A DNA stretch of 64,000 bases, taken from positions 11,529-75,528 of the forward strand of contig JACRDY010000059.1 of NCBI GenBank assembly GCA_016218485.1, given 5' to 3'. How positions within the stretch are numbered: the stretch's first letter is position 1; each line of letters begins with the position of its first letter. Below are positions 1 to 64,000 of this stretch, one piece after another. Origin of the DNA: Candidatus Falkowbacteria bacterium (GTDB lineage Bacteria; Patescibacteriota; Patescibacteriia; JACRDY01). The notes beneath the pieces were generated by a model, which saw only the letters and a list, made by a program, of their open reading frames with translations, did not search any database and had not been told where the DNA came from. A program made the position numbers and the translations under genes.

Positions 1-894
1 AATGGCGAAATTATTTCCGCGGATAGCCGGCAGGTGTATCGGGGGATGGATGTGGGGACGGGCAAAGATTTATTAGCATATACGGTGACACTGCCTAAGA
101 AAAAATCCAAAATCCAAAGTTCCAAATCCCAAAAAATTCAGGTACATCTGATTGATGTAGTCAGCCCGCGGACGGATTTCACCGTGGCTGATTACCAAGC
201 GAAGGCGTACCGCGCTATTCGTCAGATTTTAGCCCGTGGTCATCTGCCGATTATTGTTGGCGGCAGCGGGCTGTACGTCAGCGCCGTGACCGAGGGGTAC
301 CAATTACATAAAATCAAAAGTTCAAAATCCAAAGTCAAAAAAGTCCGCCGGGGGTTAGACGGTGTATCGTTACCTCAGCTGCTGGCGCGCTTACAGCGTT
401 TTGATCCAGAGACGTTTGCTAAGATCAATCACCGCAATCGGCGGCACGTGCAGCGGGCGTTGGAGATTTATTATTTGACGGGCCGGCCGAAGTCAATTAT
501 TGAGGCTCAGCAGAAGCCGCAGTGGGATTTTTTGAAGATCGGTTTAAGTATTCCCAAAATAGAACTCCACCGTCGTATTGATGAACGGCTGACGCAACGG
601 CTCGAGCGCGAGGGGATGGCGGCAGAAGTGGCGCGGCTGCACCGGGAAGGCATCAGCTGGCGCCGGCTGGAGAGTTTTGGTTTAGAATACCAGTGGCTGG
701 CGCGGCTGCTGCAAAACAAGATTGATTACCCGACGATGCGCTCCGGTTTGTCGCGCGATATTAAACACTTCGTCAAGCGACAGCTGACCTGGTGGCGGCG
801 GGATAAGGAAATTATGTGGCTGGGTGATTACCGTTCGGTTGAAAAGAGGGTTAGGGAGTTTTTGACACAAAACATTAAAACATTAAAACACTAG
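1..894 (+). CDS. miaA: tRNA dimethylallyltransferase (MiaA), 5' end cut by the window edge
   Basis: Frame is open from nt 1 (NGEIISADSRQVYRGMDVGTGK, the MiaA N-terminal consensus); 286-aa ORF; the C-terminus reads into the palindrome at 870-950. Confidence 0.88.
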   Translation, partial: NGEIISADSRQVYRGMDVGTGKDLLAYTVTLPKKKSKIQSSKSQKIQVHLIDVVSPRTDFTVADYQAKAYRAIRQILARGHLPIIVGGSGLYVSAVTEGYQLHKIKSSKSKVKKVRRGLDGVSLPQLLARLQRFDPETFAKINHRNRRHVQRALEIYYLTGRPKSIIEAQQKPQWDFLKIGLSIPKIELHRRIDERLTQRLEREGMAAEVARLHREGISWRRLESFGLEYQWLARLLQNKIDYPTMRSGLSRDIKHFVKRQLTWWRRDKEIMWLGDYRSVEKRVREFLTQNIKTLKH

Positions 895-952
895 AACATT
901 AAAACAACAGCGTGTTTTAATGTTCTAGTGTTTTAATGTTTTAATGAGTAGT
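868..952. terminator. Near-perfect inverted repeat (~35-bp arms, aacattaaaacattaaaacactagaacattaaaac / rc) between convergent miaA and gatB; candidate bidirectional terminator
   Basis: Read directly. Both convergent ORFs end ...KTLKH because the two arms are mirror images. Confidence 0.6.
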
Positions 953-2439
953 TTTTGCACCATTTCCGGGTTGGCCTTGCCTTTGGTTTCTTTCATCACT
1001 TGGCCGACGAAGAACTGGAGGACGTTGGTTTTGCCGGACCGGTACTTGGCCACGTTATCGGGGTTTTCCGCGATGACGCGGGTAATGATTTTGGCTATCT
1101 CCGCCGAGTCGTCCAGTTGAGCCAAGTCTTCTTGGTTCATAATGTCGCTCGGATCGCTGCCGCGCTCAAACATCATGCGGAGGATTTTTTGGGCGGCGGT
1201 GGAGTTGACCTTATTTTGGTAGACCAGGGTAATAAACTCGGCGAAGTTTTCCGGAGTGATTTTCAGCTCAGCCATACTGGCGTTGGCTTCGTTGATGAGC
1301 TTGAATAGCTCGCTCGTCAGCCAGCCGCCGAGGAGTTTAATCAGTTTTTTCTTATTTTTATCCCAAATTTCTTCCGGATTGCCCTCGACGGTTTCGAGTG
1401 AGACCAGCCAGGCCTGGAGCTCGGAGATGGTGTTTTCGGTGAAGCTGGCGAGCGGAGCGTCCGCGGTCAGGAGCCGGGCGTCTTCGGCAGTGAATCCGTA
1501 CTCGGTTTCAAAGCGAGCGCGTTTGGCGATCGGCAGCTCCGGCAGCTGGGCCTGGAGTTTTTCGTAGTGAGTCTGGTCGCATGTCAGGGGCGGGAGATCC
1601 GGCTCCGGGAAGTAGCGGTAGTCGTGACTGGATTCTTTGGTGCGCTGACTGACGGTCGCCTGTTTTTTCTCGTCCCAGCCGCGGGTTTCCTGAGTTACTT
1701 TTTCCCCTGTGTCCAGGAGCTGGCCCTGCCGTTCGATTTCATAGTCAATGGATCGTTCCACCACGCGGAAGGAGTTGAGGTTTTTGATTTCCACTTTGGT
1801 GCCAAACTCTTTTTGCTGGTCCGGCCGCAGGGAAATATTGACCTCGCAGCGCATCTGGCCTTTTTCCATATCAGCGTCCGCGATACCGAGTGTGCGCACG
1901 ATCAGCTGGAGCTCTTGGCAGAAGGTTTTGGCTTCCCAGCCGTTTGTCATGTCAGCCTCGCTGACCAGCTCAAGGAGCGGCGCGCCGGAGCGGTTGAGGT
2001 CTACGAGCGTGACGCCCTGGCCGCGTCCCGCTGCCGCGGGCAGGCCCTGGCTGTCATGTTTGAGGCTGCCAGTGTCTTCTTCCAGGTGAATATGATTAAT
2101 GCGGATTTTCCGTCCACCGACTGCAATATCGCCGCCGACGATCGGCGGGTGGTTGGCGGAAGTGATCTGGTAGCCTTTGGGTAAGTCAGGATAAAAATAG
2201 TTTTTGCGCTCAAACCTGAATTCCGGCTGGATCGCTCCGTTGACAGCCAGGCCCAGGAGCGCGGTCCACTCCACGGCTTGCCGGTTGATCACCGGCAGAG
2301 CGCCGGGCTGGGCGGTACAGATCGGGCAGATGTTGGTGTTTGGTGGCGCGAGCTCGGTGTTGGCGCAACCACAAAACATCTTGGACTTGGTGTTCAGGTG
2401 CAGGTGGATTTCCATGCCGATGGTTGGGAGGTATTTCAT
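925..2439 (-). CDS. gatB: Asp/Glu-tRNA(Asn/Gln) amidotransferase subunit B
   Basis: 504 aa; N-terminus MKYLPTIGMEIHLHLNTKSKMFCGC and overall GatB architecture. Confidence 0.9.
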   Translation of the reverse strand: MKYLPTIGMEIHLHLNTKSKMFCGCANTELAPPNTNICPICTAQPGALPVINRQAVEWTALLGLAVNGAIQPEFRFERKNYFYPDLPKGYQITSANHPPIVGGDIAVGGRKIRINHIHLEEDTGSLKHDSQGLPAAAGRGQGVTLVDLNRSGAPLLELVSEADMTNGWEAKTFCQELQLIVRTLGIADADMEKGQMRCEVNISLRPDQQKEFGTKVEIKNLNSFRVVERSIDYEIERQGQLLDTGEKVTQETRGWDEKKQATVSQRTKESSHDYRYFPEPDLPPLTCDQTHYEKLQAQLPELPIAKRARFETEYGFTAEDARLLTADAPLASFTENTISELQAWLVSLETVEGNPEEIWDKNKKKLIKLLGGWLTSELFKLINEANASMAELKITPENFAEFITLVYQNKVNSTAAQKILRMMFERGSDPSDIMNQEDLAQLDDSAEIAKIITRVIAENPDNVAKYRSGKTNVLQFFVGQVMKETKGKANPEMVQKLLIKTLKH

Positions 2440-2477
2440 AGTAACTACGAATAATTCCTACGAATGACAAATAAGTA

Positions 2478-2512
2478 AACAGAAATTGGAAATTAGATAT
2501 TGGAAATTAAAG
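2478..2512. repeat. agatattggaaatt-type AT-rich repeat module (copy 1 of 3)
   Basis: Shares gaaattggaaattagatattggaaatt with 8070-8100 and 62412-62445. Confidence 0.6.
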
Positions 2513-2544
2513 ACACGGCTTATCCGGGGCTAATCAGTAGGAAC

Positions 2545-2835
2545 GGAGAATACCCCGCCGTAACTCCCCCTGCCAAGGGGGAGACGCCTCCGTTGCTGAG
2601 GTCTCTGCCCCGCCCCGCATTGTGCGGGGGGCGGAGCCGAAGCTTACGGAGGCGAGAGGGGGTGGGAGCGAAAACCCCACCCTGTCCCTCCCCTTACTTC
2701 GGTCGCCTGCGGCGAACCTTGTAAGGGGAGGAGACTGTCGAGCAACTTTTGGGTAGAGACAAAAGACTCCGGCAACCCCTCCTGTCCTCCCCCAACGCAT
2801 GAGGGAGAGACCGTCGAGCACGCTTGGTTGATACA
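2545..2835. repeat. GC-rich mosaic palindromic repeat cluster (modules ccccgcattgtgcgggg; ccccaccctgtccctcccctt; cctcctgtcctcccc)
   Basis: Modules recur at 4985-5085, 12790-13200, 19840-20400, 32385-32520 and 39640-39830. Confidence 0.75.
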
Positions 2836-2990
2836 TTCGTAGTCATAGTATTTTATCAGGAAAAGAGGAAAAAGAGAAGTGAAAATGTTGACAAATTTTT
2901 AAAAAGCAGTATGTTATATTGATGTCCTCTGGTAGGTCATTATGTAACAACACACGCCCAGAAGCGTGTAGAAAGGTACAGGGCTAGACC

Positions 2991-3614
2991 ATGAAGCTGC
3001 GTTATGTCACGTTGTTAGTGATCGTGATTGTGGTGGCGGTGTTTTGGACGTTCTACCGTCTGGGGTATACTCCCAGCGAGGTGCTTGCCGAAGCCTTCTA
3101 CGGTTCGCCCGGGCAGGTCGCCGAGGCAGAGGCGAGCGAAACACTGACTGGCACGAATAAGGGTGCCGTCACCGCGCAGTTGGCGGAACCGGATCCGGCT
3201 CGTGGGGTTCCGGAGTACCAGAAGCAGGGCTTCACTTCGGCGTTCAGGTGCGTTGACACGGATGGGGAGAATTTCCTCGTCGTGGAGAATGCCTTGGACT
3301 TCCCGGGTATTTTTACCGGACAGTTCGCGAAGGTTACCGCGGCCTTTGTGCTCCATGATTTCAACGATCGGAAGGTCGTGTTGGTCATTGATCCGGACTC
3401 TTTCCGGAACAACTTGGGGAGTTGGCTGAAGGACGCGGAAGCGGCGGAGGGCCGTGAAGGACCGACGGTCAAAGTGTACCGTCAAGCCTACGACGAACTG
3501 ATGAACGGGCTTGACGGTTTGCGTTTCGGCGAGACCTACTACCTGGAGGAAAAAGGGTTTACGCCCGAGAACGCTGACGGGTTCGCGATCGCCAGGTTCA
3601 CCACCATACCCTAG
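2991..3614 (+). CDS. hypothetical protein with an N-terminal membrane anchor
   Basis: 207-aa ORF; hydrophobic N-terminus LLVIVIVVAVFWTFY; GC-richer than neighbours; followed by a strong intrinsic terminator; no family recognised. Confidence 0.55.
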   Translation: MKLRYVTLLVIVIVVAVFWTFYRLGYTPSEVLAEAFYGSPGQVAEAEASETLTGTNKGAVTAQLAEPDPARGVPEYQKQGFTSAFRCVDTDGENFLVVENALDFPGIFTGQFAKVTAAFVLHDFNDRKVVLVIDPDSFRNNLGSWLKDAEAAEGREGPTVKVYRQAYDELMNGLDGLRFGETYYLEEKGFTPENADGFAIARFTTIP

Positions 3615-3635
3615 CGGGCATGAGCAACATTCAAG

Positions 3636-3670
3636 ACGCCCCGATGTCAGCATCGGGGCGTTTTCACTTT
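3636..3670. terminator. Rho-independent terminator (cgccccgatg-loop-catcggggcg + T-run), bidirectional between convergent genes
   Basis: Perfect 10-bp stem and flanking T tract read directly. Confidence 0.75.
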
Positions 3671-3679
3671 TTTCAGCAA

Positions 3680-4270
3680 CTATTTTTTTAACAACGGTTC
3701 CACGATTTTCCAGATATCGTCAGCCACTCGCTCTGGCGGTTGGTTGGCATGAATAATGTGCCAGCCGTGTTTTTTTGCCAAATCAAGATGGATCTGCCTG
3801 ACTTTTTGGATCAGTGCCTCATTGGTTTCGTGGGCATGGCTCTGTTCAATGGCTTCGGTAAATCGCTGGCCATCCAGGAGAATGGCAATATCCTCGGGTC
3901 GGATGAATGAATAAAAATGTTCCAGCAGGTCCAGATCTATTCCCGCGCCGGCGCCCCAGGCTAGCGCCGTACCGAAATAGTCCTCGGCTACGACATCATG
4001 TCCGGCTTGGAGCAAGCCACCGAGCTGTGGCTCAAATGATATACGGTCAATGTAGTGGAGGAGTTGCAGTTCTCGGGGAGAAAAATTCTGGGGGTTGCCT
4101 TGACGAAGGTACGAGTTAATCAGCGGGCCGGCCGGAGCCAATTCATAGATCGGGTATTTGACATATTCCGCGGTACGGCCAAGCGAGGTTAATTTTTCAG
4201 TCAGCAATTTTGCCTGCGTGCTTTTGCCGAGGTTATTAATACCATAAATGACGATAAATTTTCCGGGCAT
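3680..4270 (-). CDS. thymidylate kinase-like P-loop kinase
   Basis: 196 aa; GINNLGKSTQ P-loop with Tmk-like layout; sits in the thymidylate-synthesis cluster. Confidence 0.65.
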   Translation of the reverse strand: MPGKFIVIYGINNLGKSTQAKLLTEKLTSLGRTAEYVKYPIYELAPAGPLINSYLRQGNPQNFSPRELQLLHYIDRISFEPQLGGLLQAGHDVVAEDYFGTALAWGAGAGIDLDLLEHFYSFIRPEDIAILLDGQRFTEAIEQSHAHETNEALIQKVRQIHLDLAKKHGWHIIHANQPPERVADDIWKIVEPLLKK

Positions 4271-4343
4271 AGGTGGTTAGTGAGTAGTGAGGAGGGGGTA
4301 GGAGCCCCGCCTTCACGTTGGGACTTCGGCGCGGCCAGGGAAG

Positions 4344-4862
4344 TTAAGGTTTGAGAACCTGGTATCTCAATTGAATAGCATCCTCGGTCAGTTTTTGGAT
4401 ATCCAGCAGTCGCAGGGTCATATCAAGGTTTTGCCCTTCAGTGAATCTAATGCCTTGGCCGAAAATTTTTGGCTCAATCGTCAGGAGCAGTTCATCCACC
4501 AAGCCGGCGGCCAAGAATTGCGCGTTGGTTTTAGCGCCGCCGCCGAGAATCGCTGCAGGGAACCCTTTGGCTTCCAGGGCGTGAATGGTTTGCTCCGGGC
4601 TGCCTTTAAAAAATTCCAACACTCCCGGCTGCGTCTGACTAGCGAATTTTTCCGGTTCAGAGGTTAAAATAAAATTAAGCCGTCCGGGCAGTGGACGGTT
4701 AATCGTGGCATACGTTGAGCGGCCAAAAATAACCACGCCGGCTTTCTTGGTCTCGTCGGTGAATGACTGCTTGTCGGCGCTGCTGGTCCAGTCCGTCAGG
4801 TGCTCGCTGTCCAGGGCGATAATGCCGTCGGCGCTCATGGCCATCATTAGGGTAAGTTTCAT
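4344..4862 (-). CDS. dihydrofolate reductase family protein (RibD C-terminal/DHFR-like)
   Basis: 172 aa; MKLTLMMAMSADGIIA...FILTS...ILGGG pattern of the DHFR/RibD-C family; adjacent to thyA. Confidence 0.75.
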   Translation of the reverse strand: MKLTLMMAMSADGIIALDSEHLTDWTSSADKQSFTDETKKAGVVIFGRSTYATINRPLPGRLNFILTSEPEKFASQTQPGVLEFFKGSPEQTIHALEAKGFPAAILGGGAKTNAQFLAAGLVDELLLTIEPKIFGQGIRFTEGQNLDMTLRLLDIQKLTEDAIQLRYQVLKP

Positions 4863-4984
4863 AATTTTATTTCACCTATCACGTTTATTCTTTGTAATAC
4901 CCCGTCAGCTTGCTGCGGGGTTACCATATAATCCCGAGTCCAGAGCTTGCTCTGGGGTTCAATACCTTTTATTGAGTATTAATC

Positions 4985-5085
4985 GTTTTACTCCCACCCC
5001 CACCGCCTCCGTAAGCTTCGGCTCCGCCCCGCTGTAGCGGGGCGGGCCTCAGCAACGGAGGCGACTCCCCCTCGGGCAGGGGGAG
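4985..5085. repeat. GC-rich mosaic repeat (inverted relative to the 2560-2670 copy)
   Basis: cgcctccgtaagcttcggctccgccccgc...cctcagcaacggaggcg is the reverse complement of modules at 2585-2660. Confidence 0.7.
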
Positions 5086-5087
5086 AT

Positions 5088-5960
5088 TTAAATCGCGATG
5101 GGGAATTTAATGGTGGGGTAGCTGGCATAGCCGACTAGTTCGGTATCGGTGTACTGCCAGTCAAAAATATTGGTGAAGTTTTTCGTTTCAATCTTCGGCA
5201 GCGGGTAGGTGCTGGGATCGCGCGACAGCTGTTCATGAGCGCCTTCAACATGATTTACAAAAAGGTGAATGTCAGCTAAAAAGCCGATCAGCCGGCCTTC
5301 GGCAAAGCCACTCTCTTTAGCCAAGAGGTGCAGGAGGAGGGCGTAGCTGGCGATGTTAAACGGCAGACCGAGCATGATATCAACTGAGCGCTGATTCCAG
5401 AGCAGGTTGAGCCGGCCGTTGACGACGGTAACCTGGTACGCCCAGTGACAGGGTGGCAGCGCCATCTGATCCATCATCAGCGGATTCCAGGCGCAGACGA
5501 TCATCCGGCGATCATTGGGATTGGTTTTTAACATCTCCACCATATTTTTCAGCTGATCGCAGCCTTGGTCGGTATAGTTAGTGTCATAGTTATGGTACGG
5601 CGCGTTAAAGTGTCGCCACTGAAAGCCATAGATCGCTCCGAGGTCGCGCTCTTCCGTCATTCTTTTTTTTGATGGTTCGTCATGCCCGTAGGGCGCTTTT
5701 TTGGGGTTAGCCCACTCATCCCAGATGTGGTTATTGTGGTCCAGTAGCCATTGCTTGTCAGTAATACCCTTGATGAAAAATTCCAATTCTGAAGCGATGA
5801 GACGGAGTGGCACCTTCTTGGTTGTCAGCAGGGGATAGCCATTGGCCATGTCGTGCTCAAACATCCCACCGGCAATGGTGTAGGCGTCAGTACCCTGGCG
5901 GGTTTGTTTGATCTGACCCTCGTCGAGCGTTTTTTTAACCAAATCTAAGTATTGTTTCAT
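5088..5960 (-). CDS. thyA: thymidylate synthase
   Basis: 290 aa; KQTRQGTDAYTIAGGMFEHDM, LLTTKKV and other ThyA signatures. Confidence 0.92.
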   Translation of the reverse strand: MKQYLDLVKKTLDEGQIKQTRQGTDAYTIAGGMFEHDMANGYPLLTTKKVPLRLIASELEFFIKGITDKQWLLDHNNHIWDEWANPKKAPYGHDEPSKKRMTEERDLGAIYGFQWRHFNAPYHNYDTNYTDQGCDQLKNMVEMLKTNPNDRRMIVCAWNPLMMDQMALPPCHWAYQVTVVNGRLNLLWNQRSVDIMLGLPFNIASYALLLHLLAKESGFAEGRLIGFLADIHLFVNHVEGAHEQLSRDPSTYPLPKIETKNFTNIFDWQYTDTELVGYASYPTIKFPIAI

Positions 5961-5970
5961 AACAACGCAA

Positions 5971-6396
5971 TTATTTCCTGCCCGTGGAGCCGAATTGGCC
6001 AGTGCCGCGCCGCGCTTCGCTCAATTCAGCCGTCTCCGTTAGCTCGGCCAGCGCCACCGGGAAAATGACGAGCTGGGCGATCTTGTCGCCGGTTTCAATA
6101 GTGTAGGCTTCGCTGCCCAGATTGATCAGCTGCACATTATACTCGCCGCGGTAGCCGGCATCATAGACCCCGCCCATGGTGTGCAGGCCCGCGTTTTTGG
6201 GCAGGCTGCTCTTGTCTTTGACCATCGCGGCATAGCCACTGTTAAACTCTAGGGCAAAACCCAGATTAAAAATCCGACGTTCACCGACTCGCAGCGTATA
6301 CTGTTCTCGTGAGTACAGATCTAGACCGACATCGCCCGGGTGGGCGTAGGAGGGGAGTTTTACATCGGGGATGAGTTTTTTGATCAAGACCTTCAT
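5971..6396 (-). CDS. dut: dUTP diphosphatase
   Basis: GDVGLDLY and C-terminal RGTGQFGSTG motif; the ATG at 6396 (MKVLIKKL) is preferred over the TTG at 6417. Confidence 0.88.
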   Translation of the reverse strand: MKVLIKKLIPDVKLPSYAHPGDVGLDLYSREQYTLRVGERRIFNLGFALEFNSGYAAMVKDKSSLPKNAGLHTMGGVYDAGYRGEYNVQLINLGSEAYTIETGDKIAQLVIFPVALAELTETAELSEARRGTGQFGSTGRK

Positions 6397-6417
6397 GGAA
6401 ATAAGTTCAAAGTTCAA

Positions 6418-6560
6418 AAGTTATAAAGTTGAAAGTTCAAAGTCCAAAATCCCAAGTTCAAAGTTCAAATCAAGTTCAAAGTTTTAAGTTCAAATGCCAA
6501 ATCAGCGCATTGTTTGAACTTTGTCATTAGGTATTGATTTGAACTTTGGATTTTGAACTT
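6418..6560. repeat. AT-rich palindromic repeat (gttcaaagt arrays; caaagttcaaaatccaaatgacaaatcaa / rc)
   Basis: Same element at 14325-14450 and 45398-45525. Confidence 0.75.
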
Positions 6561-7126
6561 TAGTTATTTTTTGCTTTAATAGTTTTCAGAATGTCCTCAA
6601 TCTGCTGGTGCAGCTGTTCAATCGTGCCGTTGTTGTTAATCGTGAAGTTGGCAGTCTGGCCGGTTTCCAGGATGTGGATTTCCGCTTCGGCTCGTTCATC
6701 CTGCTGGAATTGTTCAAAGGTTTTACTGGTATCATCAACGTTTTCTCCGCGTTTGATGATTCGTTCGTAGCGAATTGGTTGATCAGCGGTTAGGTAAATG
6801 AGGGAGAAGCCGGCGAACCGTCGCAGGTATTTGATGTCCGGTTCACGGCGGACGCCGTCAACGGCGATCAGTTCGGCCGAATCTTTATTGACGTCTTCGG
6901 CAATCACCCGCGCCAGCGTGTCTTGGCCAAAATTTTTACGCAATGTTTGCGACATGTGCTGCATATTATCGCGGACGATCGGCAGGTACAAGCGGCCGAG
7001 GATATCGCGCAGTATGCCGGAAAACCGGTATGACGGCGCGCCGTATTTCTCCTTGAGATACTGGCAGGCGGTGCCTTTGCCACTGGAGATTTCGCCGACA
7101 AAGCCGAGGATGATTTTATTGGCCAT
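6560..7126 (-). CDS. P-loop nucleotide kinase (dNMP-kinase-like)
   Basis: 188 aa; GFVGEISSGKGT P-loop at the N-terminus; embedded in the thymidylate cluster; family assignment tentative. Confidence 0.55.
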   Translation of the reverse strand: MANKIILGFVGEISSGKGTACQYLKEKYGAPSYRFSGILRDILGRLYLPIVRDNMQHMSQTLRKNFGQDTLARVIAEDVNKDSAELIAVDGVRREPDIKYLRRFAGFSLIYLTADQPIRYERIIKRGENVDDTSKTFEQFQQDERAEAEIHILETGQTANFTINNNGTIEQLHQQIEDILKTIKAKNN

Positions 7127-7175
7127 AGTAGCAAGTTAGAAAGTTATAAAGTTGAAAGTTTAGTTTTTTTAACTT
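7127..7175. repeat. agttataaagttgaaagtt palindromic repeat family
   Basis: Related copies at 9142-9180, 9550-9615, 10420-10490 and 10960-11045. Confidence 0.65.
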
Positions 7176-7381
7176 TTCTGCTGGGGGGGTTCCGTTCATA
7201 GCCCTTTGGGCTTGAGTGGATTAGCTCATGAAGACGAGCTGACGATTCCCCTCAACTCCACGCTATATTTTCATCACTACGCACTATTGATAATATTTAA
7301 TCATGTGCTATAGTTTAAATAGAAATGTCAATTTTATACCCCAACAAATCCATCTCTTTTCTAGGCGGGTTTGTTTTTTAG

Positions 7382-7936
7382 TTACTGATTAGCGTAGTGT
7401 TCCATTTCATCATTCAAGAGGACATATTCAACACCCGCCAATTTGAGAATTTCTTTGGAGCGGCCGGCGGCGTGGTAGTCTTTTTCCACCACCACCCGTT
7501 TGATCCCGCAGTTGATGAGCATTTTGGCGCAGGTGTAGCAGGGGAACATTAGGCAGTAGATGGTGGCGCCATCCAGCGCCACGCCGAGTTTAGCCGCCTG
7601 GGTCATGGCATTCTGTTCGGCGTGCGAGGTGCGGATGCAGTGTTGGCTGGTGCTGCCATCGGGGTTGTTGACGGTGTGCATCTCATGACCGACTTCGTCG
7701 CAGTGTAGGCAGCCTTTGGGCGAGCCGACATAGCCGGTGACCAGAATATGTCGGTCGCGCGAGACGCAGCAGCCGGTACGGCCGCGGTCACAGGTACCGC
7801 GGGTGGCGGCGGCGCGGGCAATATTCAGGAAATATTGATCCCAGGTGGGGCGGACGTGGGCCGGAGCCGGTTCATTGGTTTGATTAGTTTGGTTTTGATT
7901 TTGTTCCTCCCAGGAGAGCTGGTTTGACTGGTCCAT
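7382..7936 (-). CDS. dCMP deaminase
   Basis: 184 aa; HAEQNA...PCYTCAK zinc-binding cytidine/deoxycytidylate deaminase motifs. Confidence 0.88.
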   Translation of the reverse strand: MDQSNQLSWEEQNQNQTNQTNEPAPAHVRPTWDQYFLNIARAAATRGTCDRGRTGCCVSRDRHILVTGYVGSPKGCLHCDEVGHEMHTVNNPDGSTSQHCIRTSHAEQNAMTQAAKLGVALDGATIYCLMFPCYTCAKMLINCGIKRVVVEKDYHAAGRSKEILKLAGVEYVLLNDEMEHYANQ

Positions 7937-8069
7937 ATGGCCGTGGTTAAGGAGTTAACAATTTCCTGTATTTTACCAGAGGGAGGAGTGGCAAGGCAAG
8001 AGGTCGGTTAATAACGCCCAAACTGACCTATAATCATTAGGGATAAGCCACATTCAGCAGAATAAAAAG

Positions 8070-8215
8070 GCAGATATTAGAAATTGGAAATTAGATATTG
8101 GGAATTGTCTAAAAGCAACGTTTTCGTTAACCAGGGTTTTAAAACCCTGGTTAACGGATGAGCAGAGTCTTTAATCAGGGTTTTCAAACCCTGGTTAACT
8201 TTCATTTTCCATTTC
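8070..8215. repeat. Composite element: agatattagaaattggaaattagatattgggaatt plus two copies of the perfect palindrome ttaaccagggttttaaaaccctggttaac
   Basis: Read directly; related composite at 62412-62532 and arm at 2478-2512; followed by a ccccgcattttgcgggg stem-loop at 8240-8285. Confidence 0.7.
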
Positions 8216-8346
8216 TGTCTTATTTCGTACATTCGCTTGCCTTCGCCGTAGCGGAGCCCCGCATTTTGCGGGGCTTCGCGCAGGCAAGGAACTCTAGGTC
8301 TCCATTGCCATGTATGATATTTTATATTAAACTCTAGGTAATTACT

Positions 8347-9141
8347 ATGGGTACGGCTAATATAAAAAATATTAAAGTAGCAGCGAAAGCCGGCGGGGAG
8401 GTACTCCGGCAGTATTTCGGTCAGGCTTTAAAAACTACCATTAAAACCGGTCCGGCGGATTTTGTGACCCAGGCGGATCTAGAGTCCGAGGCGGAAATTA
8501 TCAGAATTCTGGAAGCGGCGTTCCCGGACTACAATATTGACTCAGAAGAGCGCGGGCTGATTGATAAGGGTTCGGATTGGACATTTGTCATTGACCCGTT
8601 GGATGGTTCCAATAATTTTGTTTGTGGGATACCAAATTTTGCTGTTAGCATTGCTTTGTTAAAACAAAATACGTTGGAGGTTGGGGTTATTCAAGTGCCA
8701 TTATCCGGTCAGATTTATTGGGCGGCTCGGAATCAGGGTGCTTATGTCGGTGATTTGCCTAATCAGCCGCTCAGGGTGAGTGCGGCTCGGGAAATAAACT
8801 GTTCAACGATTGCCGTGGGTATGGGGTATGATGCTGTTCCTATGCGACAGACTATTTATAATCGGCTGGCCGCGATCCGTTTCCAGCGGGTATTGTCGGG
8901 CTGGTGTTCCACGCTGGAGCACGCGGTTTTGGCGGCGGGCAAGATTGAATTGGCGCTGCAGTACAAGGGCGAGCAGTATGATTTTTTGGCCGGGAAAATT
9001 ATTATGCGGGAAGCCGGTGCGATCATTACCGATTTGGCTGGCCAGCCGGAGAGCAGTGACTTGAACGGCAGTTTCATCGCCGGGAACAGCCGGGAGATGG
9101 TAGAGAAGTTTTTGGCGGGGATGGATTGGCAGGAATTATAG
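8347..9141 (+). CDS. inositol monophosphatase family protein (SuhB-like)
   Basis: 264 aa; DPLDGSNNF and WTFVIDPLDG IMPase motifs. Confidence 0.85.
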   Translation: MGTANIKNIKVAAKAGGEVLRQYFGQALKTTIKTGPADFVTQADLESEAEIIRILEAAFPDYNIDSEERGLIDKGSDWTFVIDPLDGSNNFVCGIPNFAVSIALLKQNTLEVGVIQVPLSGQIYWAARNQGAYVGDLPNQPLRVSAAREINCSTIAVGMGYDAVPMRQTIYNRLAAIRFQRVLSGWCSTLEHAVLAAGKIELALQYKGEQYDFLAGKIIMREAGAIITDLAGQPESSDLNGSFIAGNSREMVEKFLAGMDWQEL

Positions 9142-9163
9142 TTGAAAGTTATAAAGTTGAAAG

Positions 9164-9508
9164 TTATAAAGTTTTTATAAATCCAGAGATGAGTTTTGAT
9201 ATCTCAGTCGCCAGTTGAATGTACTGTGTGAATTGATCGTTGGGTATATATTTTAATTCTCGGCCAATATAGAGCATTGATCGTACTTCTCCACAGGATC
9301 CTTTGGCGATATAGAGGAAGGCGATGAATTCTTTATTCGTCCGGCGTTCAAACCCTTCAGCGATATTATTCATAATAGAGACTGAAGCTCTTTGAATTTG
9401 ATCACGGAATCCCCAGTCTTTATTATCTCTCATTGATGTGTATATGAGTAAGGATAATATTTGAGCTTTTTGCCAGGCAATAATATCTTCAAATCTTTTA
9501 ATAATCAT
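9164..9508 (-). CDS. four-helix-bundle protein (23S rRNA intervening-sequence protein family)
   Basis: 114 aa; AWQKA...ASVSIMNNIAEGFERRTNKEFIAFLYIAKGSCGEV matches family consensus; strongly AT-rich; flanked by agttataaagtt repeats. Confidence 0.8.
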   Translation of the reverse strand: MIIKRFEDIIAWQKAQILSLLIYTSMRDNKDWGFRDQIQRASVSIMNNIAEGFERRTNKEFIAFLYIAKGSCGEVRSMLYIGRELKYIPNDQFTQYIQLATEISKLISGFIKTL

Positions 9509-9671
9509 ATACTCACAGTATAAGAATAATTATTAAAAAATATCTAAACTCTTGATTTTTCCCTTTATAATTTGCAACTTTATAACTTTATAACTTTCAA
9601 CTTTATAACTTTTTTAACTAAAAAACCCCGTGGGCATATCCCACGAGCTTTTTTAAATTTTCAATCCGGAG

Positions 9672-10355
9672 TTAAACCGCCAGCTTGATACTCGGGCCCA
9701 TAGAGGTGCAGAGTACGGCATGTTTGAGGTAGGTGCCTTTAGACGATGAGGGTTTGGCTTTACGTACCGCTTCTAGGAAGGTTTCGGCATTATCCAGCAG
9801 TTTGTCTTGGCCAAAGGAGATTTTGCCGATCAGCTGATGGATGTTGCCGGTATTGTCGCTCTTGAAGGTGATTTTACCTTTTTTTAATTCTGAAATTATT
9901 TTAGCGACGTTCGGGCCGACAGTTTCGTTTTTCGGCGACGGCATCAGGCCGCGAGTGCCAAGGATTTTGGCGATGACGGCGATCTTCGGCATCATGGCCG
10001 GAGTGGCTACCGCCACTGCAAAATCAGTTTTCTCGGTTTTTTTGATTTCATTGATCAGGTCTTCGCCGCCGACCAGGTCAGCGCCGGCTTCCCGCGCGTC
10101 CTTTTCCTTATCAGCTTCCACAAAGGCAGCCACCCGTTTGCTCTTGCCCGTGCCGTGCGGCAGGGTAATGGTGGAGCGGATTTGCTGGTCGCTCTTTTTG
10201 GTATCAATGCCGAGCCGCAGGTGGATTTCCACGCCGGCGTCAAATTTTTCAGTCTTATGGCTGATAATCAGATTCAGCGCTTCGGCCAGGCTGTAGACTT
10301 GGCTGCGGTTAATTTTGGTAGCTAGTTCGTTGTAACGTTTGCCGTGTTTTGGCAT
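9672..10355 (-). CDS. rplA: 50S ribosomal protein L1
   Basis: 227 aa; L1 family throughout. Confidence 0.93.
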   Translation of the reverse strand: MPKHGKRYNELATKINRSQVYSLAEALNLIISHKTEKFDAGVEIHLRLGIDTKKSDQQIRSTITLPHGTGKSKRVAAFVEADKEKDAREAGADLVGGEDLINEIKKTEKTDFAVAVATPAMMPKIAVIAKILGTRGLMPSPKNETVGPNVAKIISELKKGKITFKSDNTGNIHQLIGKISFGQDKLLDNAETFLEAVRKAKPSSSKGTYLKHAVLCTSMGPSIKLAV

Positions 10356-10420
10356 AGGTATTTCGTTCAGTGGTGCGTGCGTCCGCCGCGGCGGACTCCC
10401 ACGGTTAGTTAGTTGTCAGT
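10356..10420 (-). promoter_or_regulatory. rplA 5' leader with conserved structured element (GUGGGAGUCCGCCGCGGCGGACGCACGCACCAC)
   Basis: ~45 nt identical to the rplK leader; contains the 16-bp palindrome gtccgccgcggcggac. Confidence 0.5.
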
Positions 10421-10490
10421 TAGAAAGTTGAAAGTTATAAAGTTAAAAGTACAAAACTTTCAACTTTATAACTTTATAATTTTAAACTTT
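10420..10490. repeat. agttataaagtt-family palindrome between rplK and rplA (terminator-like)
   Basis: Inverted repeat read directly. Confidence 0.6.
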
Positions 10491-10911
10491 ATTCCACCAT
10501 AATCCCCATCTGTCGGGCCGTGCCTTCAATAATGCGCATGGCGGCATTGATGTCATGAGCGTTGAGATCAACCATTTTTTTCTCGGCGATCTCTCTCACT
10601 TGAGCGCGGGTGACTTGGCCGACTTTTTCTTGCAGCGGTTTGCCTGAACCTTTGGCTACACCCGCGGCTTTTTTTAAGAGTTCAGCGGCCGGCGGAGTTT
10701 TGAGAATAAAGGTGTAGGTGCGATCCTCGTAGATGGTGATTTCACAGGGAGTAATGTCACCCGGCATTTGCTTGGTGGCTTCATTAAATTTACTGCAGAA
10801 TTCACTGATGTTCACGCCATGCTGGCCGAGCGCCGGGCCGACCGGCGGCGCCGGGTTGGCTTGCGCGCCCGGGATCTGCAGCTTGACGATTGTTTTGATT
10901 TTCTTAGCCAT
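10489..10911 (-). CDS. rplK: 50S ribosomal protein L11
   Basis: 140 aa; [35 protein letters not shown]. Confidence 0.95.
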
Positions 10912-10975
10912 ATACGTTTCGTTAAGTGGTGCGTGCGTCCGCCGCGGCGGACTCCCACGGTTGTTAGTTAAAAGT
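10912..10975 (-). promoter_or_regulatory. rplK 5' leader carrying the same structured element as the rplA leader
   Basis: gtgcgtgcgtccgccgcggcggactcccacgg on the + strand, identical to 10370-10410. Confidence 0.5.
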
Positions 10976-11041
10976 TAGAAAGTTGAAAGTTATAAAGTTG
11001 AAAGTTTTGTACTTTTAACTTTATAACTTTCAACTTGTAAC

Positions 11042-11587
11042 TCAGATTTTTTTTACTTGCAGGAAATCCAGCTCCACCGGTGTCTCGCGGCCGAACATAG
11101 AGACGAGCGCCTTGATCTTGCCGCGGGTTTCATCAATCTCGGAAATTTTTCCTTCAAAGTTTTTGAACGGGCCGTCCACGATGCGGATGGGCTGGCCGAT
11201 AGAGAGGTCAATGGTGTAGGTTGGCTCTTCCACGCCCTTGCGTTTCATGATAGCTTCCACTTCTTTTTTGGACATGGGCGTCGGCACCGTGCCGGAGCTG
11301 GTGAAGCCGGTGACGTTGGGGGTATTGCGCACCACGTACCAGGAATCATCAGTGACGGTCATTTCCACCATGATGTAGCCGGGGAAGATTTTTTCCTCAA
11401 TGACTTTCCGTTTACCATTTTTGATTTTGATCTTTCGCTCAGTCGGAATAACCACGTTAAAAATTTTGTCGTCCATACCCATGGAGACAATTCTGGACTT
11501 GAGGTCTTCCACCACTTTTTCCTCATAGCCGGAGTAGGTGTGAATGACGTACCAGCGGCGGCCGAGCTGTAGTGTTTGTTTTGGCAT
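11042..11587 (-). CDS. nusG: transcription termination/antitermination factor NusG
   Basis: 181 aa; NGN domain plus KOW (GQPIRIVDGPFKNFEGKISEID). Confidence 0.92.
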   Translation of the reverse strand: MPKQTLQLGRRWYVIHTYSGYEEKVVEDLKSRIVSMGMDDKIFNVVIPTERKIKIKNGKRKVIEEKIFPGYIMVEMTVTDDSWYVVRNTPNVTGFTSSGTVPTPMSKKEVEAIMKRKGVEEPTYTIDLSIGQPIRIVDGPFKNFEGKISEIDETRGKIKALVSMFGRETPVELDFLQVKKI

Positions 11588-11589
11588 AG

Positions 11590-11640
11590 TGGAGTAGTCC
11601 CTAGTCCTTAGTCCTTAGTCCTTAGTCCTTAGTCCTTAGC
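11590..11640. repeat. Tandem heptamer array (tccttag)x6-7; in the nusG mRNA it reads (CUAAGGA)n just 5' of the start codon
   Basis: Read directly; overlaps the secE stop codon; the same heptamer in opposite orientation lies before pilT at 13226-13262. Confidence 0.85.
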
Positions 11641-11642
11641 TC

Positions 11643-11831
11643 TTAGCGGTTGATGAGGTATTCAAAGCCAAAGGAAAAGATATAGTCTAGGAGACCCAAA
11701 AAGGCGGCCAACACCAGGCTGATGCCGATCACCAGCGCGGTGTGTTTGGTCGTTTCTTTTTTGGTCGGCCAAGTGACTTTTTTGAGTTCCACCTTGGATT
11801 CTTTGAAATATTCCACGATTTTGTTGGCCAT
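11643..11831 (-). CDS. secE: preprotein translocase subunit SecE
   Basis: 62 aa; single C-terminal TM; conserved secE-nusG-rplK-rplA context. Confidence 0.85.
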   Translation of the reverse strand: MANKIVEYFKESKVELKKVTWPTKKETTKHTALVIGISLVLAAFLGLLDYIFSFGFEYLINR

Positions 11832-11845
11832 AGTGTTTAAAATAA

Positions 11846-11947
11846 ATCCAGCACCTTCCAGAATACCCCATCAGCTTGCTGTGGGGGTGAATGGCTGAGA
11901 GAGTATGCCTGCAGTGTGTACTACCCCGACAGGAAGGTGCTGGATTT
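11846..11947. repeat. atccagcaccttccagaatacccc...ggaaggtgctggat palindromic repeat (long form with a gaatggctgagagagtat extension)
   Basis: Copies at 28771-28831, 31128-31245 and 51177-51237; partial at 4885-4935. Confidence 0.8.
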
Positions 11948-12131
11948 TAAAACCGCCCGGAGGCGGTATATTCAGTTTCTGTAGGTATTATAGGGGAAAA
12001 TACTGCGGCAGTCAAGGGGATAAGTTTTTGGGATAAGTTTTTGTACAGATAAGTTTTTGTGGTTGACATAAATAATATATTATGATAAAACAAGAAAGGT
12101 TTCCACCCCCATGACAATAAGGAGGCGGGTC

Positions 12132-12710
12132 ATGAAATTCACTCTTACGGAGCTGTTGTGTATCTTGCTGCTGATCGGTCTGGGAGCGTTCTATATGTGG
12201 GGGAACTTTGCCAAATTTGAGGATCAGGGGTTGGCTCAGGATAGCAAGGCGGCCAGCGCTGCGGCGACTACGGACACTCCAGTACAGGTCTGGCTGGCCT
12301 CGGATACGCCCCGGGACACGGTTACCTATGGCTGGCAGCGTCTGGCCATGTGGCAACTGCAGAATCACGCCCAGACCGATGTACGTCTGCAATCAGTGAC
12401 AGTACGGATCAAGAGCTCACACTCTGAGGATTTTGTCCGGATGGGGGTGGTATTCAACGGTGGTAATACCATTGACGATTGGGGGCCGTTCAGTTCGGAT
12501 ACAACAATCATGAACATGACACTCCCACCTGATGATGGGTACTTGACGCCAGAAGTATCTCGTCAACTGGAGCTGTTCGCGGAGATACAGCCAGTGGCGC
12601 TGTTTGATCCGGGTTGGTATGCCCAGGCGAGTCTCATCGGTCTGCAGACGGATCCGCCGGGTGCAGTCAGCGGACTGCCAGTGGATGGGTTCACCCTCCA
12701 CTTACAATAA
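12132..12710 (+). CDS. pilin-like protein (type IV pilin-like N-terminal helix; non-canonical prepilin site)
   Basis: aaggagg RBS then MKFTLTELLCILLLIGL (FTLxE with Glu5 but no Gly at -1); next to pilT; the ORF could also begin at 12111. Confidence 0.5.
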   Translation: MKFTLTELLCILLLIGLGAFYMWGNFAKFEDQGLAQDSKAASAAATTDTPVQVWLASDTPRDTVTYGWQRLAMWQLQNHAQTDVRLQSVTVRIKSSHSEDFVRMGVVFNGGNTIDDWGPFSSDTTIMNMTLPPDDGYLTPEVSRQLELFAEIQPVALFDPGWYAQASLIGLQTDPPGAVSGLPVDGFTLHLQ

Positions 12711-12789
12711 GCACATGATGAATCGGGAATCCCGCTCGGCGGGAGGCCCGATTTTCTTTTTTGCGTTGGAGTTGTTACCTCATTAATGA

Positions 12790-13200
12790 TAGAAGTAGGG
12801 AGGTTACTAATACGTTCCTCTCCTTACCAAGGAGAGGGCAGGTGAGGTTGCCGGAGCCTTCGGTCCCTACCCAAGGGGTGCTCGACGGTCTCCTCCTCTT
12901 ACAAGGTTCGCCGCAGGCAACCGAAGTAAGGGGAGGGACAGGGTGGGGTTAAGTTTACTGTATCGCAAAAAGTTTAAAGTATTTCGCATTGATTAGACTG
13001 CAAACCCCCTCCTGTCCTCCCCCTTATGAATAAGGGGGAGAGACGTGCTACCCCCGAACCCCACGTTACTTATTCTGTTTTCTTTTTGAATTTTATCTAG
13101 CTCTGACGGGGTAGGCAACATAGGAGGGTAATAGCCCGTCCTCCTCCTTACCAAGGAGAGGAACGCTCTAGCCTCGGCTCCACTGGACTTATTCTGTTTT
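12790..13200. repeat. GC-rich mosaic repeat cluster
   Basis: Contains ctctccttaccaaggagag twice, ggttgccggagccttcggtc, aaggggagggacagggtgggg, cctcctgtcctcccc and cttattctgttttc twice. Confidence 0.75.
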
Positions 13201-13225
13201 CTTTTCTTTCAAAATTTGGTAAAAT

Positions 13226-13262
13226 ACTAATAACTAAGGACTAAGGACTAAGGACTAAGGAC
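13226..13262. repeat. Tandem heptamer array (ctaagga)x5 immediately 5' of the pilT start; equals five tandem AAGGA Shine-Dalgarno cores
   Basis: Read directly; the last AAGGA lies 5 nt before the ATG. Confidence 0.85.
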
Positions 13263-13273
13263 TAAGGACTATT

Positions 13274-14323
13274 ATGGATATCAACCAATTTTTCTCGACC
13301 GCCATTACCAAGGGCGCTTCAGACGTTCACCTGGTGGCCGGGCACAAACCGACTGTCAGAATTTTTGGCAAGCTGCAGGAAATAGACGCTAGCGCGAGCG
13401 CGCTGGATAACGCGGAATTAACCAAGGGTATTTTTGGTCTCTTAACCAAAGAGCAGGTGGGGCGGTTTGAGCGCGAGTGGGAGCTGGACTTCGCCTACCA
13501 GGTGGATCACACCCGCTTCCGCGTCAACCTGCACTACCAGCTGGAGCAGATCGGCCTGGCCGCGCGTCTGGTGCCCAAAGATATCCCCACGCCGGCCGAG
13601 ATTAACCTGGAGCCGGTGCTCTACGAGCTGACGCACCTCAACCAGGGGTTCATCCTCGTCACCGGACCGACCGGCAGCGGTAAATCCACCACCATTGCCA
13701 GCATGCTCAATATTATCAATACCGAGCGGCGGTCGCACATCATTACCCTGGAAGATCCGATTGAGTTCATTTACCCCAAGCAGCAGAGTATCGTGGAGCA
13801 GCGCGAAGTCGGCCGCGACACCAAAACTTTCCACGCCGGGCTGAAGTATGTCCTGCGCCAGGATCCTAACGTCATCCTGATTGGCGAAATGCGCGACCCG
13901 GAGACCATCGCCGCCGCCCTGACCGCGGCCGAGACCGGGCACTTGGTTTTTTCCACCCTGCACACCAATTCGGCGGCCGAGACCGTGGAGCGGATCATTG
14001 ATTCGTTTGACTCCGAGCGGCAGCGCCAGATCCTGATCCAGCTTGGTTCGGCTTTGAAGGCGGTCGTGACGCAGCAGCTGGTGCCGACCGTGGAAGACAA
14101 GGTGACGGTGGCGCGGGAAATTATGATCAATACGCCCGCCATCGCCAACCTCATCAGGCAGAATAAGATCGCCCAGATTCCCTCGGTCATCCAGACCGGC
14201 CGTAATGATGGCATGATGACGATGAGCGCGGCGCTCAAAAATCTCTACAACAACGGACTGATTTCCGCCGATGTCTACCAGCACCGGCTGGTGAGCAGTG
14301 AGAAGGTGGGAAGTTACTTTTAG
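13274..14323 (+). CDS. pilT: type IV pilus retraction ATPase PilT
   Basis: 349 aa; GFILVTGPTGSGKSTT Walker A plus Asp box and His box of the PilT/PilU family. Confidence 0.9.
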   Translation: MDINQFFSTAITKGASDVHLVAGHKPTVRIFGKLQEIDASASALDNAELTKGIFGLLTKEQVGRFEREWELDFAYQVDHTRFRVNLHYQLEQIGLAARLVPKDIPTPAEINLEPVLYELTHLNQGFILVTGPTGSGKSTTIASMLNIINTERRSHIITLEDPIEFIYPKQQSIVEQREVGRDTKTFHAGLKYVLRQDPNVILIGEMRDPETIAAALTAAETGHLVFSTLHTNSAAETVERIIDSFDSERQRQILIQLGSALKAVVTQQLVPTVEDKVTVAREIMINTPAIANLIRQNKIAQIPSVIQTGRNDGMMTMSAALKNLYNNGLISADVYQHRLVSSEKVGSYF

Positions 14324-14324
14324 T

Positions 14325-14450
14325 TGAAAGTTCAAAGTTCAAAATCCAAATGACAAATCAATGCCAAATGACAAAGTTCAAAAGGTGCGACTATTAGGCA
14401 TTTAAACTTTGAACTTGATTTGAACTTTTGATTTTGAACTTTGAACTTAA
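14325..14450. repeat. AT-rich gttcaaagt palindromic repeat
   Basis: Near-identical to 6418-6560 and 45398-45525. Confidence 0.75.
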
Positions 14451-14453
14451 TCT

Positions 14454-14789
14454 ATGTCTCCAGAACGCTGGCAAACAATTAAAGGCCAAGTCAAGGATAA
14501 CCCGGCGCTGAAGGTGCTGGAAGAGGACGCGGGCGAGTTTGATGACATGCCCGGCAGTTTTGAGTCATTGGTGTTCATGGGGCCGATGGGTAAAATTAAG
14601 CTGGAGTTCATCACCCGGCCGGTCGTCTTGGACAAGAAAACCAATACCTCGCGCCGGATTGGCGCCGAGGCGAGCGTGGAGTATATTTATTCTGAAGATG
14701 AATTTAGCCACAAATTGACCGTCTACCAGTGGAATGAGGCCACGGATGATTGGGATGAGCTGAAAAGCAGTATGTTTGGGGGAGAATAA
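14454..14789 (+). CDS. hypothetical small acidic protein
   Basis: 111-aa ORF; no family recognised. Confidence 0.4.
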   Translation: MSPERWQTIKGQVKDNPALKVLEEDAGEFDDMPGSFESLVFMGPMGKIKLEFITRPVVLDKKTNTSRRIGAEASVEYIYSEDEFSHKLTVYQWNEATDDWDELKSSMFGGE

Positions 14790-14898
14790 ATTAATTACGA
14801 ATTACGAATTAAGAATTGTAGATTTTATTGCTGGTTGGGGGCGGGTAGACGCGGTACGTCGCTTTTTTTGTTACCCAAAGTTTGCTAAAATAAGACCA

Positions 14899-16668
14899 AT
14901 GCAGAGACACTTCACCACTCGCAAGCCCGACTACTCGCTGCACTCTTGGCGTGTGCGGTTTTTGTGGTGGGTGATCGTGGTCTTGACCGCCATTGTGATC
15001 GTTCGGCTATTCTGGCTGCAGGTAGTGCGCCATAGTGACTATCAGAATTTGGCGGCGCTGCAGCATGATATTTACCAGGAAGTATTGCCGGACCGGGGCA
15101 TTATCTATACGCAAAACACGCGGCTGGCTGAAGGCGCGGAAAATAAGTACTTTCCGGTGGCCAATAACCAGCGGTTTTATCTTATCTACGGCCAAACCTT
15201 TGCCGTCGAGGACGCGGGCAAGACCGCCGAGCAGCTGAATGCTGTTTTGGATTTGCCGCCGGACGTGCTGGCGCGCATTATTGAACAGCTGTCCAAACCC
15301 AATGATCCCTACGAGCCGTTGGTACATCGGGTGACGGAAGATAAGATCGCGGCCTTGTCCGCGCTGGCGCTGCCCGGCATCAAGTGGGAAGAGGAAACAC
15401 TGCGCTATTATCCGGACAAAAATATCGGCAGCAATATTCTCGGTTTTGTCGGCTGGGTCAATGATACGCTCGTCGGTCAGTACGGCCTGGAAGGCTATTT
15501 CAATAAAGAGTTGAGCGGAGAAAAGGGGTTTTTGCGCTCCGAGCGCGATGCTACCGGCCGGCTGATCGGCGTCGGCGAGCAGAACTTTAAAGAGGCGCTC
15601 AACGGCACTGACCTGTATCTGACTATTGATAATTCCATTCAAGCTTTTGCCTGTCAGACGTTGGGCGACGCCGTCACCAAGTACGACGCCGATGGCGGCG
15701 CGGTCATCGTGACCAATCCGCGCACCGGCGCAGTTCTCGCTCTGTGCAATAACCCCGACTACGATCCTAATGACTACAGCGCGGTGGAGAATATCCGCTC
15801 CTACACCATTCCGGCGATCTTTGACGCCTATGAGCCGGGCAGTGTTTTTAAGCCGCTGACACTGGCGGCGGCGCTGGAAGAGGGGAAAATCACCCCCGAG
15901 ACCACTTACGAAGATACCGGCGAGGTCAAGATTGACGGTTACAGTATCAAGAATTCTGACCTTAAAGGCCACGGCATGGTTAGCATGGTGGATGTGCTCA
16001 AACTGTCGCTCAACACCGGCGCCATCTTCGGCATGCGCCAAATCGGGCCGGCCAAGTTCGCCGACTACGTGCGCAATTTCGGTTTCGGCGAGCTGACCGG
16101 TATTCAGCTGGATAGCGAGGCGGCCGGGAACATTACCCCGCTCAAGAAGAATAAAGAAATCTACGCCGCCACCGCCTCGTTCGGTCAGGGCATCACGGTG
16201 ACGCCGCTGCAGATGGTCAATGCCTACGCGGCGATTGCCAACGGCGGTACGTTAATGAAACCGTACATCGTGGAACGAACTGTTGACGCGCTGGGCAGTG
16301 AATACCGCGCCGTGCCACAGGAGATCCGCCGGGTCGTCAGTGAGCGCACTGCCACTTTGATCTCTGGCATGATGGTGCAGGTGGTGGAGGCCGGCTACGG
16401 TCAGCGCGCCAAAGTGCCCGGCTACTACATCGCCGGCAAGACCGGTACGGCGCAGGTGGCTGAACCCGGCAGTGGCGTCTACGGCAGCCGGACTATGCAC
16501 ACCTTTGTCGGCTTTGGGCCGGTCAGCGATCCGCAGTTCGTCATGCTGGTGCGCTTGGATCACCCCACCGCCGCGCGCTTTGCCGAGAGTACCGCCACGC
16601 CCGCCTGGGGGCAGATCGCCAAGTTTATTCTCAACTACTACCAGATTCGGCCGGATGAGGTTAAGTAA
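14899..16668 (+). CDS. penicillin-binding protein 2 / peptidoglycan D,D-transpeptidase (FtsI family)
   Basis: TM segment FLWWVIVVLTAIVIV; SxxK (GSVFKP), SLN and KTG(T) motifs; start at the ATG at 14899 is inferred. Confidence 0.85.
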   Translation: MQRHFTTRKPDYSLHSWRVRFLWWVIVVLTAIVIVRLFWLQVVRHSDYQNLAALQHDIYQEVLPDRGIIYTQNTRLAEGAENKYFPVANNQRFYLIYGQTFAVEDAGKTAEQLNAVLDLPPDVLARIIEQLSKPNDPYEPLVHRVTEDKIAALSALALPGIKWEEETLRYYPDKNIGSNILGFVGWVNDTLVGQYGLEGYFNKELSGEKGFLRSERDATGRLIGVGEQNFKEALNGTDLYLTIDNSIQAFACQTLGDAVTKYDADGGAVIVTNPRTGAVLALCNNPDYDPNDYSAVENIRSYTIPAIFDAYEPGSVFKPLTLAAALEEGKITPETTYEDTGEVKIDGYSIKNSDLKGHGMVSMVDVLKLSLNTGAIFGMRQIGPAKFADYVRNFGFGELTGIQLDSEAAGNITPLKKNKEIYAATASFGQGITVTPLQMVNAYAAIANGGTLMKPYIVERTVDALGSEYRAVPQEIRRVVSERTATLISGMMVQVVEAGYGQRAKVPGYYIAGKTGTAQVAEPGSGVYGSRTMHTFVGFGPVSDPQFVMLVRLDHPTAARFAESTATPAWGQIAKFILNYYQIRPDEVK

Positions 16669-16669
16669 A

Positions 16670-16810
16670 TTGTTACATTGCTACATTGCCAAATTGCCAA
16701 ATGGTCATTCTGTTATATTGCTATATGGTTATACTGTTAAATACCCCACCAAACAATATAACAGTATAGCAATGTGACAATTTAGCAATTTGGCAATGGA
16801 GCAATGTATT
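16670..16810. repeat. Palindromic repeat built from attgcca/attgcta heptamers
   Basis: ttgctacattgccaaattgccaaatgg...ccatttggcaat-like arms; related copy at 32650-32740. Confidence 0.65.
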
Positions 16811-16871
16811 TTCCCATCTGTCCCGCCCATCTTGATTTTTCCTCATTCATCTGCTACACTGCCCAAACTCT

Positions 16872-18173
16872 ATGCGCGCTGTTATCGCCAAAATTCTCCG
16901 TTTCTTTGCTCGGAATGTATTGCAGAAATACCAGCCGGACGTTGTTGGCGTGACCGGCAGTATTGGTAAGACGTCCGCCAAGGAAGCCATCTTCACCGTC
17001 CTGTCCAGCGAGTTCCGCGTGCGCAAGACCGAGAAGAATTACAATAACGAGCTGGGCCTGCCTCTGACTGTCCTCGGTCTGGAAACCGGCGGGCGCAACC
17101 CCTTCTCTTGGCTGATGGTCATGGTGCGCGCCGCCAAGCTGTGGCTGCTGCGCTCCGTGAATTATCCGGAGATTTTGATCCTGGAAATGGGGGCGGATCG
17201 GCCCGGCGACATCAAGTACCTGACCGATTTCGTTCCCTGCACTGTCGGAGTGGTGACGGGCGTGGCGCCGGTGCACATTGAATTTTTCCAGCACCTTGAA
17301 CATATCGCCAAGGAAAAGAACACCCTGGTCAAAAGTTTGGGCAGAGAGGGCACGGCCGTGCTCAATGCCGATGATGAGCTGGTGCGGGCCATGGCCGAGG
17401 GGCTGAAAGCCAAAGTCATCACCTATGGCTTTTCCGAGCACGCCAGTCTGCGCGCCTACGAAGAGCGGGTGTCTGGTCAAGACCTGTCGCTCAAAGATGG
17501 CGTGGAGGCTATCCGGGGTTTGAGTTTCAAAGTGTCATACGGCGGCAGCACCGTGCCGGTATTCCTGCCGTCCGTGGTGGGGCGCCATTCGGTCAACGCC
17601 GCGCTGGCCGCCATTGCCGTGGGTGTGGCGTGTGGCATCAACCTGGTGCGTATTTCCGAAAATCTCAAACAGTATCGTCCGCCCAAGGGCAGAATGAACC
17701 TGATTGACGGCATCAAATACACGCTGATCATTGACGACACCTACAATTCTTCGCCGATTCCGGCGCTGGCCGCGCTGGATGTGCTCCACGAGATACAGCT
17801 GCCCACGGGTCGGCACAAGTTCGCGGTCCTTGGCGATATGCTGGAACTGGGCGGCTACACCGAGAAAGCGCATCTGGAAGTGGGGCGCAAAGTGGCCGAG
17901 CTCCGCATTGATTACCTGGTGACGGTTGGCGAGAAGTCGCAGAGTACCGCCAACGCCGCGCGCGGCGCCGGTATGTCGCCGGATCGCATCTACTCATTTG
18001 ACAATTCCCGGGAAGCTGGTAAATTCCTGCAGGATCGGGTGGAGCAGGGCGATTTGATCTTAGTTAAAGGTTCGCAGGGTATGCGGATGGAGCGGATCGT
18101 CAAAGAGCTGATGGCCGAACCATTGCGCGCCGCTGAACTGCTGTGCCGGCAGGAAGGGAAGTGGTTGCAATAA
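16872..18173 (+). CDS. murF: UDP-N-acetylmuramoyl-tripeptide--D-alanyl-D-alanine ligase
   Basis: 433 aa; GVTGSIGKTS Mur ligase P-loop; MurF-like domain order. Confidence 0.88.
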   Translation: MRAVIAKILRFFARNVLQKYQPDVVGVTGSIGKTSAKEAIFTVLSSEFRVRKTEKNYNNELGLPLTVLGLETGGRNPFSWLMVMVRAAKLWLLRSVNYPEILILEMGADRPGDIKYLTDFVPCTVGVVTGVAPVHIEFFQHLEHIAKEKNTLVKSLGREGTAVLNADDELVRAMAEGLKAKVITYGFSEHASLRAYEERVSGQDLSLKDGVEAIRGLSFKVSYGGSTVPVFLPSVVGRHSVNAALAAIAVGVACGINLVRISENLKQYRPPKGRMNLIDGIKYTLIIDDTYNSSPIPALAALDVLHEIQLPTGRHKFAVLGDMLELGGYTEKAHLEVGRKVAELRIDYLVTVGEKSQSTANAARGAGMSPDRIYSFDNSREAGKFLQDRVEQGDLILVKGSQGMRMERIVKELMAEPLRAAELLCRQEGKWLQ

Positions 18174-18352
18174 TTACGAATTACGAATTACGAATGAGTG
18201 ATTTTTAATTCGTAATTATTAACAGGAGTTACGCACTTCTAAAATTTTCAGCTAATTTTAGAGTAACAATAAAAATTATTAACAGCTAATTTTAGCCAAT
18301 TTTTATTAAAAGTGCGTAACTCCTGTTATTAATTCGTAATTCGTAATTAAAC
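18172..18352. repeat. attacga heptamer repeats plus a ~28-bp-arm inverted repeat (taattattaacaggagttacgcactt ... aagtgcgtaactcctgttattaatt) just upstream of tRNA-Glu
   Basis: Read directly. Confidence 0.7.
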
Positions 18353-18359
18353 TTGGCCC

Positions 18360-18434
18360 CATCGTCTAACGGTTAGGACATCAGGTTTTCAACCTGGTAA
18401 CCCGGGTTCGACTCCCGGTGGGGTCACCAACCGA
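18360..18434 (+). tRNA. tRNA-Glu (anticodon UUC), CCA encoded
   Basis: Cloverleaf folded by hand: acceptor GGCCCCA/TGGGGTC; D-arm TCGTCTAACGGTTAGGAC; anticodon loop TTTTCAA; T-arm CCGGGTTCGACTCCCGG. Confidence 0.85.
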
Positions 18435-18585
18435 TGAGCTGTTCGAGAGATGTTATAGGGTGACCTATAGCGGAGACCCGAACCTGTCCGCCGAAGTCCG
18501 CCGCGGCGGACGTAGGTGGATGGATTGAATATTTGGCTCGAAAGGGCAAACCAAGAAATCGCCGAAGGGCGGTTTTTTGATATAG
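18435..18585 (+). ncRNA. candidate small RNA or structured tRNA trailer ending in an intrinsic terminator (cgccgaagggcggtttttt)
   Basis: ~150 nt non-coding; contains a third copy of the gtccgccgcggcggac palindrome; terminator at ~18558-18580; not matched to any known RNA family. Confidence 0.2.
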
Positions 18586-18704
18586 CGTCGTACTAGAGGA
18601 TGATTTCTGTCCGTTGACAGGACTTTTTTATTTTTATTCAACACTATGCTATACTGCCCGCATCACCGGAGGGGGGCGACATATAATAATTAACATAAGA
18701 GTAT

Positions 18705-19769
18705 ATGCCAACGACGAAAGTCATGGCCGAGTATGTCTGGATGGATGGCCGGACGCCAACCGCCAAGCTGCGCTCAAAAACCAAAGTGATTGACGGGCCC
18801 ATTGGGCAGCTGTCGGATATCCCGCTGTGGGGTTTTGACGGCTCCAGCACCGAGCAGGCCGAGGGTCATTTTTCCGACTGCCTGCTGCAGCCGGTTTATT
18901 TTTTGCCTGATCCGGTGCGCGGGTTACCACATATTTTGGTTATGAGTGAGGTGCTGAACCCTGACGGTACGCCGCATCCGAGTAACACTCGGACGGTTTT
19001 ACGAAAGGTAACTGAACAGTACGCCGTCGCCGAGCCGCTGGCCGGCATTGAGCAGGAGTACACGTTGTACTACCAAGATCGTCCGGTCGGCTGGCCGGAG
19101 CGTGGGTTTCCGCACCCGCAGGGCCGCTACTACTGCGGCGTCGGCGCTGACGAAGTTTACGGCCGTGTTTTGGTTGAAGATCACATGAAGGCCTGTTTAG
19201 CCGCTGGCATTGCTCTGTCTGGGGTGAATGCCGAAGTCATGCCCGGTCAGTGGGAATTTCAGGTCGGCGCGTTGCCGCCGCTAGAATTGGCTGACCAACT
19301 GTGGCTGTCGCGCTGGCTCATCTACCGTCTGGGCGAAAATCATCAGTTCCATGTTAAGCTGGATCCCAAACCCATGCCGGGCGACTGGAATGGCGCCGGC
19401 GGACACACCAATTTTTCCACCAAAGCCATGCGTGAAGCAGGAGGCCTGCAGGCCATTGAAGCGGCTTGTCAGAAATTAGGCCAATTCCATAAGCAACATA
19501 TCGCTATTTATGGCGCGGACAATGACAAGCGTCTGACCGGCAAGCACGAGACGTGCGGTATCCGTGAGTTCCGCTTTGGCGTGTCGGATCGCGGCGCTTC
19601 CATCCGCATTCCGGCGGCGACCGCTAAGCAGCAACGCGGCTACCTGGAAGACCGCCGGCCGGCGGCAAATCTGGATCCGTACCAGATCCTGACGGCGCTT
19701 TTAGAGACGATCTGCGGCAGCGGTTTCGATCCCGCCAAGTATGGCTGGCAGCCGCAGGTGGTGATTTAA
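18705..19769 (+). CDS. glnII: glutamine synthetase type II (eukaryote-like GSII)
   Basis: 354 aa; AEYVWMDG...LWGFDGSSTEQAEG...SDC N-terminal GSII signature; length typical of GSII. Confidence 0.85.
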   Translation: MPTTKVMAEYVWMDGRTPTAKLRSKTKVIDGPIGQLSDIPLWGFDGSSTEQAEGHFSDCLLQPVYFLPDPVRGLPHILVMSEVLNPDGTPHPSNTRTVLRKVTEQYAVAEPLAGIEQEYTLYYQDRPVGWPERGFPHPQGRYYCGVGADEVYGRVLVEDHMKACLAAGIALSGVNAEVMPGQWEFQVGALPPLELADQLWLSRWLIYRLGENHQFHVKLDPKPMPGDWNGAGGHTNFSTKAMREAGGLQAIEAACQKLGQFHKQHIAIYGADNDKRLTGKHETCGIREFRFGVSDRGASIRIPAATAKQQRGYLEDRRPAANLDPYQILTALLETICGSGFDPAKYGWQPQVVI

Positions 19770-19789
19770 CCTTCTCTTACTCTAAAACA

Positions 19790-19835
19790 AAAAATCGCCC
19801 TTCAGCTTACGCTCAGGGCGTTTTTTTTGTTTAAT
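19790..19835. terminator. Rho-independent terminator after glnII (cgccct-tcagcttacgctc-agggcg + T8)
   Basis: Read directly; a sequence-related hairpin is at 20420-20462. Confidence 0.7.
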
Positions 19836-19839
19836 AAAA

Positions 19840-20400
19840 GAGGAGCACGTAGCCCGTTCCTCTCCAATCCATCAGAGAGGTCAGCCTGCCCCGCCCCGCA
19901 TTGTGCGGGGTGCGGGGCGAGGCAAGGGTGGAGGTTGCCGGAGTTTTTTAATCTCCTCCGAAGCGGGGCAGCACGTCTCCTCCCCTTGCGAGGTTCACCG
20001 AAGGTGACCGAAGTAAGGGGAGGGACAGGGTGGGGTTTTTATTGCTCTCACTCCCACCGTTATATCTAGTTCCACCGTTTGGGTGCTACCCCTCCGCGGG
20101 GGCTCGTTACTTTCTGCCTGCCCGCCACAACTTCGCAGATATTGGCGGGTAGCTTTGGCAGGCGGGTAACCAACTCCCACCCCCACCCATCAGGGCTTGA
20201 GCCCCTCAGGGCCGAAGGCCGCCCCCGTAAGCTTCCCCCGCACAATGCGGGGCAGGGGGAGACCCGCCCACTTCCACCCGCTCCGCGCCCACCCGCCGGT
20301 AGCCACTCCAGTACCCTGTCTGCTCCCTCGCGTCGCTCGGGGCAGTTGCCACCCCGAACCCCACCGGACTTATTTTGTTGGATGGTTGATGGTGGTTGAT
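19840..20400. repeat. Largest GC-rich mosaic repeat cluster (~560 bp)
   Basis: Contains ccccgcattgtgcgggg twice (both orientations), aaggggagggacagggtgggg, ggttgccggag, and ccgaaccccaccggacttattttgtt. Confidence 0.75.
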
Positions 20401-20419
20401 TGTAAGAAGGTAAATAAAA

Positions 20420-20462
20420 ACCGCCCCTCGGCTTATGCTCAAGGCGATTTTTTTATTTTCAA
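20420..20462. terminator. Hairpin + T-run (ccgcccctcggcttatgctcaaggcg), terminator-like, on the typA side
   Basis: Read directly. Confidence 0.5.
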
Positions 20463-20470
20463 AATAAAAG

Positions 20471-22285
20471 TTACTGCCGCTGGCCCATAGTCTTGCGCCG
20501 TTCGTCCGCGGCGTTGAGGATTTTTTTGCGGAGGCGGATGCTCTGGGGGGTGATTTCCACCAGCTCATCGTCGCCGATATACTCCAGAGCATCTTCCAGT
20601 TCCATGATTTTTGGCGCGTCAAAGTGCTCGTCAGAGCCTTCACCCTTGGAGCGCATATTGGTCAGCTGTTTGCCTTTACAGACATTGACCACCAGATCTT
20701 TTTCTCTGGCGTGCTGGCCGACAACTTGGCCTTGGTAGACGACCACGCCGGGTCCGAAGAACAGGCGGCCGCGCTGTTGGGCGTTAAGCAGGCTGTAGAG
20801 CGCGGTGGTGCCTGATTCGTGCGCCACCAGGCTGCCGCGATCGCGCTCCGGCCAGGCGCCGGAGTCAGGTCGGTAATCGGCAAAAATACTATTGATGATG
20901 CCCAGACCCTTGGTGTCAATCATGAATTCGCCCTTGTAGCCGAAGAGGCCGTAGGTGGGGATGAGGAAGTGGAGGAAGGTGATGTTGTTTTCGGTGTGCA
21001 TATTTTGCAGTTGGGCGTGGCGCGCTGAGAGTTTGGCGATGACCGCGCCGCTGGAGACGTCCGGCACTTCAATATGCACGTCTTCCCACGGCACCAGCGT
21101 CTGGCCGTCCACCTCTTTGGTAATGACCTGGGGGCGGGAGACCTGGACTTCATAGCCGTCGCGCCGCATGCGCTCTAAGAGAATGGCCAAATGTAGCTCG
21201 CCGCGGCCGGAGACAGTCCAGCCGCCTTCGCCGCGCGGCTCCACGCGCAGCGCCATGTCGGTTTCCAGCTCTTTATTCAGCCGCTCATTGATCTGGCGCG
21301 AGGTGACGTATTTTCCTTCCGTTCCGGCCAGGGGTGAATCATTGACCAGAATGTTAATTTTGACCGTCGGCTCTTCAATATGCAATGTCGGCAGAGCCAT
21401 GGGGTTATCAATATCGGCCACGGTTTCGCCAATATCAATTTCGGGAATACCGGCAATGGCGGCAATGTCGCCGGCCAGGACTTCCGGCACTTCCACCCGG
21501 TCCAGCCCGACATAGGTCATCAAACTGCTCAAGCGGTAGGGAGTGATGACACCCTGGCGGTTGATCAGGTTGACGCGCTCGCCGGCGGTCAGTTTGCCGT
21601 TGTGGACACGACCGGTGGCGATGCGGCCTTTGAAGTCATTAGCGGTGATGGAAGTGGCCAAGAATTGCAGGGGCGCGGCCGCCTCGCCGGTCGGCGGCGG
21701 CACTTCTTTGAGAATGGTGGCAAACAGCGGGGTGATGTCTTTCATATCAGCGATGGTGGGGGTCAGTCCGGCGAGGCCTTGTTTGGCCGAGGCATAAACA
21801 ATAGGGAAGTCGGTCAGGTGGTCGCTGGCGCCCAGCTCAATAAACAGGTCAAAAGTTTTATTGAGCGCGTAGTCAGGCCGGGCGTCGGGTTTGTCAATTT
21901 TATTAATCACCACGATGACTCGGTGGCCCAGCTCCAGGGCTTTTTTCAGGACGAAGCGGGTCTGCGGCATGGGGCCTTCTTTGGCATCCACCAGCAGCAG
22001 GTAGCCGTCGGCCATCTTCAAGACACGCTCCACTTCGCCCCCAAAGTCGGCGTGACCCGGCGTGTCAATGATATTGATCTTGTGTCCCTGCCAGGTGATG
22101 GCGGCGTTTTTGGAAAAAATAGTAATACCGCGCTCGCGCTCCAGCTCGTTGGAGTCCATGATCAGTTCCGAACCGGCGTCCTTGTGTAATTTGGTATCAG
22201 ATTGGGTCAGCAAAGCATCCACCAGCGTGGTCTTGCCGTGGTCAACGTGAGCGATAATGGCGATATTACGGATGTCAGTTTTCAT
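20471..22285 (-). CDS. typA: translational GTPase TypA/BipA
   Basis: 604 aa; [14 protein letters not shown]1 motif; EF-G-like domain order; aaggag RBS. Confidence 0.92.
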
Positions 22286-22470
22286 AGCTCCTTATATTAC
22301 ATTTCTGAGTCTCGCCCGGCACCTTCGGCGATACAACATATATTTTTACCTAAAACGGAAGGCGCCAGCCGCTTTACCAAACATACCTTGTTTAAAACTC
22401 CTTGGCGGAATGGAAGGTGCGGGGTGGTCAACGTGAGCGATAATGGCGATGTTACGGATGTCAGTTTTCA
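22286..22470 (-). promoter_or_regulatory. typA leader carrying a 48-nt duplicate of the typA start (41-codon u[19 protein letters not shown]...) and a long hairpin
   Basis: 22421-22470 duplicates 22238-22285 with one mismatch; the uORF runs 22470 to ~22345 on the minus strand. Confidence 0.5.
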
Positions 22471-22477
22471 TATTGAG

Positions 22478-22725
22478 TATCTAGTATCTAGTATCTGGTA
22501 TCTAGGGAAAAGTCACTGCTGTAAGTTAATTTTAGATATTCAACTTTAGATGCCGTCTATGAAAAAGCGCTGACGAGCAGCGTAGCCTTAAATCAGACGA
22601 GCAAAATATATCAGACTTTAGCAAAATAAGCAAGGTAAGTAGAGGAGGTGTCTCATAATCTAGGTGATTTTCCCAGATACCAGATACCAGATACCAGATA
22701 CTAGATACCAGATACTAAATACGGT
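22478..22725. repeat. ~250-bp element bounded by inverted tandem heptamer arrays (tatctag x4 ... ccagata x6)
   Basis: Read directly; MITE-like architecture. Confidence 0.6.
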
Positions 22726-22741
22726 ATACTGTAGGTAATTT

Positions 22742-23359
22742 ATGATCGCCGTTATCATTGACTGGCTGGCGCAGATTATTATCGCCGTTATTTCCTGGCT
22801 GGGGCATCCCGGCGTTTTTGTGCTGATGGCGCTGGAGAGCTGCGGTTTGCCTATTCCCTCGGAAATCATCATGCCGTTTGCCGGTTTTTTGGTCACGACC
22901 GGTCGATTATCGTTCTGGTTGGTGGTCGCCATGGGCGCGCTGGGCAATTTGGCCGGGTCGCTCTTGGCCTACTGGATTGGCTGGCGGGGCGGCCGTCCGC
23001 TGATTGAGCGCTACGGCAAGTATATTCTCTTGTCACATCGAGACTTGGATTTGGCGGAGCGCTGGTTTGGCCGCTATGGCGATGTGGTGGTGTTTTTCGG
23101 CCGGCTGTTGCCGGTGGTGCGCACCTATATTTCTTTTCCGGCCGGTCTGGCGCAGATGAATCTAAAAAAGTTCGCTTTTTACACCACCCTGGGCAGTCTG
23201 CCCTGGAGTCTGCTGTTTGCCGCTCTGGGAGTCAAGATGGGGGACAACTGGTCGGCGGTACGGCAGTGGCTGCACGATTTTGATCTGGCTATTGTCGGTT
23301 TGCTGGTTCTTTTGGTGGTACTGTTTATTTTTCGCCATCGTCGTCAGAGAGTCGGTTAA
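22742..23359 (+). CDS. DedA family membrane protein
   Basis: 205 aa; GVFVLMALESCGLPIPSEIIMPFAGFLV DedA/SNARE-associated signature. Confidence 0.85.
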   Translation: MIAVIIDWLAQIIIAVISWLGHPGVFVLMALESCGLPIPSEIIMPFAGFLVTTGRLSFWLVVAMGALGNLAGSLLAYWIGWRGGRPLIERYGKYILLSHRDLDLAERWFGRYGDVVVFFGRLLPVVRTYISFPAGLAQMNLKKFAFYTTLGSLPWSLLFAALGVKMGDNWSAVRQWLHDFDLAIVGLLVLLVVLFIFRHRRQRVG

Positions 23360-23404
23360 AGTATTTTTTCTGGGAAAATTGCCGTTGGCCCGGTTTTTTA
23401 TAAC

Positions 23405-23440
23405 ACTTGGATCGGAGGGCGGCGACGCCTTTTTGGTTGC
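23405..23440. repeat. Direct repeat cacttggatcggagggcggcgacgcc (copy 1; copy 2 at 27440-27475), flanking purL
   Basis: 26-nt identity read directly. Confidence 0.7.
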
Positions 23441-23590
23441 CTTTTTGGTTGACTTTACCCCGTAAAATTGGTTAGATACCTGTGGAGGGCGATCTTTGAT
23501 ATCAGCCGTTTTTAGGCTACAGCAGAAGAAACCGTATTCAGGTCAAACGACCTGTCACCAATTCACCAGACAGCGAAAGAAGGAGGCAGC

Positions 23591-26500
23591 ATGATACGGC
23601 GATTCTACCGACGTGAGCGAGCGGGATTTGAGTGGTGTTTTTATGTGGCGCTGTCCGCGGTACTGACGGCGGCGCAGGAAGAAGCGCTGCGTTGGCTGTT
23701 GGCGGAGACCTTTGCTCCCGGAGAGTTTGGCGAGCAGTCGCTCCTGACAGGCGAGTTTGAGGGGCCGGGGCGGATCGTGGAGATTGGTCCGCGGCTCAAC
23801 TTTGAGACTCCCTGGTCCAGTAACGCGGTGGCTATCTGCCACAATTGCGGACTGCACCAGGTGATCCGCTTGGAACGTTCCCGGCGGTATCTATTGCCGG
23901 CGGCGGTGGACGTGACGGCTTTCGTAGGAGGGCACCATGACCGGATGACCGAGATGGTCTACCGGCAGCCGCTGGACAGCTTGGTGATTGACCTGCAGCC
24001 GCAGTCGGTGCGGATCATTCACGTGCTGGAGCACGGGCGCGCCGCTCTGCGACAGATCAGCCAGGAGCTGGGTCTGGGATTTGACGAGCAGGACGTGGAA
24101 TACTACCACTACCTGTTTGTTGAATTGATGGGACGCGATCCCACCGACGTGGAACTGTTCCAACTGGCGCAGATGAACAGCGAACACTGCCGCCATTGGT
24201 TCTTCAAGGGGCGGCACATCATCAACGGGCAGGAGAAGCCCGGGACACTCTTGGATCTGATTCGTTCAACCTGGCAGGCCAATTCGGGTAATAGCGTTAT
24301 CGCCTTTAGCGATAACTCTAGCGCCATTCGGGCGCTGGCGGCGGTGGATACACTATTACCGCGACATGCCGGGCAGCCTTCAGCGATGCAGTTGTTGTCG
24401 TGGTGGTTACACGCGGTGCTCACAGCCGAGACGCACAACTTCCCGTCCGGCGTGGCGCCGGTTCCCGGCGCCGAAACCGGTACCGGCGGACGTCTGCGTG
24501 ATAACCACGCCACGGGTCGGGGCGCTTTTAGCTGCGCCAGTACGGCCGGGTTCATTACCGACAATCTGCATCTGCCGGGGTATCGTATTCCCGGTGAGCC
24601 GGATCATGACGTGGCGCATCCCACGACACTTGCTTCACCCTTGGAGCAGCAGATGGGAATGCCCAGAGGCGCCTTTGACTACGGCAACAAGTACGGTGAG
24701 CCTAATGTCGGAGGGTTTGCGCGGACGTTTGGTCTCTTTTTTCCTGACGGTGAACGTCGCGGAGCCTTCAAGCCCACGATGTTTACCGGTGGCCTGGGTT
24801 GGTTGCCTGATCAACAGACGAAGAAGGCGCCTCCGGCTCCGGGTATGCTGATCATCGGCATTGGCGGTCGGGCTTTCCGGATCGGACTCGGCGGCGGGTC
24901 GGCTTCCAGCATGACGCAGGGGGACAATCGCGCGGATCTAGACTTCAACGCGGTACAGCGCGGTGACCCGGAAACGAAACAGTGCGTCTGGCGCCTCATT
25001 CGCGCCTGTGTTGAGATGGGTATAGACAATCCCATTTTGAACATTCACGATCAAGGGGCCGGTGGTCCCTGCAACGTGCTGACCGAGCTGATGGAACCGG
25101 CCGGTGGCCGGATTGACATTCGTCAGATCAAGCTCGGCGATCAGACGCTGTCGGTATTGGAGATCTGGGGTGCGGAATATCAGGAGCGATACGGCTTGCT
25201 GATTGACCCCAAAAATCTCGCTCTCTTTCAGGCGATTTGCGAGCGTGAGAAAGTTTCCTGTGAAGTACTCGGTGAGGTCACCGGTGACGGTCGGGTGGTA
25301 GTCTATGACTCGCAGACCGAAACAACGCCGGTGAATCTTGATTTGCGGCAAGCCTTGACGCAGACGCCGCAAAAAACGTTTAAGGACGAGACTAGGCCGC
25401 TGCGGTTGGAGCCGCTGCGGATTCCTCCTGACTTGACGGTACGTGAGGCGTTGCGTTCGGTCTGGCAGCTCGTGGCAGTCGGTTCCAAAGAGTGGTTGAC
25501 GCATCAGGTTGACCACTCGGTCGGCGGACTAGTGGCGCGGGCGCAAGCCTGTGGTCCTCTTGGTTTGCCGGTGGCGGATAGCGCCGTGTTGGCGGCTAGT
25601 CACTTCGGTCTGACGGGGATGGCCACGGCGATCGGCGAACAGCCGGTCAAAGGGTTGATTTCTCCGGCAGCGGGCGGCCGTATGGCCGTGGCGGAAGCTT
25701 TGCTTAACTTGGCCGGAGCGCTCATTTCCGGCATCCGTGACATCAAAGCGTCGGTCAACTGGATGTGGCCGGCGAAATTCCCCGGTGAGGCTGACCGTCT
25801 CTGGCAAGCGGCCGAGGCGCTGACGACACTGATGAAGCAGATCGGCATGGCGGCTGACGGCGGCAAGGACAGTCTGTCCATGGCGGCCAGGCTGGATGAC
25901 GGTACGCTCGTCAAGTGTCTGGGCCAAGTGGTGGTGTCCGCCTACGTGACGGTAGCGGATATCAGGCAGGTGGTGACGCCGGACCTTAAGCCGGGCGACA
26001 GTCGGTTGGCGCTCTTGGAAGTGTCACCCGGTAAACAGCGGCTCGGCGGTACGGCTCTGGCGCAAGCGCTCGGGCAACTGGGCGATGACGCGCCCGACGT
26101 AGACAATCCGCTGCTGCTGGCCCAGAGCTTTCAGTTCGTCCAAGAATTGATCCGTCGCAATCTGTTGCTAGCCTGTCATGATGTCAGTGATGGCGGCCTC
26201 ATTACCGCTGTGGCGGAGATGGTCATGGCGGGGCAGCGTGGCTGCAGCCTGCAGCTCTCTGGGCAGCAGGGCGTATTCGCCCAGCTGTTCAATGAGGAGC
26301 CGCAGCTGGTGCTGCAGATGGCGGAAACGGACTATGCCGAGGTTCAATCGTTGGCCTTGGTTTACAACGTAGCGCTGACGTCAATCGGTCACACCGTAGC
26401 GGCGCCACGATTGTTCGTCACTTTTGAGGGAGAGACTGTGCTCTACGAGAGTTTGTCTGAATTACTGCGCCGGTGGCGGAAAACCAGCGATCGGCTGGAA

Positions 26501-27409
26501 GCTGAAAATATCGGTGAGGAGCTGGCGGCTCAACAGTCGCAGCATTGCGGTCAGCCTCCGTCATATCAATTAACCTTCACGCCGGAGCCGACTCTGCCAT
26601 TGTGGCTTCAGGGCAATCAGCCCAGAGTCGCGGTTATCCGTGAGGAAGGCAGTAATGGTGATCGGGAAATGGCCGCCGCGTTCCATCTGGCAGGTTTTGA
26701 GACTTGGGACCTGACCATGACTGACCTCTTGGCGAGGCGGGTGACACTGGATCAGTTCCGCGGTGTTGTCTTTGTCGGCGGGTTCTCTTACGCCGACGTT
26801 CTGGACAGCGCCAAGGGCTGGGCCGGGGTTATCCGTTTCAATCCCCAGCTGCGGGAGATGTTCGATCGGTTCTACGACCGGCCGGACACGTTCTCGCTCG
26901 GCGTCTGCAATGGTTGCCAGCTGATGGCGTTGTTGGGTTGGGTGCCCTGGAAAGGATTGCCCGATGTCCAGCAGCCGCGGTTTATCCATAACCGCTCCGG
27001 CCGGTTTGAGTCACGGTTGGTCACGGTCGGCATCGACCCCAGTCCGGCCATGATGCTGCAGGGTATGGCCGGGTCGCGTCTGGGCGTCTGGGTGGCTCAC
27101 GGTGAAGGACGGTTGCACTGTCCTGATCCTACGTTACTCGCCGACATCACGGCGCGACATCTCACGCCACTGCTGTATTGTGATCACCAGGGTACGGCGA
27201 CGGAGACCTACCCGTTCAATCCCAACGGTTCGCCGATGGGTATTGCCGGGCTGTGTTCTGCCGACGGCCGCCATCTGGCGGTTATGCCGCACCCGGAACG
27301 GATGTTCCAGTTGTGGCAGTGGCCGTATCTGCCGCCGGAGTGGCAGGGACTGCCAGCCTCGCCCTGGCTCCAGATGTTTCAGAATGCTCGCCGCTGGTGC
27401 GGCGAGTAG
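23591..27409 (+). CDS. purL: phosphoribosylformylglycinamidine synthase, large single-chain form (FGAM synthetase + glutaminase)
   Basis: 1272 aa; PurM-like duplicated core and C-terminal class-I amidotransferase domain (VIREEGSNGDREMAAAF...GVCNGCQ). Confidence 0.9.
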   Translation: MIRRFYRRERAGFEWCFYVALSAVLTAAQEEALRWLLAETFAPGEFGEQSLLTGEFEGPGRIVEIGPRLNFETPWSSNAVAICHNCGLHQVIRLERSRRYLLPAAVDVTAFVGGHHDRMTEMVYRQPLDSLVIDLQPQSVRIIHVLEHGRAALRQISQELGLGFDEQDVEYYHYLFVELMGRDPTDVELFQLAQMNSEHCRHWFFKGRHIINGQEKPGTLLDLIRSTWQANSGNSVIAFSDNSSAIRALAAVDTLLPRHAGQPSAMQLLSWWLHAVLTAETHNFPSGVAPVPGAETGTGGRLRDNHATGRGAFSCASTAGFITDNLHLPGYRIPGEPDHDVAHPTTLASPLEQQMGMPRGAFDYGNKYGEPNVGGFARTFGLFFPDGERRGAFKPTMFTGGLGWLPDQQTKKAPPAPGMLIIGIGGRAFRIGLGGGSASSMTQGDNRADLDFNAVQRGDPETKQCVWRLIRACVEMGIDNPILNIHDQGAGGPCNVLTELMEPAGGRIDIRQIKLGDQTLSVLEIWGAEYQERYGLLIDPKNLALFQAICEREKVSCEVLGEVTGDGRVVVYDSQTETTPVNLDLRQALTQTPQKTFKDETRPLRLEPLRIPPDLTVREALRSVWQLVAVGSKEWLTHQVDHSVGGLVARAQACGPLGLPVADSAVLAASHFGLTGMATAIGEQPVKGLISPAAGGRMAVAEALLNLAGALISGIRDIKASVNWMWPAKFPGEADRLWQAAEALTTLMKQIGMAADGGKDSLSMAARLDDGTLVKCLGQVVVSAYVTVADIRQVVTPDLKPGDSRLALLEVSPGKQRLGGTALAQALGQLGDDAPDVDNPLLLAQSFQFVQELIRRNLLLACHDVSDGGLITAVAEMVMAGQRGCSLQLSGQQGVFAQLFNEEPQLVLQMAETDYAEVQSLALVYNVALTSIGHTVAAPRLFVTFEGETVLYESLSELLRRWRKTSDRLEAENIGEELAAQQSQHCGQPPSYQLTFTPEPTLPLWLQGNQPRVAVIREEGSNGDREMAAAFHLAGFETWDLTMTDLLARRVTLDQFRGVVFVGGFSYADVLDSAKGWAGVIRFNPQLREMFDRFYDRPDTFSLGVCNGCQLMALLGWVPWKGLPDVQQPRFIHNRSGRFESRLVTVGIDPSPAMMLQGMAGSRLGVWVAHGEGRLHCPDPTLLADITARHLTPLLYCDHQGTATETYPFNPNGSPMGIAGLCSADGRHLAVMPHPERMFQLWQWPYLPPEWQGLPASPWLQMFQNARRWCGE

Positions 27410-27439
27410 ACGAATACCACATTCACCTGCTAAGTGCTT

Positions 27440-27475
27440 CATAGCACTTGGATCGGAGGGCGGCGACGCCCTTCT
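27440..27475. repeat. Direct repeat cacttggatcggagggcggcgacgcc (copy 2)
   Basis: See 23405-23440. Confidence 0.7.
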
Positions 27476-27553
27476 TTATTTTTTTATTCAACATTTTGGT
27501 TGCAAAAAATTCCCATTATTGTTAAGGTGGAGGCATCATTATTCCCCGTATAT

Positions 27554-28735
27554 ATGGGCAATCAGCTTATTTTTAGCAAAAATAAGGGTATTACATTGGC
27601 GCTAATCGTCGCCGCGGCGCTTTTTATTATATTAGGCGCGCCGGGATTGGTGCGGCCGGAGCAACAGCCGCTCGTTCGTTTGGCTGTGGCCGTAGGAGGG
27701 CTCTGCGGTAACGGATCGCTGGATGGAGGCGAACAGTGTGACGATGGCAATGCCACTGACGGTGACGGCTGTTCCGCTCTCTGCACGGTGGAGATCATTC
27801 CGCGGCGGGATCTGGCGCCGCGGCTGGCTATTACCAAATCAGCGGATTGGGTCAGTACCGCTCCCGGCGACCGGGTGATGTATACGGTGGAGCTGACCAA
27901 TACCGGCAGTGACGCCTGTAATAATGTCATTGTGATTGATCTCCTGCCCGACAGTTTCAGTTTTGCCGATGATGGAGAAGACATTCGGCTTTGGCAATGG
28001 GAGAGTCTGCGGGCCGGTGGCACGATTCATCTGGAGTATGCGGTGACTGTTGCCGCTGACGCGGCTGCCGGTCTATATACCAATACGGTGACAGCTCAGT
28101 GCAACCGTCTGGAGCCGATCAGCACGAGTGCAGAGGTGATTGTCATACCGCTGCTGATTGCGCCCGCGCCAGCTGAACCGATGGCTCCGTCGCCGGATAT
28201 CCTGCCGAGCGCTTCGCGTAATACGGGGCAGGGTGTGGAGCCATCAGTGGTACCGGTGAATGGATCGTTTGAGTCAGGGGTGACTGGAGAACAGACAGTA
28301 TTTCCTCCGACGATTGTTTACTATACTCCGCCGACGCCCGCAGTGCAGGTGCTGGGGCAAGAGGCTGCAGAGGAGCCGGTGGTGACGCCGGTTATTCCTG
28401 CTGGGCCGACCTGTGTTGCCTGCCGCGGTATTAAACTATTACTGTTGCTGGTGCTGATAGTCTCGCTGGGGTATGGCTATTTTTGGTTCTGGCGGCTGTT
28501 TGATGCTCGGCGCCGGTGGCTGGTTAGTCTGCTCGGATTGCTGGTGCCGATTGCCGCGTCGGTTAGCTTGGTGCTGGCCAAGGCTTGCTTGGATTCTCGG
28601 TACGTTGTTTTGACGACCGGCAATACGGTTCTCTGTAAATATTTTTTCTTTGCGGCGCTGGGTGTCTACCTGGGTGGTTTGCTAGTAACCTATTGGGTGG
28701 CGCCTCGGCCGAGCGATTTACCCGATGTACAATAA
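27554..28735 (+). CDS. cell-surface protein: N-terminal TM, Myxococcus-type cysteine-rich repeat, DUF11-like domain, Pro-rich linker, C-terminal TM segments
   Basis: CGNGSLDGGEQCDDGNATDGDGCSALCTVE matches the Cys-rich repeat consensus; ITKSADWVSTAPGDRVMYTVELTNTGSD is DUF11-like; start at the ATG at 27554 (MGNQLIF). Confidence 0.7.
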   Translation: MGNQLIFSKNKGITLALIVAAALFIILGAPGLVRPEQQPLVRLAVAVGGLCGNGSLDGGEQCDDGNATDGDGCSALCTVEIIPRRDLAPRLAITKSADWVSTAPGDRVMYTVELTNTGSDACNNVIVIDLLPDSFSFADDGEDIRLWQWESLRAGGTIHLEYAVTVAADAAAGLYTNTVTAQCNRLEPISTSAEVIVIPLLIAPAPAEPMAPSPDILPSASRNTGQGVEPSVVPVNGSFESGVTGEQTVFPPTIVYYTPPTPAVQVLGQEAAEEPVVTPVIPAGPTCVACRGIKLLLLLVLIVSLGYGYFWFWRLFDARRRWLVSLLGLLVPIAASVSLVLAKACLDSRYVVLTTGNTVLCKYFFFAALGVYLGGLLVTYWVAPRPSDLPDVQ

Positions 28736-28770
28736 GTTCAAAGATTGAATTGGTGGTAGCATTCATCTTT

Positions 28771-28831
28771 ATCCAGCACCTTTCAGAATACCCCGTCAGT
28801 TTGCTGCGGGGTATTCTGAAAGGTGCTGGAT
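28771..28831. repeat. atccagcacctttcagaatacccc...ggaaggtgctggat palindromic repeat (short form)
   Basis: Perfect ~28-bp arms. Confidence 0.8.
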
Positions 28832-28875
28832 TTATTTCAAAAGTCGCCCGATCGGGCGATTTTTGGGTATTGTGG

Positions 28876-28908
28876 GTATTTGTTGTAGAGACGCAATGCA
28901 TTGCGTCT
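28876..28908. repeat. Perfect palindrome tagagacgcaatgcattgcgtctcta
   Basis: Read directly. Confidence 0.6.
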
Positions 28909-29008
28909 CTACCAGACCCACCCCTGGACGCGTACATTTTTTTTGACAATTTATGATTATTGTAAGCTTTCAATTATCCATTGAGATAAAACAACAGGAG
29001 GTCAAGTC

Positions 29009-30481
29009 ATGTCGTCCAAGGCGATCGTAGATATCATCCGATGTGTGATGAATGGTCTGGCGTTGCCCGACAACGTCACGTGGGAAGGTGTGTGCGACGC
29101 ATACGGCTACGCCAAGCACAATCTTCCCGAAGAAGTGACTGCGGCGCTGTTTGAGCTCCTGGGGCAGTATCTCCGTCGGTTGCCGCCAGAGAAAGAAAAA
29201 ATCAAGAACCTTTTCGACTACTGGCAGGGAAAGGATCCCGCTCTTTCGCGACTCCAGGAGGTTGCAATCAAAACAGCAACCTATCCGTTTGAGCTGGAGT
29301 ATTGGGAGGGATGGCAGGATGACGATTTGTGTGACCTCGGGTATGAGCGGCTCGCCGCGATGCCCGTGACCGTGAAACGTTTGCAGGTGCAGTACCAATA
29401 CTGTCGTCCAGGAACAGAGCGACGGGCAACAGTCGTGGCAGCGCTGCTGGGTTGGTCGGATGAGGTATCCTATCACGAATTCAGCATGCTGGTCAGCACC
29501 TATCGGCAGCAGGGCTTCCCCGCGGATTTGGCGGGAGTTCTCAAAAAATGGGTGACTACTCAATCCACTCACTCCGCCGACTGGCTGGAGCAATGGGAGA
29601 GGATGAAGGCAGGTCATGACGCCGATTCGGCAGCGCTGGCGGAGGCGTTTTTCCATAACGCCATCTCCACCGCGCATGACTTCAATGAGCAGTGGAAGGT
29701 CTTGACAGAGTTGCCGCTCAGCGAGTGGCAACAACAGGCCGTTTTGGCCAAACTGGCCGAGACTGGCACGTTGGGAGACTGGCATTGGATTCTGGGGCGT
29801 ACTGAGCCCAAGGATCGTTCGCCGGAAGTCCTGCGGCTGATTGAGCAGGCGTACCAACAGACCGACTGGCGGACGCTCCTGCGTCTGGCACAGAACTCTG
29901 ACGCAGAGCCTGATGGGAATTGGGATGACGGGTACACTCGGATGCTCGGGGATGACGACCTGCTGTCTACAGTTCTGTTTGAGCAGATCGCTCGTGATCC
30001 CTCCGCGGAACTGCCGGAGCTGCTGCGGATTTGGTGCCGCACCATTCCCGAGAGCTCCTACGAGCCCGTCATCATGGAGAGGATTAAGGGAGCCATCACT
30101 ACGGCGCGTGATTGGCTGCAGACCTACGGCTGGTGGCAGCGGTCATCCGCCTTGATCGAGCTGGCGCAGTGTCGGCTGCTCGCGAGTGTCTCGTCCCTCG
30201 ACGAGTGGCTCAAGCTCTGCAGTGGATACAAACTGGAGCACTACACTTCGTGGGTGACTCCGCTGACGCGGCATTTCATCAGCGTCACGGATGCCGACTT
30301 TGAGTACTGGCAAAACAGGATCAAGCATCCGATCCTGCGGGACTGCGCCGGCGCCATTCTCCAGAAGATGCACACTAGCGCTGACAGCAAACAGTGTCTG
30401 GAGGCACTGCTCGAGCTGTGCTATGACTACCGGGACCCTCTCGGGTCAACGGTGGCGAAGGCGCTGCTCTCTGTCGCCTAA
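29009..30481 (+). CDS. hypothetical Trp-rich helical protein
   Basis: 490-aa ORF with an aggagg RBS; GC-richer than baseline; no family recognised; the overlapping minus-strand ORF 28970-29857 is judged spurious. Confidence 0.6.
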   Translation: MSSKAIVDIIRCVMNGLALPDNVTWEGVCDAYGYAKHNLPEEVTAALFELLGQYLRRLPPEKEKIKNLFDYWQGKDPALSRLQEVAIKTATYPFELEYWEGWQDDDLCDLGYERLAAMPVTVKRLQVQYQYCRPGTERRATVVAALLGWSDEVSYHEFSMLVSTYRQQGFPADLAGVLKKWVTTQSTHSADWLEQWERMKAGHDADSAALAEAFFHNAISTAHDFNEQWKVLTELPLSEWQQQAVLAKLAETGTLGDWHWILGRTEPKDRSPEVLRLIEQAYQQTDWRTLLRLAQNSDAEPDGNWDDGYTRMLGDDDLLSTVLFEQIARDPSAELPELLRIWCRTIPESSYEPVIMERIKGAITTARDWLQTYGWWQRSSALIELAQCRLLASVSSLDEWLKLCSGYKLEHYTSWVTPLTRHFISVTDADFEYWQNRIKHPILRDCAGAILQKMHTSADSKQCLEALLELCYDYRDPLGSTVAKALLSVA

Positions 30482-30496
30482 CATGCATGCGAGATT

Positions 30497-30535
30497 CAAT
30501 CCACCGGCGTTCGCGCCGGTGGCTTTCATTTAACA
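30497..30535. terminator. Rho-independent terminator (ccaccggcg-ttcg-cgccggtgg + T-rich)
   Basis: Read directly. Confidence 0.7.
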
Positions 30536-31125
30536 AAGATTTCAAGAAACAAAGAATCAATCGGTAAGTATTGTTTCGTTGCTTATTTGCTTCTTTGTTT
30601 CTTGGCCCCCCTGTTTCTTGGCCCCCTTGACTATTCAGGCGTAATTATTCTAAGATAACAAAATCCCAGACCGCGGAGGGTGTGGTCTCGAAGGACCTGG
30701 TCCTCAAACAGGATGCCTGTATTGCCTATTCGGGCCAGTGACGACATTCTCTGACACCATGGCAGCACCGTTTCTCCATTCGGGGCGCAATAGAGTGGGC
30801 GTTGCCCAAAAGCCCTGGGAGCGCAGAAACGAAGCGAGCAATGGCGATGAGACGCCGTCTAGGCCCGGATTCATCGGGCTCACCATGAATCAGAGGGACC
30901 CTTCGAGCCCTCCCTCCCGCGGTCGTTCACACGACACGAAAGCCCTCGCCCAACCACGATGATAAAAAAGTGTCTCCTAGTAGGACTCCAAATTCCCGGG
31001 TAGACACTTCCGGGGTCATCTGGTTGGGCGAGGTGCCCCTCCATTTTCATTCAGCCGATAGAATATCCGTTTAGAATATCCGTTTATAGCGGGTTTTTAT
31101 TTTTTTTGCTATACTGGTAATAGTA
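30536..31125. other. ~590-bp non-coding stretch of unknown nature (candidate structured RNA or decayed gene)
   Basis: No convincing ORF; internal palindromes (aggacctggtcct; duplicated ttcttggccccc; duplicated gaatatccgttta); did not match tmRNA, RNase P or SRP RNA consensus on inspection. Confidence 0.3.
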
Positions 31126-31127
31126 TA

Positions 31128-31245
31128 ATCCAGCACCTTCCAGAATATCCCGCAGCAAGCTGACGGGGTATTCTGGAAGGTGCTGGATGAATGGCTGAGA
31201 GAGTATTTCTGTGGCGTGCACTACCCCGACAGGAAGGTGCTGGAT
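31128..31245. repeat. atccagcaccttccagaata... palindromic repeat (long form)
   Basis: Near-identical to 11846-11947. Confidence 0.8.
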
Positions 31246-31256
31246 AAAATTTTGAT

Positions 31257-32015
31257 ATGGCGAGTCAGAACAAAAATTTAGTTAAGAAATTCCGGCCGCG
31301 CATCAGCGACGTCTTGGCCGACAAGCAGGGACTAGGACTGTCCTGGCGGGTGTTCAAGATTATCAGCGAGTTTGTGGCCGGATTTGAGTTCCTCAAGCGT
31401 TATGACGCGGCGGTTACGTTTTTCGGTTCGGCCCGACATGACGAGGGGCACCATGTGTATGAAGAAGCGCGGAAGCTGGCGGCCGAGTGCGCCACCATGG
31501 GCTTCGCGGTCATCACTGGTGGCGGCCCGGGCGTGATGGAGGCGGCCAACCAGGGCGCGACCGAAGCCGGCGGCGAGTCTATTGGGCTCAATATCCAGCT
31601 GCCCCGCGAGCAGCGGATGAACAAGTATGTTAAGCACGGTCAGCCGTTTCATTATTTCTTTACCCGTAAAGTCATGCTGACGTACGCGTCTGAAGTGTAC
31701 GTCTATTTTCCCGGCGGCTATGGCACGCTCGATGAGCTGCTGGAATTAATGACCTTGGTCCAGACCAAGAAAATCTGCCGGGTGCCGATCATCTTGGTGA
31801 ACAAGGCATTTTGGACGCCGCTGTTGCGTTGGTTTGCCAATGATTTACTCAAAGAATACAAGACGATCAGCCCTGATGATCTTAAGATTTACTACCTCGT
31901 GGATAATGCCGTTGAAGCCACGGCGCTGATCAAGAAACTGATTAAGGAGGGCAAGATCGGTGGGGCCGAGTGTCCGGTAGAATATGATGAGAGCTCGGAC
32001 ATCCGGCGGGTGTAG
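31257..32015 (+). CDS. LOG family protein (cytokinin riboside 5'-monophosphate phosphoribohydrolase-like / TIGR00730 Rossmann protein)
   Basis: 252 aa; GGGPGVMEAAN and PGGYGTLDEL motifs. Confidence 0.85.
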   Translation: MASQNKNLVKKFRPRISDVLADKQGLGLSWRVFKIISEFVAGFEFLKRYDAAVTFFGSARHDEGHHVYEEARKLAAECATMGFAVITGGGPGVMEAANQGATEAGGESIGLNIQLPREQRMNKYVKHGQPFHYFFTRKVMLTYASEVYVYFPGGYGTLDELLELMTLVQTKKICRVPIILVNKAFWTPLLRWFANDLLKEYKTISPDDLKIYYLVDNAVEATALIKKLIKEGKIGGAECPVEYDESSDIRRV

Positions 32016-32058
32016 GCTGGCTGGCTATAAATTAGGAGAAGCGTTATAGTATAATTAT

Positions 32059-32280
32059 ATGAATCAATTTGAAGGCGGTTACAAAGGTTCCGGCGGTCAC
32101 GCGGCGGATGCCGAGGGTGAAGCAAAACGCACTGAATTGGCCGCATTAGATCGGCAGATTCAGGTATTACAGCAACAGGTTGACGCTAAACGGCTTCAAT
32201 TTAAGAGTGGGGGAGGCGACGAAGAAATAAAATTGTTGAGTTTAATTAGAAGGCGGCGTAAGTTGCTTGGTATTGAATAG
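32059..32280 (+). CDS. hypothetical small coiled-coil protein
   Basis: 73-aa ORF with a tataat-like box upstream and a terminator-like hairpin downstream (32300-32335). Confidence 0.35.
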   Translation: MNQFEGGYKGSGGHAADAEGEAKRTELAALDRQIQVLQQQVDAKRLQFKSGGGDEEIKLLSLIRRRRKLLGIE

Positions 32281-32384
32281 TTGTTTATAAGGTTTAACCA
32301 ATAGGCCGCTCCGGAAACGAGGGCGGTTTTTTAGATAAATTTTTTTATTAAAATTATCCATAGCGCTGATTAAGCTCAACCCCA

Positions 32385-32520
32385 CCCTGTCCCTCCCCTT
32401 ACTTCGGCCCCGCATTATGCGGGGACCTTGCAAGAGGAGGAGACGTGCTCTTCCGACTCAGGTGGTAGGTCCCGTCTCCTCCCCTTGCGGAGTAAGGGGA
32501 GGGACAGGGTGGGGTTGAGC
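32385..32520. repeat. ~135-bp GC-rich mosaic palindrome (ccccaccctgtccctccccttacttcgg-ccccgcattatgcgggg ... aaggggagggacagggtgggg)
   Basis: Outer and inner arms complementary, read directly. Confidence 0.8.
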
Positions 32521-32649
32521 CAAATCATAGCGCCTGCCAGATTAAATTTTTTTGCTTTTTCTCGGTACTTGATATAGAATGGTCGTACAATCTAAGTCCC
32601 ATTTGGGCCTAAGCAGGGGTATAGCAAAAAATACCGCTGTCAGTTTTGC

Positions 32650-32740
32650 ATTAAAAATCTTGTTAAATTGCCACATTGCCAAATTGTCGCACTGTTGTGT
32701 GAGGTATTTAACAATGTAGCCATGTGACAATGTAACAATA
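32650..32740. repeat. attgcca-heptamer-based palindromic repeat upstream of uvrB
   Basis: Related to 16670-16810. Confidence 0.6.
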
Positions 32741-34662
32741 TGTTATTTAAAGTCGTTTCCCCATTCCAGCCGGCCGGCGATCAACCCGAGGCCATTACGG
32801 CCTTAACGGGCGGTTTTGCCAAATATCCGCAGCAGACGCTCCTCGGCGTGACCGGGTCAGGCAAGACTTTTACCGCGGCCAATGTCATTGCCAGACTGAA
32901 CAAGCCGACGTTGGTTTTGTCGCACAACAAGACACTGGCGGCGCAGCTGTACAATGAGTTCCGGGAATTTTTTCCCGAGAACAAGGTATGTTATTTTGTT
33001 TCGTATTACGACTACTACCAGCCGGAGAGCTATTTGCCGATCACTGACACGTACATTGAGAAGGACATGAAGATCAATGAGAAGATTGAGCAGCTGCGGC
33101 TTGAGGCCACGGCGGCCTTGATGAGCCGTGATGACGTGATTGTTGTCTCGTCCGTTTCTTGCATTTACGGCCTGGGCAAGCCGGATAATTTTAAATCCAG
33201 CGCCGTGGAAATCAAAGTGGGCAGTAAAATTTCCCCGGAAGAATTTGTCTCAAAACTCGTAGACATCCAGTATGAGAACTCGGACCTAGAGCTGCATCCG
33301 GGGAATTTTCGTTTGCGTGGCAGTACGGTGGAGCTGATTGAGGGCGCGGGTACCACGGTGCTGCGAATCGAGTTTGATGAAAAGAAAATCGCCAAGATCA
33401 GCGAGCTGCATCCCATCACGTTCAACAAGACCGGAGACATCAGTGACGTCTACATTTTCCCGGCGCGGCATTTCGTGTTTGACGCCGGCAGCACTCAGAA
33501 AGCTCTGAAAACCATTCGGGCTGAATTACAAGAACGGCTGCCCCAGCTCGATGACATTAAAGCCTATCGCCTTGAGAAGCGGACGAATTATGACCTGGAA
33601 ATGATAGAGCAGCTGGGACACTGCAAGGGGATTGAGAACTACTCGCGGCACTTTGACGGCCGGCGTCCGGGCGAGCAGCCCTATACCCTGATTGATTATT
33701 TCAAAGCTAAGGGTGACTGGCTGCTCTTAATTGACGAGAGCCATGTATCGCTGCCGCAGGTCCAGGGTATGTACGGCGGCGACCGCAGCCGCAAGGACAA
33801 TTTGATTGAGCACGGTTTTCGCTTGCCCTCGGCGTACGACAATCGGCCATTGACCTTTACTGAATTTGAAAAATATTTAAATCACGTGATTTATATTTCC
33901 GCCACGCCGAGCGAATATGAACGGGAACACTCGGGTCAGATCGTTGAGCAGATTATTCGGCCGACCGGTCTCGTGGATCCTCCGATCACGGTCAAGCCGG
34001 CCGAAGGCCAAGTCAAAGACGTGGAGCGGGAAATCCGGAAAACGGTTGAGCAGGGCTACCGCGTCTTAGTTACCACCTTGACTAAACGTCTGGCTGAAGA
34101 TTTGACCAGCTATTTGGTTGAACAGAACATTAAGGCCAAATACCTGCACAGTGAGATTGATACGATGGAGCGGACTAGGCTGATTCAGGATTTGCGCTTG
34201 GGTAAGTTTGACGTTTTGGTTGGGATTAACCTGCTCCGGGAAGGCCTGGACATCCCGGAAGTGGCGCTGGTGGCGATACTGGACGCGGACAAGGAAGGCT
34301 TCCTGCGCAATGAACGCAGTCTGATCCAGACCATTGGCCGAGCGGCGCGCAATGTGGACAGCCGGGTGATTATGTATGCCGACACGTATACCCGTTCAAT
34401 CAAAGCGGCCATCAAAGAAACCGACCGCCGACGGATGCGGCAAGAGCAGTATAATACCGAGCACGGCATTACTCCGGAGAGCATTACTAAGGCGATTATT
34501 GTTCGTGAGGACGTCATTCTGCCGGAATTGAAGGGCCAAGCGCTGGATGCCGAAAAAGTGTTAGTTGAGCTGGAGCTGCAGATGCAGGCCGCGGCCGAGA
34601 GTCTGGACTTCGAGCGGGCGATCATGCTGCGGGATAAGATTAAAGAATTAAAAGAGAAATAA
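32740..34662 (+). CDS. uvrB: excinuclease ABC subunit B
   Basis: 640 aa; GVTGSGKT Walker A, helicase motifs and C-terminal UVR domain. Confidence 0.95.
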   Translation: MLFKVVSPFQPAGDQPEAITALTGGFAKYPQQTLLGVTGSGKTFTAANVIARLNKPTLVLSHNKTLAAQLYNEFREFFPENKVCYFVSYYDYYQPESYLPITDTYIEKDMKINEKIEQLRLEATAALMSRDDVIVVSSVSCIYGLGKPDNFKSSAVEIKVGSKISPEEFVSKLVDIQYENSDLELHPGNFRLRGSTVELIEGAGTTVLRIEFDEKKIAKISELHPITFNKTGDISDVYIFPARHFVFDAGSTQKALKTIRAELQERLPQLDDIKAYRLEKRTNYDLEMIEQLGHCKGIENYSRHFDGRRPGEQPYTLIDYFKAKGDWLLLIDESHVSLPQVQGMYGGDRSRKDNLIEHGFRLPSAYDNRPLTFTEFEKYLNHVIYISATPSEYEREHSGQIVEQIIRPTGLVDPPITVKPAEGQVKDVEREIRKTVEQGYRVLVTTLTKRLAEDLTSYLVEQNIKAKYLHSEIDTMERTRLIQDLRLGKFDVLVGINLLREGLDIPEVALVAILDADKEGFLRNERSLIQTIGRAARNVDSRVIMYADTYTRSIKAAIKETDRRRMRQEQYNTEHGITPESITKAIIVREDVILPELKGQALDAEKVLVELELQMQAAAESLDFERAIMLRDKIKELKEK

Positions 34663-34666
34663 ATCT

Positions 34667-35119
34667 ATGAAGAAAAAACACGTGGACGCAGAGTACAGTC
34701 AGATCACCTCCTATATCTGGATTGGCACTAATCAGTGCTGTAATTTCCATTTTAAGAAAGAATTATTGCGGCAGGGGATTGACGCGGATATTAGTCTGGA
34801 AGAAGAGCGGGTGGATGAGCCGGTTGGTGTGCATCATTTTCTCTGGTTGCCAGTCAAAGATCATCATGCGTTGAGTCAGACACAGTTGCATATTGGGGCG
34901 GCTTTTATGGAAACGTTAGTCAAAAGCAAAATCAAGATGTATGTCCACTGCAAAAACGGTCATGGCCGTTCACCCAGTTTGGTGATGGCTTATTTTATCA
35001 CGCAAGGCAAAACGTATCAGCAGGCCTTTGACTTGGTCAAGAGTAAACGTCCGGAAGTACATCTTCGGCCGAGTCAAACAGCGGCTCTGCGGAAGTTTGC
35101 TCAGCGTCGGAAGAAATAA
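34667..35119 (+). CDS. dual-specificity / tyrosine protein phosphatase (DUSP-like)
   Basis: 150 aa; VHCKNGHGRSPS = HCx5R catalytic loop. Confidence 0.75.
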   Translation: MKKKHVDAEYSQITSYIWIGTNQCCNFHFKKELLRQGIDADISLEEERVDEPVGVHHFLWLPVKDHHALSQTQLHIGAAFMETLVKSKIKMYVHCKNGHGRSPSLVMAYFITQGKTYQQAFDLVKSKRPEVHLRPSQTAALRKFAQRRKK

Positions 35120-35231
35120 AAAAACAAACCCGTTCGCAATAGCGGGAACGGATTTGTTTGACGGTTCCAGGTTTGACACTTGAATATTACCAGTATAACA
35201 AAGTATATTGTTGTGTCAATGGAATAGGTGT

Positions 35232-35300
35232 GGAGCTAAGGGGAATCGAACCCCTGTATTCAAGTGTCAGGCTGGAATACCGCCACCAGGCATAGCTCCA
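35232..35300 (-). tRNA. tRNA-like gene with canonical acceptor and T-arm but atypical D/anticodon region; anticodon unresolved (loop CCUGACA)
   Basis: Minus-strand RNA GGAGCUAUGCCUGGUGGCGGUAUUCCAGCCUGACACUUGAAUACAGGGGUUCGAUUCCCCUUAGCUCCA; 7/7 acceptor pairs; GGGGUUCGAUUCCCC T-arm; no CCA; anticodon stem needs a C-U mismatch or a 9-bp stem. Confidence 0.55.
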
Positions 35301-35381
35301 CACCCAAGGCGAGTGTACCAGAGGTAGTATTAAAAAAATCTAAACTATTTAATTAATTAAAATTTTTGCCTTACTGTTGAT

Positions 35382-38222
35382 ATGCCCAGTGAATCCATCC
35401 AAATCCGCGGCGCGCGGGAACACAATCTCAAGAGCATCAACGTGGATATTCCGATTAACCAGTTCACGGTGATTACCGGCCTGTCCGGCAGCGGCAAGTC
35501 GAGCCTCGCGTTTGACACCGTCTACGCCGAGGGTCAGCGTCGGTATGTTGAGAGTCTGTCGAGTTACGCCCGGCAGTTTTTGGGCATCATGGGCAAGCCG
35601 GATGTGGACAGCATCAAGGGCCTCTCGCCGGCGATTTCGATTGAGCAGAAGAGTATCTCACACAACCCGCGCTCAACCGTCGGGACGATCACGGAAATTT
35701 ACGACTACTTGCGTCTGCTCTATGCCCGGATCGGCGTGCCGCACTGTCCGCTGTGCGGTACGGTAATCAAACCGCAAGACGCGGAGAGTATTACCAAAAA
35801 TTTGCTGACTGGTTTTGCCGGGAAAAAAGTCAAGATTCTGGCGCCCATTGTGCGTGGCAAAAAGGGCAACTACGAGCAGCTATTTTTAGACTTGAACAAA
35901 CAGGGCTATGTCCGCGTCCGGGTGGATGGCAAGGAAGGGGAGGTGACGGATTATTTTGGCCAGGGTAAGACAGTGATTGAGCGCTATGCCCCGCACAACA
36001 TTGAAGTCTTGATTGACACGATTAAAGTTGACGGTCCGGCGAAAACTCGGTTGCAGCGCTCGATTGAGTCGGCATTGAAGCTGGCCGCTGGTCTGGTGAT
36101 GGTTATTATTGAGCAGCATAAAAAAGACGCAATTGAAAAAGTTTACTCACAGCATTTAGCTTGTCCGGACTGCGGCATTAGTTTTGACAAATTACAGCCG
36201 CGCCTGTTCAGCTTCAATTCACCCTTTGGCGCCTGTCCGACCTGTCACGGTCTGGGCTTTATCCAAAAATTCGAGCCGGAGCTGATTATTCCGGACAAAG
36301 GCTGGACGCTGTCTGAGGGCGCTATTCGGCCGCAGGGGTTCAGCGTCAGCGGGTTCTTTGGTCAAATGCTCGAGACCCTCGGTCACAAGTACAAGTTTAG
36401 CGTTGAGACGCCGGTTCAGGATTTGTCCAAGAAAATCATGGATATTATTTTCTATGGCACGGATGACAAGATTGACTGGGAATTCGCCTCCAAGAGCACG
36501 GATAATGTCTGGGAGTGGACGGGTCGCTGGGAGGGGATTGTGCACCGTCTGGAGCGGCTGTACAAGCAAACGGACTCGGATAGCCGGCGGGCGGAGATGG
36601 AGCGCTACATGATAGAGCAGCCGTGCGGTGGCTGCGGCGGCGCCCGGCTCAAGCAGGAGGCGCTGGCCGTGATGCTATCCGGTAAAAATATCCATGAGAT
36701 TACCGGCTTGCCAATTACCGAGCTGGTTGCTTTTCTGTCCACGATCAAGCTGAACAAAGCGGAAACCGAGATCGGCAAACAAATCATGAAAGAGCTGGCT
36801 GACCGACTGCAGTTTCTGGTTGACGTCGGACTTGATTATTTGACGCTGGCGCGGCGCGGGGCCACGCTGTCCGGGGGCGAGGGTCAGCGGATTCGTCTGG
36901 CGACGCAGATCGGCTCGGAGCTGCGCGGCGTGACCTATATCCTGGACGAGCCGTCGATCGGCCTGCACCAACGTGATAATGAGAAACTGATCAAGACGCT
37001 CAAGAATATGCGCGATATTGGCAACACCGTCATCGTGGTGGAGCACGACGAGGATACGATTTTGGCCGCGGATTATGTGTTTGATATCGGGCCGGGCGCG
37101 GGGATCCACGGCGGGCACGTGGTGGCGGAGGGCACGCCGGAGCAGATTAAGAAAAATAAAAAATCGCTGACCGGGGCGTATCTGTCCGGCCGCCAGCACA
37201 TCAGCGTCCCGGATAAGCGGCGCCGGCCGCACGGTTTTATTGAGCTGCGCGGCGCGCGCCACAATAATTTGAAAGATATTAACGTCGACTTTCCCGTGGA
37301 AGTGCTGTGCTGCATCACCGGCGTGTCCGGCAGCGGCAAGTCCAGCCTGATTACCGACACGTTGTATCCAATACTCGCCAAGAAACTGCACTACGCGCGC
37401 GTGGTGCCCGGCGCGCATGACAGCATTGAGAATTTCGGCTATGTGGACAAGGTGATTATCATTGACCAGTCGCCGATTGGCCGGACGCCCCGTAGTAATC
37501 CAGCTACTTATACGGGAGTGTTTACTTATATTCGTGAGTTATTTGCCGCTACGAAAGAGGCTAAGATACGGGGCTACCAGCCGGGACGGTTCAGCTTCAA
37601 CGTTGAGGGCGGACGCTGCGGCAACTGCGAGGGCGACGGCGTGATTAAGATTGAGATGCATTTCTTGCCTGATGTCTATGTGGAGTGCGAGCAGTGCAAA
37701 GGTCAGCGCTACAATGAGGAAACACTGGAGGTGAAGTACAAAGACAAGAATATCGCTGAAGTTCTGAATATGACGGTGGAAGAAGCCCTGACGTTCTTCG
37801 GGCCGGTGCCGCGGATTAAGAGCAAGATGCAGACGCTCTTCGACGTTGGCTTGGGCTATATCAAGCTGGGCCAGTCCGCCACCACGCTGTCCGGCGGCGA
37901 GGCCCAGCGCATCAAGCTGACCGCCGAGTTGTCACGGCGCGATACCGGGCGTACACTGTATATACTTGATGAGCCGACCACCGGCCTGCACTTCGCCGAC
38001 ATTGAGAAGCTCCTGGAAGTGCTGAATCGTCTGGTGGACAAAGGCAACACGGTGATCGTGATTGAGCACAATCTCGACGTAGTCAAGTCCGCGGACTATA
38101 TTATTGATTTGGGTCCCGAAGGCGGCGACCGCGGCGGGCAAGTGATTGCCAAAGGCACGCCAGAGCAGATAGTCAAAGAAAAGGGGAGCTATACCGGGAA
38201 GTTTTTGCGGAGGGTGGTTTAA
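35382..38222 (+). CDS. uvrA: excinuclease ABC subunit A
   Basis: 946 aa; two ABC modules with zinc-finger insertions. Confidence 0.95.
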
Positions 38223-38334
38223 TCCATCTTTTTGCTTTTTTAGGTTATCCACAGTTTAATCTTGATTTTTGATCAGAATAGTGTATTATTATTTTTAGGA
38301 TCTAAATAATAATTAATTTTTTAAGATCAAAAAT

Positions 38335-39414
38335 ATGGAGGAATTTAAATTAAAAGCATTCAAAGTCATCCAAAATGGTAGGCAATTTTACGTTTCAACC
38401 ATCACATGTGAGCAGCTACTCGACGAAGATACCTTTAGAACCGACATTTGGAAAGAGGAATTGAAAAATACTCCATCAAAACAAGGGTATCAACGAGAAC
38501 CATCTCAAAATCATGTTAATGGAGTTGTGAAGTATATGGCTGGTGATAATATATCAATTTTTCCCACCAGTATTTTGCTAAATTGCCGTTATAAAATACC
38601 TAGTCGCGAAAATGGCAGTATATTTGAGATAACTATTGATAGACCTCTATGGATCGTGGATGGTCAGCACCGAATTTATGGCATTAGAAAGGCCATTCAA
38701 GAGAAAGGTCTAAGAGAGTGGAAAGGATTTTCTGTGCCGGTAGTTATATTAGATGAATTTGATCAAGGTGAAGAATTAGCTCAATTTAAGGTTATTAATG
38801 AGAGTCAAAAGGGGATATCTACTGGTCTGTTGCAGTGGCAGATGTATCAACAGTATACTCGTGACCCTGAAATGAAGGATAAATATAAGAGTAAAATTTG
38901 GCAGGTCAAAGCTTTAATGGCTATGGATAAACTTAATGATGACGATAATAGCCCTTGGAAAAATCATATTCAACTGCCAAACGTGGAGAAACGCAGAGAT
39001 CATTCAATTAACCAAACTTCTTTTGTGACTTCTTTGAAGCCTTTATTTAAGGATGGTTTTCTAAGTAATTATAAACTAGATGATTCGGTTTTAGTCCTTA
39101 AGAATTATTGGAAAGCGGTCTCTGTATTGTTTCCTGAGGCAATGAAAGACCATAAGCATTATTTACTATTAAAAACCCCTGGTATTTTTCCATTACATCT
39201 ATTAGCTAACGAAATATTACCGCGTTGTAACAAAGATGTCAGTATAGAGAAGATATTGGAGTATTTAAAAGTTGTTTTTAAAGATCAAAAATATAGTAAC
39301 GAATTTTGGTCGAAAAAAGGCCGAGGAGCAGCTTTGTTAGGAAGTATGAAAGGATTTAAACGTTTAGCGGATGATTTGATCATGGATCTTCCAGAACAAA
39401 CCTTAACAAAATAA
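38335..39414 (+). CDS. DGQHR domain protein (DndB-like, ParB/Srx-fold)
   Basis: 359 aa; WIVDGQHRIYGI motif; ~36% GC against a ~55% background. Confidence 0.75.
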   Translation: MEEFKLKAFKVIQNGRQFYVSTITCEQLLDEDTFRTDIWKEELKNTPSKQGYQREPSQNHVNGVVKYMAGDNISIFPTSILLNCRYKIPSRENGSIFEITIDRPLWIVDGQHRIYGIRKAIQEKGLREWKGFSVPVVILDEFDQGEELAQFKVINESQKGISTGLLQWQMYQQYTRDPEMKDKYKSKIWQVKALMAMDKLNDDDNSPWKNHIQLPNVEKRRDHSINQTSFVTSLKPLFKDGFLSNYKLDDSVLVLKNYWKAVSVLFPEAMKDHKHYLLLKTPGIFPLHLLANEILPRCNKDVSIEKILEYLKVVFKDQKYSNEFWSKKGRGAALLGSMKGFKRLADDLIMDLPEQTLTK

Positions 39415-39424
39415 TTAAAATAAT

Positions 39425-39565
39425 ATGGCTAGAAAGATGACCAGTCCTCGAGTAGCTAAGATTGCCTCAAAGCAGTTAAAAAGCAAGACTGCTAATAAGG
39501 CGGCCAAGATGACTGCGGCCAGCGCTTTATCTCAGCGAGAAAAAAGTCGTCGTAAACGAAAGTAG
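39425..39565 (+). CDS. small lysine/alanine-rich basic protein (histone-H1-like composition), 46 aa
   Basis: MARKMTSPRVAKIASKQLKSKTANKAAKMTAASALSQREKSRRKRK translated by hand; 10 nt after the DGQHR gene; followed by a terminator; absent from the ORF track because it is under 60 aa. Confidence 0.45.
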   Translation: MARKMTSPRVAKIASKQLKSKTANKAAKMTAASALSQREKSRRKRK

Positions 39566-39574
39566 AGAATTCAT

Positions 39575-39610
39575 CTAAATCACCTCCGCCTCCCGCGGGG
39601 GTGTTTTTTT
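39575..39610. terminator. Hairpin (cctcccgcgggggtg) + T7, intrinsic terminator closing the DGQHR island
   Basis: Read directly. Confidence 0.6.
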
Positions 39611-39639
39611 AGTTTAGAAATATTTTAACTTTGGTATGG

Positions 39640-39830
39640 TAGGGTGTGTAATAGCCCGTTCCCCTCCTTTCCAAGGAGGGGCCAGGGGCGGTTGCCGGAG
39701 CCTTCGGTCTCTACCCAAGCTTTGTTCGCAGGCCACGGTAGCAGCCAATACCTCGGCAACCTCACCCGTCCTCCCCTTAGAAAGGGGAGGAACGGTCTAT
39801 TCCCGGTTGCCGGAGTTTAAATCCAATATA
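39640..39830. repeat. GC-rich mosaic repeat (cccctcctttccaaggagggg; ggttgccggagccttcggtc; cctccccttagaaaggggagg)
   Basis: Shares modules with 12790-12900. Confidence 0.7.
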
Positions 39831-39834
39831 TATG

Positions 39835-40233
39835 ACAAAAATTTACAACCGTCGTCAATTTAAACACTTGCGGCAAAAATTAAAGAGGGAATCAACCCCT
39901 TCGGAAGATAGGCTTTGAGGCGAAATTAACAACCGCCAATTAGGATTTAAGTTTCGCCGTCAGCACGGCATCGGTAAGTACATCGTTGATTTTTACTGTG
40001 CCGAACTACAATTGGTTATTGAGGTGGATGGCGACTCGCATACCGACCCCGATATTTACGCCGCTGACCGCATTCGTGATGCTGCATTAAGTGTTCAGGG
40101 TATAACGATTAAGCGGTATTACAGCAATGAAATTTTTAATAATTTAGAAGGTGTTATCTTGGATATTGAGGAAGTGTGTCGTGGGATAAAAAACAGCCGC
40201 CCGGGGGAGACCCGAGCGGAGCGGTGGCCATGA
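39835..40233 (+). pseudogene. DUF559 (Vsr-like endonuclease-fold) gene remnant: no ATG start and an in-frame TGA at the conserved Trp position
   Basis: Frame translates KIYNRRQFKHLRQKLKRESTPSEDRL*GEINNRQLGFKFRRQHGIGKYIVDFYCAELQLVIEVDGDSH..., matching the DUF559 consensus end to end; TGA at 39916-39918. Confidence 0.65.
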
Positions 40234-40256
40234 TGGTATAGCCGATGGTTTGGTAC

Positions 40257-40547
40257 CTACTCGCCGTAGGTACGGGTATACATCGCGAGCTGTTTGGCGA
40301 TGATCACGATCGGCTGACCCGGTTCGATGACGTAGGGTGGTCCACCCAAGCAGGATTTTCGTCCATTGATCATGAGTATTCCTTCTTGGGTTGAGATTGT
40401 TGTTCGCTGTACTGCCGGGCCGAGATCGTATTCGCCCGCCATGATCACATTCCAGGATTTGACGGGGTTGCCGTCAGCATCCAGTGCCCTCACATTTTTG
40501 ATTCGGCCATCGTGGCCGTGTCCAATGCTGGTTACCTTGCTGAGCAC
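40257..40547 (-). CDS. hypothetical small protein
   Basis: 96-aa ORF; weak DUF3892-like feel; not confidently assigned. Confidence 0.4.
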   Translation of the reverse strand: MLSKVTSIGHGHDGRIKNVRALDADGNPVKSWNVIMAGEYDLGPAVQRTTISTQEGILMINGRKSCLGGPPYVIEPGQPIVIIAKQLAMYTRTYGE

Positions 40548-40710
40548 CCTCCACCTCCTTGGATCTCGTCGTGTGAGTTTAAAGTATACGGTCAGTCACA
40601 AAAAGTCAAGTGAATCGTTCTATAGAGTAGTGGCGGATTTGGCCCCTTTGGTTTATAATTATACTGTTACTCTTTGGCAGCTCAATTAACTTATTCATAA
40701 AAAATGCAGT

Positions 40711-41748
40711 ATGAATAATTCTCCATTGTTTCCGCGTTTGTGGGAAAAATTTAAACAGCTGTTCGTGATTGTGGCTGTGGTGCTGGTGGTCGGCTCAATC
40801 GTGGTGTATTTTGGCGCCACTAGTCTGACGCGACTACGGTATGGCGGGATCAGCGCTAATGACGCGCCAAGTTACGGCGGCGCGTTCGGAGATTATGGCG
40901 TGGCGACCGGCCTGAGCGCGAGTGATTCTCGTGGCGTGTTTCAGACCAAAGTCGCGTATGAGGCGGATGACTCGGGCAACGGACTGGTGGCAGCGGCGCA
41001 GGCTCAGGAGGGTGAGCTGACTCAGAAGAAAATTATCCGCAATGGCGCGCTCGGTCTGTTCGTGGACAGTCCGGAGGAGTCAGCGCAGGCGATTGAGCGG
41101 GTGGCTCTGAGCGTGGACGGTTTTGTCCAGGATTCGAATATTAGCGAGCAGACGAATGGCAGCAAGTACGGGGAAGTGGTCATCCGGGTGCCGGCTGTTG
41201 AGTTTGATTCCGTTATGGAGCAAATCAAGGGCCTGGCTCGTGAAGTGGAATTTGAGCGCGAGAACGCGCAGGATGTGACGGAGCAGTTTGTCGACCTGGA
41301 CGCGCAGCTGCGCAATTATCGGGCGGAAGAGGGGCGCTATCTTAAATTCATGAATCAGGCGAAGAATATTGATGAGACGCTCAAAGTCGCCGAGCGGCTG
41401 AGCGTGGTCCGCGGGCAGATTGAGCGGATCGAGGGTCAGCTCAAGTTTCTGTCCCGGCAGGTTGATATGTCAGTCATCAGTGTCAGCCTGACATCGTATG
41501 ACGACGTTAAGGTCTTTGGCGTGCGCTGGCGGCCGTTGTATGAGCTCAAAAAAGCGGCGCGCGGTCTGTTTGAGGCGGGTCGGACGTATATCAACTTTGT
41601 TATCAAGTTGGTTGTCTATCTGCCGATCATTGTGCTCTGGGCGCTGACTATCCTTCTGGTTACCTGGGTCGTTTGGAAATTGTTGAAGTGGCTGCACCGG
41701 CGATTTTTGCAAGGGAAAAAATTGGATGATAGTTGGCCGCGGCAGTAA
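40711..41748 (+). CDS. DUF4349-like membrane-anchored protein (N-terminal TM, coiled-coil middle, C-terminal TM)
   Basis: 345 aa with that architecture. Confidence 0.6.
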   Translation: MNNSPLFPRLWEKFKQLFVIVAVVLVVGSIVVYFGATSLTRLRYGGISANDAPSYGGAFGDYGVATGLSASDSRGVFQTKVAYEADDSGNGLVAAAQAQEGELTQKKIIRNGALGLFVDSPEESAQAIERVALSVDGFVQDSNISEQTNGSKYGEVVIRVPAVEFDSVMEQIKGLAREVEFERENAQDVTEQFVDLDAQLRNYRAEEGRYLKFMNQAKNIDETLKVAERLSVVRGQIERIEGQLKFLSRQVDMSVISVSLTSYDDVKVFGVRWRPLYELKKAARGLFEAGRTYINFVIKLVVYLPIIVLWALTILLVTWVVWKLLKWLHRRFLQGKKLDDSWPRQ

Positions 41749-41794
41749 AAAAGAGTATAGTAAAGGGGTGCTATTTAGTGCCCCTTTTGGTAGT

Positions 41795-43411
41795 ATGTCA
41801 TTTTTTATTAAAAAAATTGGTCTTCATCAGCGGTATACTATTATTTTTGTTTTGTTAGGGATCGCTTCTTTTTTGGTTTTTAGTGTCCTGTCTGCCCGAC
41901 TGGCTTTCGTATCGGATGAATATGAGTTTATTTACGCTGCAGCGCAGGTACGCGATTGGGGTACACTTGTTCAGGTGCTAACCTCGAAAATTGGTGGCGA
42001 TTTTTATCGTCCAGTTTTGTATTTTTCTTTTATTATTGATTTTTGGGTTTATGGTTTGCAACCATTTGGTTATTATCTAACCAATAGTTTGTTAGCGGCG
42101 GTTAATGTGGTTTTAGTAGCGTTGATAGTTTTTACCGCTTTAGTTAATTACTTTTATAGTGATCCACGGGATCATGCTCGCAGTTTATTTCTTGCCCTTG
42201 TCTCTGGCGTGGTCTTTATGATTTTTCCGAATCATCATGAAGCCGTCACGTGGTTGGCCGCCAGAACGGATCTCTTAGCCGCTACGTGGTACTTTTTATC
42301 AGTTCTATTGTGGTTAAAATATTTAGCGGCCGAGAGGCGGGGTGGTCGGTATTTGACTGCAGGTTGTATTTTTGCCTTTCTAGCTTTTTTTACCAAAGAG
42401 ATGAGCGTTACCTTGGTACTCGCGCTGCCCATTATTTTTTTAGGGCATTTATTGTATATGCATCAGCGCCAGCAAAATTATAATTTTAAAAAATTGGTTG
42501 GTTTCTTGCCGCTTTTGGCGATATTTATTTTTTATTTGGTCTTCCGGCGGTATATCGTGGGGTATTGGTTCGGCGGGTATATGCTGAGTGGCAGTTCCGA
42601 GTTTCTTAAAATAGACATTCCGGCGGTTATCCGTTTGGTGTTGTCACCGGTGTCGATAGTTTTTTATTCACTGAATCATAGTTATTTTTTTCAGATAGTA
42701 TTGCCGCGTTGGGGCGGACCGTTTCGGGGGTTACCGTTTACCGATTATTTACAATATTTTAAATTTTTGTTTTATGGCGGTGGGGCAGTGTTCATATCGT
42801 TAACGGCGTTTTTTGCCTATTATCAGCAGCGAGTGCGTACCTGGTTACTGGGTGTCATGGTCGGCATACTCTGGGTTTATGTGACGATTCTGCCGATAGT
42901 TGGTTTACTAAAAACCGTTGGGTTGAATTTGGAATCAACGAGGTTTTTTTATTTACCCTCACTAGGAATTTGTTTTCTGTTGACGTTTAGTGTACTGTTT
43001 TGGCCAAAAATTATCCGTGGTATTATGGTGGTTGTCATGGTGTCTTTATTGTCAATTGTCTATTGGATAAATTATCAGCCGTGGTTGACTGCTTCCGTTT
43101 CCGCCAATTCAATTCAGCAAACCGTTACGCAATACGGTAGTGAGATCGTTTTCGACGATTGGGTGTATCTCGTGAATGTTCCCGATAATATCCATGGTGC
43201 CTATGTTTTTCGTCGGGGGTTGACTCAGATGTTCCAGCTCTTTCAGCCTCAGATTGATCGGCAGAAAATAATTATAACCGGCCGAGGCGTGGCAGGCATG
43301 GCCGCGCCAGACTGTTTATCATTGCTCAGCGATCAGTATTGGTTGATGAATACCGATCCTGAGAGCGGTATTGTTGATGGTTTGAGCAGAGCGGGAGCGG
43401 GGGGGGGGTAG
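41795..43411 (+). CDS. GT-C family glycosyltransferase (PMT/ArnT-like), interrupted at a G10 tract
   Basis: Many TM helices; GYYLTNSLLAAVNVVLVALIVF matches the GT39/83 N-terminal loop region; start inferred at MSFFIKK; stop immediately follows G10 at 43399-43408. Confidence 0.65.
   Translation: MSFFIKKIGLHQRYTIIFVLLGIASFLVFSVLSARLAFVSDEYEFIYAAAQVRDWGTLVQVLTSKIGGDFYRPVLYFSFIIDFWVYGLQPFGYYLTNSLLAAVNVVLVALIVFTALVNYFYSDPRDHARSLFLALVSGVVFMIFPNHHEAVTWLAARTDLLAATWYFLSVLLWLKYLAAERRGGRYLTAGCIFAFLAFFTKEMSVTLVLALPIIFLGHLLYMHQRQQNYNFKKLVGFLPLLAIFIFYLVFRRYIVGYWFGGYMLSGSSEFLKIDIPAVIRLVLSPVSIVFYSLNHSYFFQIVLPRWGGPFRGLPFTDYLQYFKFLFYGGGAVFISLTAFFAYYQQRVRTWLLGVMVGILWVYVTILPIVGLLKTVGLNLESTRFFYLPSLGICFLLTFSVLFWPKIIRGIMVVVMVSLLSIVYWINYQPWLTASVSANSIQQTVTQYGSEIVFDDWVYLVNVPDNIHGAYVFRRGLTQMFQLFQPQIDRQKIIITGRGVAGMAAPDCLSLLSDQYWLMNTDPESGIVDGLSRAGAGGG
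43399..43408. repeat. Homopolymeric G10 tract
   Basis: Read directly; removing one G fuses the 41726-43411 and 43419-43817 frames. Confidence 0.9.
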
Positions 43412-43418
43412 CCATGAT

Positions 43419-43817
43419 TTGGTCGATTGGGATTTGGCGGCGGGTGAAGTGATCGGCAACGATATTGCAGTGGTATCCACGGGGGTCTATCGGGTAACCG
43501 GGCCGCATCCTGAGATTGTTTTTAGAAATCTTGATTTAGATCCTGCTGGAATAAAAAATTTACAGTTGACGGTAATCCCTAAAAATAATTATCTTTGGCA
43601 GCCCTACCATGTCTACTGGACGACTAATAGGTATCCGGGTTATCATGAGTACCATCGTAATATTTGGGTCTTCCGTGACGTGTTGTCTCTGGATGCACAG
43701 AGTGAAAATTTCCAGATTCCAGTTTGTCGGTATCCCGCGTTTGTTTTTTCCGATAGTGTACAAGATATAAAATTGACATTACCATTTGTTATTGGTGAAG
43801 ATTTCAGTTTGCAATAA
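43419..43817 (+). CDS. probable C-terminal continuation of the GT-C glycosyltransferase (frame +1 after the G10 tract)
   Basis: Frame is open back through the poly-G; TTG start only; 132 aa. Confidence 0.45.
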   Translation: MVDWDLAAGEVIGNDIAVVSTGVYRVTGPHPEIVFRNLDLDPAGIKNLQLTVIPKNNYLWQPYHVYWTTNRYPGYHEYHRNIWVFRDVLSLDAQSENFQIPVCRYPAFVFSDSVQDIKLTLPFVIGEDFSLQ

Positions 43818-43823
43818 GTAGGT

Positions 43824-45383
43824 ATGCTATTTTCTATTAACCAAGTTATCATCCCCAGTCAGCCCGGCTGCTACCTGATGAAAAATTCAGCCGGAGAGAT
43901 TTTGTATATTGGTAAAGCCAAAAATCTGCCCAAGCGGGTCAAGTCATACTGGCAAAAAAAGCATATTGATCCAAAACTGGACGAGCTTATCACCGAGGTG
44001 GCGGATATTGAATTCATGGTTACGCGCAATGAAGTGGAAGCATTACTCCTGGAGGCGCGCCTGATCAAGCAGCACCAGCCGAAGTACAACTCCATGCTCA
44101 AGGAAAACGTCCCGTATTTGTATATCAAGATTACCGATGAAGAATTTCCTCGGTTGGTCAGCGTCAGGAAAATTGAGGGACCGGGGAAATATTTCGGGCC
44201 GTTTGTCAGCGGTCGCGGGCGCAAGTATCTGCTCCTGACCACCGCGCGCCTGTTCGGCATTCGGACGAACAAGCTGACGAGCCGCAGCAGCCGCGAGCTG
44301 TATCAGCTCTTGAGCGAGATCAAAGAAAAGCAACTGGAAAAATTGTCGCCAGTGGAATACCAGCGCAACGTCAAACTGGCGGACATGTTCCTGCGCGGTA
44401 AGCGGACGCAGCTTTTGGGCGAGCTGGAAAAGAGAATGAAGCAGGCGAGCGCTGAAGAGCATTTCGAGCTGGCCAAATTATATCGCGATCAAATTCACGC
44501 CATCAAGATTATTGCCGAGGATCAGCTGGTGTCGCTGCCCAAGAGCTATGATCAGGATGTGGTTAATTTTGTCATGGCCGGCGAGACGGCGTATTTCCAG
44601 GTGTTTAATGTCAGTAAGGGGATAGTGACTTCAAGACAGCAGATAGCGGTTAGCGGTTGGCAGTTAGCCAGTCAGCCCGGATTATTACGCGATTTTTTAC
44701 AACAGTACTACTTAACCCGTGCCGCACCAAAGGAAATTGTTTTGCCGATTGAACCGGCGGAGTCAGCTTTAATAGAGCAATATCTGGAAGATTTGAAAAG
44801 TCAGAAGGTTTTTTTAACCATACCAAAAGTGGGCGACAAGAAGAAACTATTGGAACTCGTGCGGGAAAATATTTTGAGCGGTCTGGCCAATAATCCACTG
44901 GCTGAACTGCAGGCGCAATTGGGCCTCCAGCGGCTGCCCCTGACCATTGACGGTTTTGATATTTCTAATACCTCGGGCCAGCAGGCGGTTGGCTCGTGCG
45001 TGCGTTTCCATGACGGCAAACCGGACAAGAGCATGTACCGGAAGTTTAGAATTAAAACCGTTGAGGGGCCGAATGACTTTGCCATGATGAAAGAAGTCGT
45101 GGGGCGGCGGTACCGTGAGGGCAAGGATGTGCCTGATTTAATCTTGATTGATGGGGGCAAGGGTCAGCTCGGGGTGGCAACGCGCGCGCTGCAAGCTTTA
45201 CGAATTATGGTGCCGGTTATTTCTTTAGCCAAAAAACAGGAGGAAATTTTCATCCCCGGCCGGGAGCAGTCCATTCAGCTGGATAAGAATTCACCGGCCC
45301 GTAAACTGCTGCAGCAGGTTCGGGATGAGGCGCATCGGTTCGCGATCAGTTACCACAAGCTGCTAAGAAAAAGACGGGGCTAA
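43824..45383 (+). CDS. uvrC: excinuclease ABC subunit C
   Basis: 519 aa; N-terminal GIY-YIG (GCYLMKNSAGEILYIGKAKNL), UvrBC-interaction region and RNase-H-like endonuclease domain. Confidence 0.88.
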   Translation: MLFSINQVIIPSQPGCYLMKNSAGEILYIGKAKNLPKRVKSYWQKKHIDPKLDELITEVADIEFMVTRNEVEALLLEARLIKQHQPKYNSMLKENVPYLYIKITDEEFPRLVSVRKIEGPGKYFGPFVSGRGRKYLLLTTARLFGIRTNKLTSRSSRELYQLLSEIKEKQLEKLSPVEYQRNVKLADMFLRGKRTQLLGELEKRMKQASAEEHFELAKLYRDQIHAIKIIAEDQLVSLPKSYDQDVVNFVMAGETAYFQVFNVSKGIVTSRQQIAVSGWQLASQPGLLRDFLQQYYLTRAAPKEIVLPIEPAESALIEQYLEDLKSQKVFLTIPKVGDKKKLLELVRENILSGLANNPLAELQAQLGLQRLPLTIDGFDISNTSGQQAVGSCVRFHDGKPDKSMYRKFRIKTVEGPNDFAMMKEVVGRRYREGKDVPDLILIDGGKGQLGVATRALQALRIMVPVISLAKKQEEIFIPGREQSIQLDKNSPARKLLQQVRDEAHRFAISYHKLLRKRRG

Positions 45384-45397
45384 TGTATCGTATACTA

Positions 45398-45525
45398 AAA
45401 TTCAAAGTTCAAAATCCAAATGACAAATCAAGTTCAAAGCCTAAATGTCAAATCAACGCACCTTTTTGAACTTTGTCATTTGGCATTGATTTGAACTTTG
45501 GATTTTGAACTTTGAACTTATCGGG
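45398..45525. repeat. AT-rich gttcaaagt palindromic repeat
   Basis: Near-identical to 14325-14450. Confidence 0.75.
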
Positions 45526-45596
45526 GTTATATGGATTGCTTGTTATCACATTGATTATTTGTTAAAATAAAGAAAACTAACCCATAAGCCTTACGT

Positions 45597-46430
45597 ATGA
45601 TAGACGCTCCTCAGACGGGAACCGACATTCCGGTGTCCAGTCAGCGACCAATTTCATCTTATGCAACGAGCCGTTTTCCGTGGCTGACGATGATTATTTC
45701 TATTCTGGCCACCGTCATTGTGGTTGGCGGCGGCGGGTACTACTGGTGGCAGCAGAGTGTTGGCACGACGCAAGTGACATTGCAGCAACAGGCCGATGCG
45801 GCAGCAGCCAGCGTCACCGCCTGCGCCAATGATTTGACCGGTTGCCGTGATCAGCTGACCAAGAGCCAGGATGAGCAGCAGCAGATCAATGCCGAGCTGG
45901 CGATGATTGCTCAACTGCCCTACCAGGGCTGGAAAACGTACACCGATACCCAGTTCGGCTGGCAGTGGCTGTACCCGCCGGATTGGCAGGTCAGCGAGCA
46001 GGTGATAAACGCGGCCAAGAACGTCAGCGGCAAGAACGGTTTTTGCCTAAAGTTTGATTCGTCAGACAGTACGACGTTATCCGTTTGTTACCGTTTGCAG
46101 TCAGACACGACCGCCACCACTTGGTTCCGTACCGGCATCGGCTACACCGAACTGGCCAAAGTGCCGGTCAGCTTTTCTATCCTCGGTCAGCAGATGAACG
46201 AGAAGACGCTGTTCGGTCAAGATGGCGAGGTGAAAGATATTATTTACTTTCAAAACATGAAAGATGACGAGACCGGCTATCCGGCACGAGCTAAGGTGGG
46301 GGATTACTACATTACCGCTATGGCCTCCGACGCCGGTTTCCGTGGCACCGGCTTGAGCGTTATTGACCAGAAACTTTTGGATTTGATTCTCGCTTCCGCC
46401 AAATTGCCGACTGCTGTTGAGCAGCCGTAG
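45597..46430 (+). CDS. hypothetical membrane-anchored / secreted protein
   Basis: 277 aa; TM MIISILATVIVVGGGGYYWW; no family recognised. Confidence 0.5.
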   Translation: MIDAPQTGTDIPVSSQRPISSYATSRFPWLTMIISILATVIVVGGGGYYWWQQSVGTTQVTLQQQADAAAASVTACANDLTGCRDQLTKSQDEQQQINAELAMIAQLPYQGWKTYTDTQFGWQWLYPPDWQVSEQVINAAKNVSGKNGFCLKFDSSDSTTLSVCYRLQSDTTATTWFRTGIGYTELAKVPVSFSILGQQMNEKTLFGQDGEVKDIIYFQNMKDDETGYPARAKVGDYYITAMASDAGFRGTGLSVIDQKLLDLILASAKLPTAVEQP

Positions 46431-47004
46431 AACTAATATGGCCGGTATACTACGACTAGCAGTCTCTGGATCAGCCGGATCATTCTCCGAAGAAGCCGCC
46501 CGCTGGTACCTCCAGCGCGAGGGGCAAGAGGGGGAGATTGTTTTTGGGATTGATCCGGATGGCGTGTTCGCCGCGCTCGCCGAGGGGCGGGCGGACCTGG
46601 GGATTATCCCGGTGGTGAATTCGCGGGGCGGATTGGTCATAGACGCCTATGTGGCCATGGGCAAGAATTTGTTTACCGTGGTTGACCACGTGGTGATTGA
46701 AGTCCAACAGTGTTTGCTGGCGTTACCGGGAACAACCAAAGCAGCGATTACCCAGTTCGCCTCACACCCGCAGGCCTTTGCCCAGTGTGAGCGGTATCTG
46801 CTGAATAATTTTCCTAATATCAAACATACCCCGTGGTCAGACACGGCTGAAGCGGCGGAGGATTTAAAATCAGGCAAACTGCCGTTGACTACCGGTGTGA
46901 TCGCGTCAGCCTTGGCCGGCAAGAATAATGGATTGGAAATTCTGGAAAAGGGGATTCAGGACGCCCGGCCGAATCTGACGACGTTTTTGGTGGTGCAGCA
47001 GTAG
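46417..47004 (+). CDS. pheA: prephenate dehydratase (PDT domain only)
   Basis: 195 aa; ...ASHPQAFAQCERYL...TTFLVV PDT signatures; no ACT domain. Confidence 0.75.
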   Translation: MSSRRTNMAGILRLAVSGSAGSFSEEAARWYLQREGQEGEIVFGIDPDGVFAALAEGRADLGIIPVVNSRGGLVIDAYVAMGKNLFTVVDHVVIEVQQCLLALPGTTKAAITQFASHPQAFAQCERYLLNNFPNIKHTPWSDTAEAAEDLKSGKLPLTTGVIASALAGKNNGLEILEKGIQDARPNLTTFLVVQQ

Positions 47005-47090
47005 TAATTTTCTGTGTTATTCTGTGCTTTAGTCTGTGTTCTTCTGTGTGCGTTTTAAATTTATAGCACACAGACCACACAGACCCCGAC
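47005..47090. repeat. ctgtgt / cacaga heptamer-type palindromic repeat
   Basis: Read directly. Confidence 0.55.
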
Positions 47091-47294
47091 TGGCGTTGGG
47101 GCACGGAAAAACACGGAGTTGTAAGGTTAGGCTATCGCCATGGCTCTACAGCCATGGCTCTACCCTTGCATTATTTTTAATTTTTTGCTAAACTAAGCCC
47201 AGCTTAATTAAATCATCACTCATCTGCGCCATTTTCCTTCCCTTGTTTTTACAACAATCGGGCAGGCACAGAGAGGGATAATAAAGGAAAAAAT

Positions 47295-47990
47295 ATGCCA
47301 ACATTACCAACGTTGGAGGAAATGCTTAAGGCTGGCCTACATTTTGGTCACCAGAAGGACAAGTGGCATCCCAAAATGGAGCAGTACATTTTCGCGGAGC
47401 GCAACGGCGTCCATATTATTGATCTGGAAAAAACCCAGATCAAGCTTCAGGCAGCGCTGCAATTTATTACCAACACGGTCAAAGCTGGCGGTGTTATTTT
47501 GTTTGTCGGAACTAAAGATCAGGCCAAAGACAGTGTTACCAAGGCCGCACAGGACTGTGGTATGCCATACGTGTCTAACCGCTGGCTCGGCGGTACGCTC
47601 ACCAACTTTCCCATTATTTTAAAACTCATTAAGAAGTACAAAGATCTCAAAGCCAAACAGGAAACGGGCGGATTCAAGGGCTACACCAAAAAAGAGCAGC
47701 TGGATTTTCAAGAAGATATCGTTAAGCTGGAAGGGCGCGTCGGCGGTATCAAAGATCTTAAGAAAGCGCCGGACGCTATTTTCCTCGTGGACGCTAAACA
47801 CGAGAAGACCGCGCTGACTGAAGCCAAGAAAAAAGGCATCACGCTGGTGGTGCTCTGTGACACTAATATCAACCCGACCAAGATTGACTATGTCATTCCG
47901 GGTAATGATGACGCGACCAAGGGTATAGAGATGATCGTGGCGCTGGTGGCGGAGGCGGTTAAAGAAGGCAAAGCGCTGCAGGGGAAGTAA
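47295..47990 (+). CDS. rpsB: 30S ribosomal protein S2
   Basis: 231 aa; S2 family. Confidence 0.95.
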   Translation: MPTLPTLEEMLKAGLHFGHQKDKWHPKMEQYIFAERNGVHIIDLEKTQIKLQAALQFITNTVKAGGVILFVGTKDQAKDSVTKAAQDCGMPYVSNRWLGGTLTNFPIILKLIKKYKDLKAKQETGGFKGYTKKEQLDFQEDIVKLEGRVGGIKDLKKAPDAIFLVDAKHEKTALTEAKKKGITLVVLCDTNINPTKIDYVIPGNDDATKGIEMIVALVAEAVKEGKALQGK

Positions 47991-47997
47991 TTTTTAA

Positions 47998-48020
47998 TTA
48001 CGAATTACGAATTACGAATG
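47998..48020. repeat. Tandem heptamer array (attacga)x3 between rpsB and tsf
   Basis: Also at 14800-14822, 18172-18196 and (inverted) 18330-18352. Confidence 0.8.
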
Positions 48021-48034
48021 ATAAAAATAAAATT

Positions 48035-48802
48035 ATGAGTTTAGACGATATCAAAAAGTTGAGAGAAACCACTGGCGCCGGCATGGTTGATTGTCAGAAG
48101 GCGCTGGATGAAGCGGGCGGAGACCTGACTGCCGCCGTGGATATTCTGCGCAAGAAAGGCCTGGAAAAAGCCGGCAAGAAAGCGGAGCGTGCGACGAGCG
48201 AAGGGATGATTGCCATGGCCCGAGAGGGGAAAAAAGTGGCGGTGGCTTCACTGCGTTGCGAGACTGATTTCGTGGCGCGCAACAGCGACTTTGGCGCGGC
48301 CGTGGCGGAGTTTGCCAGCCAGCTTTTGACAGTTTCTGCCGATGAGTTCAAAACCTGGGCCGAGGAAAAAATCAAGAACGAATTGATCGTAAAAATTGGT
48401 GAAAATCTCCAGCTGGGCGACTTCGGTGTGCTGGAAGGTGATGTTGTCGGCGTTTACCTCCATTCGGACAAGAAGCAGGCCGCGGTGGTGGTACTGTCCG
48501 GTGGTACGGCAGCACAGGCCAATGATCTGGCGATGCAGGTGGTGGCCATGTCTCCGAGTTATATCCGGCCGGAAGATGTGCCGGCCGAGGTTATTGCTAA
48601 AGAAAAGGAAATTTACGTTGAACAAATGGCTGGAGAGAATAAACCGGCCGAAGTTTTGCAGAAGATTATTGAAGGTAAACTGCAAAAGTTTTATATGGAG
48701 ACTTGTTTACTAAAGCAGCCGTTTATTAAAGATGACAGTCAGACTGTTGAGCAGTGCTTGGGCAACGCGACGGTGAATGAGTTTCAGCGGTATAGTATTT
48801 AG
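48035..48802 (+). CDS. tsf: elongation factor Ts
   Basis: 255 aa; N-terminal UBA-like LRETTGAGMVDCQKAL. Confidence 0.93.
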   Translation: MSLDDIKKLRETTGAGMVDCQKALDEAGGDLTAAVDILRKKGLEKAGKKAERATSEGMIAMAREGKKVAVASLRCETDFVARNSDFGAAVAEFASQLLTVSADEFKTWAEEKIKNELIVKIGENLQLGDFGVLEGDVVGVYLHSDKKQAAVVVLSGGTAAQANDLAMQVVAMSPSYIRPEDVPAEVIAKEKEIYVEQMAGENKPAEVLQKIIEGKLQKFYMETCLLKQPFIKDDSQTVEQCLGNATVNEFQRYSI

Positions 48803-48849
48803 TTTTGAGATAGTATTTAGGAAAGGCCTCGTTCGCGGGGCTTTTTTGT

Positions 48850-48950
48850 ATTCCTGGAGTGACACAGCCTCTGGCTGTGTTATGTTATTCAGTAGAGCTT
48901 TCAGCATAACACAGCCAGAGGCTGTGTCACTCCTACTGTGTCACTCCTAC
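48850..48950. repeat. Palindromic repeat gagtgacacagcctctggctgtgttatg ... cataacacagccagaggctgtgtcactc
   Basis: Variants at 56566-56650 and 60112-60190, between paralogs of the Cys-rich array. Confidence 0.8.
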
Positions 48951-49007
48951 TAGCTACGGGCATTCTTTTTATGCTATAATACGCTCATAACCCTTAACCT
49001 TTCCCCT

Positions 49008-50018
49008 ATGGTTCAAAAAGTCCGCGTCGCCATTAACGGTTTCGGTCGCATTGGCCGGGCGGCATTTAAAATTGCTTTAGACAACAAGAAAGTGGAGGTG
49101 GTGGCGATTAATGATCTGGTGGCGCCGTCGGTGCTGGCGTATCTTTTAAAATATGATTCAGTCTACAATACGTACGATAAGAAAGTGACCGCTGACAGTA
49201 AACACGTCATCGTCAATGGCAAGAAGTATCCGGTGTTTCAGGAGCGCGAGCCAAAGAGATTGCCCTGGAAAAAGTTGGGAGTGGATGTGGTTTTGGAGTG
49301 CACCGGATTTTTTCTGGACACGGCCGGGGCCGGACAGCACCTGCGGGCGGGCGCCAAAAAAGTGGTCATCTCCGCACCGGGCAAAGACGATGTGGCCAAC
49401 ACGCACGTCTTCGGCACTCTAGAGACGCAGAAGCATGTTAAGCACGGCCAAGTGGTTTCCAACGCTTCCTGCACCACCAATTGCATCAGCCCGGTGATGC
49501 AAGTCTTGGCCACCGTGTTTGGGATTGAGAAAGCGATGATGACGACCGCGCACGCCTATACCGCGAGCCAGGGGCTGGTTGATGAACCAAACAGCAAGGA
49601 TATGCGTGAAGGCCGCGCGGCGGCAATGAACCTAGTACCCACCCACACCGGCGCGGCGGAGGCGACCGCCAAAGTGGTCCCGGCGCTGCAGGGAAAATTC
49701 ACCGGTATTTCCATCCGCGTGCCCGTGATCTGCGGTTCGTTGTCTGACGTCACCTGTGTTTTGAAAAAAAATGTGACGGCAGAACAGGTCAATAATGCGT
49801 TTCGCCGCGCTGCCAAGCAGCCGCTGTTCAAAAATATTCTGGAAGTTTCCGACGCACCATTAGTTTCCAGTGACATCATTGGCAATCCGCATTCGGCGAT
49901 CGTGGACACGACCTTTACCCGCGTGGTTGACGGTAACTTAGTGAAGGTTTTGGCCTGGTATGATAACGAGTGGGGGTACGCGCACCGGTTGGTGGAGATG
50001 GCGGTGGCAGTAAGTTAG
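49008..50018 (+). CDS. gap: glyceraldehyde-3-phosphate dehydrogenase
   Basis: 336 aa; NGFGRIGR and ASCTTNC active-site motifs. Confidence 0.95.
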   Translation: MVQKVRVAINGFGRIGRAAFKIALDNKKVEVVAINDLVAPSVLAYLLKYDSVYNTYDKKVTADSKHVIVNGKKYPVFQEREPKRLPWKKLGVDVVLECTGFFLDTAGAGQHLRAGAKKVVISAPGKDDVANTHVFGTLETQKHVKHGQVVSNASCTTNCISPVMQVLATVFGIEKAMMTTAHAYTASQGLVDEPNSKDMREGRAAAMNLVPTHTGAAEATAKVVPALQGKFTGISIRVPVICGSLSDVTCVLKKNVTAEQVNNAFRRAAKQPLFKNILEVSDAPLVSSDIIGNPHSAIVDTTFTRVVDGNLVKVLAWYDNEWGYAHRLVEMAVAVS

Positions 50019-50019
50019 T

Positions 50020-50125
50020 AATCAGTAATCAGTAATCAGTAATCAGTAATCAGTAATCAGTAATCAGTAATCAGTAATCAGTAATCAGTAACTAGTTACT
50101 AGTTACTGATTACCAGTTACTTTAT
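50020..50125. repeat. Tandem heptamer array (agtaatc)x10 followed by inverted (agttact)x3
   Basis: Read directly. Confidence 0.9.
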
Positions 50126-50129
50126 AAAT

Positions 50130-51176
50130 ATGTTCTCAAAACAAGATCTCTCCCAATTTTTCCTCCTGTTGCTATTAGCAGCTTCTCTGTATTTGGTGTA
50201 CCTCTTTTTCAAGCCTTTCTTAATGGTGATTCTCCTGTCCGGCGTGCTGGTGTCTATTTTCTATAGTTGGTATGAGTGGGTGCTGCCGCGGTTGCAGGGT
50301 AAGCGGAGTTGGGCGGCGTTGATTATGGTGGTGGTCATCGCGGTCATTATTATTCTGCCAGTGACGTTGTTTATTTTTTACCTGTCCAAAAAATCACTGG
50401 AAGGCTTTAGCGCCATTACCGTTTGGATCAATAGCGGCGCGGCTGAACGGACGGTCAATCAGGGACTGTTGAGCCGGTTCAGTTTCATTGATGTTGAAGC
50501 GCTGAATCTTCGTCAGTATCTGGTCAGCGCCAGCTCGCGGATTTACAGCTTTCTCCTGTCTGGCGGCACCTCGCTCCTCAAAGGCACGACGCAGCTGTTC
50601 ACCAGTTTGATCTTGATGTTTTTCACCATGTTTTTCCTGTTCCGTGACGGTAAAACATTCATGCGTGAGGTGATGCACCTGACGCCGCTGCCCAATAAGT
50701 ATGACCGGAAGATTTTTCAGAAATTTCGCGATGTCAGCTACTCTACCATCACCAGTACCTTTGTAACCGCTATTGTCCAGGGTATTATTGGTTCAGTGGG
50801 TTTCATGATCGTCGGCATCCCGGCTTTTTTCGCCGGTGTCGCCATGGCGTTTTTGGCGCTGTTGCCGTATGTTGGCGCGACATTTGTTTGGCTGCCGGCG
50901 GGGTTGTATCTCCTCCTGACCGGCAAGATTTGGCAAGGCATATTTATTTTAATCTGGGGGTCGGTGGTGGTCAGTCTGGTAGATAATATTTTGCGGCCGA
51001 TGCTGATTAAGAATAAAGCCCAGATCCATCCGTTGATTATTTTCTTTGCGATCTTCGGCGGTATCCTTACCTTTGGCTTCTGGGGGATGATTCTCGGGCC
51101 GATCATTATTTCCATTGCGTTTACCATTCTCCATATTTATGAATTGGAGTACGCTGATGTATTGGAGGAGGAATAA
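50130..51176 (+). CDS. AI-2E family transporter (PerM/UPF0118)
   Basis: 348 aa; 8 TM helices; LIKNKAQIHPLIIFFAIFGG...GPII C-terminal family signature. Confidence 0.8.
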   Translation: MFSKQDLSQFFLLLLLAASLYLVYLFFKPFLMVILLSGVLVSIFYSWYEWVLPRLQGKRSWAALIMVVVIAVIIILPVTLFIFYLSKKSLEGFSAITVWINSGAAERTVNQGLLSRFSFIDVEALNLRQYLVSASSRIYSFLLSGGTSLLKGTTQLFTSLILMFFTMFFLFRDGKTFMREVMHLTPLPNKYDRKIFQKFRDVSYSTITSTFVTAIVQGIIGSVGFMIVGIPAFFAGVAMAFLALLPYVGATFVWLPAGLYLLLTGKIWQGIFILIWGSVVVSLVDNILRPMLIKNKAQIHPLIIFFAIFGGILTFGFWGMILGPIIISIAFTILHIYELEYADVLEEE

Positions 51177-51237
51177 ATCCAGCACCTTCCAGCATATCCC
51201 GTCAGCGTGCTGCGGGGTATGCTGGAAGGTGCTGGAT
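51177..51237. repeat. atccagcaccttccagcata... palindromic repeat (short form)
   Basis: Family copy. Confidence 0.8.
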
Positions 51238-51339
51238 AAAAATTAGAAATTGGAGAAAAACCCTTTGAAATAAAAGGTTTTTTATTTGCCAAAATAGGGG
51301 ATTCTGGTATAGTTGATGAGGGAGAAATTCAGTATTTCC

Positions 51340-51440
51340 TGCGTTTTAGTTATTGGAAAGAGATTTAGTATATCGTATGTCGTATATGGTATGTGGGGAA
51401 ATTCCCCCATATACCATATACCACATACTATATTCCCCCC
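51340..51440. repeat. gtatatg-heptamer-based palindrome directly upstream of paralog 1
   Basis: tcgtatgtcgtatatggtatgtgggg / ccccatataccatataccacatac. Confidence 0.6.
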
Positions 51441-51441
51441 T

Positions 51442-53091
51442 ATGCTCAACTGCAAGAATTGTAATCAACCTTTCACCATCTACCCCGAAGACCAGGAAAT
51501 GTACGATAAGTTTGCCGTACCCGCGCCGCGGCGTTGTCCGCGTTGCCGGCTGATTCAGCGGCTGATGTTCCGGAACGCTCGGGCCCTGTATTACCGGAAG
51601 TGCGACCGCAGCGGCGAGACCATTTTGTCCAGCTATAATCCGAGTCAGCCGTTCCCGGTGTACAAGCCGGATATTTGGTGGAGTGACCAATGGGAAGCCA
51701 TGGATTACGCCCGGGATTATGATTTTGGCAAACCATTTTTTGCCCAATTCAAAGAGCTGAATGACGTGGTACCGCACTTCAGCCTCTTCGTCAGTAATGG
51801 CACGGTGGTGAATTGCGACTTTACCAACTGTATTGGTTTTTCCAAGAATTGTTATTTGACGTTTGAGACTGACTACGCGGAGGACAGCTATTACTCCAAC
51901 CTCTTGAAACGGAGCAAGGACATGGTGGACTGTTCTATTTGCTATGATGATGAATTTTGCTACCAGTGCGTTGATTGCCAGGCGTCGTACGGCTTGCGCT
52001 ATTGTCAAAATTGCACCGGTTGCCGGGACAGCTATTTCCTGTTTGATTGTAAATCGTGTAATGACTGCATCGGCTGTATCAACCAGCGCTATCAGAAATT
52101 CATGATTTTTAACGAGCAGTACAGTGAAGCAGAATATAACCAGAAAAAAGCCGCGCTGCGGCTGGATACCCGCTCGGGCGTCGCGGCGCTCGCTTCGCAG
52201 TGCCAGCAGTTTTTCGGGAAGCACCCGCACAAAAATTTGCAGTTTGAAAAGAACGTCAATAGTGTCGGTAACTATTTGTATAACTCCAAAAACGCATTCC
52301 AGTGCTTCGACTGCAGCGACCTGGAAGACTGCCGCTACTGCGCTAAGCTGTCAATCGGCGTCAAGTCGTGCATGGATTACAACTCGTGGGGCGACCGGGC
52401 GGAGCTCGTCTACAGCTGTTCGGATGTCGGCGGCGGCGTGTATAACCTGAAATTTTGCTGGGCGATTGATACCAAGACCTCAGACTGTGAATACTGCACG
52501 CAGTGTATTGCCTGCAAGGACTGCTTTGGCTGCAGCGGACTGCAAAAGAAGCAGTACTGCATTTTGAATAAACAGTATTCGGAAAAAGAGTATTTCGCGT
52601 TGAAAGAAAAAATTATTGCCAAAATGACAGCCGATGGAGAGTATGGTGAATTTTTTCCGGCAGAGCTGTGTCCGTTTGCCTATAATGAAACCATCGTGAT
52701 GGATTATTTCCCCCTAACCAAAGATGAAGCGTTGAAAGCCGGCTATCGCTGGTATGACCGGGAAAAGTCCAAGCAGCCTGCTGAAACTGAGGCGCCGGAT
52801 GCGATTGGCGAGGTGGCGGACGCCATCATTGGTAAGGTATTAGCCTGCCGTGATTGCCAGTCAAATTATAAGATTATTAAACAAGAATTAGATTTTTGCC
52901 GTCGGGCGAGCGCGCCGATTCCTAGCCAGTGTCCGGACTGCCGACATTTTGGCCGAATGAACAAGCGGATGCCGCTGAGTTTGATCACGGTCAAATGCGA
53001 TAAATGCGGCAATGACATGACGACCGGATATACTGCCGGGGCGGTGCAGAAGGTGTATTGCGAGGAATGTTATCAGAAGGAAATTTACTAG
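51442..53091 (+). CDS. Cys-rich multi-zinc-ribbon repeat protein, paralog 1 of 6 (unassigned family)
   Basis: N-terminal CxxC...CPRCR ribbon; two internal Cys-rich blocks each ending in YC(I/M)(L/F)N(K/E)QYSE.EY; GEYGEFFP...PFAYNET; C-terminal ribbons ending YCEECYQKEIY. Confidence 0.8.
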   Translation: MLNCKNCNQPFTIYPEDQEMYDKFAVPAPRRCPRCRLIQRLMFRNARALYYRKCDRSGETILSSYNPSQPFPVYKPDIWWSDQWEAMDYARDYDFGKPFFAQFKELNDVVPHFSLFVSNGTVVNCDFTNCIGFSKNCYLTFETDYAEDSYYSNLLKRSKDMVDCSICYDDEFCYQCVDCQASYGLRYCQNCTGCRDSYFLFDCKSCNDCIGCINQRYQKFMIFNEQYSEAEYNQKKAALRLDTRSGVAALASQCQQFFGKHPHKNLQFEKNVNSVGNYLYNSKNAFQCFDCSDLEDCRYCAKLSIGVKSCMDYNSWGDRAELVYSCSDVGGGVYNLKFCWAIDTKTSDCEYCTQCIACKDCFGCSGLQKKQYCILNKQYSEKEYFALKEKIIAKMTADGEYGEFFPAELCPFAYNETIVMDYFPLTKDEALKAGYRWYDREKSKQPAETEAPDAIGEVADAIIGKVLACRDCQSNYKIIKQELDFCRRASAPIPSQCPDCRHFGRMNKRMPLSLITVKCDKCGNDMTTGYTAGAVQKVYCEECYQKEIY

Positions 53092-53154
53092 CGCACAGCA
53101 CAGAGCTTATAGCACAAAGCTATGCGCTCTGAGCTCTGTGCTTTGAGCTACTTT
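53092..53154. repeat. Inter-paralog palindromic spacer (gcacagcacaaagc...gctctgagctctgtgctttgagc); same at 54841-54903 and 58418-58477
   Basis: Three near-identical copies read directly. Confidence 0.8.
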
Positions 53155-54840
53155 ATGCCAACCTGTAAACAATGCAATCAACCTTTCATCCTTGGCCAGA
53201 TCGGCACAGATATTTTGCGGCGGCTGGATGTACCTGAACCGTCAGTGTGTGATGTTTGCGCCGTGCGCCAGCTGATGGCCTTTCGGAACGAGCGGACTTT
53301 TTATTCCAGCCAGTGTCAGAAGTGTTCGAAAACCATTCTATCGATGTATCCGCCAGACACCGCGCTGAGCGTCTACTGTCGCGACTGCTGGTGGGGAGAT
53401 ACTTGGGACGGCACGCAGTTTGGCCGAGTGTATCGTGGGCCGGAAACATTTTTCCAAGAGCTAGCTGAACTGCAGAAAGTCGTGCCTCGGGAAGGATTGG
53501 TTAACCTGAACAGTCCGGATTGCGATTACTGCAACCACGTCCGTGATTGCAAGTCCTGCTATATGTGTTCGCTCTTGTCTGATCAGTGTGAAGAATGTTA
53601 CTACTGCTACTGGATTGTCACGGTGAAGGATTCAGCGGCCTGTTACTATGGGCGCAATAACCAGCGCTGTTACTTCTGTGTCGCCACGATCCAGAGCTAT
53701 GGCTGCTCGTATGTATTGGAATGTGAAAATTGTTTAGACTGCCACTATAGCTTTGATCTGCGAGGCTGTAAGAATTGCATGTTCAGCAGCAACTTACGCA
53801 ATCAGCAGTATGTTTTTGAGAATCAACAGTTGACCAAGACTGAATACGAAACGCGGGCCGCGGCAGTCAATCGGGGGAGCTGGCAGCAGTCACGAGACTC
53901 TGTGCAACGCTGGCATCAGCTGATTGACCAGGCGGTGAAGGCGTACTCATACCAGAGTAAATGTGAAAATTCTACCGGGGATAATATCCAGAGCAGCGTG
54001 AACACCCAGCTCGCCTATAATAGTTTTGAAGATGAAAACGCCTATAACGCCGCGAGCGTGATTTGTGCTAAGAATATTTTTAACGGTTTTGCCGTGGGCA
54101 GCCAGCCGACCGAATGGGCGAGTAATATCGCCGTCGTGAAGGGCGGCACGCAGATCGTCAGCTGTTTCAACACCGCGTACTCCAGCGATATTTATTTTTG
54201 TGAGAATCTAATTTCCTGCATGGACTGCATCGGCTGTATTGGCCTGCACAAAAAGAAGTACTGCATTCTGAATACACAGTATGAGGAAGAGGAGTATAAA
54301 AAAATCAAAGCCGAGCTACTCGGGTATTTGCGTCAGAGCGGCGCGCTGTCGGAATTTTTCCCAAAGTCATTTTCGCCATTTGCCTACAATGAAACCGCGG
54401 CGCAGGATTTTTATCCTTTGACGAAAGAACAAGCCGTTCAGCTGGACTATACTTGGAAGGATGAATTACCCGGGACTTTTGGCCATGAGACGCTGCCAGC
54501 CGATGGCGTGCCCGATCGGATTGCCGAGGTGAATGATGACATCTTACGGCAGACTCTAGCCTGTATTCACTGCGGCCGGAATTTCAAATTAATTAAACAA
54601 GAGCTGACACTTTATCGGTCGCTCGGCGTGCCGATCCCGCGCGAATGTTTTAATTGTACGTTGCGTCAGCGGCTGGACTTGATGGGGGAGCGTGATTTAC
54701 GGGAGCGGCAGTGTGATTGTACGCGAGCAGAACATCAGCAGCATCAGGGTAAAACATGCCAAAATAAGTTTTTGACGAAATATACCGCGAAAGATAAGAA
54801 GGTGTACTGCGAGGAGTGTTATCAGAAGGAAATTTACTAA
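53155..54840 (+). CDS. Cys-rich multi-zinc-ribbon repeat protein, paralog 2
   Basis: Same architecture; true start MPTCKQCNQPF (the ORF-track start lies in the inter-paralog palindrome). Confidence 0.8.
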   Translation: MPTCKQCNQPFILGQIGTDILRRLDVPEPSVCDVCAVRQLMAFRNERTFYSSQCQKCSKTILSMYPPDTALSVYCRDCWWGDTWDGTQFGRVYRGPETFFQELAELQKVVPREGLVNLNSPDCDYCNHVRDCKSCYMCSLLSDQCEECYYCYWIVTVKDSAACYYGRNNQRCYFCVATIQSYGCSYVLECENCLDCHYSFDLRGCKNCMFSSNLRNQQYVFENQQLTKTEYETRAAAVNRGSWQQSRDSVQRWHQLIDQAVKAYSYQSKCENSTGDNIQSSVNTQLAYNSFEDENAYNAASVICAKNIFNGFAVGSQPTEWASNIAVVKGGTQIVSCFNTAYSSDIYFCENLISCMDCIGCIGLHKKKYCILNTQYEEEEYKKIKAELLGYLRQSGALSEFFPKSFSPFAYNETAAQDFYPLTKEQAVQLDYTWKDELPGTFGHETLPADGVPDRIAEVNDDILRQTLACIHCGRNFKLIKQELTLYRSLGVPIPRECFNCTLRQRLDLMGERDLRERQCDCTRAEHQQHQGKTCQNKFLTKYTAKDKKVYCEECYQKEIY

Positions 54841-54903
54841 CACACAGCACAAAGCGCAGAGCACAAAGCTATGCGCTCTGAGCTCTGTGCTTTGAGCTAC
54901 TGT

Positions 54904-56565
54904 ATGCCAACCTGTAAAAACTGCACCACCGACTTCACCATCACCGACGCAGACAAAACGTTCTACGCCAAGATTGACGTACCCGAGCCGACGCGCTGCC
55001 CGCAGTGCCGGAAACAGCGGCGTTTGAGCTTCCGCAATGAGTCAAATTTTTATTTAACCAAATGTCAGCGGTGTCATAAAGAAACGGTTTCGGTGTATTC
55101 ACCGAATAAACCTTTGGTGGTGTATTGTAAAGACTGCTGGTGGGGTGAGGACTGGAATCCGTTGGATTACGGCCAAGAGTTTGATTGGCAGAAAAGTTTT
55201 ACCGAGCAGTTTAGAGATCTGATGGCGGTGGTGCCGCGGCCGGCGCTCTTGCATTCCGAGAGCGTGAACTGCGATTATAGCATGTTTTCGGCCAATAATA
55301 AGGACTGCTACATGCTGGTACAGTCCAGTAACTGCGAAGAATGCCACTACTGCTACTGGGTGCAGAAATGCCGTAATTGTTTGGATTCGGCGTTTTGTTT
55401 GGACTGCGAGCTGTGCTATCAAGTTGTCGGCGGGGAAAAGTGTTATAACTGTTTTTATTGTAACAATTGTTCCGGTTGCTTGGACAGTCGGTTTCTGCTT
55501 AATTGTCGTGGCTGCAAAAATTGCTTTGGCTGCGTTAATCTCAATAACGCGCAATATTGCATTTTTAATGAACAGAAAACGAAAACCGAGTATGAAACAT
55601 TTATTCAATCAGTAGATTTTATTTCATACCGACACTACCGAGAGTACCAGGAAAAGTTTTATCAGTTTTCTTTACAGCACCCGCGTCGTTTCGCTGAAAT
55701 TTATCAGGCGGATAATTCTACGGGTAATTATCTCAAACGGGTTAAAAACGTCACCATGATTTTTGACGGTTATGATATTGAAGACTGTAGCTACGGTCAG
55801 CACGTCTTGCGTGAGGTGAAAGATGTGATGGATGTCAGTAATGCCGCTCGTAAAGCAGAATTAGTCTATGAAAGTGTTCAGGCGGTATTGAACGTGTATC
55901 AGATTCGTTTTAGTTTATTCCCGCGTCAAGGCGCTTCATTTTTGGATTACTGCGATCATTGCGTCGGGGCTAAGAATTGTTTCGGCTGCATCGCGGTGCG
56001 GAATCAAAAGTATTGCATTTTGAATAAACAGTATAGTGAAAAAGAATATACCGTTGTGGTGCCGAAAATTATTAATCACCTCAAACAAACAGGGAAGTGG
56101 GGAGAATTTTTTGATCCGAGTCTGTCGGCGTTTGGCTATAACGAAACGAACGCCATGGAATTTTTCCCGTTGACGAAAAAAGCGGCAATGACTCAAGGGT
56201 TTAACTGGGAGGATAACACCGGCGGTACTTTCGGCCAGGAAACAATCAAGTGGGCAAACATGCCGGATCGTTTCAGCGACTATGCGGGCGACTTGAGCCG
56301 AGAAGTGTTGACGTGCTCTGACTGCCGGCGGAATTATAAGTTGGTGGCCGTAGAACTGGATTTTTATAAAAAATATAGCTTACCCATTCCGCGGCAGTGC
56401 CCGAAGTGTCGCCACCGCGAGCGCATCACCAGCCGGAATCCGGAACAGCTGTATCACCGTGCCTGTATGAACGCAGGGTGTAAGAATGAATTTGAAACCA
56501 CGTATTCACCCGCCCGACCGGAAAAAGTTTATTGTGAAGCGTGTTACCAGAAAGAGATTTATTAG
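54904..56565 (+). CDS. Cys-rich multi-zinc-ribbon repeat protein, paralog 3
   Basis: Same architecture; 5' ~100 nt near-identical to paralogs 5 and 6. Confidence 0.8.
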   Translation: MPTCKNCTTDFTITDADKTFYAKIDVPEPTRCPQCRKQRRLSFRNESNFYLTKCQRCHKETVSVYSPNKPLVVYCKDCWWGEDWNPLDYGQEFDWQKSFTEQFRDLMAVVPRPALLHSESVNCDYSMFSANNKDCYMLVQSSNCEECHYCYWVQKCRNCLDSAFCLDCELCYQVVGGEKCYNCFYCNNCSGCLDSRFLLNCRGCKNCFGCVNLNNAQYCIFNEQKTKTEYETFIQSVDFISYRHYREYQEKFYQFSLQHPRRFAEIYQADNSTGNYLKRVKNVTMIFDGYDIEDCSYGQHVLREVKDVMDVSNAARKAELVYESVQAVLNVYQIRFSLFPRQGASFLDYCDHCVGAKNCFGCIAVRNQKYCILNKQYSEKEYTVVVPKIINHLKQTGKWGEFFDPSLSAFGYNETNAMEFFPLTKKAAMTQGFNWEDNTGGTFGQETIKWANMPDRFSDYAGDLSREVLTCSDCRRNYKLVAVELDFYKKYSLPIPRQCPKCRHRERITSRNPEQLYHRACMNAGCKNEFETTYSPARPEKVYCEACYQKEIY

Positions 56566-56650
56566 GAACGACACGCCCTCTGGGCGTGTTATGTTTGTTA
56601 CGCGCTCTGTAACCATAACACAGCCAGAGGCTGTGTCGTTCCCTTGGAGG
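56566..56650. repeat. Inter-paralog gacacgccctctgggcgtgttatg...cataacacagccagaggctgtgtc palindrome
   Basis: Same family as 48850-48950 and 60112-60190. Confidence 0.8.
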
Positions 56651-56695
56651 AACAATTTTTGACAAAATTTAAAATCCTGGCTATACTAAAGCATT

Positions 56696-58417
56696 ATGCC
56701 ATACTGCCGAAATTGCTCCCAAGCGTTTGACATTACGTTAAAAGAAAAAGATTTTTACGCTAAGATGGGCACCAAACAGCCGAGCCATTGTTTTGATTGC
56801 CGGATGCAGCGCAAGTACGCGTTCAGAAATGAGCGCAAAATTTATAACCGCCAGTGCAGCTTGTGTCAGCAACAGATTATCAGCTCTTACCCGGCGGACG
56901 CGCCTTTTCCGGTGTATTGTTTTGATTGTTGGTGGTCGGATCGGTGGGACGGTTTGAGCTACGGCCGGGATTTTGATTGGTCCCGTCCATTTTTTTCGCA
57001 ACTCTCTGAGCTGTCGCTCAAGGTCCCGCACCAAGCCCTGCCCAATCCGAATAATAACCAGAACAGCCCGTATGTTACGTGGGCCGATTGGAACAAAAAT
57101 TGTTATTTAGTCTTTTCTTCTTCAATGTGTGAAGATTGTTTGTACTCTGAAGTTTTGGTTGACGCTCGAGACTGTGTTGACTGCACGAATGTTAAAGAAT
57201 CGGAGAACTGTTATTTTTCTATCGATTTGCAGAAATGCTATAACGTCAAATTTAGCCGCAATGTAAAAGATTGCCTGGATTGTAATTTTTGTTTTGATTG
57301 CGCTGACTGCAAAAATTGTTTTTTGTCTTATAATCTGCGTCACGGAGAATACTATATCCGTAATGTTCAGTACTCGCCGGACGCGTATGTCCAGGCAGTC
57401 GAGCGGATTATGGCCAGCCGCAGCGAGCTCGTGCGGGCGTGGGATGAATTTATTAACATGATGCGCTCTGACGCCATCCACCAGTTCGCTCGTCAGGTGA
57501 AGTGTGAAGACGTGGAGGGTGATGAGCTGTATGCCTGCAAGCGCAGTTTCAATAGTTTTGATTCGCGCGAGATTCAGGATTGCTGCAATATTATTTACGG
57601 CGACAAGATTAACGACTGCGCTGATAGCTTCGCCATCGTTGACCACGCTGAAAAATGTTTGGAGGTCTTTAGTGTCAATGGCGGCTATCAAAATATGTAC
57701 GGCTATGGTTATTGGGGAAAATCCCAAAATAGCCGGTACAGCAATACCTGCGTTTCGTCCGTTGATTGTTTCGGCTGCATTGGTCTAAAACACCAGAAAT
57801 ATTGTATTCTGAACAAGCAGTATTTGGCGGCCGAATATCAAATCATGGTCAAAAAAGTTTTGGAACATATGCGGAAGTCTAATTATCCGACGTACGCTGG
57901 CCAGACGAGCGAGTGGGGTGAATTTTTCCCGGTGCAGCTTTCACCCTTTGCTTATAATGAAACAATGGCTCATGTTTATTATCCGCTTAAAAAAGAAGAA
58001 GTTTTAGCGCGCGGCTGGGGCTGGAGGGACGAAAATGATATACTCACTGGTAAAGAAACTATTCATGGGGAGGCATTGCCGGATGCTGCGGCATCAGTTC
58101 CCAAGGGCATGACTGACCAGGTGATCGGCTGCGCTGACTGTGGCCGGAATTACAAGCTGATCAAGCAGGAAATAGATTTCTACACCAAACATACTCTGCC
58201 GCTGCCCAAGATGTGTCCGGAGTGCCGCTTTCAGCAGCGGTTGGCCCTGCGTAATCCGCGTAAGCTGTGGCCGCGGCAGTGCACCTGTCTCCTGGGTCAC
58301 GCCAGCCATCAGGGTCAATCAGTCTGTCCGATTCATTTCAAGACCACCTACCGGCCGGCCGAAGGGGGAGAGGCGAAAGTGTATTGTGAGGAATGTTATC
58401 AGAAGGAAATTTACTAG
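56696..58417 (+). CDS. Cys-rich multi-zinc-ribbon repeat protein, paralog 4
   Basis: Same architecture (MPYCRNCSQAF... ...VYCEECYQKEIY). Confidence 0.8.
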   Translation: MPYCRNCSQAFDITLKEKDFYAKMGTKQPSHCFDCRMQRKYAFRNERKIYNRQCSLCQQQIISSYPADAPFPVYCFDCWWSDRWDGLSYGRDFDWSRPFFSQLSELSLKVPHQALPNPNNNQNSPYVTWADWNKNCYLVFSSSMCEDCLYSEVLVDARDCVDCTNVKESENCYFSIDLQKCYNVKFSRNVKDCLDCNFCFDCADCKNCFLSYNLRHGEYYIRNVQYSPDAYVQAVERIMASRSELVRAWDEFINMMRSDAIHQFARQVKCEDVEGDELYACKRSFNSFDSREIQDCCNIIYGDKINDCADSFAIVDHAEKCLEVFSVNGGYQNMYGYGYWGKSQNSRYSNTCVSSVDCFGCIGLKHQKYCILNKQYLAAEYQIMVKKVLEHMRKSNYPTYAGQTSEWGEFFPVQLSPFAYNETMAHVYYPLKKEEVLARGWGWRDENDILTGKETIHGEALPDAAASVPKGMTDQVIGCADCGRNYKLIKQEIDFYTKHTLPLPKMCPECRFQQRLALRNPRKLWPRQCTCLLGHASHQGQSVCPIHFKTTYRPAEGGEAKVYCEECYQKEIY

Positions 58418-58477
58418 TGCACAGCACAAAGCGCACAGCACAAAGCTATGCGCTCTGAGCTCTGTGCTTTGAGCTAT

Positions 58478-60109
58478 ATGCCTAAATGTAAACAATGCAC
58501 CACCGATTTCCCCATCACCGACGCAGACAAAACGTTCTACGCCAAGATTGACGTACCTAAACCGACGCGCTGTCCGCAATGCCGCCGCGTTCGCCGATTG
58601 AGCTACCGTAATGAAATCACATTGTATCCCGCCATCTGTGGTTTGTGTAAGAAAAGCATGATCAGCATGTACAACCCGGACGGATCGTATGTGGTGTATT
58701 GTCAGGATTGCTGGTGGGGAGACGGCTGGGACCCGACGGCATCCGGTCAGACGTATGATCCGAGCCGATCATTTTTTGAACAATTTAGTGAGTTGATGAA
58801 AAAAGTGCCGCGGATCAGTTTGATTAATAAAGAAGCGGACAATAGCGAGTACTGTAATTTTTCTTGGCGGAACAAAAATTCCTACCTTTTATTTACCGGC
58901 GGAGAGAACGATGACGTGTTTTATGCTAATCGCTGCTGGAAGTGCCGGAGTAGTATTGATTGCTCCAACCTGTATAATTGTGAATTGTGTTATGAAGCGA
59001 CTGATTCCGCCAATTGTTATAATTGCGCTTGGCTAGAATACTCAACCGGCTGCTCTGACTGTTGGCTGGGGTACAACCTTAGCGGCTGCTCGGACTGTTT
59101 CGGCTGCGTTAACCTGTCTAATCAGAAATTTCATATTTTTAATACCCCGGTACCTGAAGCCGAGTACCGTCAGCGGATCGCGGAGTTGAAGAAGGACCTG
59201 CCGGCGGCGGCGCAGCTATTTCGGGCACAAAAAATGAAAGGGGTGCGCAAGTACGCCAATATTATAAAATCAGTGAATTGCAGCGGTGATTCAATCGTTG
59301 GCAGCAAGAATTGCCAGTCGTGTTTCCGGGTCAAAGACGCGGAAGACTGCAAGTACGTTTGCGATACGACATTGATCAAAGACAGCTATGACGTTGATAA
59401 CGATGATCATTCAGAATTGCTCTATGAGTGCATTGGTAACGAGTCCAACCATAATCAGCAATTCATTGACATCTGCTGGTTTGATCGGGATATTCAGTAC
59501 TGTAGCCTCTGCATGAGCTCAAAGAATCTGTTTGGCTGTGTGGGAATGAAAAACGCGGAGTACTGTATTTTGAATAAAAAATATTCAGCGGAAGAATATG
59601 AGACGCTACGCCAGCAGATTATTGTCAAAATGAAACAAGATGGGGAATATGGTGAGTTTTTTCCCAGTAAATTTTCGCCCTTTGGTTATAATGAGACGAA
59701 CGCCTCCCTGTATTACGAGCTCAAAAAAGAGCAGGCTGTTGCCGCCGGCTTTACCTGGCAGGACAATTTGCCGTCAACGACTGGTAAAGAAACGCTCAAG
59801 GAATTACCGGCGGACATTAGCCAGGTAAACGAGGGGATTACCAAAGAGATTTTGGCCTGCCAGTCGTGCGGTAAGAATTATAAATTTATTCCCCAGGAAG
59901 TGAAACTGTATAAAATGCTCGGCGTACCGCTCCCGCCACAGTGTTTCCGCTGTCGTCATGTTGGCCGGATCCACCGACGGAATGGCCAGACACTCTATAG
60001 CCGCACCTGCATGAAAGACGGCTGCAAGAATTCATTTGAGACGCCATACGCGCCGGATCGGAAAGAAGTGGTTTACTGTGAGGAGTGCTATCAGAAGGAA
60101 ATTTACTAA
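58478..60109 (+). CDS. Cys-rich multi-zinc-ribbon repeat protein, paralog 5
   Basis: Same architecture. Confidence 0.8.
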   Translation: MPKCKQCTTDFPITDADKTFYAKIDVPKPTRCPQCRRVRRLSYRNEITLYPAICGLCKKSMISMYNPDGSYVVYCQDCWWGDGWDPTASGQTYDPSRSFFEQFSELMKKVPRISLINKEADNSEYCNFSWRNKNSYLLFTGGENDDVFYANRCWKCRSSIDCSNLYNCELCYEATDSANCYNCAWLEYSTGCSDCWLGYNLSGCSDCFGCVNLSNQKFHIFNTPVPEAEYRQRIAELKKDLPAAAQLFRAQKMKGVRKYANIIKSVNCSGDSIVGSKNCQSCFRVKDAEDCKYVCDTTLIKDSYDVDNDDHSELLYECIGNESNHNQQFIDICWFDRDIQYCSLCMSSKNLFGCVGMKNAEYCILNKKYSAEEYETLRQQIIVKMKQDGEYGEFFPSKFSPFGYNETNASLYYELKKEQAVAAGFTWQDNLPSTTGKETLKELPADISQVNEGITKEILACQSCGKNYKFIPQEVKLYKMLGVPLPPQCFRCRHVGRIHRRNGQTLYSRTCMKDGCKNSFETPYAPDRKEVVYCEECYQKEIY

Positions 60110-60111
60110 CA

Positions 60112-60190
60112 AGGGAACGACACGCCCTCTGGGCGTGTTATGTCGGTTACACGCTCTGTAACGATAACACAGCCAGAGGCTGTGTCGCTC
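60112..60190. repeat. Inter-paralog palindrome (same family as 56566-56650)
   Basis: Near-identical. Confidence 0.8.
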
Positions 60191-60200
60191 CGAACAGCAT

Positions 60201-61841
60201 ATGCCAACCTGTAAACAATGCACCACCGACTTTCCCATCACCGACGCAGACAAAACGTTCTACGCTAAGATTAGCGTACCCGAGCCGACGCGCTGTCCGG
60301 ACTGCCGGCAGCAGCGACGGTTGTCGTGGGTCAATGAAATGAATCTATATCCCCGTCAGTGCGACCTATCAGGTAAAAATATTATTTCGTCATGTCGGCC
60401 GGATAGCGGCTTGATTATTTATGATACTCACCGGTGGTGGGGTGACGGCTGGGAAGGTCTGAATTTTGGGGTTGAGTATAATGAGGGTCAAAAATTTTTT
60501 GATCAATTTTTTGCATTACATAAGACCGTACCCCATCCAGCGCTCAACGTTACCTATGGCACGTTGATTGACAGCGAGTACGTGAATTACTGTGGTCATA
60601 CCAAAAGTAGCTACCTGATATTTGACAGTGACTACGATGAGGATTGCTATTACTGCTATTCAGTTAATAATTCTAAAGACCTGGTTGATTGTTTAAAAAT
60701 GCAGCGTTCTGAATTGTGCTATAGCTGTATTGACTGCGATGAATGTTTTAACTTGTTTTACTCTCAAGATTGTTTGCGCTGTTCCGAGAGTTATTGGTTA
60801 AAAAACTGTTACAACTGCGTCAATTGTTTTGGCTGCGTGAATGCGCGGAATCAGAAGTATTGTTGGTTCAACGAACAATTAACGCCGGAAGAATATCAAC
60901 GTCGTTTAGCCGGAGCTACCATCAGCAGCCGTCAGGCGGTTAGACAGTGGCAGACGAAGTATGCGGATTTTAGATTGCAGTATCCCTGTATTTACCAGCA
61001 CGGGATCAAAAATGACGGCTGTACCGGCGATTACCTGAAAAACACCAATCAAGTCGCTGATTCGTATGATTGCTGGGAGGCGCAGAATTGCCGCTACTGT
61101 TACGCGATTTATTTTTCCTCAAAAGATATGTATGACGTTTTCCAGTGGGGGAATTGTCAGCTGATGTATGAAGGCGTGGTGGTGGGGGAGAATGATTATA
61201 ACTGCAAATTTTGTTTCCAATGCTATAACAGCTGTCAAAACCTAGAATACTGTTTTGAGAGTCATGGCTGCAAAAACTGCTTTGGCTGTGTTGGCTTAAA
61301 GAAAAAAGAATTTTGCATTCTTAATAAACAGTATACCGAACCGGAGTACTTACGATTACGGGAACAGATTATTCAGAAAATGAAAGCCGATGGTGAATAT
61401 GGCGAGTTTTTCCCGGCGGCATATTCTCCGTTTGGTTATAATGAAACGACGGCCCGGTTTTACTATCCGTTGTCGCGCGAGCAGGCGCTGGAACGTGGCT
61501 GGCGCTGGTTTGATCAAGAGGAAAAGAACGTTGATCATAAAGCACCGCCGGATGATTTGGGAATGGTGACCGAGGATATATTGAGAGAAACGTACGTCTG
61601 CGCCTGTGGCAAGTCGTTCAAAATTATTCCCCAGGAATGGAAATTTTATCAGAATTTAAAAATCCCTCTGCCCGATCAATGTTACATCTGCCGTCATCAG
61701 GATAGACTACGGCAGCGCAACCCGCAGCATCTCTGGCCGCGTCAGTGTGCCAAATGTCAGAAAGACATGCAGACGACATATGCTCCGGACCGGCCGGAAA
61801 TAGTCTACTGTCGTGAATGTTTCCGCGAGGCAGTGTATTAG
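60201..61841 (+). CDS. Cys-rich multi-zinc-ribbon repeat protein, paralog 6
   Basis: Same architecture; C-terminus diverged to YCRECFREAVY. Confidence 0.8.
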   Translation: MPTCKQCTTDFPITDADKTFYAKISVPEPTRCPDCRQQRRLSWVNEMNLYPRQCDLSGKNIISSCRPDSGLIIYDTHRWWGDGWEGLNFGVEYNEGQKFFDQFFALHKTVPHPALNVTYGTLIDSEYVNYCGHTKSSYLIFDSDYDEDCYYCYSVNNSKDLVDCLKMQRSELCYSCIDCDECFNLFYSQDCLRCSESYWLKNCYNCVNCFGCVNARNQKYCWFNEQLTPEEYQRRLAGATISSRQAVRQWQTKYADFRLQYPCIYQHGIKNDGCTGDYLKNTNQVADSYDCWEAQNCRYCYAIYFSSKDMYDVFQWGNCQLMYEGVVVGENDYNCKFCFQCYNSCQNLEYCFESHGCKNCFGCVGLKKKEFCILNKQYTEPEYLRLREQIIQKMKADGEYGEFFPAAYSPFGYNETTARFYYPLSREQALERGWRWFDQEEKNVDHKAPPDDLGMVTEDILRETYVCACGKSFKIIPQEWKFYQNLKIPLPDQCYICRHQDRLRQRNPQHLWPRQCAKCQKDMQTTYAPDRPEIVYCRECFREAVY

Positions 61842-61844
61842 ACA

Positions 61845-61900
61845 CAGATTACACAGATAATCACAACTGGCACAGATCCGTGTGATCTGTGTAATCTGTG
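61845..61900. repeat. cacagat heptamer-based palindrome
   Basis: gacacagattacacagataatcaca...gtgatctgtgtaatctgtgtc. Confidence 0.7.
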
Positions 61901-61904
61901 TCTA

Positions 61905-61965
61905 AAAAAAAGAGCCGGCGGACGCGCCAGGCGAGGTGGATACTTCGCGCGTCCGTCGGTTTTTT
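61905..61965. terminator. Bidirectional intrinsic terminator (cggacgcgc...gcgcgtccg stem with T-runs on both strands)
   Basis: Read directly. Confidence 0.7.
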
Positions 61966-62257
61966 AGTGCAGTAGCGGAGTGTCGCTGCTGGCTCCGCAG
62001 TCGTGGATGACGGGACCCGGAGCATCGTCAGCGGTGAAGCTGACATTACAGATGTTGCAATACCATCGCGTGCCGCCTTCACCGACCACGGCCATCCGTG
62101 TTTTGGCTGGCGGCGTCGCCGCCGGTGCGGTGGTGGCGAATGCGGTTGTTGTCAGTACTGTGTGGCATTCCGGGCAGCGTCCGGTACTGGCGGACGGATC
62201 ACCGTGCCAGCCGCACCCCGCACAAGTCGTATACTGTCTGGCTTGCATCCCAGGCAT
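61964..62257 (-). CDS. small GC-rich double zinc-ribbon protein
   Basis: 97 aa; CAGCGWHG...CPEC and YCNICN...HDCG halves joined by a Thr/Ala/Pro linker; ggagggg RBS 5 nt upstream. Confidence 0.55.
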   Translation of the reverse strand: MPGMQARQYTTCAGCGWHGDPSASTGRCPECHTVLTTTAFATTAPAATPPAKTRMAVVGEGGTRWYCNICNVSFTADDAPGPVIHDCGASSDTPLLH

Positions 62258-62411
62258 TGTCCCCTCCTATGGTTTGAGGATGTCTATAGGGTACAGGGAT
62301 TTTTTCTTTTTGTCAAAGGTATTTAAAAGGTATTTAAAATCCACATTATTTTCGGGGGACGAATTTTGTGCTATACTGTGTTTACCGATATATCAATAAT
62401 TAAAGAGGTAT

Positions 62412-62532
62412 TTAGATATTAGAAATTAGATATTGGAAATTAAAGACTCTACTTTTCTGGTTAACCGGGGTTTTAAAATCTTGGTTAAGAAAGACATTGC
62501 TGACAAACAATTTCCAATATCTAATTTCCAAT
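62412..62532. repeat. Complete composite palindromic element (agatattagaaattagatattggaaatt ... ggttaaccggggttttaaaatcttggttaag ... caatttccaatatctaatttccaatttct) upstream of eno
   Basis: Related to 8070-8215 and 2478-2512. Confidence 0.7.
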
Positions 62533-62543
62533 TTCTATTTTTT

Positions 62544-63803
62544 ATGAAAATAAAACAAATCCGCGCTCGTGAGATTCTTGATTCTCGCGGCGACCCGACC
62601 GTTGAGGTCGAGGTAGTGTTGAGGAACGGCATTCGGGTGAAAGCTTCAGTACCCTCCGGCGCTTCCACGGGCGCGCATGAGGCTTGGGAGTTCCGTGACG
62701 GCGACAAGAAACGGTACGGTGGTAAGGGTGTGTTGAAAGCGGTACGAAACGTCAATGACAAAATCGCGCCGATGCTTCTGGGCCAGCGTGCCAATAAGCA
62801 GTCGTACCTGGATGAACTGATGATTAAGTTGGACGGCACCAAGAACAAGCAGAATCTCGGCGCTAATGCCATTCTCGGTGTGTCACTGGCAGTTGCCCGC
62901 GCCGCCGCGGCGAGTAAAGGCTGGCCTTTGTATAAATACCTCCGGACGTTGTCGTCGCTGGAACTGATGCGCTACCAGCTGCCCATGCCGATGTTTAATA
63001 TTTTTAACGGCGGTAAGCACGCCGACACCAATCTTGATTTCCAGGAATTCATGATCATCCCGAAAGGGCTGAACGGCAGCTTCGCGGAAAAAGTTCGGGC
63101 GGGCGCGGAAGTCTTTCATGCGCTTGGTAAAGTGCTCTTGGCCAACGGCAAAGATACCGATGTGGGGAATGAGGGCGGGTACGCGCCGGATATTCACCTG
63201 ACGACTGACGCCATCAAGTATATTCTGACGGCGATTACCAAAGCCGGATACAATAAGGGTAAACAGCAGATTTTTCTCGGCACTGACGTGGGCGCGTCCG
63301 AGCTCTACCGCAAGAGCCAAAAAGAGTATCATTTTCAGCTCGGGGTTCATCGCCTCAACCGTCAGCAGATGATTGACGAGTTTGCCGAATGGCTGACTAA
63401 GTATCCATTCTGTTCCATTGAAGACCCGCTGGATCAGGATGATTGGCTCGGCTGGCAGCAAATCACCAAACAGCTGGGCAGAAAGGTGATGCTGGTGGGC
63501 GATGATCTGTTTGTTACCAATGTCGATCGTTTAACCATAGGTATTAGTAAAAATGCGGGCAATGCCGTTTTGGTCAAGCTCAATCAAGTCGGCAGCCTGT
63601 CTGAAACCCTGCGCTGTATTGAGCTGGCTAAGGCGCATCGCTACAATGTGGTGATTTCGCACCGCTCTGGTGAAACATCCGATGATTTTATCGCTGATCT
63701 GGCCGTGGCGGTCAATGCCGAGTATATCAAGTCAGGGTCGCTGTCCCGCGGCGAGCGTCTGGCCAAGTATAATCGGCTGATGGAAATTGAGAGAGAAATT
63801 TAA
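62544..63803 (+). CDS. eno: enolase
   Basis: MKIKQIRAREILDSRGDPTVEVEV... the ORF-track start at 62433 is an upstream extension through the repeat. Confidence 0.95.
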   Translation: MKIKQIRAREILDSRGDPTVEVEVVLRNGIRVKASVPSGASTGAHEAWEFRDGDKKRYGGKGVLKAVRNVNDKIAPMLLGQRANKQSYLDELMIKLDGTKNKQNLGANAILGVSLAVARAAAASKGWPLYKYLRTLSSLELMRYQLPMPMFNIFNGGKHADTNLDFQEFMIIPKGLNGSFAEKVRAGAEVFHALGKVLLANGKDTDVGNEGGYAPDIHLTTDAIKYILTAITKAGYNKGKQQIFLGTDVGASELYRKSQKEYHFQLGVHRLNRQQMIDEFAEWLTKYPFCSIEDPLDQDDWLGWQQITKQLGRKVMLVGDDLFVTNVDRLTIGISKNAGNAVLVKLNQVGSLSETLRCIELAKAHRYNVVISHRSGETSDDFIADLAVAVNAEYIKSGSLSRGERLAKYNRLMEIEREI

Positions 63804-63895
63804 GATTGCAGATTTCAGATTGCAGATTGGTATAGTAGTAACGTTACGTACCAACCCAATCTGCAATCTGAAATCTGCAATCTGAAATCTACTAT
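63785..63895. repeat. gattgca / gatttca heptamer-based palindrome between eno and gpmI
   Basis: Read directly. Confidence 0.75.
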
Positions 63896-64000
63896 GTCCC
63901 ACACTTTCCAGCCCACTGTCCTCTGCATCCTTGATGGTTTTGGCGTGGCCAAGCCGTCAAAGGCGAATGCCGTGACGCGCGCCAAGATGCCGGTCTATAC
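63894..64000 (+). CDS. gpmI: 2,3-bisphosphoglycerate-independent phosphoglycerate mutase, 5' fragment (runs off the window)
   Basis: MSHTFQPTVLCILDGFGVAKPSKANAV matches the iPGM N-terminus. Confidence 0.75.
   Translation, partial: MSHTFQPTVLCILDGFGVAKPSKANAVTRAKMPVY

What the first reader, a model, noticed from the sequence alone, without database searches (positions are those of the whole stretch)
39835..40233. DUF559 endonuclease-fold gene with an in-frame TGA at the conserved Trp and no ATG start
The frame starting at 39835 translates to a full-length DUF559 match (...TPSEDRL*GEINNRQLGFKFRRQHGIGKYIVDFYCAELQLVIEVDGDSH...). A TGA at 39916-39918 sits exactly where the family has a conserved Trp (..RLW..). 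All large housekeeping ORFs in the window (uvrA at 946 aa, purL at 1272 aa) read through with standard stops, so genome-wide UGA recoding is unlikely. This looks like a nonsense-mutated pseudogene, typical of decaying Vsr-like/DUF559 genes next to defence islands. Together with the DGQHR island and the mosaic repeat at 39640-39830, it marks a decayed accessory region.
Basis: partly seen in the sequence, partly recalled or inferred. Interest (0 to 1): 0.5.

Follow-up and report, generated by a model that had tools for sequence, protein, structure and literature searches.

The report
Stop-interrupted DUF559 nuclease gene
A small, horizontally acquired Vsr-like (DUF559) endonuclease gene in a Patescibacteria genome is cut by one TGA exactly at its conserved tryptophan; it is most likely a recently inactivated selfish gene, but the host almost never uses TGA as a stop, so a small chance remains that the codon is read as tryptophan.

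Summary
Window 39832-40233 (+) is a full-length DUF559 / Vsr-like gene (Pfam E=7e-28). An in-frame TGA at 39916-18 sits on the near-invariant Trp29. The TGA is reproduced in an independently assembled contig.

The host is a Patescibacterium. The gene is compositionally foreign and lies in a variable slot between uvrA and uvrC.

New context: only 1 of about 42-51 native genes ends in TGA (nusG), and none of 256 Trp codons is TGA. Close relatives L002 and L003 use TGA stops normally. Published RF2-positive Patescibacteria go as low as about 4% UGA stops, so this does not prove recoding. UGA-to-Trp is now known elsewhere in the phylum.

The closest relative of this gene is itself broken by a TAA, so nonsense decay recurs in the subclade.

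Verdict: most likely a recent TGG-to-TGA nonsense allele (about 0.6). Minority readings are Trp readthrough in a TGA-poor host, or import from a table-4 donor. This is ordinary, with an interesting caveat.

The parts
39832..40233 (+). DUF559 / Vsr-like PD-(D/E)XK endonuclease gene: 133 codons plus a terminal TGA, interrupted at codon 29.
   Evidence: Pfam PF04480 E=7.3e-28. NCBIfam DUF559 E=7e-19. PDB 3HRL E=3.5e-15. AF2 model pLDDT 86.5, matching 3HRL and 3R3P by Foldseek.
39832..39834 (+).
   Evidence: It is in frame directly before 39835. Homologues start with the same MTKI(Y/F)N.
39916..39918 (+). In-frame TGA at the position of the near-invariant Trp29; the context is CUU UGA G.
   Evidence: The identical base is present in the independent Logan contig L162.
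39919..39958 (+). RNA stem-loop that begins at the first base after the UGA (GGCGAAAUU...AGUUUCGCC).
   Evidence: MFE -16.7 kcal/mol, z=-3.2, 0 of 200 shuffles as good. It is absent in 7 homologues, but a weaker counterpart exists in the closest one, L172, which has TGG. No Rfam or SECIS match. Its significance is uncertain.
40231..40233 (+). Terminal stop of the ORF, also TGA; the next in-frame TAA/TAG is at 40267-40269.
40197..40219 (-). Intrinsic-terminator-like hairpin of the convergent ORF. Its complement encodes the non-conserved C-terminal tail of the DUF559 ORF.
   Evidence: The tail is not conserved in homologues.
39650..39801 (.). Composite GC-rich palindrome (two 48-nt arms, each holding a CCYCC..GGRGG hairpin) upstream of the gene. 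It belongs to a dispersed intergenic repeat family.
   Evidence: inverted repeats I1, I7, I17. Partial copies at 12795-12875, 13128-13170 and 2749-2787. Alignment A2.
39804..39815 (+). CGGTTGCCGGAG leader motif 17 nt before the ATG. The 11-mer GGTTGCCGGAG also occurs at 39690, 12846, 19933 and 2767(-).
   Evidence: Related leaders GTTGCCGRAGTT precede the ATG in L164, L165 and L171.
38335..39414 (+). Solitary DGQHR-domain (DndB/DpdB-like) gene. It is very AT-rich (GC3 0.30) and foreign to the host.
   Evidence: Pfam DndB 7.9e-17. TIGR03187 DGQHR 116.7 bits, but DpdB 79 bits against a cut-off of 300. GC3 z=-5.1.
39425..39603 (+). 46-aa Lys-rich ORF (39425-39565) followed by a terminator-like hairpin (39581-39603). 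This closes the DGQHR transcription unit upstream of the DUF559 gene.
   Evidence: The ORF was called as a gene on Logan contig L001.
40257..40547 (-). Convergent 96-aa ORF of unknown family, with host-like composition, its own promoter-like site (40685-40658) and a terminator (40219-40197).
   Evidence: No Pfam, PADLOC or NCBIfam hit.
11042..11044 (-). Context: the only TGA stop among the native genes of the window (nusG, 11042-11587).
   Evidence: The protein ends exactly at the end of the TIGR00922 NusG profile.

Best explanation
This is a horizontally acquired, free-standing DUF559 (Vsr-like PD-(D/E)XK) endonuclease gene. It sits in the variable uvrA-uvrC slot of a standard-code Patescibacterium and carries a recent single-base nonsense mutation, TGG to TGA at Trp29.

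Termination at codon 29 would give a 28-residue peptide lacking the whole catalytic core (D53, E64, D66, H70), and no usable restart codon exists before TTG at 40012. The allele is therefore null or nearly so. At most, the low-level near-cognate reading of UGA by tRNA-Trp that is known in bacteria would yield traces of wild-type protein.

Shown: family membership, the position of the stop, the foreign composition, the variable slot, the absence of TGA-Trp codons in host genes, and independent nonsense decay in the closest relative. Inferred: that the mutation arose in situ, that RF2 is present, and that the product is not made in useful amounts.
For: (1) Family and position.
(2) The host does not use UGA as a sense codon. 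There are 0 in-frame TGA against 256 TGG in 16,985 codons of 42 confirmed genes (genes verified), and none in the short genes either.
(3) UGA is used as a stop at the natural C-terminus of nusG.
(4) Low UGA-stop usage is compatible with RF2 being present. Published standard-code, RF2-positive Patescibacteria have 3.9-27% UGA stops, and P(1 or fewer of 42 | 4%) = 0.50.
(5) The closest relative (L172, 64% identity) has an in-frame TAA at codon 3 and Cys replacing the invariant Arg42, while its Trp codon is TGG. So nonsense decay recurs independently in this subclade.
(6) The gene is foreign: core GC3 is 0.42 against 0.63 +/- 0.07 for the host, z=-3.2. It lies in an insert absent from relative L003, where uvrC follows uvrA within about 520 bp.
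(7) It lies behind a terminator, and the simple scan finds no plus-strand promoter-like site between 39604 and 39831.
(8) No gene was called over it on the Logan contig.
(9) TGG to TGA is a single transition.
Against: (a) Apart from the stop, the ORF is pristine: all 15 invariant and 12 of 13 near-invariant family residues are kept, with no frameshift. If it is a pseudogene, it is very young.
(b) A random nonsense mutation in this ORF would be TGG to TGA only 3-9% of the time (2 of 60 single-base paths).
(c) The host's TGA-stop usage (1/42) is significantly below that of its closest relatives L002+L003 (7/31; Fisher p=0.009). This leaves room for weak or absent RF2.
(d) A stable hairpin starts right after the UGA.
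(e) UGA-to-Trp lineages exist in this phylum.
(f) RF2 and tRNA-Trp could not be examined, because only the 64-kb window is available.
Confidence: 0.6

Rival explanations
1. Functional gene through UGA-to-Trp decoding in the host. In this reading the host (and perhaps L004's lineage) has nearly eliminated UGA stops because RF2 is weak or lost. UGA is then effectively unassigned or ambiguous and is read by tRNA-Trp, so codon 29 yields the wild-type Trp and a working, perhaps deliberately low-level, nuclease.
For: The TGA lies exactly at the conserved Trp and the ORF is otherwise intact. The window has 1 TGA stop in 42 genes and L004 has 0 in 20, against 15-35% in other Patescibacteria loci (Fisher p=0.003-0.009). 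TAG usage is unusually high at 38%. Table 4 has evolved at least twice within Patescibacteriota, with code-11 genomes nested inside code-4 lineages. The 'unassigned codon' and 'ambiguous intermediate' models predict such a state.
Against: None of 256 native Trp codons is TGA, whereas the reported table-4 Patescibacteria show 150-303 supporting Pfam columns. nusG ends on TGA at its natural end. RF2-positive relatives of the table-4 lineage reach about 4% UGA stops, so scarcity alone is not diagnostic. Reading UGA as sense would also extend this ORF past its own terminal TGA by 12 unconserved codons. No UCA-anticodon tRNA is in the window.
Confidence: 0.12
2. The gene was imported from a table-4 (UGA=Trp) Patescibacterium. 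TGA encoded Trp in the donor, and after transfer into a standard-code host the gene arrived already non-functional. No mutation in the host is then needed.
For: This explains, without coincidence, why the only defect is TGA at a Trp codon. The gene is compositionally foreign and unameliorated, with GC3 z=-3.2. Table-4 lineages exist in the same phylum. DUF559 genes have lower GC than their host locus in all four compared loci, as expected for mobile genes.
Against: All the nearest homologues examined (L172, L164, L168, L004) use TGG for this Trp and sit on contigs whose other genes are uninterrupted under the standard code. Known table-4 Patescibacteria are a tiny fraction of the phylum (22 genomes). 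The ORF ends on TGA, although that tail is host-derived terminator sequence.
Confidence: 0.12
3. Sequencing error or minority allele: the true or majority sequence is TGG and the gene is intact.
For: One base separates TGA from TGG. No read-level data are available.
Against: Two assemblies agree over 5,742 nt with 0 mismatches, including this base. Consensus errors at a non-homopolymer site are rare. However, both assemblies may derive from the same reads.
Confidence: 0.04
4. Programmed recoding at this site: selenocysteine insertion, hairpin-stimulated readthrough, or a prfB-like +1 frameshift at CUU UGA.
For: A stable stem-loop starts immediately 3' of the UGA (z=-3.2). The apical loop lies about 16 nt downstream and starts with G, which loosely resembles a bacterial SECIS (from my own knowledge of SECIS layout). 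CUU UGA is the slippery site of prfB (also from my own knowledge).
Against: No SECIS or other Rfam match even at E up to 10. Sec replacing a structural Trp in a nuclease has no precedent. The +1 frame gives 8 codons and then TAG, and the DUF559 domain continues in the 0 frame. A similarly shaped hairpin exists in L172 with TGG, so the stem did not arise together with the UGA.
Confidence: 0.03

Closest known systems
DUF559 family (Pfam PF04480); solved member NGO0050 of Neisseria gonorrhoeae, PDB 3HRL
   Same: Full-length HMM match and the same conserved motifs (LW, FRRQ, VDF, E-x-D-G-x-x-H). The predicted fold superposes on 3HRL (Foldseek E=7e-07, TM 0.83 normalised to the target).
   Different: The reading frame is interrupted by TGA at the conserved Trp. 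The C-terminal tail is translated terminator hairpin. Identity to any database protein is at most 57-64%.
E. coli Vsr (very-short-patch repair endonuclease, PDB 1VSR/1CW0) and Caulobacter VsrA (a DUF559 protein; PMC12907096)
   Same: Same PD-(D/E)XK/Vsr-like superfamily clade (PMC3424549). VsrA shows that a solitary DUF559 nuclease can damage host DNA when the cognate methylation is missing, which gives a rationale for selection to silence such a gene.
   Different: Structural similarity to Vsr is only weak (Foldseek E=0.09). No cytosine methyltransferase was found among the annotated genes of the window. T/G-mismatch activity was not tested.
I-Bth0305I, the EDxHD family homing endonuclease (PDB 3R3P)
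   Same: The catalytic-domain fold matches (Foldseek E=3e-04, TM 0.71 normalised to the target). It is a small, mobile-looking gene that is compositionally foreign and sits in variable intergenic space next to dispersed repeats.
   Different: It is free-standing, not inside a group I intron or intein. No target site or homing has been demonstrated.
Table-4 (UGA=Trp) Patescibacteriota: family JAKLIH01 and genus GCA-2747955, class Minisyncoccia (PMC13092985; bioRxiv 10.64898/2026.05.24.727570)
   Same: Same phylum. UGA at a conserved Trp, near-absence of UGA stops, and high reliance on UAA/UAG.
   Different: Those genomes have 150-303 Pfam columns with UGA=Trp and 0% UGA stops, lack prfB, and two of the four JAKLIH01 genomes carry a tRNA(UCA). 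Here 0 of 256 native Trp codons are TGA and nusG stops on TGA. prfB and tRNA-Trp status are unknown.
TGA-poor, RF2-positive standard-code Patescibacteria (for example JAVHQB01, 3.9-4.6% UGA stops; PMC13092985 Suppl. Table 2)
   Same: Very low UGA-stop usage with the standard code. This is the state the window most resembles.
   Different: Those genomes use UAA for about 72% of stops and UAG for about 24%. The window, at 51% GC, uses UAA for 60% and UAG for 38%.

Membership tests
DUF559 (PF04480) / Vsr-like PD-(D/E)XK endonucleases | Sequence match to the family HMM above the curated threshold, over the full domain. | tested here: met
   97.1 bits against a cut-off of 20.6, profile 4-108/109, E=7.3e-28 with W restored. 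The part downstream of the stop alone gives 79.4 bits.
DUF559 (PF04480) / Vsr-like PD-(D/E)XK endonucleases | Conserved core residues (FRRQ, VDF, E-x-D, H). | tested here: met
   All 15 invariant columns of a 30-sequence alignment are kept (L17 E25 F41 R42 R43 Q44 V52 D53 F54 C56 E64 D66 H70 D79 R95).
DUF559 (PF04480) / Vsr-like PD-(D/E)XK endonucleases | Vsr-like alpha/beta fold. | tested here: met
   AF2 pLDDT 86.5, pTM 0.78. Foldseek: 3HRL E=6.8e-07, 3R3P E=2.6e-04, 1VSR E=0.09.
DUF559 (PF04480) / Vsr-like PD-(D/E)XK endonucleases | Uninterrupted reading frame encoding the whole domain (a functional gene). | tested here: not met
   In-frame TGA at codon 29 under the standard code. The next possible start is TTG at 40012, downstream of D53.
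Canonical Vsr repair system (Vsr + Dcm) | Genetic linkage to a C5-cytosine methyltransferase. | tested here: not met
   No methyltransferase domain among the annotated ORFs of the locus or the rest of the window. A few ORFs have no Pfam hit.
Canonical Vsr repair system (Vsr + Dcm) | T/G-mismatch-specific nicking activity. | not testable with these tools
   This needs biochemistry.
Translation table 4 host (UGA=Trp) | UGA aligned to conserved Trp in many genes. | tested here: not met
   0 in-frame TGA against 256 TGG in 42 verified genes. The only case is the foreign DUF559 gene.
Translation table 4 host (UGA=Trp) | No UGA stop codons at gene ends. | tested here: inconclusive
   1 of 42 long genes (about 1 of 51 with short genes). 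The exception is nusG, ending at its natural C-terminus. This is compatible with about 4% UGA usage in RF2-positive genomes.
Translation table 4 host (UGA=Trp) | Loss of prfB (RF2). | not testable with these tools
   No release-factor gene lies in the 64-kb window.
Translation table 4 host (UGA=Trp) | [quoted passage not shown] | not testable with these tools
   The window holds only tRNA-Glu(UUC) and a tRNA-like element without a UCA anticodon. tRNA-Trp is not in the window.
Bacterial selenoprotein gene (UGA + SECIS) | SECIS hairpin 3' of the UGA, with Sec at a Cys-like redox site. | tested here: not met
   A hairpin is present but has no Rfam match at E up to 10. The codon replaces a structural Trp, and a similarly shaped hairpin exists in L172 with TGG.
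prfB-type programmed +1 frameshift | CUU UGA slippery site, with the functional product continuing in the +1 frame. | tested here: not met
   CUU UGA is present, but the +1 frame reads EAKLTTAN and then TAG. The DUF559 domain continues in the 0 frame.
   The DGQHR domain is met (TIGR03187 116.7 bits against 58.85). DpdB scores 79 bits against a cut-off of 300, and DGQHR_dnd_1 54.6 against 450. No Dnd or Dpd partners are found among the neighbours.
EDxHD homing endonucleases (I-Bth0305I type) | [quoted passage not shown] | tested here: not met
   The fold is similar, but the gene is free-standing in intergenic space and no intron family was detected.

The most novel reading that the evidence does not exclude
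The window's organism (possibly together with the L004 lineage) is a 51%-GC Patescibacterium in which UGA is almost extinct both as a stop and as a sense codon. That would be a natural 'unassigned or ambiguous codon' intermediate on the path to the UGA-to-Trp code recently found elsewhere in the phylum. The UGA in this newly acquired DUF559 gene would then be translated as Trp, making it one of the first sense UGAs captured in that genome.
Probability: 0.1. Interest if true: 0.65.

Novelty: new member of a known kind. Interest (0 to 1): 0.3.

Why it matters
As a broken copy of a common selfish nuclease gene, this is routine and mainly an annotation matter. It should be annotated as a pseudogene with an ATG start at 39832, not as a start-less fragment.

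The useful by-product is the context. This genome, and one relative, almost never end genes with TGA, while sister genomes do, and the phylum has just been shown to contain UGA-to-Trp lineages. If whole-genome data showed prfB loss or an altered tRNA-Trp here, this clade would be a rare mid-GC snapshot of a stop codon on its way to reassignment. Horizontally acquired genes such as this one would then be natural reporters of how UGA is read.

Tried and rejected
1. Full table-4 or table-25 recoding of the host: rejected. There is no in-frame TGA in about 51 native genes, and gap 'ORFs' read through TGA are repeat DNA, not proteins.
2. A suppressor tRNA in the window: the borderline tRNA hit at 35231-35299(-) has no UCA anticodon, looks like a minimal tRNA-like domain, and is absent from relatives.
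3. SECIS, Sec, or a known RNA element at the UGA: no match.
4. A +1 frameshift at CUU UGA: it leads to a dead-end frame.
5. Strain-level relatives for a TGG/TGA comparison or dN/dS: none were found. The best UvrA match is 78% in genomes and metagenomes, and the best DUF559 match is 64%, which is too divergent for dS.
6. Viral-contig scan for a baseline of broken DUF559 copies: only 4 distant loci.
7. Hairpins as a private regulatory element of DUF559: 8 of 8 loci have CCYCC..GGRGG hairpins upstream, but the same hairpins are general intergenic repeats in these genomes (15 clusters in the window). The association may simply reflect co-location in repeat-rich spacers.
8. TGA scarcity as proof of RF2 loss: rejected after finding published RF2-positive Patescibacteria at 3.9-4.6% UGA stops.
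9. Placing the clade relative to the table-4 lineages through paper supplements: the relatives' accessions are not listed there.

Full report
OBSERVATION

ATG at 39832-39834 directly precedes 39835 in frame and gives MTKIYN..., the same N-terminus as the homologues. So 'no ATG start' is wrong.

With Trp restored at codon 29, the 133-residue product matches Pfam DUF559 at E=7.3e-28 over profile positions 4-108 of 109. It matches NCBIfam's DUF559 model and PDB 3HRL at E=3.5e-15. An AlphaFold model (pLDDT 86.5) superposes on 3HRL (E=7e-07) and on the catalytic domain of the homing endonuclease I-Bth0305I (E=3e-04), and only weakly on E. coli Vsr.

In a 30-sequence alignment, the TGA at 39916-18 falls on a column that is Trp in at least 90% of sequences. 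All 15 invariant residues, including the catalytic-core D53, E64, D66 and H70, are retained.

The ORF's own stop (40231-33) is also TGA. Its last ~13 codons are the complement of a terminator hairpin (40219-40197) serving a convergent 96-aa ORF.

The TGA is reproduced in an independently assembled Logan contig from run SRR12113407, which is identical to the window over 5,742 nt.

ORGANISM AND LOCUS

UvrA is 78%, 75% and 71% identical to three uncultured genomes: L002 and L004, labelled 'Patescibacteria group bacterium', and L003, labelled an uncultured Gammaproteobacteria bacterium. It is 59% identical to a Falkowbacteria MAG.

The backbone is uvrB, uvrA, uvrC. In L003, uvrC follows uvrA after about 520 bp. 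In the window, 5.6 kb (38223-43823) is inserted. The insert holds:
- an AT-rich solitary DGQHR gene;
- a 46-aa ORF with a terminator;
- a composite GC-rich palindrome;
- the DUF559 gene;
- the convergent 96-aa ORF;
- a DUF4349 gene;
- two unknown genes.

The DUF559 core has GC3 of 0.42 against 0.63 +/- 0.07 for 37 backbone genes (z=-3.2), so it is foreign. The DGQHR gene passes only the domain-level model, not the DpdB or Dnd equivalogs, and has no partner genes nearby. 'Defence island' is therefore too strong.

L004 has an intact DUF559 homologue (52-55% identity, TGG at the Trp, TAG stop) 2 kb downstream of its uvrA, also directly behind a long palindrome.

STATUS OF TGA IN THIS GENOME

- Of 42 long, non-overlapping ORFs, nearly all confirmed by Pfam, 25 end in TAA, 16 in TAG and 1 in TGA, at 51% GC.
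- The plausible short genes also end in TAA or TAG.
- In 16,985 codons there are 256 TGG and no in-frame TGA, while TGA is abundant off-frame at 461 and 622.
- The single TGA stop, in nusG, lies exactly at the end of the NusG profile.
- Close relatives differ: L002 has 4/16 and L003 3/15 (including uvrC), but L004 has 0/14 to 0/20. Other Patescibacteria loci run at 15-35%.
- The window against L002+L003 gives Fisher p=0.009.

This pattern, with TGA nearly absent as both stop and sense codon and TAG unusually frequent, is what an RF2-poor or RF2-less genome would show.

LITERATURE CONTEXT

- UGA-to-Trp markers are many UGA codons at conserved Trp, prfB loss, and tRNA-Trp(UCA) (PMC13462651).
- In 2026 the first UGA-to-Trp lineages in Patescibacteriota were reported: JAKLIH01 and GCA-2747955 in class Minisyncoccia, with code-11 genomes nested among them.
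- Importantly, Supplementary Table 2 of PMC13092985 shows that standard-code relatives retaining RF2 have UGA-stop shares from 27% down to 3.9-4.6%.
- At 4%, seeing one or fewer in 42 has probability 0.50.

So TGA scarcity here is real and lineage-specific, but it is not evidence of recoding by itself. The first marker, UGA at conserved Trp in native genes, is clearly not met. prfB and tRNA-Trp cannot be examined from the window: its only tRNAs are tRNA-Glu and a tRNA-like element without a UCA anticodon.

DECAY IN THE SUBCLADE

The database protein most similar to the window's core, P0025 (91 aa), proved to be the tail of a broken gene. On L172 the gene reads ATG GGC TAA ATA TTT AAC, or 'MG*IFN...'. 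This is a TAA where the family has Lys3. It also has Cys at the invariant Arg42, and TGG at the Trp.

This relative is 64% identical to the window's protein, making it the closest found. TAA cannot be rescued as Trp, so premature stops arise independently and repeatedly in this subclade. That supports ordinary pseudogenisation.

Caulobacter VsrA, a DUF559 protein, damages host DNA when the matching methylation is absent (PMC12907096). This gives a plausible selective reason to silence an orphan copy. No methyltransferase was found in the window.

SIGNALS AROUND THE STOP

A 9-bp stem-loop starts at the first base after the UGA (-16.7 kcal/mol, z=-3.2). Seven TGG-bearing homologues lack anything comparable. 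However, L172, which has TGG, folds into a similarly shaped hairpin (-14.4 kcal/mol, z=-0.6), so the stem probably predates the mutation.

No SECIS or other Rfam family matches. The context CUU UGA is the prfB slippery site, but the +1 frame ends after 8 codons and the domain continues in frame 0. Programmed recoding is therefore unlikely.

WEIGHING THE READINGS

Against a simple accident: only 2 of 60 single-base nonsense paths in this ORF (3-9% after weighting transitions) give TGA at a Trp codon, and the gene shows no other damage.

Two rivals would remove that coincidence:
1. Trp decoding of UGA in a TGA-poor host.
2. Import from a table-4 Patescibacterium.

Against the first: 0 of 256 native Trp codons are TGA, and nusG stops on TGA. 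Against the second: all the nearest homologues use TGG and sit on standard-code contigs.

I put the in-situ nonsense allele at about 0.6, each of these two rivals at about 0.12, error or minor allele at about 0.04, and programmed recoding at about 0.03.

THE REPEAT

The 'mosaic repeat' (39650-39801) is a composite palindrome built from hairpin modules of the form CCYCC-TTWCCAA-GGRGG followed by GGTTGCCGGAG. The 11-mer occurs five times in the window, always in large intergenic gaps, and partial copies lie at 12795-12875, 13128-13170 and 2749-2787.

Eight of eight DUF559 loci from different organisms have such hairpins within about 60 nt upstream of the ATG, and four share the leader GTTGCCGRAGTT. 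But the hairpins are general intergenic repeats in these genomes. The link may only reflect small mobile genes settling in repeat-rich spacers.

No known RNA family matches, and I found no description of this association in the searchable literature.

VERDICT

There is one worthwhile caveat, the near-extinction of TGA stops in this genome within a phylum now known to reassign UGA, which whole-genome data could settle quickly.

Noticed in passing
window 35228-35302 (-): A 72-75 nt tRNA-like element between a DSP-phosphatase gene and uvrA. It has a 7-bp acceptor stem, a canonical T-arm (GGGGUUCGAUUCCCC), a 3-bp D-arm and a 9-bp 'anticodon' stem with loop CCUGACA (no U33, no UCA). Rfam tRNA gives 29.8 bits (gathering 29). 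The two ends of the tmRNA model match at E=1e-07, which is below gathering. ARAGORN does not call it. It folds as a cloverleaf with z=-4.2. The element and the phosphatase gene are both absent between uvrB and uvrA in all close relatives.
   Followed up: partly
whole window; L004: Near-absence of TGA stop codons: 1 of 42 long genes in the window and 0 of 20 in L004. TAG is unusually frequent (38%) at 51% GC. The closest relatives L002 and L003 use TGA in 20-33% of genes.
   Followed up: yes
window 2440-3014, 12711-13273, 19770-20470, 39640-39830 (also L004 14705-14796): Large intergenic gaps (450-775 nt) in an otherwise compact genome. They are composites of shared GC-rich hairpin modules, for example ..CCTCCTTACCAAGGAGG..GGTTGCCGGAG.. 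and ..CGAAGTAAGGGGAGGGACAGGGTGGGGTT. This is a dispersed REP/MITE-like family that is also present in relative L004. No Rfam match.
   Followed up: partly
L004, L164, L165, L168, L169, L170, L171, L172 and window 39650-39831: In every DUF559 locus examined (43-64% protein identity, different organisms), a CCYCC..GGRGG hairpin followed by an AGGAGG-like tract lies within about 60 nt upstream of the start, and often another lies just after the stop. Many database homologues carry N- or C-terminal tails (TPPTPSW, PLLERGG, LPLPGEGE) that are translations of such hairpins. It is unclear whether this is a functional link (target site or 5' leader) or co-location in repeat-rich spacers.
   Followed up: partly
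L172 60-443: The closest homologue of the window's DUF559 (64% identity, Logan SRR22388067) is itself a pseudogene: TAA at codon 3 and Cys at the invariant Arg42. The database 'protein' P0025 is only its C-terminal 91 residues.
   Followed up: yes
window 51313-61841 (+): Six tandem paralogous genes of 546-592 aa. They have repeated Cys-rich motifs (CxxC...WW) and a C-terminal treble-clef zinc-finger-like end (weak Pfam zf_Tbcl_2), and are separated by conserved palindromes (56565-56642, 60114-60191; also 48856-48933).
   Followed up: no
window 11846, 28771, 31128, 51177: Four copies of a 61-nt perfect or near-perfect palindrome (ATCCAGCACCTTYCAGAATAYCCC...GGGTATTCTGRAAGGTGCTGGAT) at gene ends. 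This is a second dispersed repeat family, possibly bidirectional terminators. L004's palindrome begins with a related CTCCAGCACC.
   Followed up: no
window 6403-6560, 9131-9182, 10393-10500, 10948-11055, 14326-14442, 45396-45513; 50003-50114; 22675-22730: AT-rich intergenic repeats (AAGTTGAAAGTTATAAAGTT-type, often palindromic) flank the rplA, rplK and nusG genes, and there are 7-mer microsatellites, (AGTAATC)n and (AGATACC)n. The nusG TGA stop lies inside one such repeat.
   Followed up: no
window 39913-39918: The sequence CUU UGA at the interrupted codon is identical to the prfB programmed +1 frameshift site (from my own knowledge). Here the +1 frame is a dead end after 8 codons, so this is coincidental: it arises from Leu28-Trp29.
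   Followed up: yes
window 9164-9508 (-): A free-standing gene for a '23S rRNA-intervening-sequence protein' (four-helix-bundle family, Pfam E=8e-34) next to the rplA-rplK-nusG-secE cluster. No rRNA is in the window.
   Followed up: no

What the first reader, a model, noticed from the sequence alone, without database searches (positions are those of the whole stretch)
41726..43817. G10 homopolymer splits a GT-C glycosyltransferase into two ORFs: phase variation or homopolymer error
The multi-TM PMT/ArnT-like gene terminates right after gggggggggg (43399-43408). The next ORF (43419-43817) is open in the +1 frame back through the tract, and loss of one G fuses them into a ~700-aa protein. Homopolymeric-tract slippage is a classic ON/OFF switch for surface glycosylation genes. 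Equally, G10 is a typical sequencing error site.
Basis: seen in the sequence. Interest (0 to 1): 0.55.

Follow-up and report, generated by a model that had tools for sequence, protein, structure and literature searches.

The report
G10 run splits a glycosyltransferase gene
A run of ten Gs breaks one membrane glycosyltransferase gene of a groundwater Patescibacteria (CPR) genome into two reading frames just before its sugar-binding-like end domain. This is a textbook candidate for an on/off slippage switch, but it cannot be told from a plain frameshift or a sequencing error without the reads.

Summary
G10 lies at 43399-43408, TAG follows at 43409-43411, and ORF2 (43419-43817) sits in the +1 frame. 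Removing one G gives a single 696-aa protein, or 673 aa from the likely start at 41795.

About a dozen orthologues were recovered at 29-45% identity. Every complete one is a single 641-727-aa protein spanning the junction, and ORF2 keeps every invariant residue. This is therefore one gene with a recent frameshift.

The protein is a TMTC-like GT-C enzyme (hhalign 99.9%; Foldseek top hits ArnT, ALG12, PMT), although Pfam does not hit it directly. The tract lies in a disordered linker, just before a self-contained CBM-like beta-sandwich, which is ORF2.

G10 is a strong outlier: no other G/C run in the window exceeds 7. An independent Logan re-assembly of run SRR12113407 reproduces G10 exactly, so an assembler artefact is unlikely. 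No second read set exists, so tract-length heterogeneity is untested.

Best reading (about 0.5): a real, slippage-prone tract caught in the truncated state. Rivals are an indel sequencing error (about 0.25), a decaying pseudogene (about 0.15) and recoding (about 0.05). This is an ordinary kind of feature in an unusual lineage, of modest interest.

The parts
41795..43411 (+). Upstream part of the split gene: 538 aa from the likely start M24, or 561 aa if read from ATG 41726. It holds the TMTC-like GT-C membrane core (about 11 TM helices, with the invariant SDEYEF acidic motif after TM1) and a first extracytoplasmic subdomain carrying the PDNxxGAYVFRRGL and GRG motifs.
   Evidence: alignment A1 invariants; AF2 pLDDT 79.6; Foldseek: ArnT, ALG12, AftD, DPY19, EmbB, Pmt; hhalign 99.9% to TMTC-like.
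43399..43408 (+). G10 homopolymer, reading GGG GGG GGG plus the last G of the preceding GCG. It encodes the end of a Gly-rich linker. G9 and G12 are in frame; G10 and G11 are out of frame.
   Evidence: The run is identical in Logan contig L005 and absent from orthologue DNA.
43386..43408 (+). The 23-nt interval in which the reading frame must change. It is bounded by the TGA in the downstream frame (43383-43385) and the TAG in the upstream frame (43409-43411).
   Evidence: three-frame translation.
43409..43411 (+). TAG stop that ends the upstream part in the G10 state.
43419..43817 (+). Downstream part (132 aa, annotated separately as HY933_03620). It is a self-contained beta-sandwich, CBM-like module with the invariant YWTT...CRYP motifs. 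It has no signal peptide and no ATG start.

Best explanation
Window 41795-43817 is a single gene for a TMTC-like GT-C (lipid-linked-sugar-dependent) membrane glycosyltransferase. Its extracytoplasmic C-terminus ends in a carbohydrate-binding-module-like beta-sandwich.

A lineage-specific run of Gs sits in the disordered linker just before that module. Such a run is prone to slipped-strand mispairing during replication.
- At G9 (or G12) the full 673-aa enzyme is made.
- At G10, the state assembled here, translation stops at the TAG right after the run. The cell then makes a 538-aa enzyme that lacks the CBM-like module.
- At G11 the enzyme is truncated after a 17-residue out-of-frame tail.

The sampled population was dominated by the truncated state. 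Cells would switch stochastically and reversibly between an enzyme with and an enzyme without its putative acceptor-binding module, and this would change surface glycosylation.

Shown: one gene, frameshift confined to the tract, tract statistically anomalous, downstream half undecayed, tract in a linker between domains, G10 reproduced by a second assembler.

Inferred: that the tract length really varies in the population, that switching is frequent, that the C-terminal module is outside the cell and binds glycan, and that the truncated enzyme behaves differently.
For: One gene, not two:
- Every complete orthologue is a single protein across the junction, and ORF2 keeps all 13 invariant C-terminal residues.
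- ORF1 and ORF2 share an atypical GC3 of 0.44 and 0.40, against 0.51-0.78 for neighbouring genes.

Frameshift at the tract:
- The frame switch is confined to 43386-43408.

Tract is anomalous:
- G10 is the only G/C run longer than 7 in the window. About 0.008 are expected per window, and 0.5% of order-5 Markov simulations contain one.
- It is built from three GGG codons, the minor Gly codon at 16%. No other GGG-GGG pair occurs in 38 genes.
- G/C runs of 7 or more are almost absent from about 100 kb of related loci.
- No orthologue has a tract or a Gly run at this position, so it is lineage-specific.

Not an assembler artefact:
- The Logan re-assembly of SRR12113407 is identical over 5742 bp, G10 included.
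- The typical Illumina error next to a homopolymer is a substitution, which cannot shift the frame (PMC8002175).
- PCR stutter is biased towards deletions, so a true G9 read as a majority G10 is the unlikely direction (PMC11878640).
- No other homopolymer of 8 or more in the window breaks a frame.

Position and gene class:
- The tract lies in a loop with pLDDT below 50, between two folded units. ORF2 folds on its own as a beta-sandwich.
- Poly-G tracts in glycosyltransferase genes are the classic phase-variable class (PMC2193922, PMC3068675, PMC8355987).
- Tracts placed late in a gene that alter the C-terminus have been described (PMC2823697).
Against: No read-level data and no second sample were available. 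Tract-length polymorphism, the defining feature of phase variation, is therefore untested. Only one run carries the locus.

The likely coverage is only about 16x, a figure inferred from the MAG name.

Only one such tract occurs in 64 kb, so there is no sign of a 'phasome'.

The tract is not conserved in any orthologue, so there is no evolutionary evidence that it is maintained.

Phase-variable tracts usually sit near the 5' end of a gene (PMC2831843).

Another orthologue (L006) is split at a T8 run. This fits sporadic inactivation or low-coverage error in this gene family as well as it fits switching.
Confidence: 0.5

Rival explanations
1. Sequencing or consensus indel error. The real genome has G9 (or G12) and an intact 673-aa gene, and the split is an artefact of reading a G10 run at modest coverage.
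For: [quoted passage not shown] The likely coverage is only about 16x. Both gene halves are perfectly intact, as expected if there is no real mutation. Both assemblies probably used the same reads, so they are not independent at the read level.
Against: Two different assemblers give G10. The usual Illumina homopolymer error is a substitution, not an indel. Stutter is biased towards deletions, so G9 read as a majority G10 is the less likely direction. No other homopolymer in the window causes a frameshift.
Confidence: 0.25
2. A real but non-adaptive frameshift. An accessory, possibly horizontally acquired, glycosyltransferase gene has just been inactivated at a mutational hotspot and is at the start of pseudogene decay. 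No ON variants are maintained.
For: The gene has an atypical GC3 (0.40-0.44 against about 0.65), which suggests a foreign or accessory gene. It sits with a low-GC DndB-like gene between uvrA and uvrC. Its genomic context is not conserved among orthologues. Another orthologue is also broken at a homopolymer (L006 T8), and one is truncated (L007).
Against: There is no further damage. The 132 codons of ORF2 are open to the exact orthologous C-terminus, and all invariant residues are kept. A G10 run reverts readily in any large population, so a 'fixed' OFF state is hard to separate mechanistically from switching.
Confidence: 0.15
3. Recoding. The full-length protein is made from the G10 template, either by +1 ribosomal frameshifting at GGG-UAG (as in prfB, with the G run acting as an upstream Shine-Dalgarno-like stimulator) or by RNA polymerase slippage on the run.
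For: The local sequence GGGGGGG-GGG-UAG places a stop codon in the A site directly after a slippery, Shine-Dalgarno-like G run. A +1 shift (GGG to GGU) gives exactly the orthologous frame.
Against: No orthologue has the site, so it is not a conserved programmed signal. The flanking RNA is not structured (z = +1.6). Few genes in the window have a Shine-Dalgarno motif. Bacterial transcriptional slippage is documented mainly for A/T runs (general knowledge).
Confidence: 0.05
4. Two genuine genes. ORF2 is translated separately, from TTG 43419 with the G run as its ribosome-binding site, and works as a free protein.
For: NCBI annotates two CDS. The G run ends 10 nt before the TTG. ORF2 folds alone as a complete beta-sandwich.
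Against: In every complete orthologue the module is fused. ORF2 has no signal peptide, whereas by GT-C topology the module belongs outside the membrane. No promoter or terminator lies between the ORFs.
Confidence: 0.03

Closest known systems
Poly-G phase-variable protein/LOS glycosyltransferase genes of Neisseria (e.g. pgtA/pglA; PMC2193922) and Campylobacter jejuni contingency loci (PMC3068675, PMC8355987)
   Same: An intragenic G run of about 8-11 in a surface-glycosylation gene. Tract lengths of 3n are in frame; other lengths give a premature stop.
   Different: In those cases length variation and switching have been shown experimentally and many such loci occur per genome. Their tracts are mostly 5'-proximal and sit in soluble GT-A/GT-B enzymes. 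Here there is a single assembled length, a single locus seen, a GT-C membrane enzyme, a tract at about 80% of the gene, and a free-living or episymbiotic groundwater Patescibacterium.
C-terminal phase variation in Helicobacter canadensis (PMC2823697)
   Same: A homopolymer late in the reading frame. A change in its length alters or removes the C-terminus rather than abolishing the protein.
   Different: Most of those cases change only a few residues. Here a whole 135-residue folded module would be lost.
TMTC1-4 and bacterial TPR-containing TMTC-like GT-C O-mannosyltransferases; more distantly PMT, ArnT, ALG12
   Same: Homologous membrane core (hhalign 99.9%, E 9e-34 over about 360 columns). 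The acidic motif after TM1 is shared (SDEYEF against FDDxE). The structural matches are GT-C enzymes.
   Different: There are no TPR or MIR domains. The extracytoplasmic part is instead a PDN-motif subdomain plus a CBM-like beta-sandwich. The protein does not match any Pfam or NCBIfam model directly. Donor and acceptor are unknown.
prfB (RF2) programmed +1 frameshift
   Same: A G-rich Shine-Dalgarno-like stretch lies directly upstream of a shift codon that is followed by an in-frame stop. A +1 shift restores the full protein.
   Different: The prfB site is conserved across bacteria and is autoregulatory. This site is unique to one genome.
Reversible frameshifts in homopolymers of Mycobacterium tuberculosis (glpK 7C tract; bioRxiv 10.1101/717272; PMC10334774)
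   Same: A short G/C run inside an ordinary gene gives transient, heritable loss of function, outside the classic mucosal pathogens.
   Different: In that case variation was shown across thousands of isolates and in experiments.

Membership tests
SSR-mediated phase-variable (contingency) locus | Homopolymer or short repeat of mutable length (G/C of about 7-8 or more) inside the ORF or promoter | tested here: met
   G10 at 43399-43408 inside the coding sequence.
SSR-mediated phase-variable (contingency) locus | Changes in repeat number move the gene between in-frame and out-of-frame states | tested here: met
   In silico, G9 gives a 696/673-aa fusion, G10 gives a stop at 43409, and G11 gives a 17-aa tail followed by a stop.
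SSR-mediated phase-variable (contingency) locus | Tract length is polymorphic within a population or between close strains | not testable with these tools
Only one run (SRR12113407) and one MAG carry the locus, and DNA pattern scans of the genome and metagenome collections found nothing.
SSR-mediated phase-variable (contingency) locus | High-frequency, reversible switching with a phenotype | not testable with these tools
   The organism is uncultivated, so this needs reads across time points or a reporter assay.
GT-C fold glycosyltransferase (TMTC/PMT/ArnT-like) | Polytopic membrane core with the GT-C architecture | tested here: met
   AF2 model with pLDDT 79.6 and about 11 TM helices. All Foldseek PDB top hits are GT-C enzymes: ArnT 5f15 at E 1.8e-4, then ALG12, AftD, DPY19, EmbB and Pmt1/2/4, at probability 0.94-1.00. 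TM-scores are low (0.25-0.36).
GT-C fold glycosyltransferase (TMTC/PMT/ArnT-like) | Conserved acidic (D/E) catalytic motif in the first extracytoplasmic loop | tested here: met
   S63, D64, E65 and E67 are invariant directly after TM1 in 9 of 9 sequences. They align with the invariant DD of TMTC-like proteins.
GT-C fold glycosyltransferase (TMTC/PMT/ArnT-like) | Sequence membership in a curated family (Pfam PMT_2 PF13231, DUF1736/TMTC, or a CAZy GT family) | tested here: not met
   No Pfam or NCBIfam hit for ORF1, ORF2, the fusion or the 8 orthologues, and no PDB sequence hit. The link is only transitive: distant relatives P0030, P0060 and P0104 pass the PMT_2 cut-off, and profile-profile comparison to TMTC-like proteins gives 99.9%.
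GT-C fold glycosyltransferase (TMTC/PMT/ArnT-like) | Uses a polyprenyl-phosphate-linked sugar donor and transfers outside the membrane | not testable with these tools
   Biochemical property.
Carbohydrate-binding module (beta-sandwich) | Beta-sandwich or jelly-roll fold similar to known CBMs | tested here: met
Carbohydrate-binding module (beta-sandwich) | Sequence membership in a CBM family, or a demonstrated glycan-binding site | tested here: not met
   No Pfam hit, and identities to CBMs are 4-13%. The match is resemblance of fold only.
Programmed +1 ribosomal frameshift (prfB type) | Shift codon followed by a poorly decoded or stop codon, with an upstream Shine-Dalgarno-like stimulator | tested here: inconclusive
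   The sequence GGGGGGG GGG UAG fits formally, but Shine-Dalgarno use in this genome looks weak.
Programmed +1 ribosomal frameshift (prfB type) | Site conserved among orthologues | tested here: not met
   No orthologue has the run or a frameshift at this position.

The most novel reading that the evidence does not exclude
This would be the first contingency locus described in Patescibacteria/CPR. A poly-G tract would stochastically switch a TMTC-like GT-C glycosyltransferase between a form with and a form without its CBM-like acceptor-binding module. That would diversify the cell-surface glycans of an episymbiont whose surface mediates attachment to hosts and exposure to phages. The full-text searches found no paper linking phase variation to this group: 0 papers hold both 'candidate phyla radiation' and 'phase-variable', and the only paper holding both 'phase variation' and 'Patescibacteria' is about archaeal methylation.
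Probability: 0.3. Interest if true: 0.55.

Novelty: new member of a known kind. Interest (0 to 1): 0.3.

Why it matters
If the tract really varies, an ultra-small, uncultivated groundwater symbiont would use the same slippage trick as Neisseria, Campylobacter and Helicobacter to vary its surface sugars. It would do so by domain-level switching of a GT-C enzyme rather than by simple on/off control.

That would give a concrete, read-countable marker for population heterogeneity in CPR surface biology. It would also point to a large GT-C family that Pfam does not cover (about 56,000 cluster representatives).

If it is an error or a dead gene, the practical lesson is narrower. HY933_03615 and HY933_03620 should be annotated as one frameshifted gene.

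Tried and rejected
- Direct family assignment. Pfam and NCBIfam on ORF1, ORF2, the fusion and all orthologues gave nothing. A PDB sequence search with the family profile gave nothing meaningful.
- Independent evidence for the tract length. An exact-flank DNA pattern with a variable gap found 0 hits in genome contigs and 0 in metagenome contigs. Exact-protein look-ups of ORF1, ORF2, UvrC and DUF4349 all led to the single Logan contig from SRR12113407. No fused version exists among 15 billion proteins.
- A conserved tract in orthologues. None was found: there is no G/C run and no Gly run in the equivalent linker.
- A recoding signal. The flanking RNA is less structured than shuffled controls (z +1.6).
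- Independent expression of ORF2. No promoter-like or terminator-like site lies between the ORFs.
- My first idea, that the frameshift cuts through a folded domain. I rejected it because ORF2 folds alone, its first 8 residues are disordered, and the module boundary in relative P0094 lies after the junction.
- Post-homopolymer substitution error as the cause. I rejected it because a substitution cannot change the frame.
- Conserved gene neighbourhood. Synteny is not conserved, although GT4, GT2 or Wzy genes lie next to some orthologues.
- The source of the MAG. It could only be inferred from name and GC content: NC_groundwater_1685_Pr3_B-0.1um_51_16, JACRDY. SRR12113407 is not mentioned in the held texts.
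Full report
**Observation**

G10 occupies 43399-43408. ORF1 (41726-43411) ends ...GGG GGG GGG TAG. ORF2 (43419-43817, TTG start, 132 aa) lies in the +1 frame, which is open back to 43386.

The downstream frame has a TGA at 43383-43385 and the upstream frame stops at 43409. The frame change must therefore lie in the 23 nt from 43386 to 43408, and ten of those are the G run.

Removing one G gives a continuous 696-aa product. Adding one gives a 17-residue tail and a stop.

The true start is probably ATG 41795 (M24), for three reasons. NCBI aa from that codon. The orthologues begin there. Residues 1-32 are modelled with pLDDT below 50 and overlap the upstream DUF4349 gene. From that start the fusion is 673 aa.

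**Is the run unusual?**

Yes.
- The window (50.9% GC) has five G/C runs of 6, one of 7, and then this run of 10.
- Log-linear extrapolation expects about 0.008 runs of 10 or more per window.
- Only 0.5% of fifth-order Markov simulations contain one.
- GGG supplies 16% of Gly codons in 38 other genes, and none of those genes has two adjacent GGG codons.
- The host gene has a low GC3 (0.44 and 0.40), which makes a G run even less expected.
- In about 100 kb of related Patescibacteria loci, only one C7 was seen.

**One gene or two?**

One.
- The fused sequence finds eight orthologues at 29-43% identity and 641-727 aa. Each is a single protein covering 91-97% of the fusion.
- Further intact copies came from the genome and metagenome scans.
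- In the alignment the conserved blocks run up to about 10 residues on each side of the tract.
- ORF2 keeps all 13 invariant C-terminal positions and ends at the orthologous C-terminus.
- ORF1 and ORF2 share a GC3 that differs from nearly every other gene in the window.
- ORF2 is annotated separately in GenBank: HY933_03620, next to HY933_03615, in a Candidatus Falkowbacteria MAG.

**What the protein is**

Pfam, NCBIfam and a PDB sequence search give nothing for it directly. Three remote methods agree on its identity:
- A profile search of 1.84 billion cluster representatives finds a very large family, with 56,236 representatives at E of 1e-3 or better. Most share only the membrane part. Some distant members pass the Pfam PMT_2 threshold.
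- Profile-profile comparison with TPR-containing TMTC-like O-mannosyltransferases gives probability 99.9% and E 9e-34 over residues 36-443. The invariant SDEYEF after TM1 lies opposite their FDDxE.
- An AlphaFold model (pLDDT 79.6, pTM 0.79) has about 11 TM helices. Its best PDB matches are all GT-C enzymes: ArnT, ALG12, AftD, DPY19, EmbB and Pmt1/2/4.

The extracytoplasmic C-terminal region has two parts. The first is a subdomain with the PDNxxGAYVFRRGL and GRG motifs, encoded in ORF1. The second is a beta-sandwich, encoded in ORF2.

The tract therefore lies in an inter-domain linker (pLDDT below 50 at residues 560-562). The G10 state deletes one module and leaves the catalytic core intact. 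Family members of about 520-570 aa without this module exist naturally, so the truncated enzyme is not obviously dead.

**Error or real?**

- The Logan assembly of run SRR12113407 contains a 5742-bp contig identical to window 39689-45430, G10 included. The tract length therefore does not depend on the assembler.
- The likely source is MAG NC_groundwater_1685_Pr3_B-0.1um_51_16. It was sequenced with 150-bp paired reads on HiSeq 4000 or NovaSeq and assembled with MEGAHIT at about 16x (PMC7906910). This identification rests on the MAG name and GC content only.
- The two assemblies probably share reads, so they are not independent at the read level.
- The characteristic Illumina error beside homopolymers is a substitution, which cannot shift the frame (PMC8002175).
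- PCR stutter is biased towards deletions (PMC11878640). A true G9 appearing as a majority G10 is the less likely direction.
- No other homopolymer of 8 or more in the window disrupts a gene.
- I put a consensus error at about 0.25.
- No second read set could be found. DNA pattern scans and exact-protein look-ups of four genes of the locus all return only this run.

**Other readings**

*Recoding.* A prfB-like +1 shift at GGG-UAG, with the G run as a Shine-Dalgarno-like stimulator, is formally possible. However, the site is unique to this genome, the flanking RNA is unstructured (z +1.6) and Shine-Dalgarno use is weak here.

*Separate translation of ORF2.* This would leave a module that belongs outside the membrane in the cytoplasm without a signal peptide. 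There is also no promoter or terminator between the ORFs.

*Simple early pseudogene.* This remains a real rival. The gene looks accessory (atypical GC3 and unconserved context). Another orthologue (L006) is split at a T8 run, and one (L007) is truncated near a T16 run in a 4x contig.

**Comparison with known systems**

The feature works like the poly-G contingency genes for glycosyltransferases in Neisseria and Campylobacter. Because the tract is late in the gene, it also resembles the 'C-terminal phase variation' proposed for Helicobacter canadensis.

Of the defining features of a phase-variable locus, two are met in silico: the tract is present and the outcome depends on frame. Observed length polymorphism and switching cannot be tested here.

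No paper in the held library links phase variation to CPR or Patescibacteria.

**Verdict**

This is one TMTC-like GT-C gene, frameshifted at an anomalous G10 run in the linker before a CBM-like module. It is most likely a real, slippage-prone tract caught in the truncated state (about 0.5), but phase variation is unproven.

It is a new member of a known kind. Interest is 0.3, rising to about 0.55 if read counts show length heterogeneity.

Noticed in passing
whole window (43 confident genes): No gene ends in TGA. Of 38 long genes tallied, 24 end in TAA, 14 in TAG and none in TGA. No confident gene has an in-frame TGA, although TGA is common out of frame and the GC content is 51%. This suggests that UGA is avoided or unassigned, possibly through loss of RF2. 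Only short unverified ORFs in the gaps end in TGA.
   Followed up: partly
window 51313-61841 (+): Six tandem paralogous genes of 546-592 aa, 32-45% identical to each other. Most carry an N-terminal treble-clef zinc finger (PF13451) and a C-terminal zf_Tbcl_2 domain, ending in ...VYCEECYQKEIY. Three are preceded by a nearly identical AGCACAAAGCGCAGAGCACAAAGCT leader. Their function is unknown.
   Followed up: partly
window 38335-39414 (+) and 38-40 kb: A DndB-like (PF14072) gene with GC 35% and GC3 0.30 sits in a low-GC stretch. Together with DUF4349 and the split GT-C gene, it is inserted between uvrB-uvrA (32740-38222) and uvrC (43824-45383). This looks like acquired DNA inside a uvr cluster.
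   Followed up: no
L006 871-878 (ENA ERZ4903125 k141_2347174): Another orthologue of the same GT-C family is split into two overlapping ORFs by a frameshift at a T8 run inside the last TM helix. P0029 is its downstream half.
   Followed up: partly
L007 5141-5156 (ENA ERZ1758449 NODE_1197, cov 4x): A T16 run lies inside a further family member (P0023), which ends prematurely at 429 aa. It could be low-coverage error or real truncation.
   Followed up: no
protein family of window 41795-43817: The membrane core belongs to a very large GT-C family with no direct Pfam model: 56,236 cluster representatives at E of 1e-3 or better, and 19,562 at 1e-10 or better. The family has variable extracytoplasmic C-terminal modules, including none, a small beta domain, one or two YWTT beta-sandwiches, or TPR repeats.
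   Followed up: partly
window 13249-13273: Three tandem copies of TAAGGAC lie directly upstream of the ATG of a T2SSE/PilT-type ATPase gene (13274-14323).
   Followed up: no
window 34667-35119 (+): A dual-specificity phosphatase (DSPc / polymorphic-toxin-type DSP-PTPase) gene is wedged between uvrB and uvrA.
   Followed up: no

Follow-up and report, generated by a model that had tools for sequence, protein, structure and literature searches.

How can neighbouring genes share closely similar ends and spacers and be only distantly alike in between? This question is raised by an array of paralogs in a 64-kb window (the whole stretch of DNA analysed, 64,000 nucleotides) of a Candidatus Falkowbacteria contig, a MAG contig. 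The array consists of six adjacent paralogs of an uncharacterised zinc-finger protein, all on the + strand according to ORF calls and family alignment, and it is flanked by the genes of EF-Ts, GAPDH, an AI-2E transporter and enolase. All six (6/6) are complete ORFs of 543-573 aa with an ATG of their own, and their coordinates were counted from MP(T/K/Y)CK-type starts:

51442-53091, + strand: P1, 549 aa (ORF, family alignment)
53155-54840, + strand: P2, 561 aa, the most divergent of the six copies (ORF, family alignment)
54904-56565, + strand: P3, 553 aa (ORF, NCBI protein match)
56696-58417, + strand: P4, 573 aa (ORF, family alignment)
58478-60109, + strand: P5, 543 aa (ORF, family alignment)
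60201-61841, + strand: P6, 546 aa, with a diverged 3' end (CRECFREAVY) (ORF, family alignment)

The likeness is most pronounced at the start of three genes. Over the first ~107-123 nt, P3, P5 and P6 are 86-93% identical in nucleotide sequence, as against ~50% over the remaining gene. Sliding windows of 60 nt give 88-93% across nt 1-90 and fall to ~50% by nt 120, in line with the ~90% over ~100 nt in the initial annotation, which had also named this check; identity is thus non-uniform along the genes, with an excess at the 5' ends. Every other pair among P1-P6 reaches 38-68% at the 5' end in these windows. By local alignment the tracts extend from ATG-1 to +106/+122 at 88-89% identity, and their best match among 226 family genes of other genomes is at most 68%. 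In codons 1-37 of the three genes, the same codon is used at 81-90% of identical amino acids, compared with ~50% in the cores, which is the codon-bias background and goes with saturated synonymous sites. The recombination check that had been called for was carried out as a home-made, GENECONV-like permutation test, distinct from the published GENECONV program; it yielded a global p<=0.0005 for the 5' tracts of P3, P5 and P6, with the qualification that column-shuffling tests ignore regional differences in constraint, most seriously for the 3' tail.

The 3' ends had been described as near-identical over the last ~40 nt in paralogs 1-5. This holds for P1, P2, P4 and P5, whose last 42 nt are 83-93% identical, and fails for P3 (just 71%). 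Because unrelated genomes match the same tail at 79-86%, the similarity mostly represents the conserved C-terminal peptide VYCEECYQKEIY; the within-genome excess is limited to P1, P2 and P4 (permutation p 0.005 for P1-P2 and 0.014 for P1-P4).

Between these ends lie two types of palindromic spacer, A and B, as had been reported. The two types stand, and their strict alternation does not, since the order along the five junctions is A, A, B, A, B:

53092-53154, 54841-54903 and 58418-58477: spacer A, three copies, from repeat comparison
56565-56642 and 60114-60191: spacer B, two copies, 94% identical to each other

When tails, spacers and 5' tracts are followed together, each junction (J12 to J56) turns out to be composed of shared pieces:

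53048-53176, + strand: J12 tract, running from the P1 3' tail (43 nt) through spacer A into P2 (its first 22 nt); 90-91% to J23 and J45
54797-55026, + strand: J23 tract, running from the P2 3' tail through spacer A into P3 (its first ~107-123 nt); 89% identical to J45 across 213 nt
56511-56642, + strand: J34, P3 3' tail and spacer B hairpin; 83% to J56 over 141 nt
58375-58584, + strand: J45 tract, running from the P4 3' tail through spacer A into P5 (its first 107 nt) (alignment, permutation test)
60051-60323, + strand: J56, P5 3' tail and spacer B as in J34, followed by the start of P6 (~123 nt) as in P3 and P5 (alignment)

The segment from stop-43 to ATG+21 is common to J12, J23 and J45, and in the latter two it is prolonged to ATG+106. 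In J56, the tract from ATG-1 to +106/122 (89% identical to J23 from ATG-1 to +122) stands behind a different spacer, and J34 and J56 have the segment from stop-54 through spacer B in common. The breakpoints thus lie at stop-43, ATG-1, ATG+21 and ATG+106/122. J56 joins two different donor types, which establishes the mosaic, and because the shared tracts form a mosaic with different breakpoints, several overlapping conversion events are indicated.

The cores have another history. Within the array their identity is moderate, as previously noted, at 47-54% for nucleotides and 33-45% for amino acids, and P1 and P3-P6 have their nearest core relative in another Patescibacteria genome rather than in the array. 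The P1 core, for instance, is 55% identical in amino acids to Peregrinibacteria/Peribacteria homologs versus 40% to its best in-array paralog; the best identity of the P2 core to any sequence is 36%. Judged by identity-based nearest neighbours, tract and core are therefore discordant, the 5' tracts of P3, P5 and P6 being nearest to each other (86-89%) and their cores nearest to genes of other genomes. In the central region, between-genome ortholog pairs have dN of 0.09-0.25, dS near or beyond saturation, and omega of 0.05-0.23. These dN/dS values point to purifying selection, and the cores are ancient and under strong purifying selection between genomes.

The same contrast recurs in other genomes. 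The family comprises 1,519 clusters (50% identity, E<=1e-30), is essentially confined to Patescibacteria, and forms tandem arrays of 2-10 copies at 62 of 77 loci of other Patescibacteria; across loci, 161 of 176 array genes have their nearest core relative in another Patescibacteria genome and not in their own array. A 5' identity of at least 80% is found in 23 of 418 within-locus pairs, 22 of which (at 10 loci) have cores below 65%, and in 3 of 26,378 between-locus pairs. Terminal homogenisation has thus recurred in at least 10 independent arrays, examples being L003, L035 and L027, and across arrays many of the 5' tracts stop within a narrow range, nt 104-107, about the end of the first zinc finger.

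The proteins, of ~550 aa, have treble-clef zinc fingers at the N-terminus, zinc fingers at the C-terminus and two Cys-rich beta-solenoid-like modules in between (P3 structure model: pLDDT 81, pTM 0.85), and P1-P6 contain 7-8% Cys and zinc-finger motifs. In P3-P6, the first 40 residues score above the gathering threshold of PF13451 zf_Tbcl (24 bits), at 31.9, 25.2, 25.6 and 27.5 bits, respectively, while no match is reported for P1 and P2 at E<=1; the C-terminal CxxC-x17-CxxC resembles PF23477 zf_Tbcl_2 / TIGR04272 below threshold. Together these treble-clef domains span fewer than 80 of the ~550 residues. The beta-solenoid-like modules and the FFP..SPF(A/G)YNET region match no curated family, so that Pfam and NCBIfam speak of zinc fingers alone; a PDB sequence search gave weak LIM matches, Foldseek against PDB gave no match, and defence-system models returned one spurious zinc-ribbon match to Cas12f, with no real assignment. 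In the neighbourhoods looked at, the family arrays are accompanied by unrelated housekeeping genes only, and no literature on the family or its arrays was found. P3 is 100% identical to a 553-aa NCBI 'zinc-ribbon domain containing protein' of Candidatus Falkowbacteria bacterium. The next best protein match is 48% identical, no exact-protein record of a close strain or species came up, and metagenome DNA scans were empty; as the lineage is without close relatives in protein or DNA collections, the conversion events are neither datable nor visible as polymorphisms.

Taken together, the array is best read as a set of old, conserved paralogs whose junctions have been homogenised by short-tract gene conversion, that is, as ordinary concerted evolution, to which we assign a probability of about three in four. 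The earlier proposal of gene conversion or recombination at the termini is borne out by discrete tracts that include synonymous and non-coding sites, by the permutation test, by the mosaic and by the discordance with the cores. Ectopic gene conversion between neighbours, a short-tract, non-reciprocal homologous recombination, would repeatedly have overwritten the gene junctions, each overwritten unit running from the last ~43 nt of one gene across the hairpin spacer into the next, of which it takes in the first 21-123 nt (coding for the first zinc finger), and the present mosaic would stem from at least 3 or 4 overlapping events with differing end points. The central cores escape conversion and follow their orthologs elsewhere under purifying selection. 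The confinement of the tracts to the termini is probably due to the terminal domains alone being similar enough for heteroduplex formation, and to selection against conversions reaching the differentiated cores.

Partial gene conversion of this kind has precedents, classical bacterial cases between paralogs being tufA/tufB and the H. pylori babA/babB family, the latter combining conserved 5' and 3' ends with a divergent middle. The array resembles such domain-restricted systems in its discrete high-identity tracts, covering silent and non-coding sites, in diverged paralogs, in its mosaic breakpoints and in the discordance between tract and remainder. It differs from them in that the converted pieces are junctions (3' tail, hairpin spacer, first zinc-finger domain), and in that the paralogs are ancient, have orthologs across a superphylum and imply no phenotypic variation. 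Tandem arrays of Trypanosoma brucei have likewise been analysed (PMC1855330). Short-tract gene conversion in a tandem family is a textbook mechanism, and the array represents no new kind of system.

The value of the case is descriptive, in that it flags a very large, uncharacterised Patescibacteria family of 2-10 tandem, anciently diverged copies, in which concerted evolution within genomes affects the terminal zinc-finger domains and the beta-solenoid cores stay orthologous between genomes. For orthology assignment and phylogenies of the family, the terminal domains should be left out. It is conceivable, though we consider it doubtful, that concerted evolution of the terminal domains has been selected rather than merely tolerated, the zinc-finger ends of all paralogs in a genome having to remain matched to a shared partner or to each other in a hetero-oligomeric beta-solenoid assembly whose cores carry distinct, ortholog-conserved specificities. 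If this were true, the conversion ends that recur at nt ~105, the finger boundary, in many lineages would be the footprint of a set with common adaptor ends and a differentiated core, central to CPR biology.

A functional nucleotide-level element could also explain why tracts repeatedly end at nt ~105, and the alternative that survives best builds on this. It holds that selection on the nucleotides themselves preserves the identity of the junction module (3' tail, hairpin and first ~107 nt), which would be a shared RNA or DNA element with a regulatory role in cis, for example a common target of an sRNA, of an RNA-binding protein or of autoregulation, or a device for translation coupling across the hairpin. 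Apart from the repetition of these tract ends in independent arrays, such selection would account for CCATCACCGACGCAGACAAAACGTTCTACGC, a run of 31 nt that is 100% identical in P3, P5 and P6 and predicted to be mostly unpaired, and for the right arm of spacer A (31 nt), which is 100% identical in 3/3 copies beside a variable left arm, with a chance expectation of none. The codon differences inside the 5' tract are also about 1:1, nonsynonymous to synonymous (5 vs 3-6), which is unlike the pattern for simple purifying selection after conversion. Yet P1, P2 and P4 are intact without the 5' tract of the other three, the tract sequence is completely different from genome to genome, and neither a known RNA family (Rfam) nor a stable conserved fold was found, the predicted fold of the 5' tract being weak and showing no covariation (-13 kcal/mol across 127 nt; covariation term positive). 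Moreover, N-terminal dN exceeds core dN in most between-genome ortholog pairs, which is the expectation if N-termini are overwritten from paralogs and not if they are conserved, and identity in genes that diverged so anciently would still require conversion. On this balance, we regard the explanation by nucleotide-level selection as improbable.

Far less credible is a programmed variable-protein cassette system, which the initial annotation had likened to this locus, in which recombination at the conserved ends and palindromes would shuffle diversified cores for antigenic or phase variation. In antigenic-variation cassettes, such as Neisseria pilE/pilS, Borrelia vlsE and Anaplasma msp2, an expression site is accompanied by silent, truncated cassettes. 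The layout of the array is superficially similar, with conserved flanks at both ends, divergent centres and repeated spacers, and throughout the family the central ~nt 330-1070 are rarely homogenised and both ends often are. All copies, however, are full-length ORFs with their own start, in place of one expression site and silent cassettes, and their cores, which have conserved orthologs in other phyla, show the low omega given above. By hydropathy, P1-P6 have no signal peptide or membrane segment (maximum 19-residue window 0.43-1.42, hydrophilic N-termini), and to judge from their sequences the products appear to be cytoplasmic zinc-finger proteins. The genes directly flanking the array include no recombinase or reverse transcriptase, and the junction repeats are direct, so that exchange between two of them would lead to the loss or duplication of entire genes and not to shuffled cores. 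A DGR was considered and rejected: the mismatches among P3, P5 and P6 are C/T, A/C and multi-base codon changes, A runs are unchanged, the pattern is not adenine-specific, and the flanking genes are housekeeping genes.

No better placed is a recent duplication followed by very fast core divergence under positive or diversifying selection, the ends being leftover identity. The ends are indeed far more alike than the cores, but the closer affinity of the P1 and P3-P6 cores to other genomes is regarded as already refuting it; the diversifying evolution formerly assigned to the cores is not supported. The saturated synonymous sites of the cores and their background level of codon sharing also speak against it, the 5' tract is present in just 3/6 genes, and the mosaic combinations of tracts are impossible by simple decay of duplicates. 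Least probable of all is an assembly artefact, a chimeric or mis-joined contig: the contig is from a MAG, and short-read assembly can go astray at repeats of 130-210 nt, but those found here are 83-91% and not 100% identical, all genes are intact and in frame, and many independently assembled arrays repeat the pattern.

Within the reading by short-tract conversion, the palindromic spacers would be gene-end hairpins, as at many intergenic sites here, carried along by conversion within the array. All five array spacers fold as strong hairpins, at -27 to -48 kcal/mol, with spacer B at J34 reaching -48.1 kcal/mol (z -8.0). Three further hairpins lie at or near the array:

48856-48933, + strand: relative of spacer B downstream of tsf, outside the array; 23-nt arm shared with both B copies; -62.3 kcal/mol
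51370-51433, + strand: head hairpin just 5' of the P1 start, sequence unique in the window; -37.6 kcal/mol, z -7.8
61838-61905, + strand: tail hairpin across the P6 stop codon, sequence unique in the window; -36.5 kcal/mol, z -8.9

Apart from the array spacers, hairpins occur at 14 or more sites of the window, one at the head of the array and 13 at a good distance from it, a frequency taken from the inverted-repeat list, as an MFE scan of gene 3' ends is confounded by GC content. Two dispersed palindrome families were recognised, namely spacer B with the tsf hairpin (48861-48928), whose arm is identical over 23 nt, and a three-copy family at 28771, 31128 and 51177. Palindromic spacers are thus a trait of this genome and not specific to the array. 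With REP/BIME or terminator-like palindromes they share strong hairpins right after stop codons and dispersed sequence families, and they differ in that most hairpins here are without a U-tract and have arms often built of ~7-nt tandem units. Related copies at unlinked intergenic sites, the mark of REP-like dispersal, exist for spacer B; spacer A is restricted to the array within the 64-kb window. For homogenisation the hairpins are unnecessary, since L035 and L027 display the same 5' homogenisation despite spacers of 5-20 nt.

The hairpins are probably RNA 3'-end, processing or stability elements in two operons, which we infer to be P1-P3 and P4-P6. If P2, P3, P5 and P6 are expressed, efficient termination at spacers A and B is excluded, because these sit 2-9 nt ahead of the next ATG, with no space left for a promoter. 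Promoter-like sites, as consensus matches only, precede the first gene of each putative operon:

51286-51313, + strand: TTGCCA-16-TATAGT (with TG) upstream of P1, 10/12
56659-56687, + strand: TTGACA-17-TATACT upstream of P4, the top match of the scan, 11/12

Upstream of P1, at 51349-51370, there is also a putative 3'-tail relic of a seventh paralog, which is borderline (score 14; null maximum 14.5). Lastly, spacer A does supply, as had been pointed out, an in-frame ATG (MRSELCALSY...) upstream of the next gene, at 53122, 54871 and 58448, of which gene callers should beware; the NCBI entry for P3 begins at MPTCK.

The array described here is best explained, with a probability of roughly three in four, by ectopic gene conversion in short tracts at the gene junctions of an ancient tandem array of paralogs, which affects the ends only and leaves the cores (the gene middles) orthologous. 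Conversion would touch only the terminal segments that encode zinc fingers, along with the adjoining spacers, and the cores would remain orthologous across genomes under purifying selection. The array comprises six tandem same-strand genes flanked by an AI-2E transporter gene and enolase, with the EF-Ts and GAPDH genes close upstream, and all six have an MP(T/K/Y)CK-type start:

51442-53091, + strand, P1
53155-54840, + strand, P2
54904-56565, + strand, P3
56696-58417, + strand, P4
58478-60109, + strand, P5
60201-61841, + strand, P6

The encoded proteins are 543-573 aa long with 7-8% cysteine, show neither a hydrophobic segment nor a signal-like N-terminus, and share 33-45% identity pairwise (47-54% at the nucleotide level). 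P3 is a 100% match to the NCBI 'zinc-ribbon domain containing protein [Candidatus Falkowbacteria bacterium]', and no other hit exceeds 48% identity. The sole Pfam detection is PF13451, an N-terminal treble-clef finger, above threshold in P3-P6; C-terminal matches to PF23477/TIGR04272 and LIM are sub-threshold. The AlphaFold model of P3 (pLDDT 81, pTM 0.85) predicts zinc fingers at the N-terminus, two more in the C-terminal region and, with moderate confidence, two Cys-rich repeat modules, each with a helix after it. The two modules form an internal duplication that has also left a DNA-level trace, which is seen in each paralog (52063-52112 versus 52519-52568 in P1, equivalent positions elsewhere); both end in the motif (D/N)C(F/I)GC..(L)....(Y/F).I.N..Y...EY.

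The close 5'-end similarity of P3, P5 and P6 reported in the initial annotation was recovered by sliding-window identity, which is 88-93% over nt 1-90 and falls to ~50% by nt 120, with no other pair alike. Because identical amino acids use the same codon in 81-90% of cases in codons 1-37 of these genes, versus ~50% in the cores, this signal is not protein-level conservation. When polymorphic columns were permuted in a GENECONV-like test, all three pairs were significant (global p<=0.0005; alignment positions 5-123 and 12-107). The 3' tails, said to be near-identical in paralogs 1-5, were so only in part: P1-P2 (p=0.005) and P1-P4 (p=0.014) were significant in the same test, but the P3 tail is just 71% identical to the others. 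Strong conservation of the peptide VYCEECYQKEIY explains why tails from unrelated genomes reach 79-86% identity to those of the window. In their 5' tracts, P3, P5 and P6 are nearest one another (86-89%) and at most 68% identical to anything else, consistent with N-termini overwritten from in-genome paralogs.

Two palindromic spacer types with strong hairpin folds are indeed present, although they follow the order A, A, B, A, B rather than alternating: spacer A at junctions J12, J23 and J45 (53092-53154, 54841-54903, 58418-58477) and spacer B at J34 and J56 (56566-56650, 60112-60190). Local alignment of all junctions revealed a mosaic. A stretch from stop-43 of the upstream gene through spacer A to ATG+21 of the downstream gene is common to J12, J23 and J45 (129 nt, 90-91%), and in J23 and J45 it runs on to ATG+106 (213 nt, 89%). 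J56, with spacer B, matches J23 and J45 solely from ATG-1 to +106/+122 (88-89%); J34 and J56 have in common a segment that starts at stop-54 and takes in spacer B (141 nt, 83%). Producing this pattern takes several exchanges that overlap and differ in their end points. Discrete and significant 5' tracts, mosaic junctions, and ends and cores with different nearest relatives thus uphold the earlier proposal of recombination at the termini.

Besides the array spacers, the window has at least 14 strong inverted repeats between genes, one heading the array and 13 lying away from it, mostly at or overlapping stop codons and often with arms of ~7-nt tandem units. Long hairpins of this kind lie at eight sites:

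873-946, 6446-6561, 10418-10488, 10980-11036, long hairpins between genes, usually at a stop codon or overlapping one
16663-16811, 45430-45512, 50038-50121, 63798-63888, likewise

Their arm units include AGTAATC x4, CATTAAAA, GTTCAAA and ATTGCAG, and most lack a U-tract; hairpins of similar style are found in other CPR arrays (TGTAGG units in L021, AACATTCT in L070 and L059). A perfect-stem family (ATCCAGCACCTT(C/T)CAG...CGGGGTAT...) in three copies (28771-28831, 31128-31188, 51177-51237), the third beginning 1 nt past the AI-2E transporter stop codon, looks like a dispersed REP-like element. Spacer A was seen in the array only; a 23-nt arm is identical between spacer B and a hairpin downstream of tsf. 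Given this arm and the many hairpins elsewhere, the hairpins are a feature of the genome as such, and conversion brought them along inside the array. A junction module with a nucleotide-level regulatory function has only a slim chance of being the explanation. Homogenisation has no need of hairpins, since the spacers of two other arrays (L035, L027) are just 5-20 nt and the family median is 10 nt.

Only 2-9 nt separate the end of spacer A or B from the following ATG, which leaves no space for a promoter; inside the operons, a role in processing, stability or attenuation would be likelier than efficient termination. Judged by consensus match only, the top promoter-like sites of the 16-kb region lie upstream of P1 (51286-51313) and of P4 (56659-56687, TTGACA-17-TATACT), which suggests two operons, P1-P3 and P4-P6. 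An in-frame ATG in spacer A, previously flagged as a trap for gene callers, is present, yet the NCBI model of P3 begins at MPTCK. In J45, spacer A lacks 3 nt that are present in J12 and J23, a deletion that keeps this ATG (MRSELCALSY) in frame with P5, which may be coincidence or reflect its use. Directly before the head hairpin, 22 nt at 51349-51370 (GTTATTGGAAAGAGATTTAGTA) match the P3 3' tail at 18/22 positions, which is statistically borderline, and may be left over from an upstream paralog since lost or be a copy of a junction module.

The gene cores are both old and conserved rather than DIVERSIFYING. Across 232 aligned genes, 161 of the 176 that belong to arrays, P1 and P3-P6 among them, have their closest core by amino-acid identity in another genome, and the central regions of between-genome ortholog pairs show dN of 0.09-0.25, dS >0.9 or saturated, and omega of 0.05-0.23. 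Purifying selection thus replaces the diversifying evolution proposed earlier, and a cassette or antigenic-variation reading is unlikely with cores conserved as orthologs elsewhere; recent duplication is likewise unlikely. In most such pairs dN of the N-terminal 37 codons exceeds core dN, as expected if paralogs within each genome overwrite N-termini. P2 is the most divergent paralog (best core identity 36% to any of the 232 members), lacks several near-invariant N-terminal residues (Y21, R36), and may be fast-evolving or degenerating.

Family-wide, the first 111 nt are at least 80% identical in 23/418 within-locus pairs versus 3/26,378 between loci; 22 of the 23, which involve 10 loci, have cores below 65%. 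The same step-like pattern recurs with wholly different sequences in L003, L035 and L027, L003 also having two spacer hairpin types, and an assembly artefact is unlikely. High-identity within-array tracts cover either the 5' end or the C-terminal third, seldom the central region (nt ~330-1070), and many 5' tracts stop at nt 104-107, where the first zinc finger has its second CxxC.

Homogenisation of the array ends adds a further case to a well-known process; of greater interest, as a by-product, is a huge uncharacterised CPR protein family, tandemly arrayed, with terminal domains evolving in concert. It comprises 1,519 clusters at 50% identity (E<=1e-30), and a scan of one genome per species gave 77 loci, nearly all labelled as Patescibacteria lineages, 62 of them with 2-10 tandem copies within +-10 kb. 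Defence-system models, Rfam and the literature gave no link to the family or array. The window array sits in the interval from gap to eno, ~3 kb from tsf; a Staskawiczbacteria array (L080) directly adjoins a phosphoglycerate kinase gene, and of the Nomurabacteria loci L078 and L079, L078 is a lone copy ~5 kb from tsf/rpsB. Such proximity to glycolysis and translation genes may reflect loose ancestral synteny. Convergent with P6 lies a 97-aa Cys-rich ORF (61964-62257, - strand) with CxxC motifs and no Pfam match, and a terminator-like hairpin with a U-tract is at 61906-61965. GC content falls to 0.38-0.41 at 38001-40000 and 42001-43000, markedly below the window average of ~0.50.
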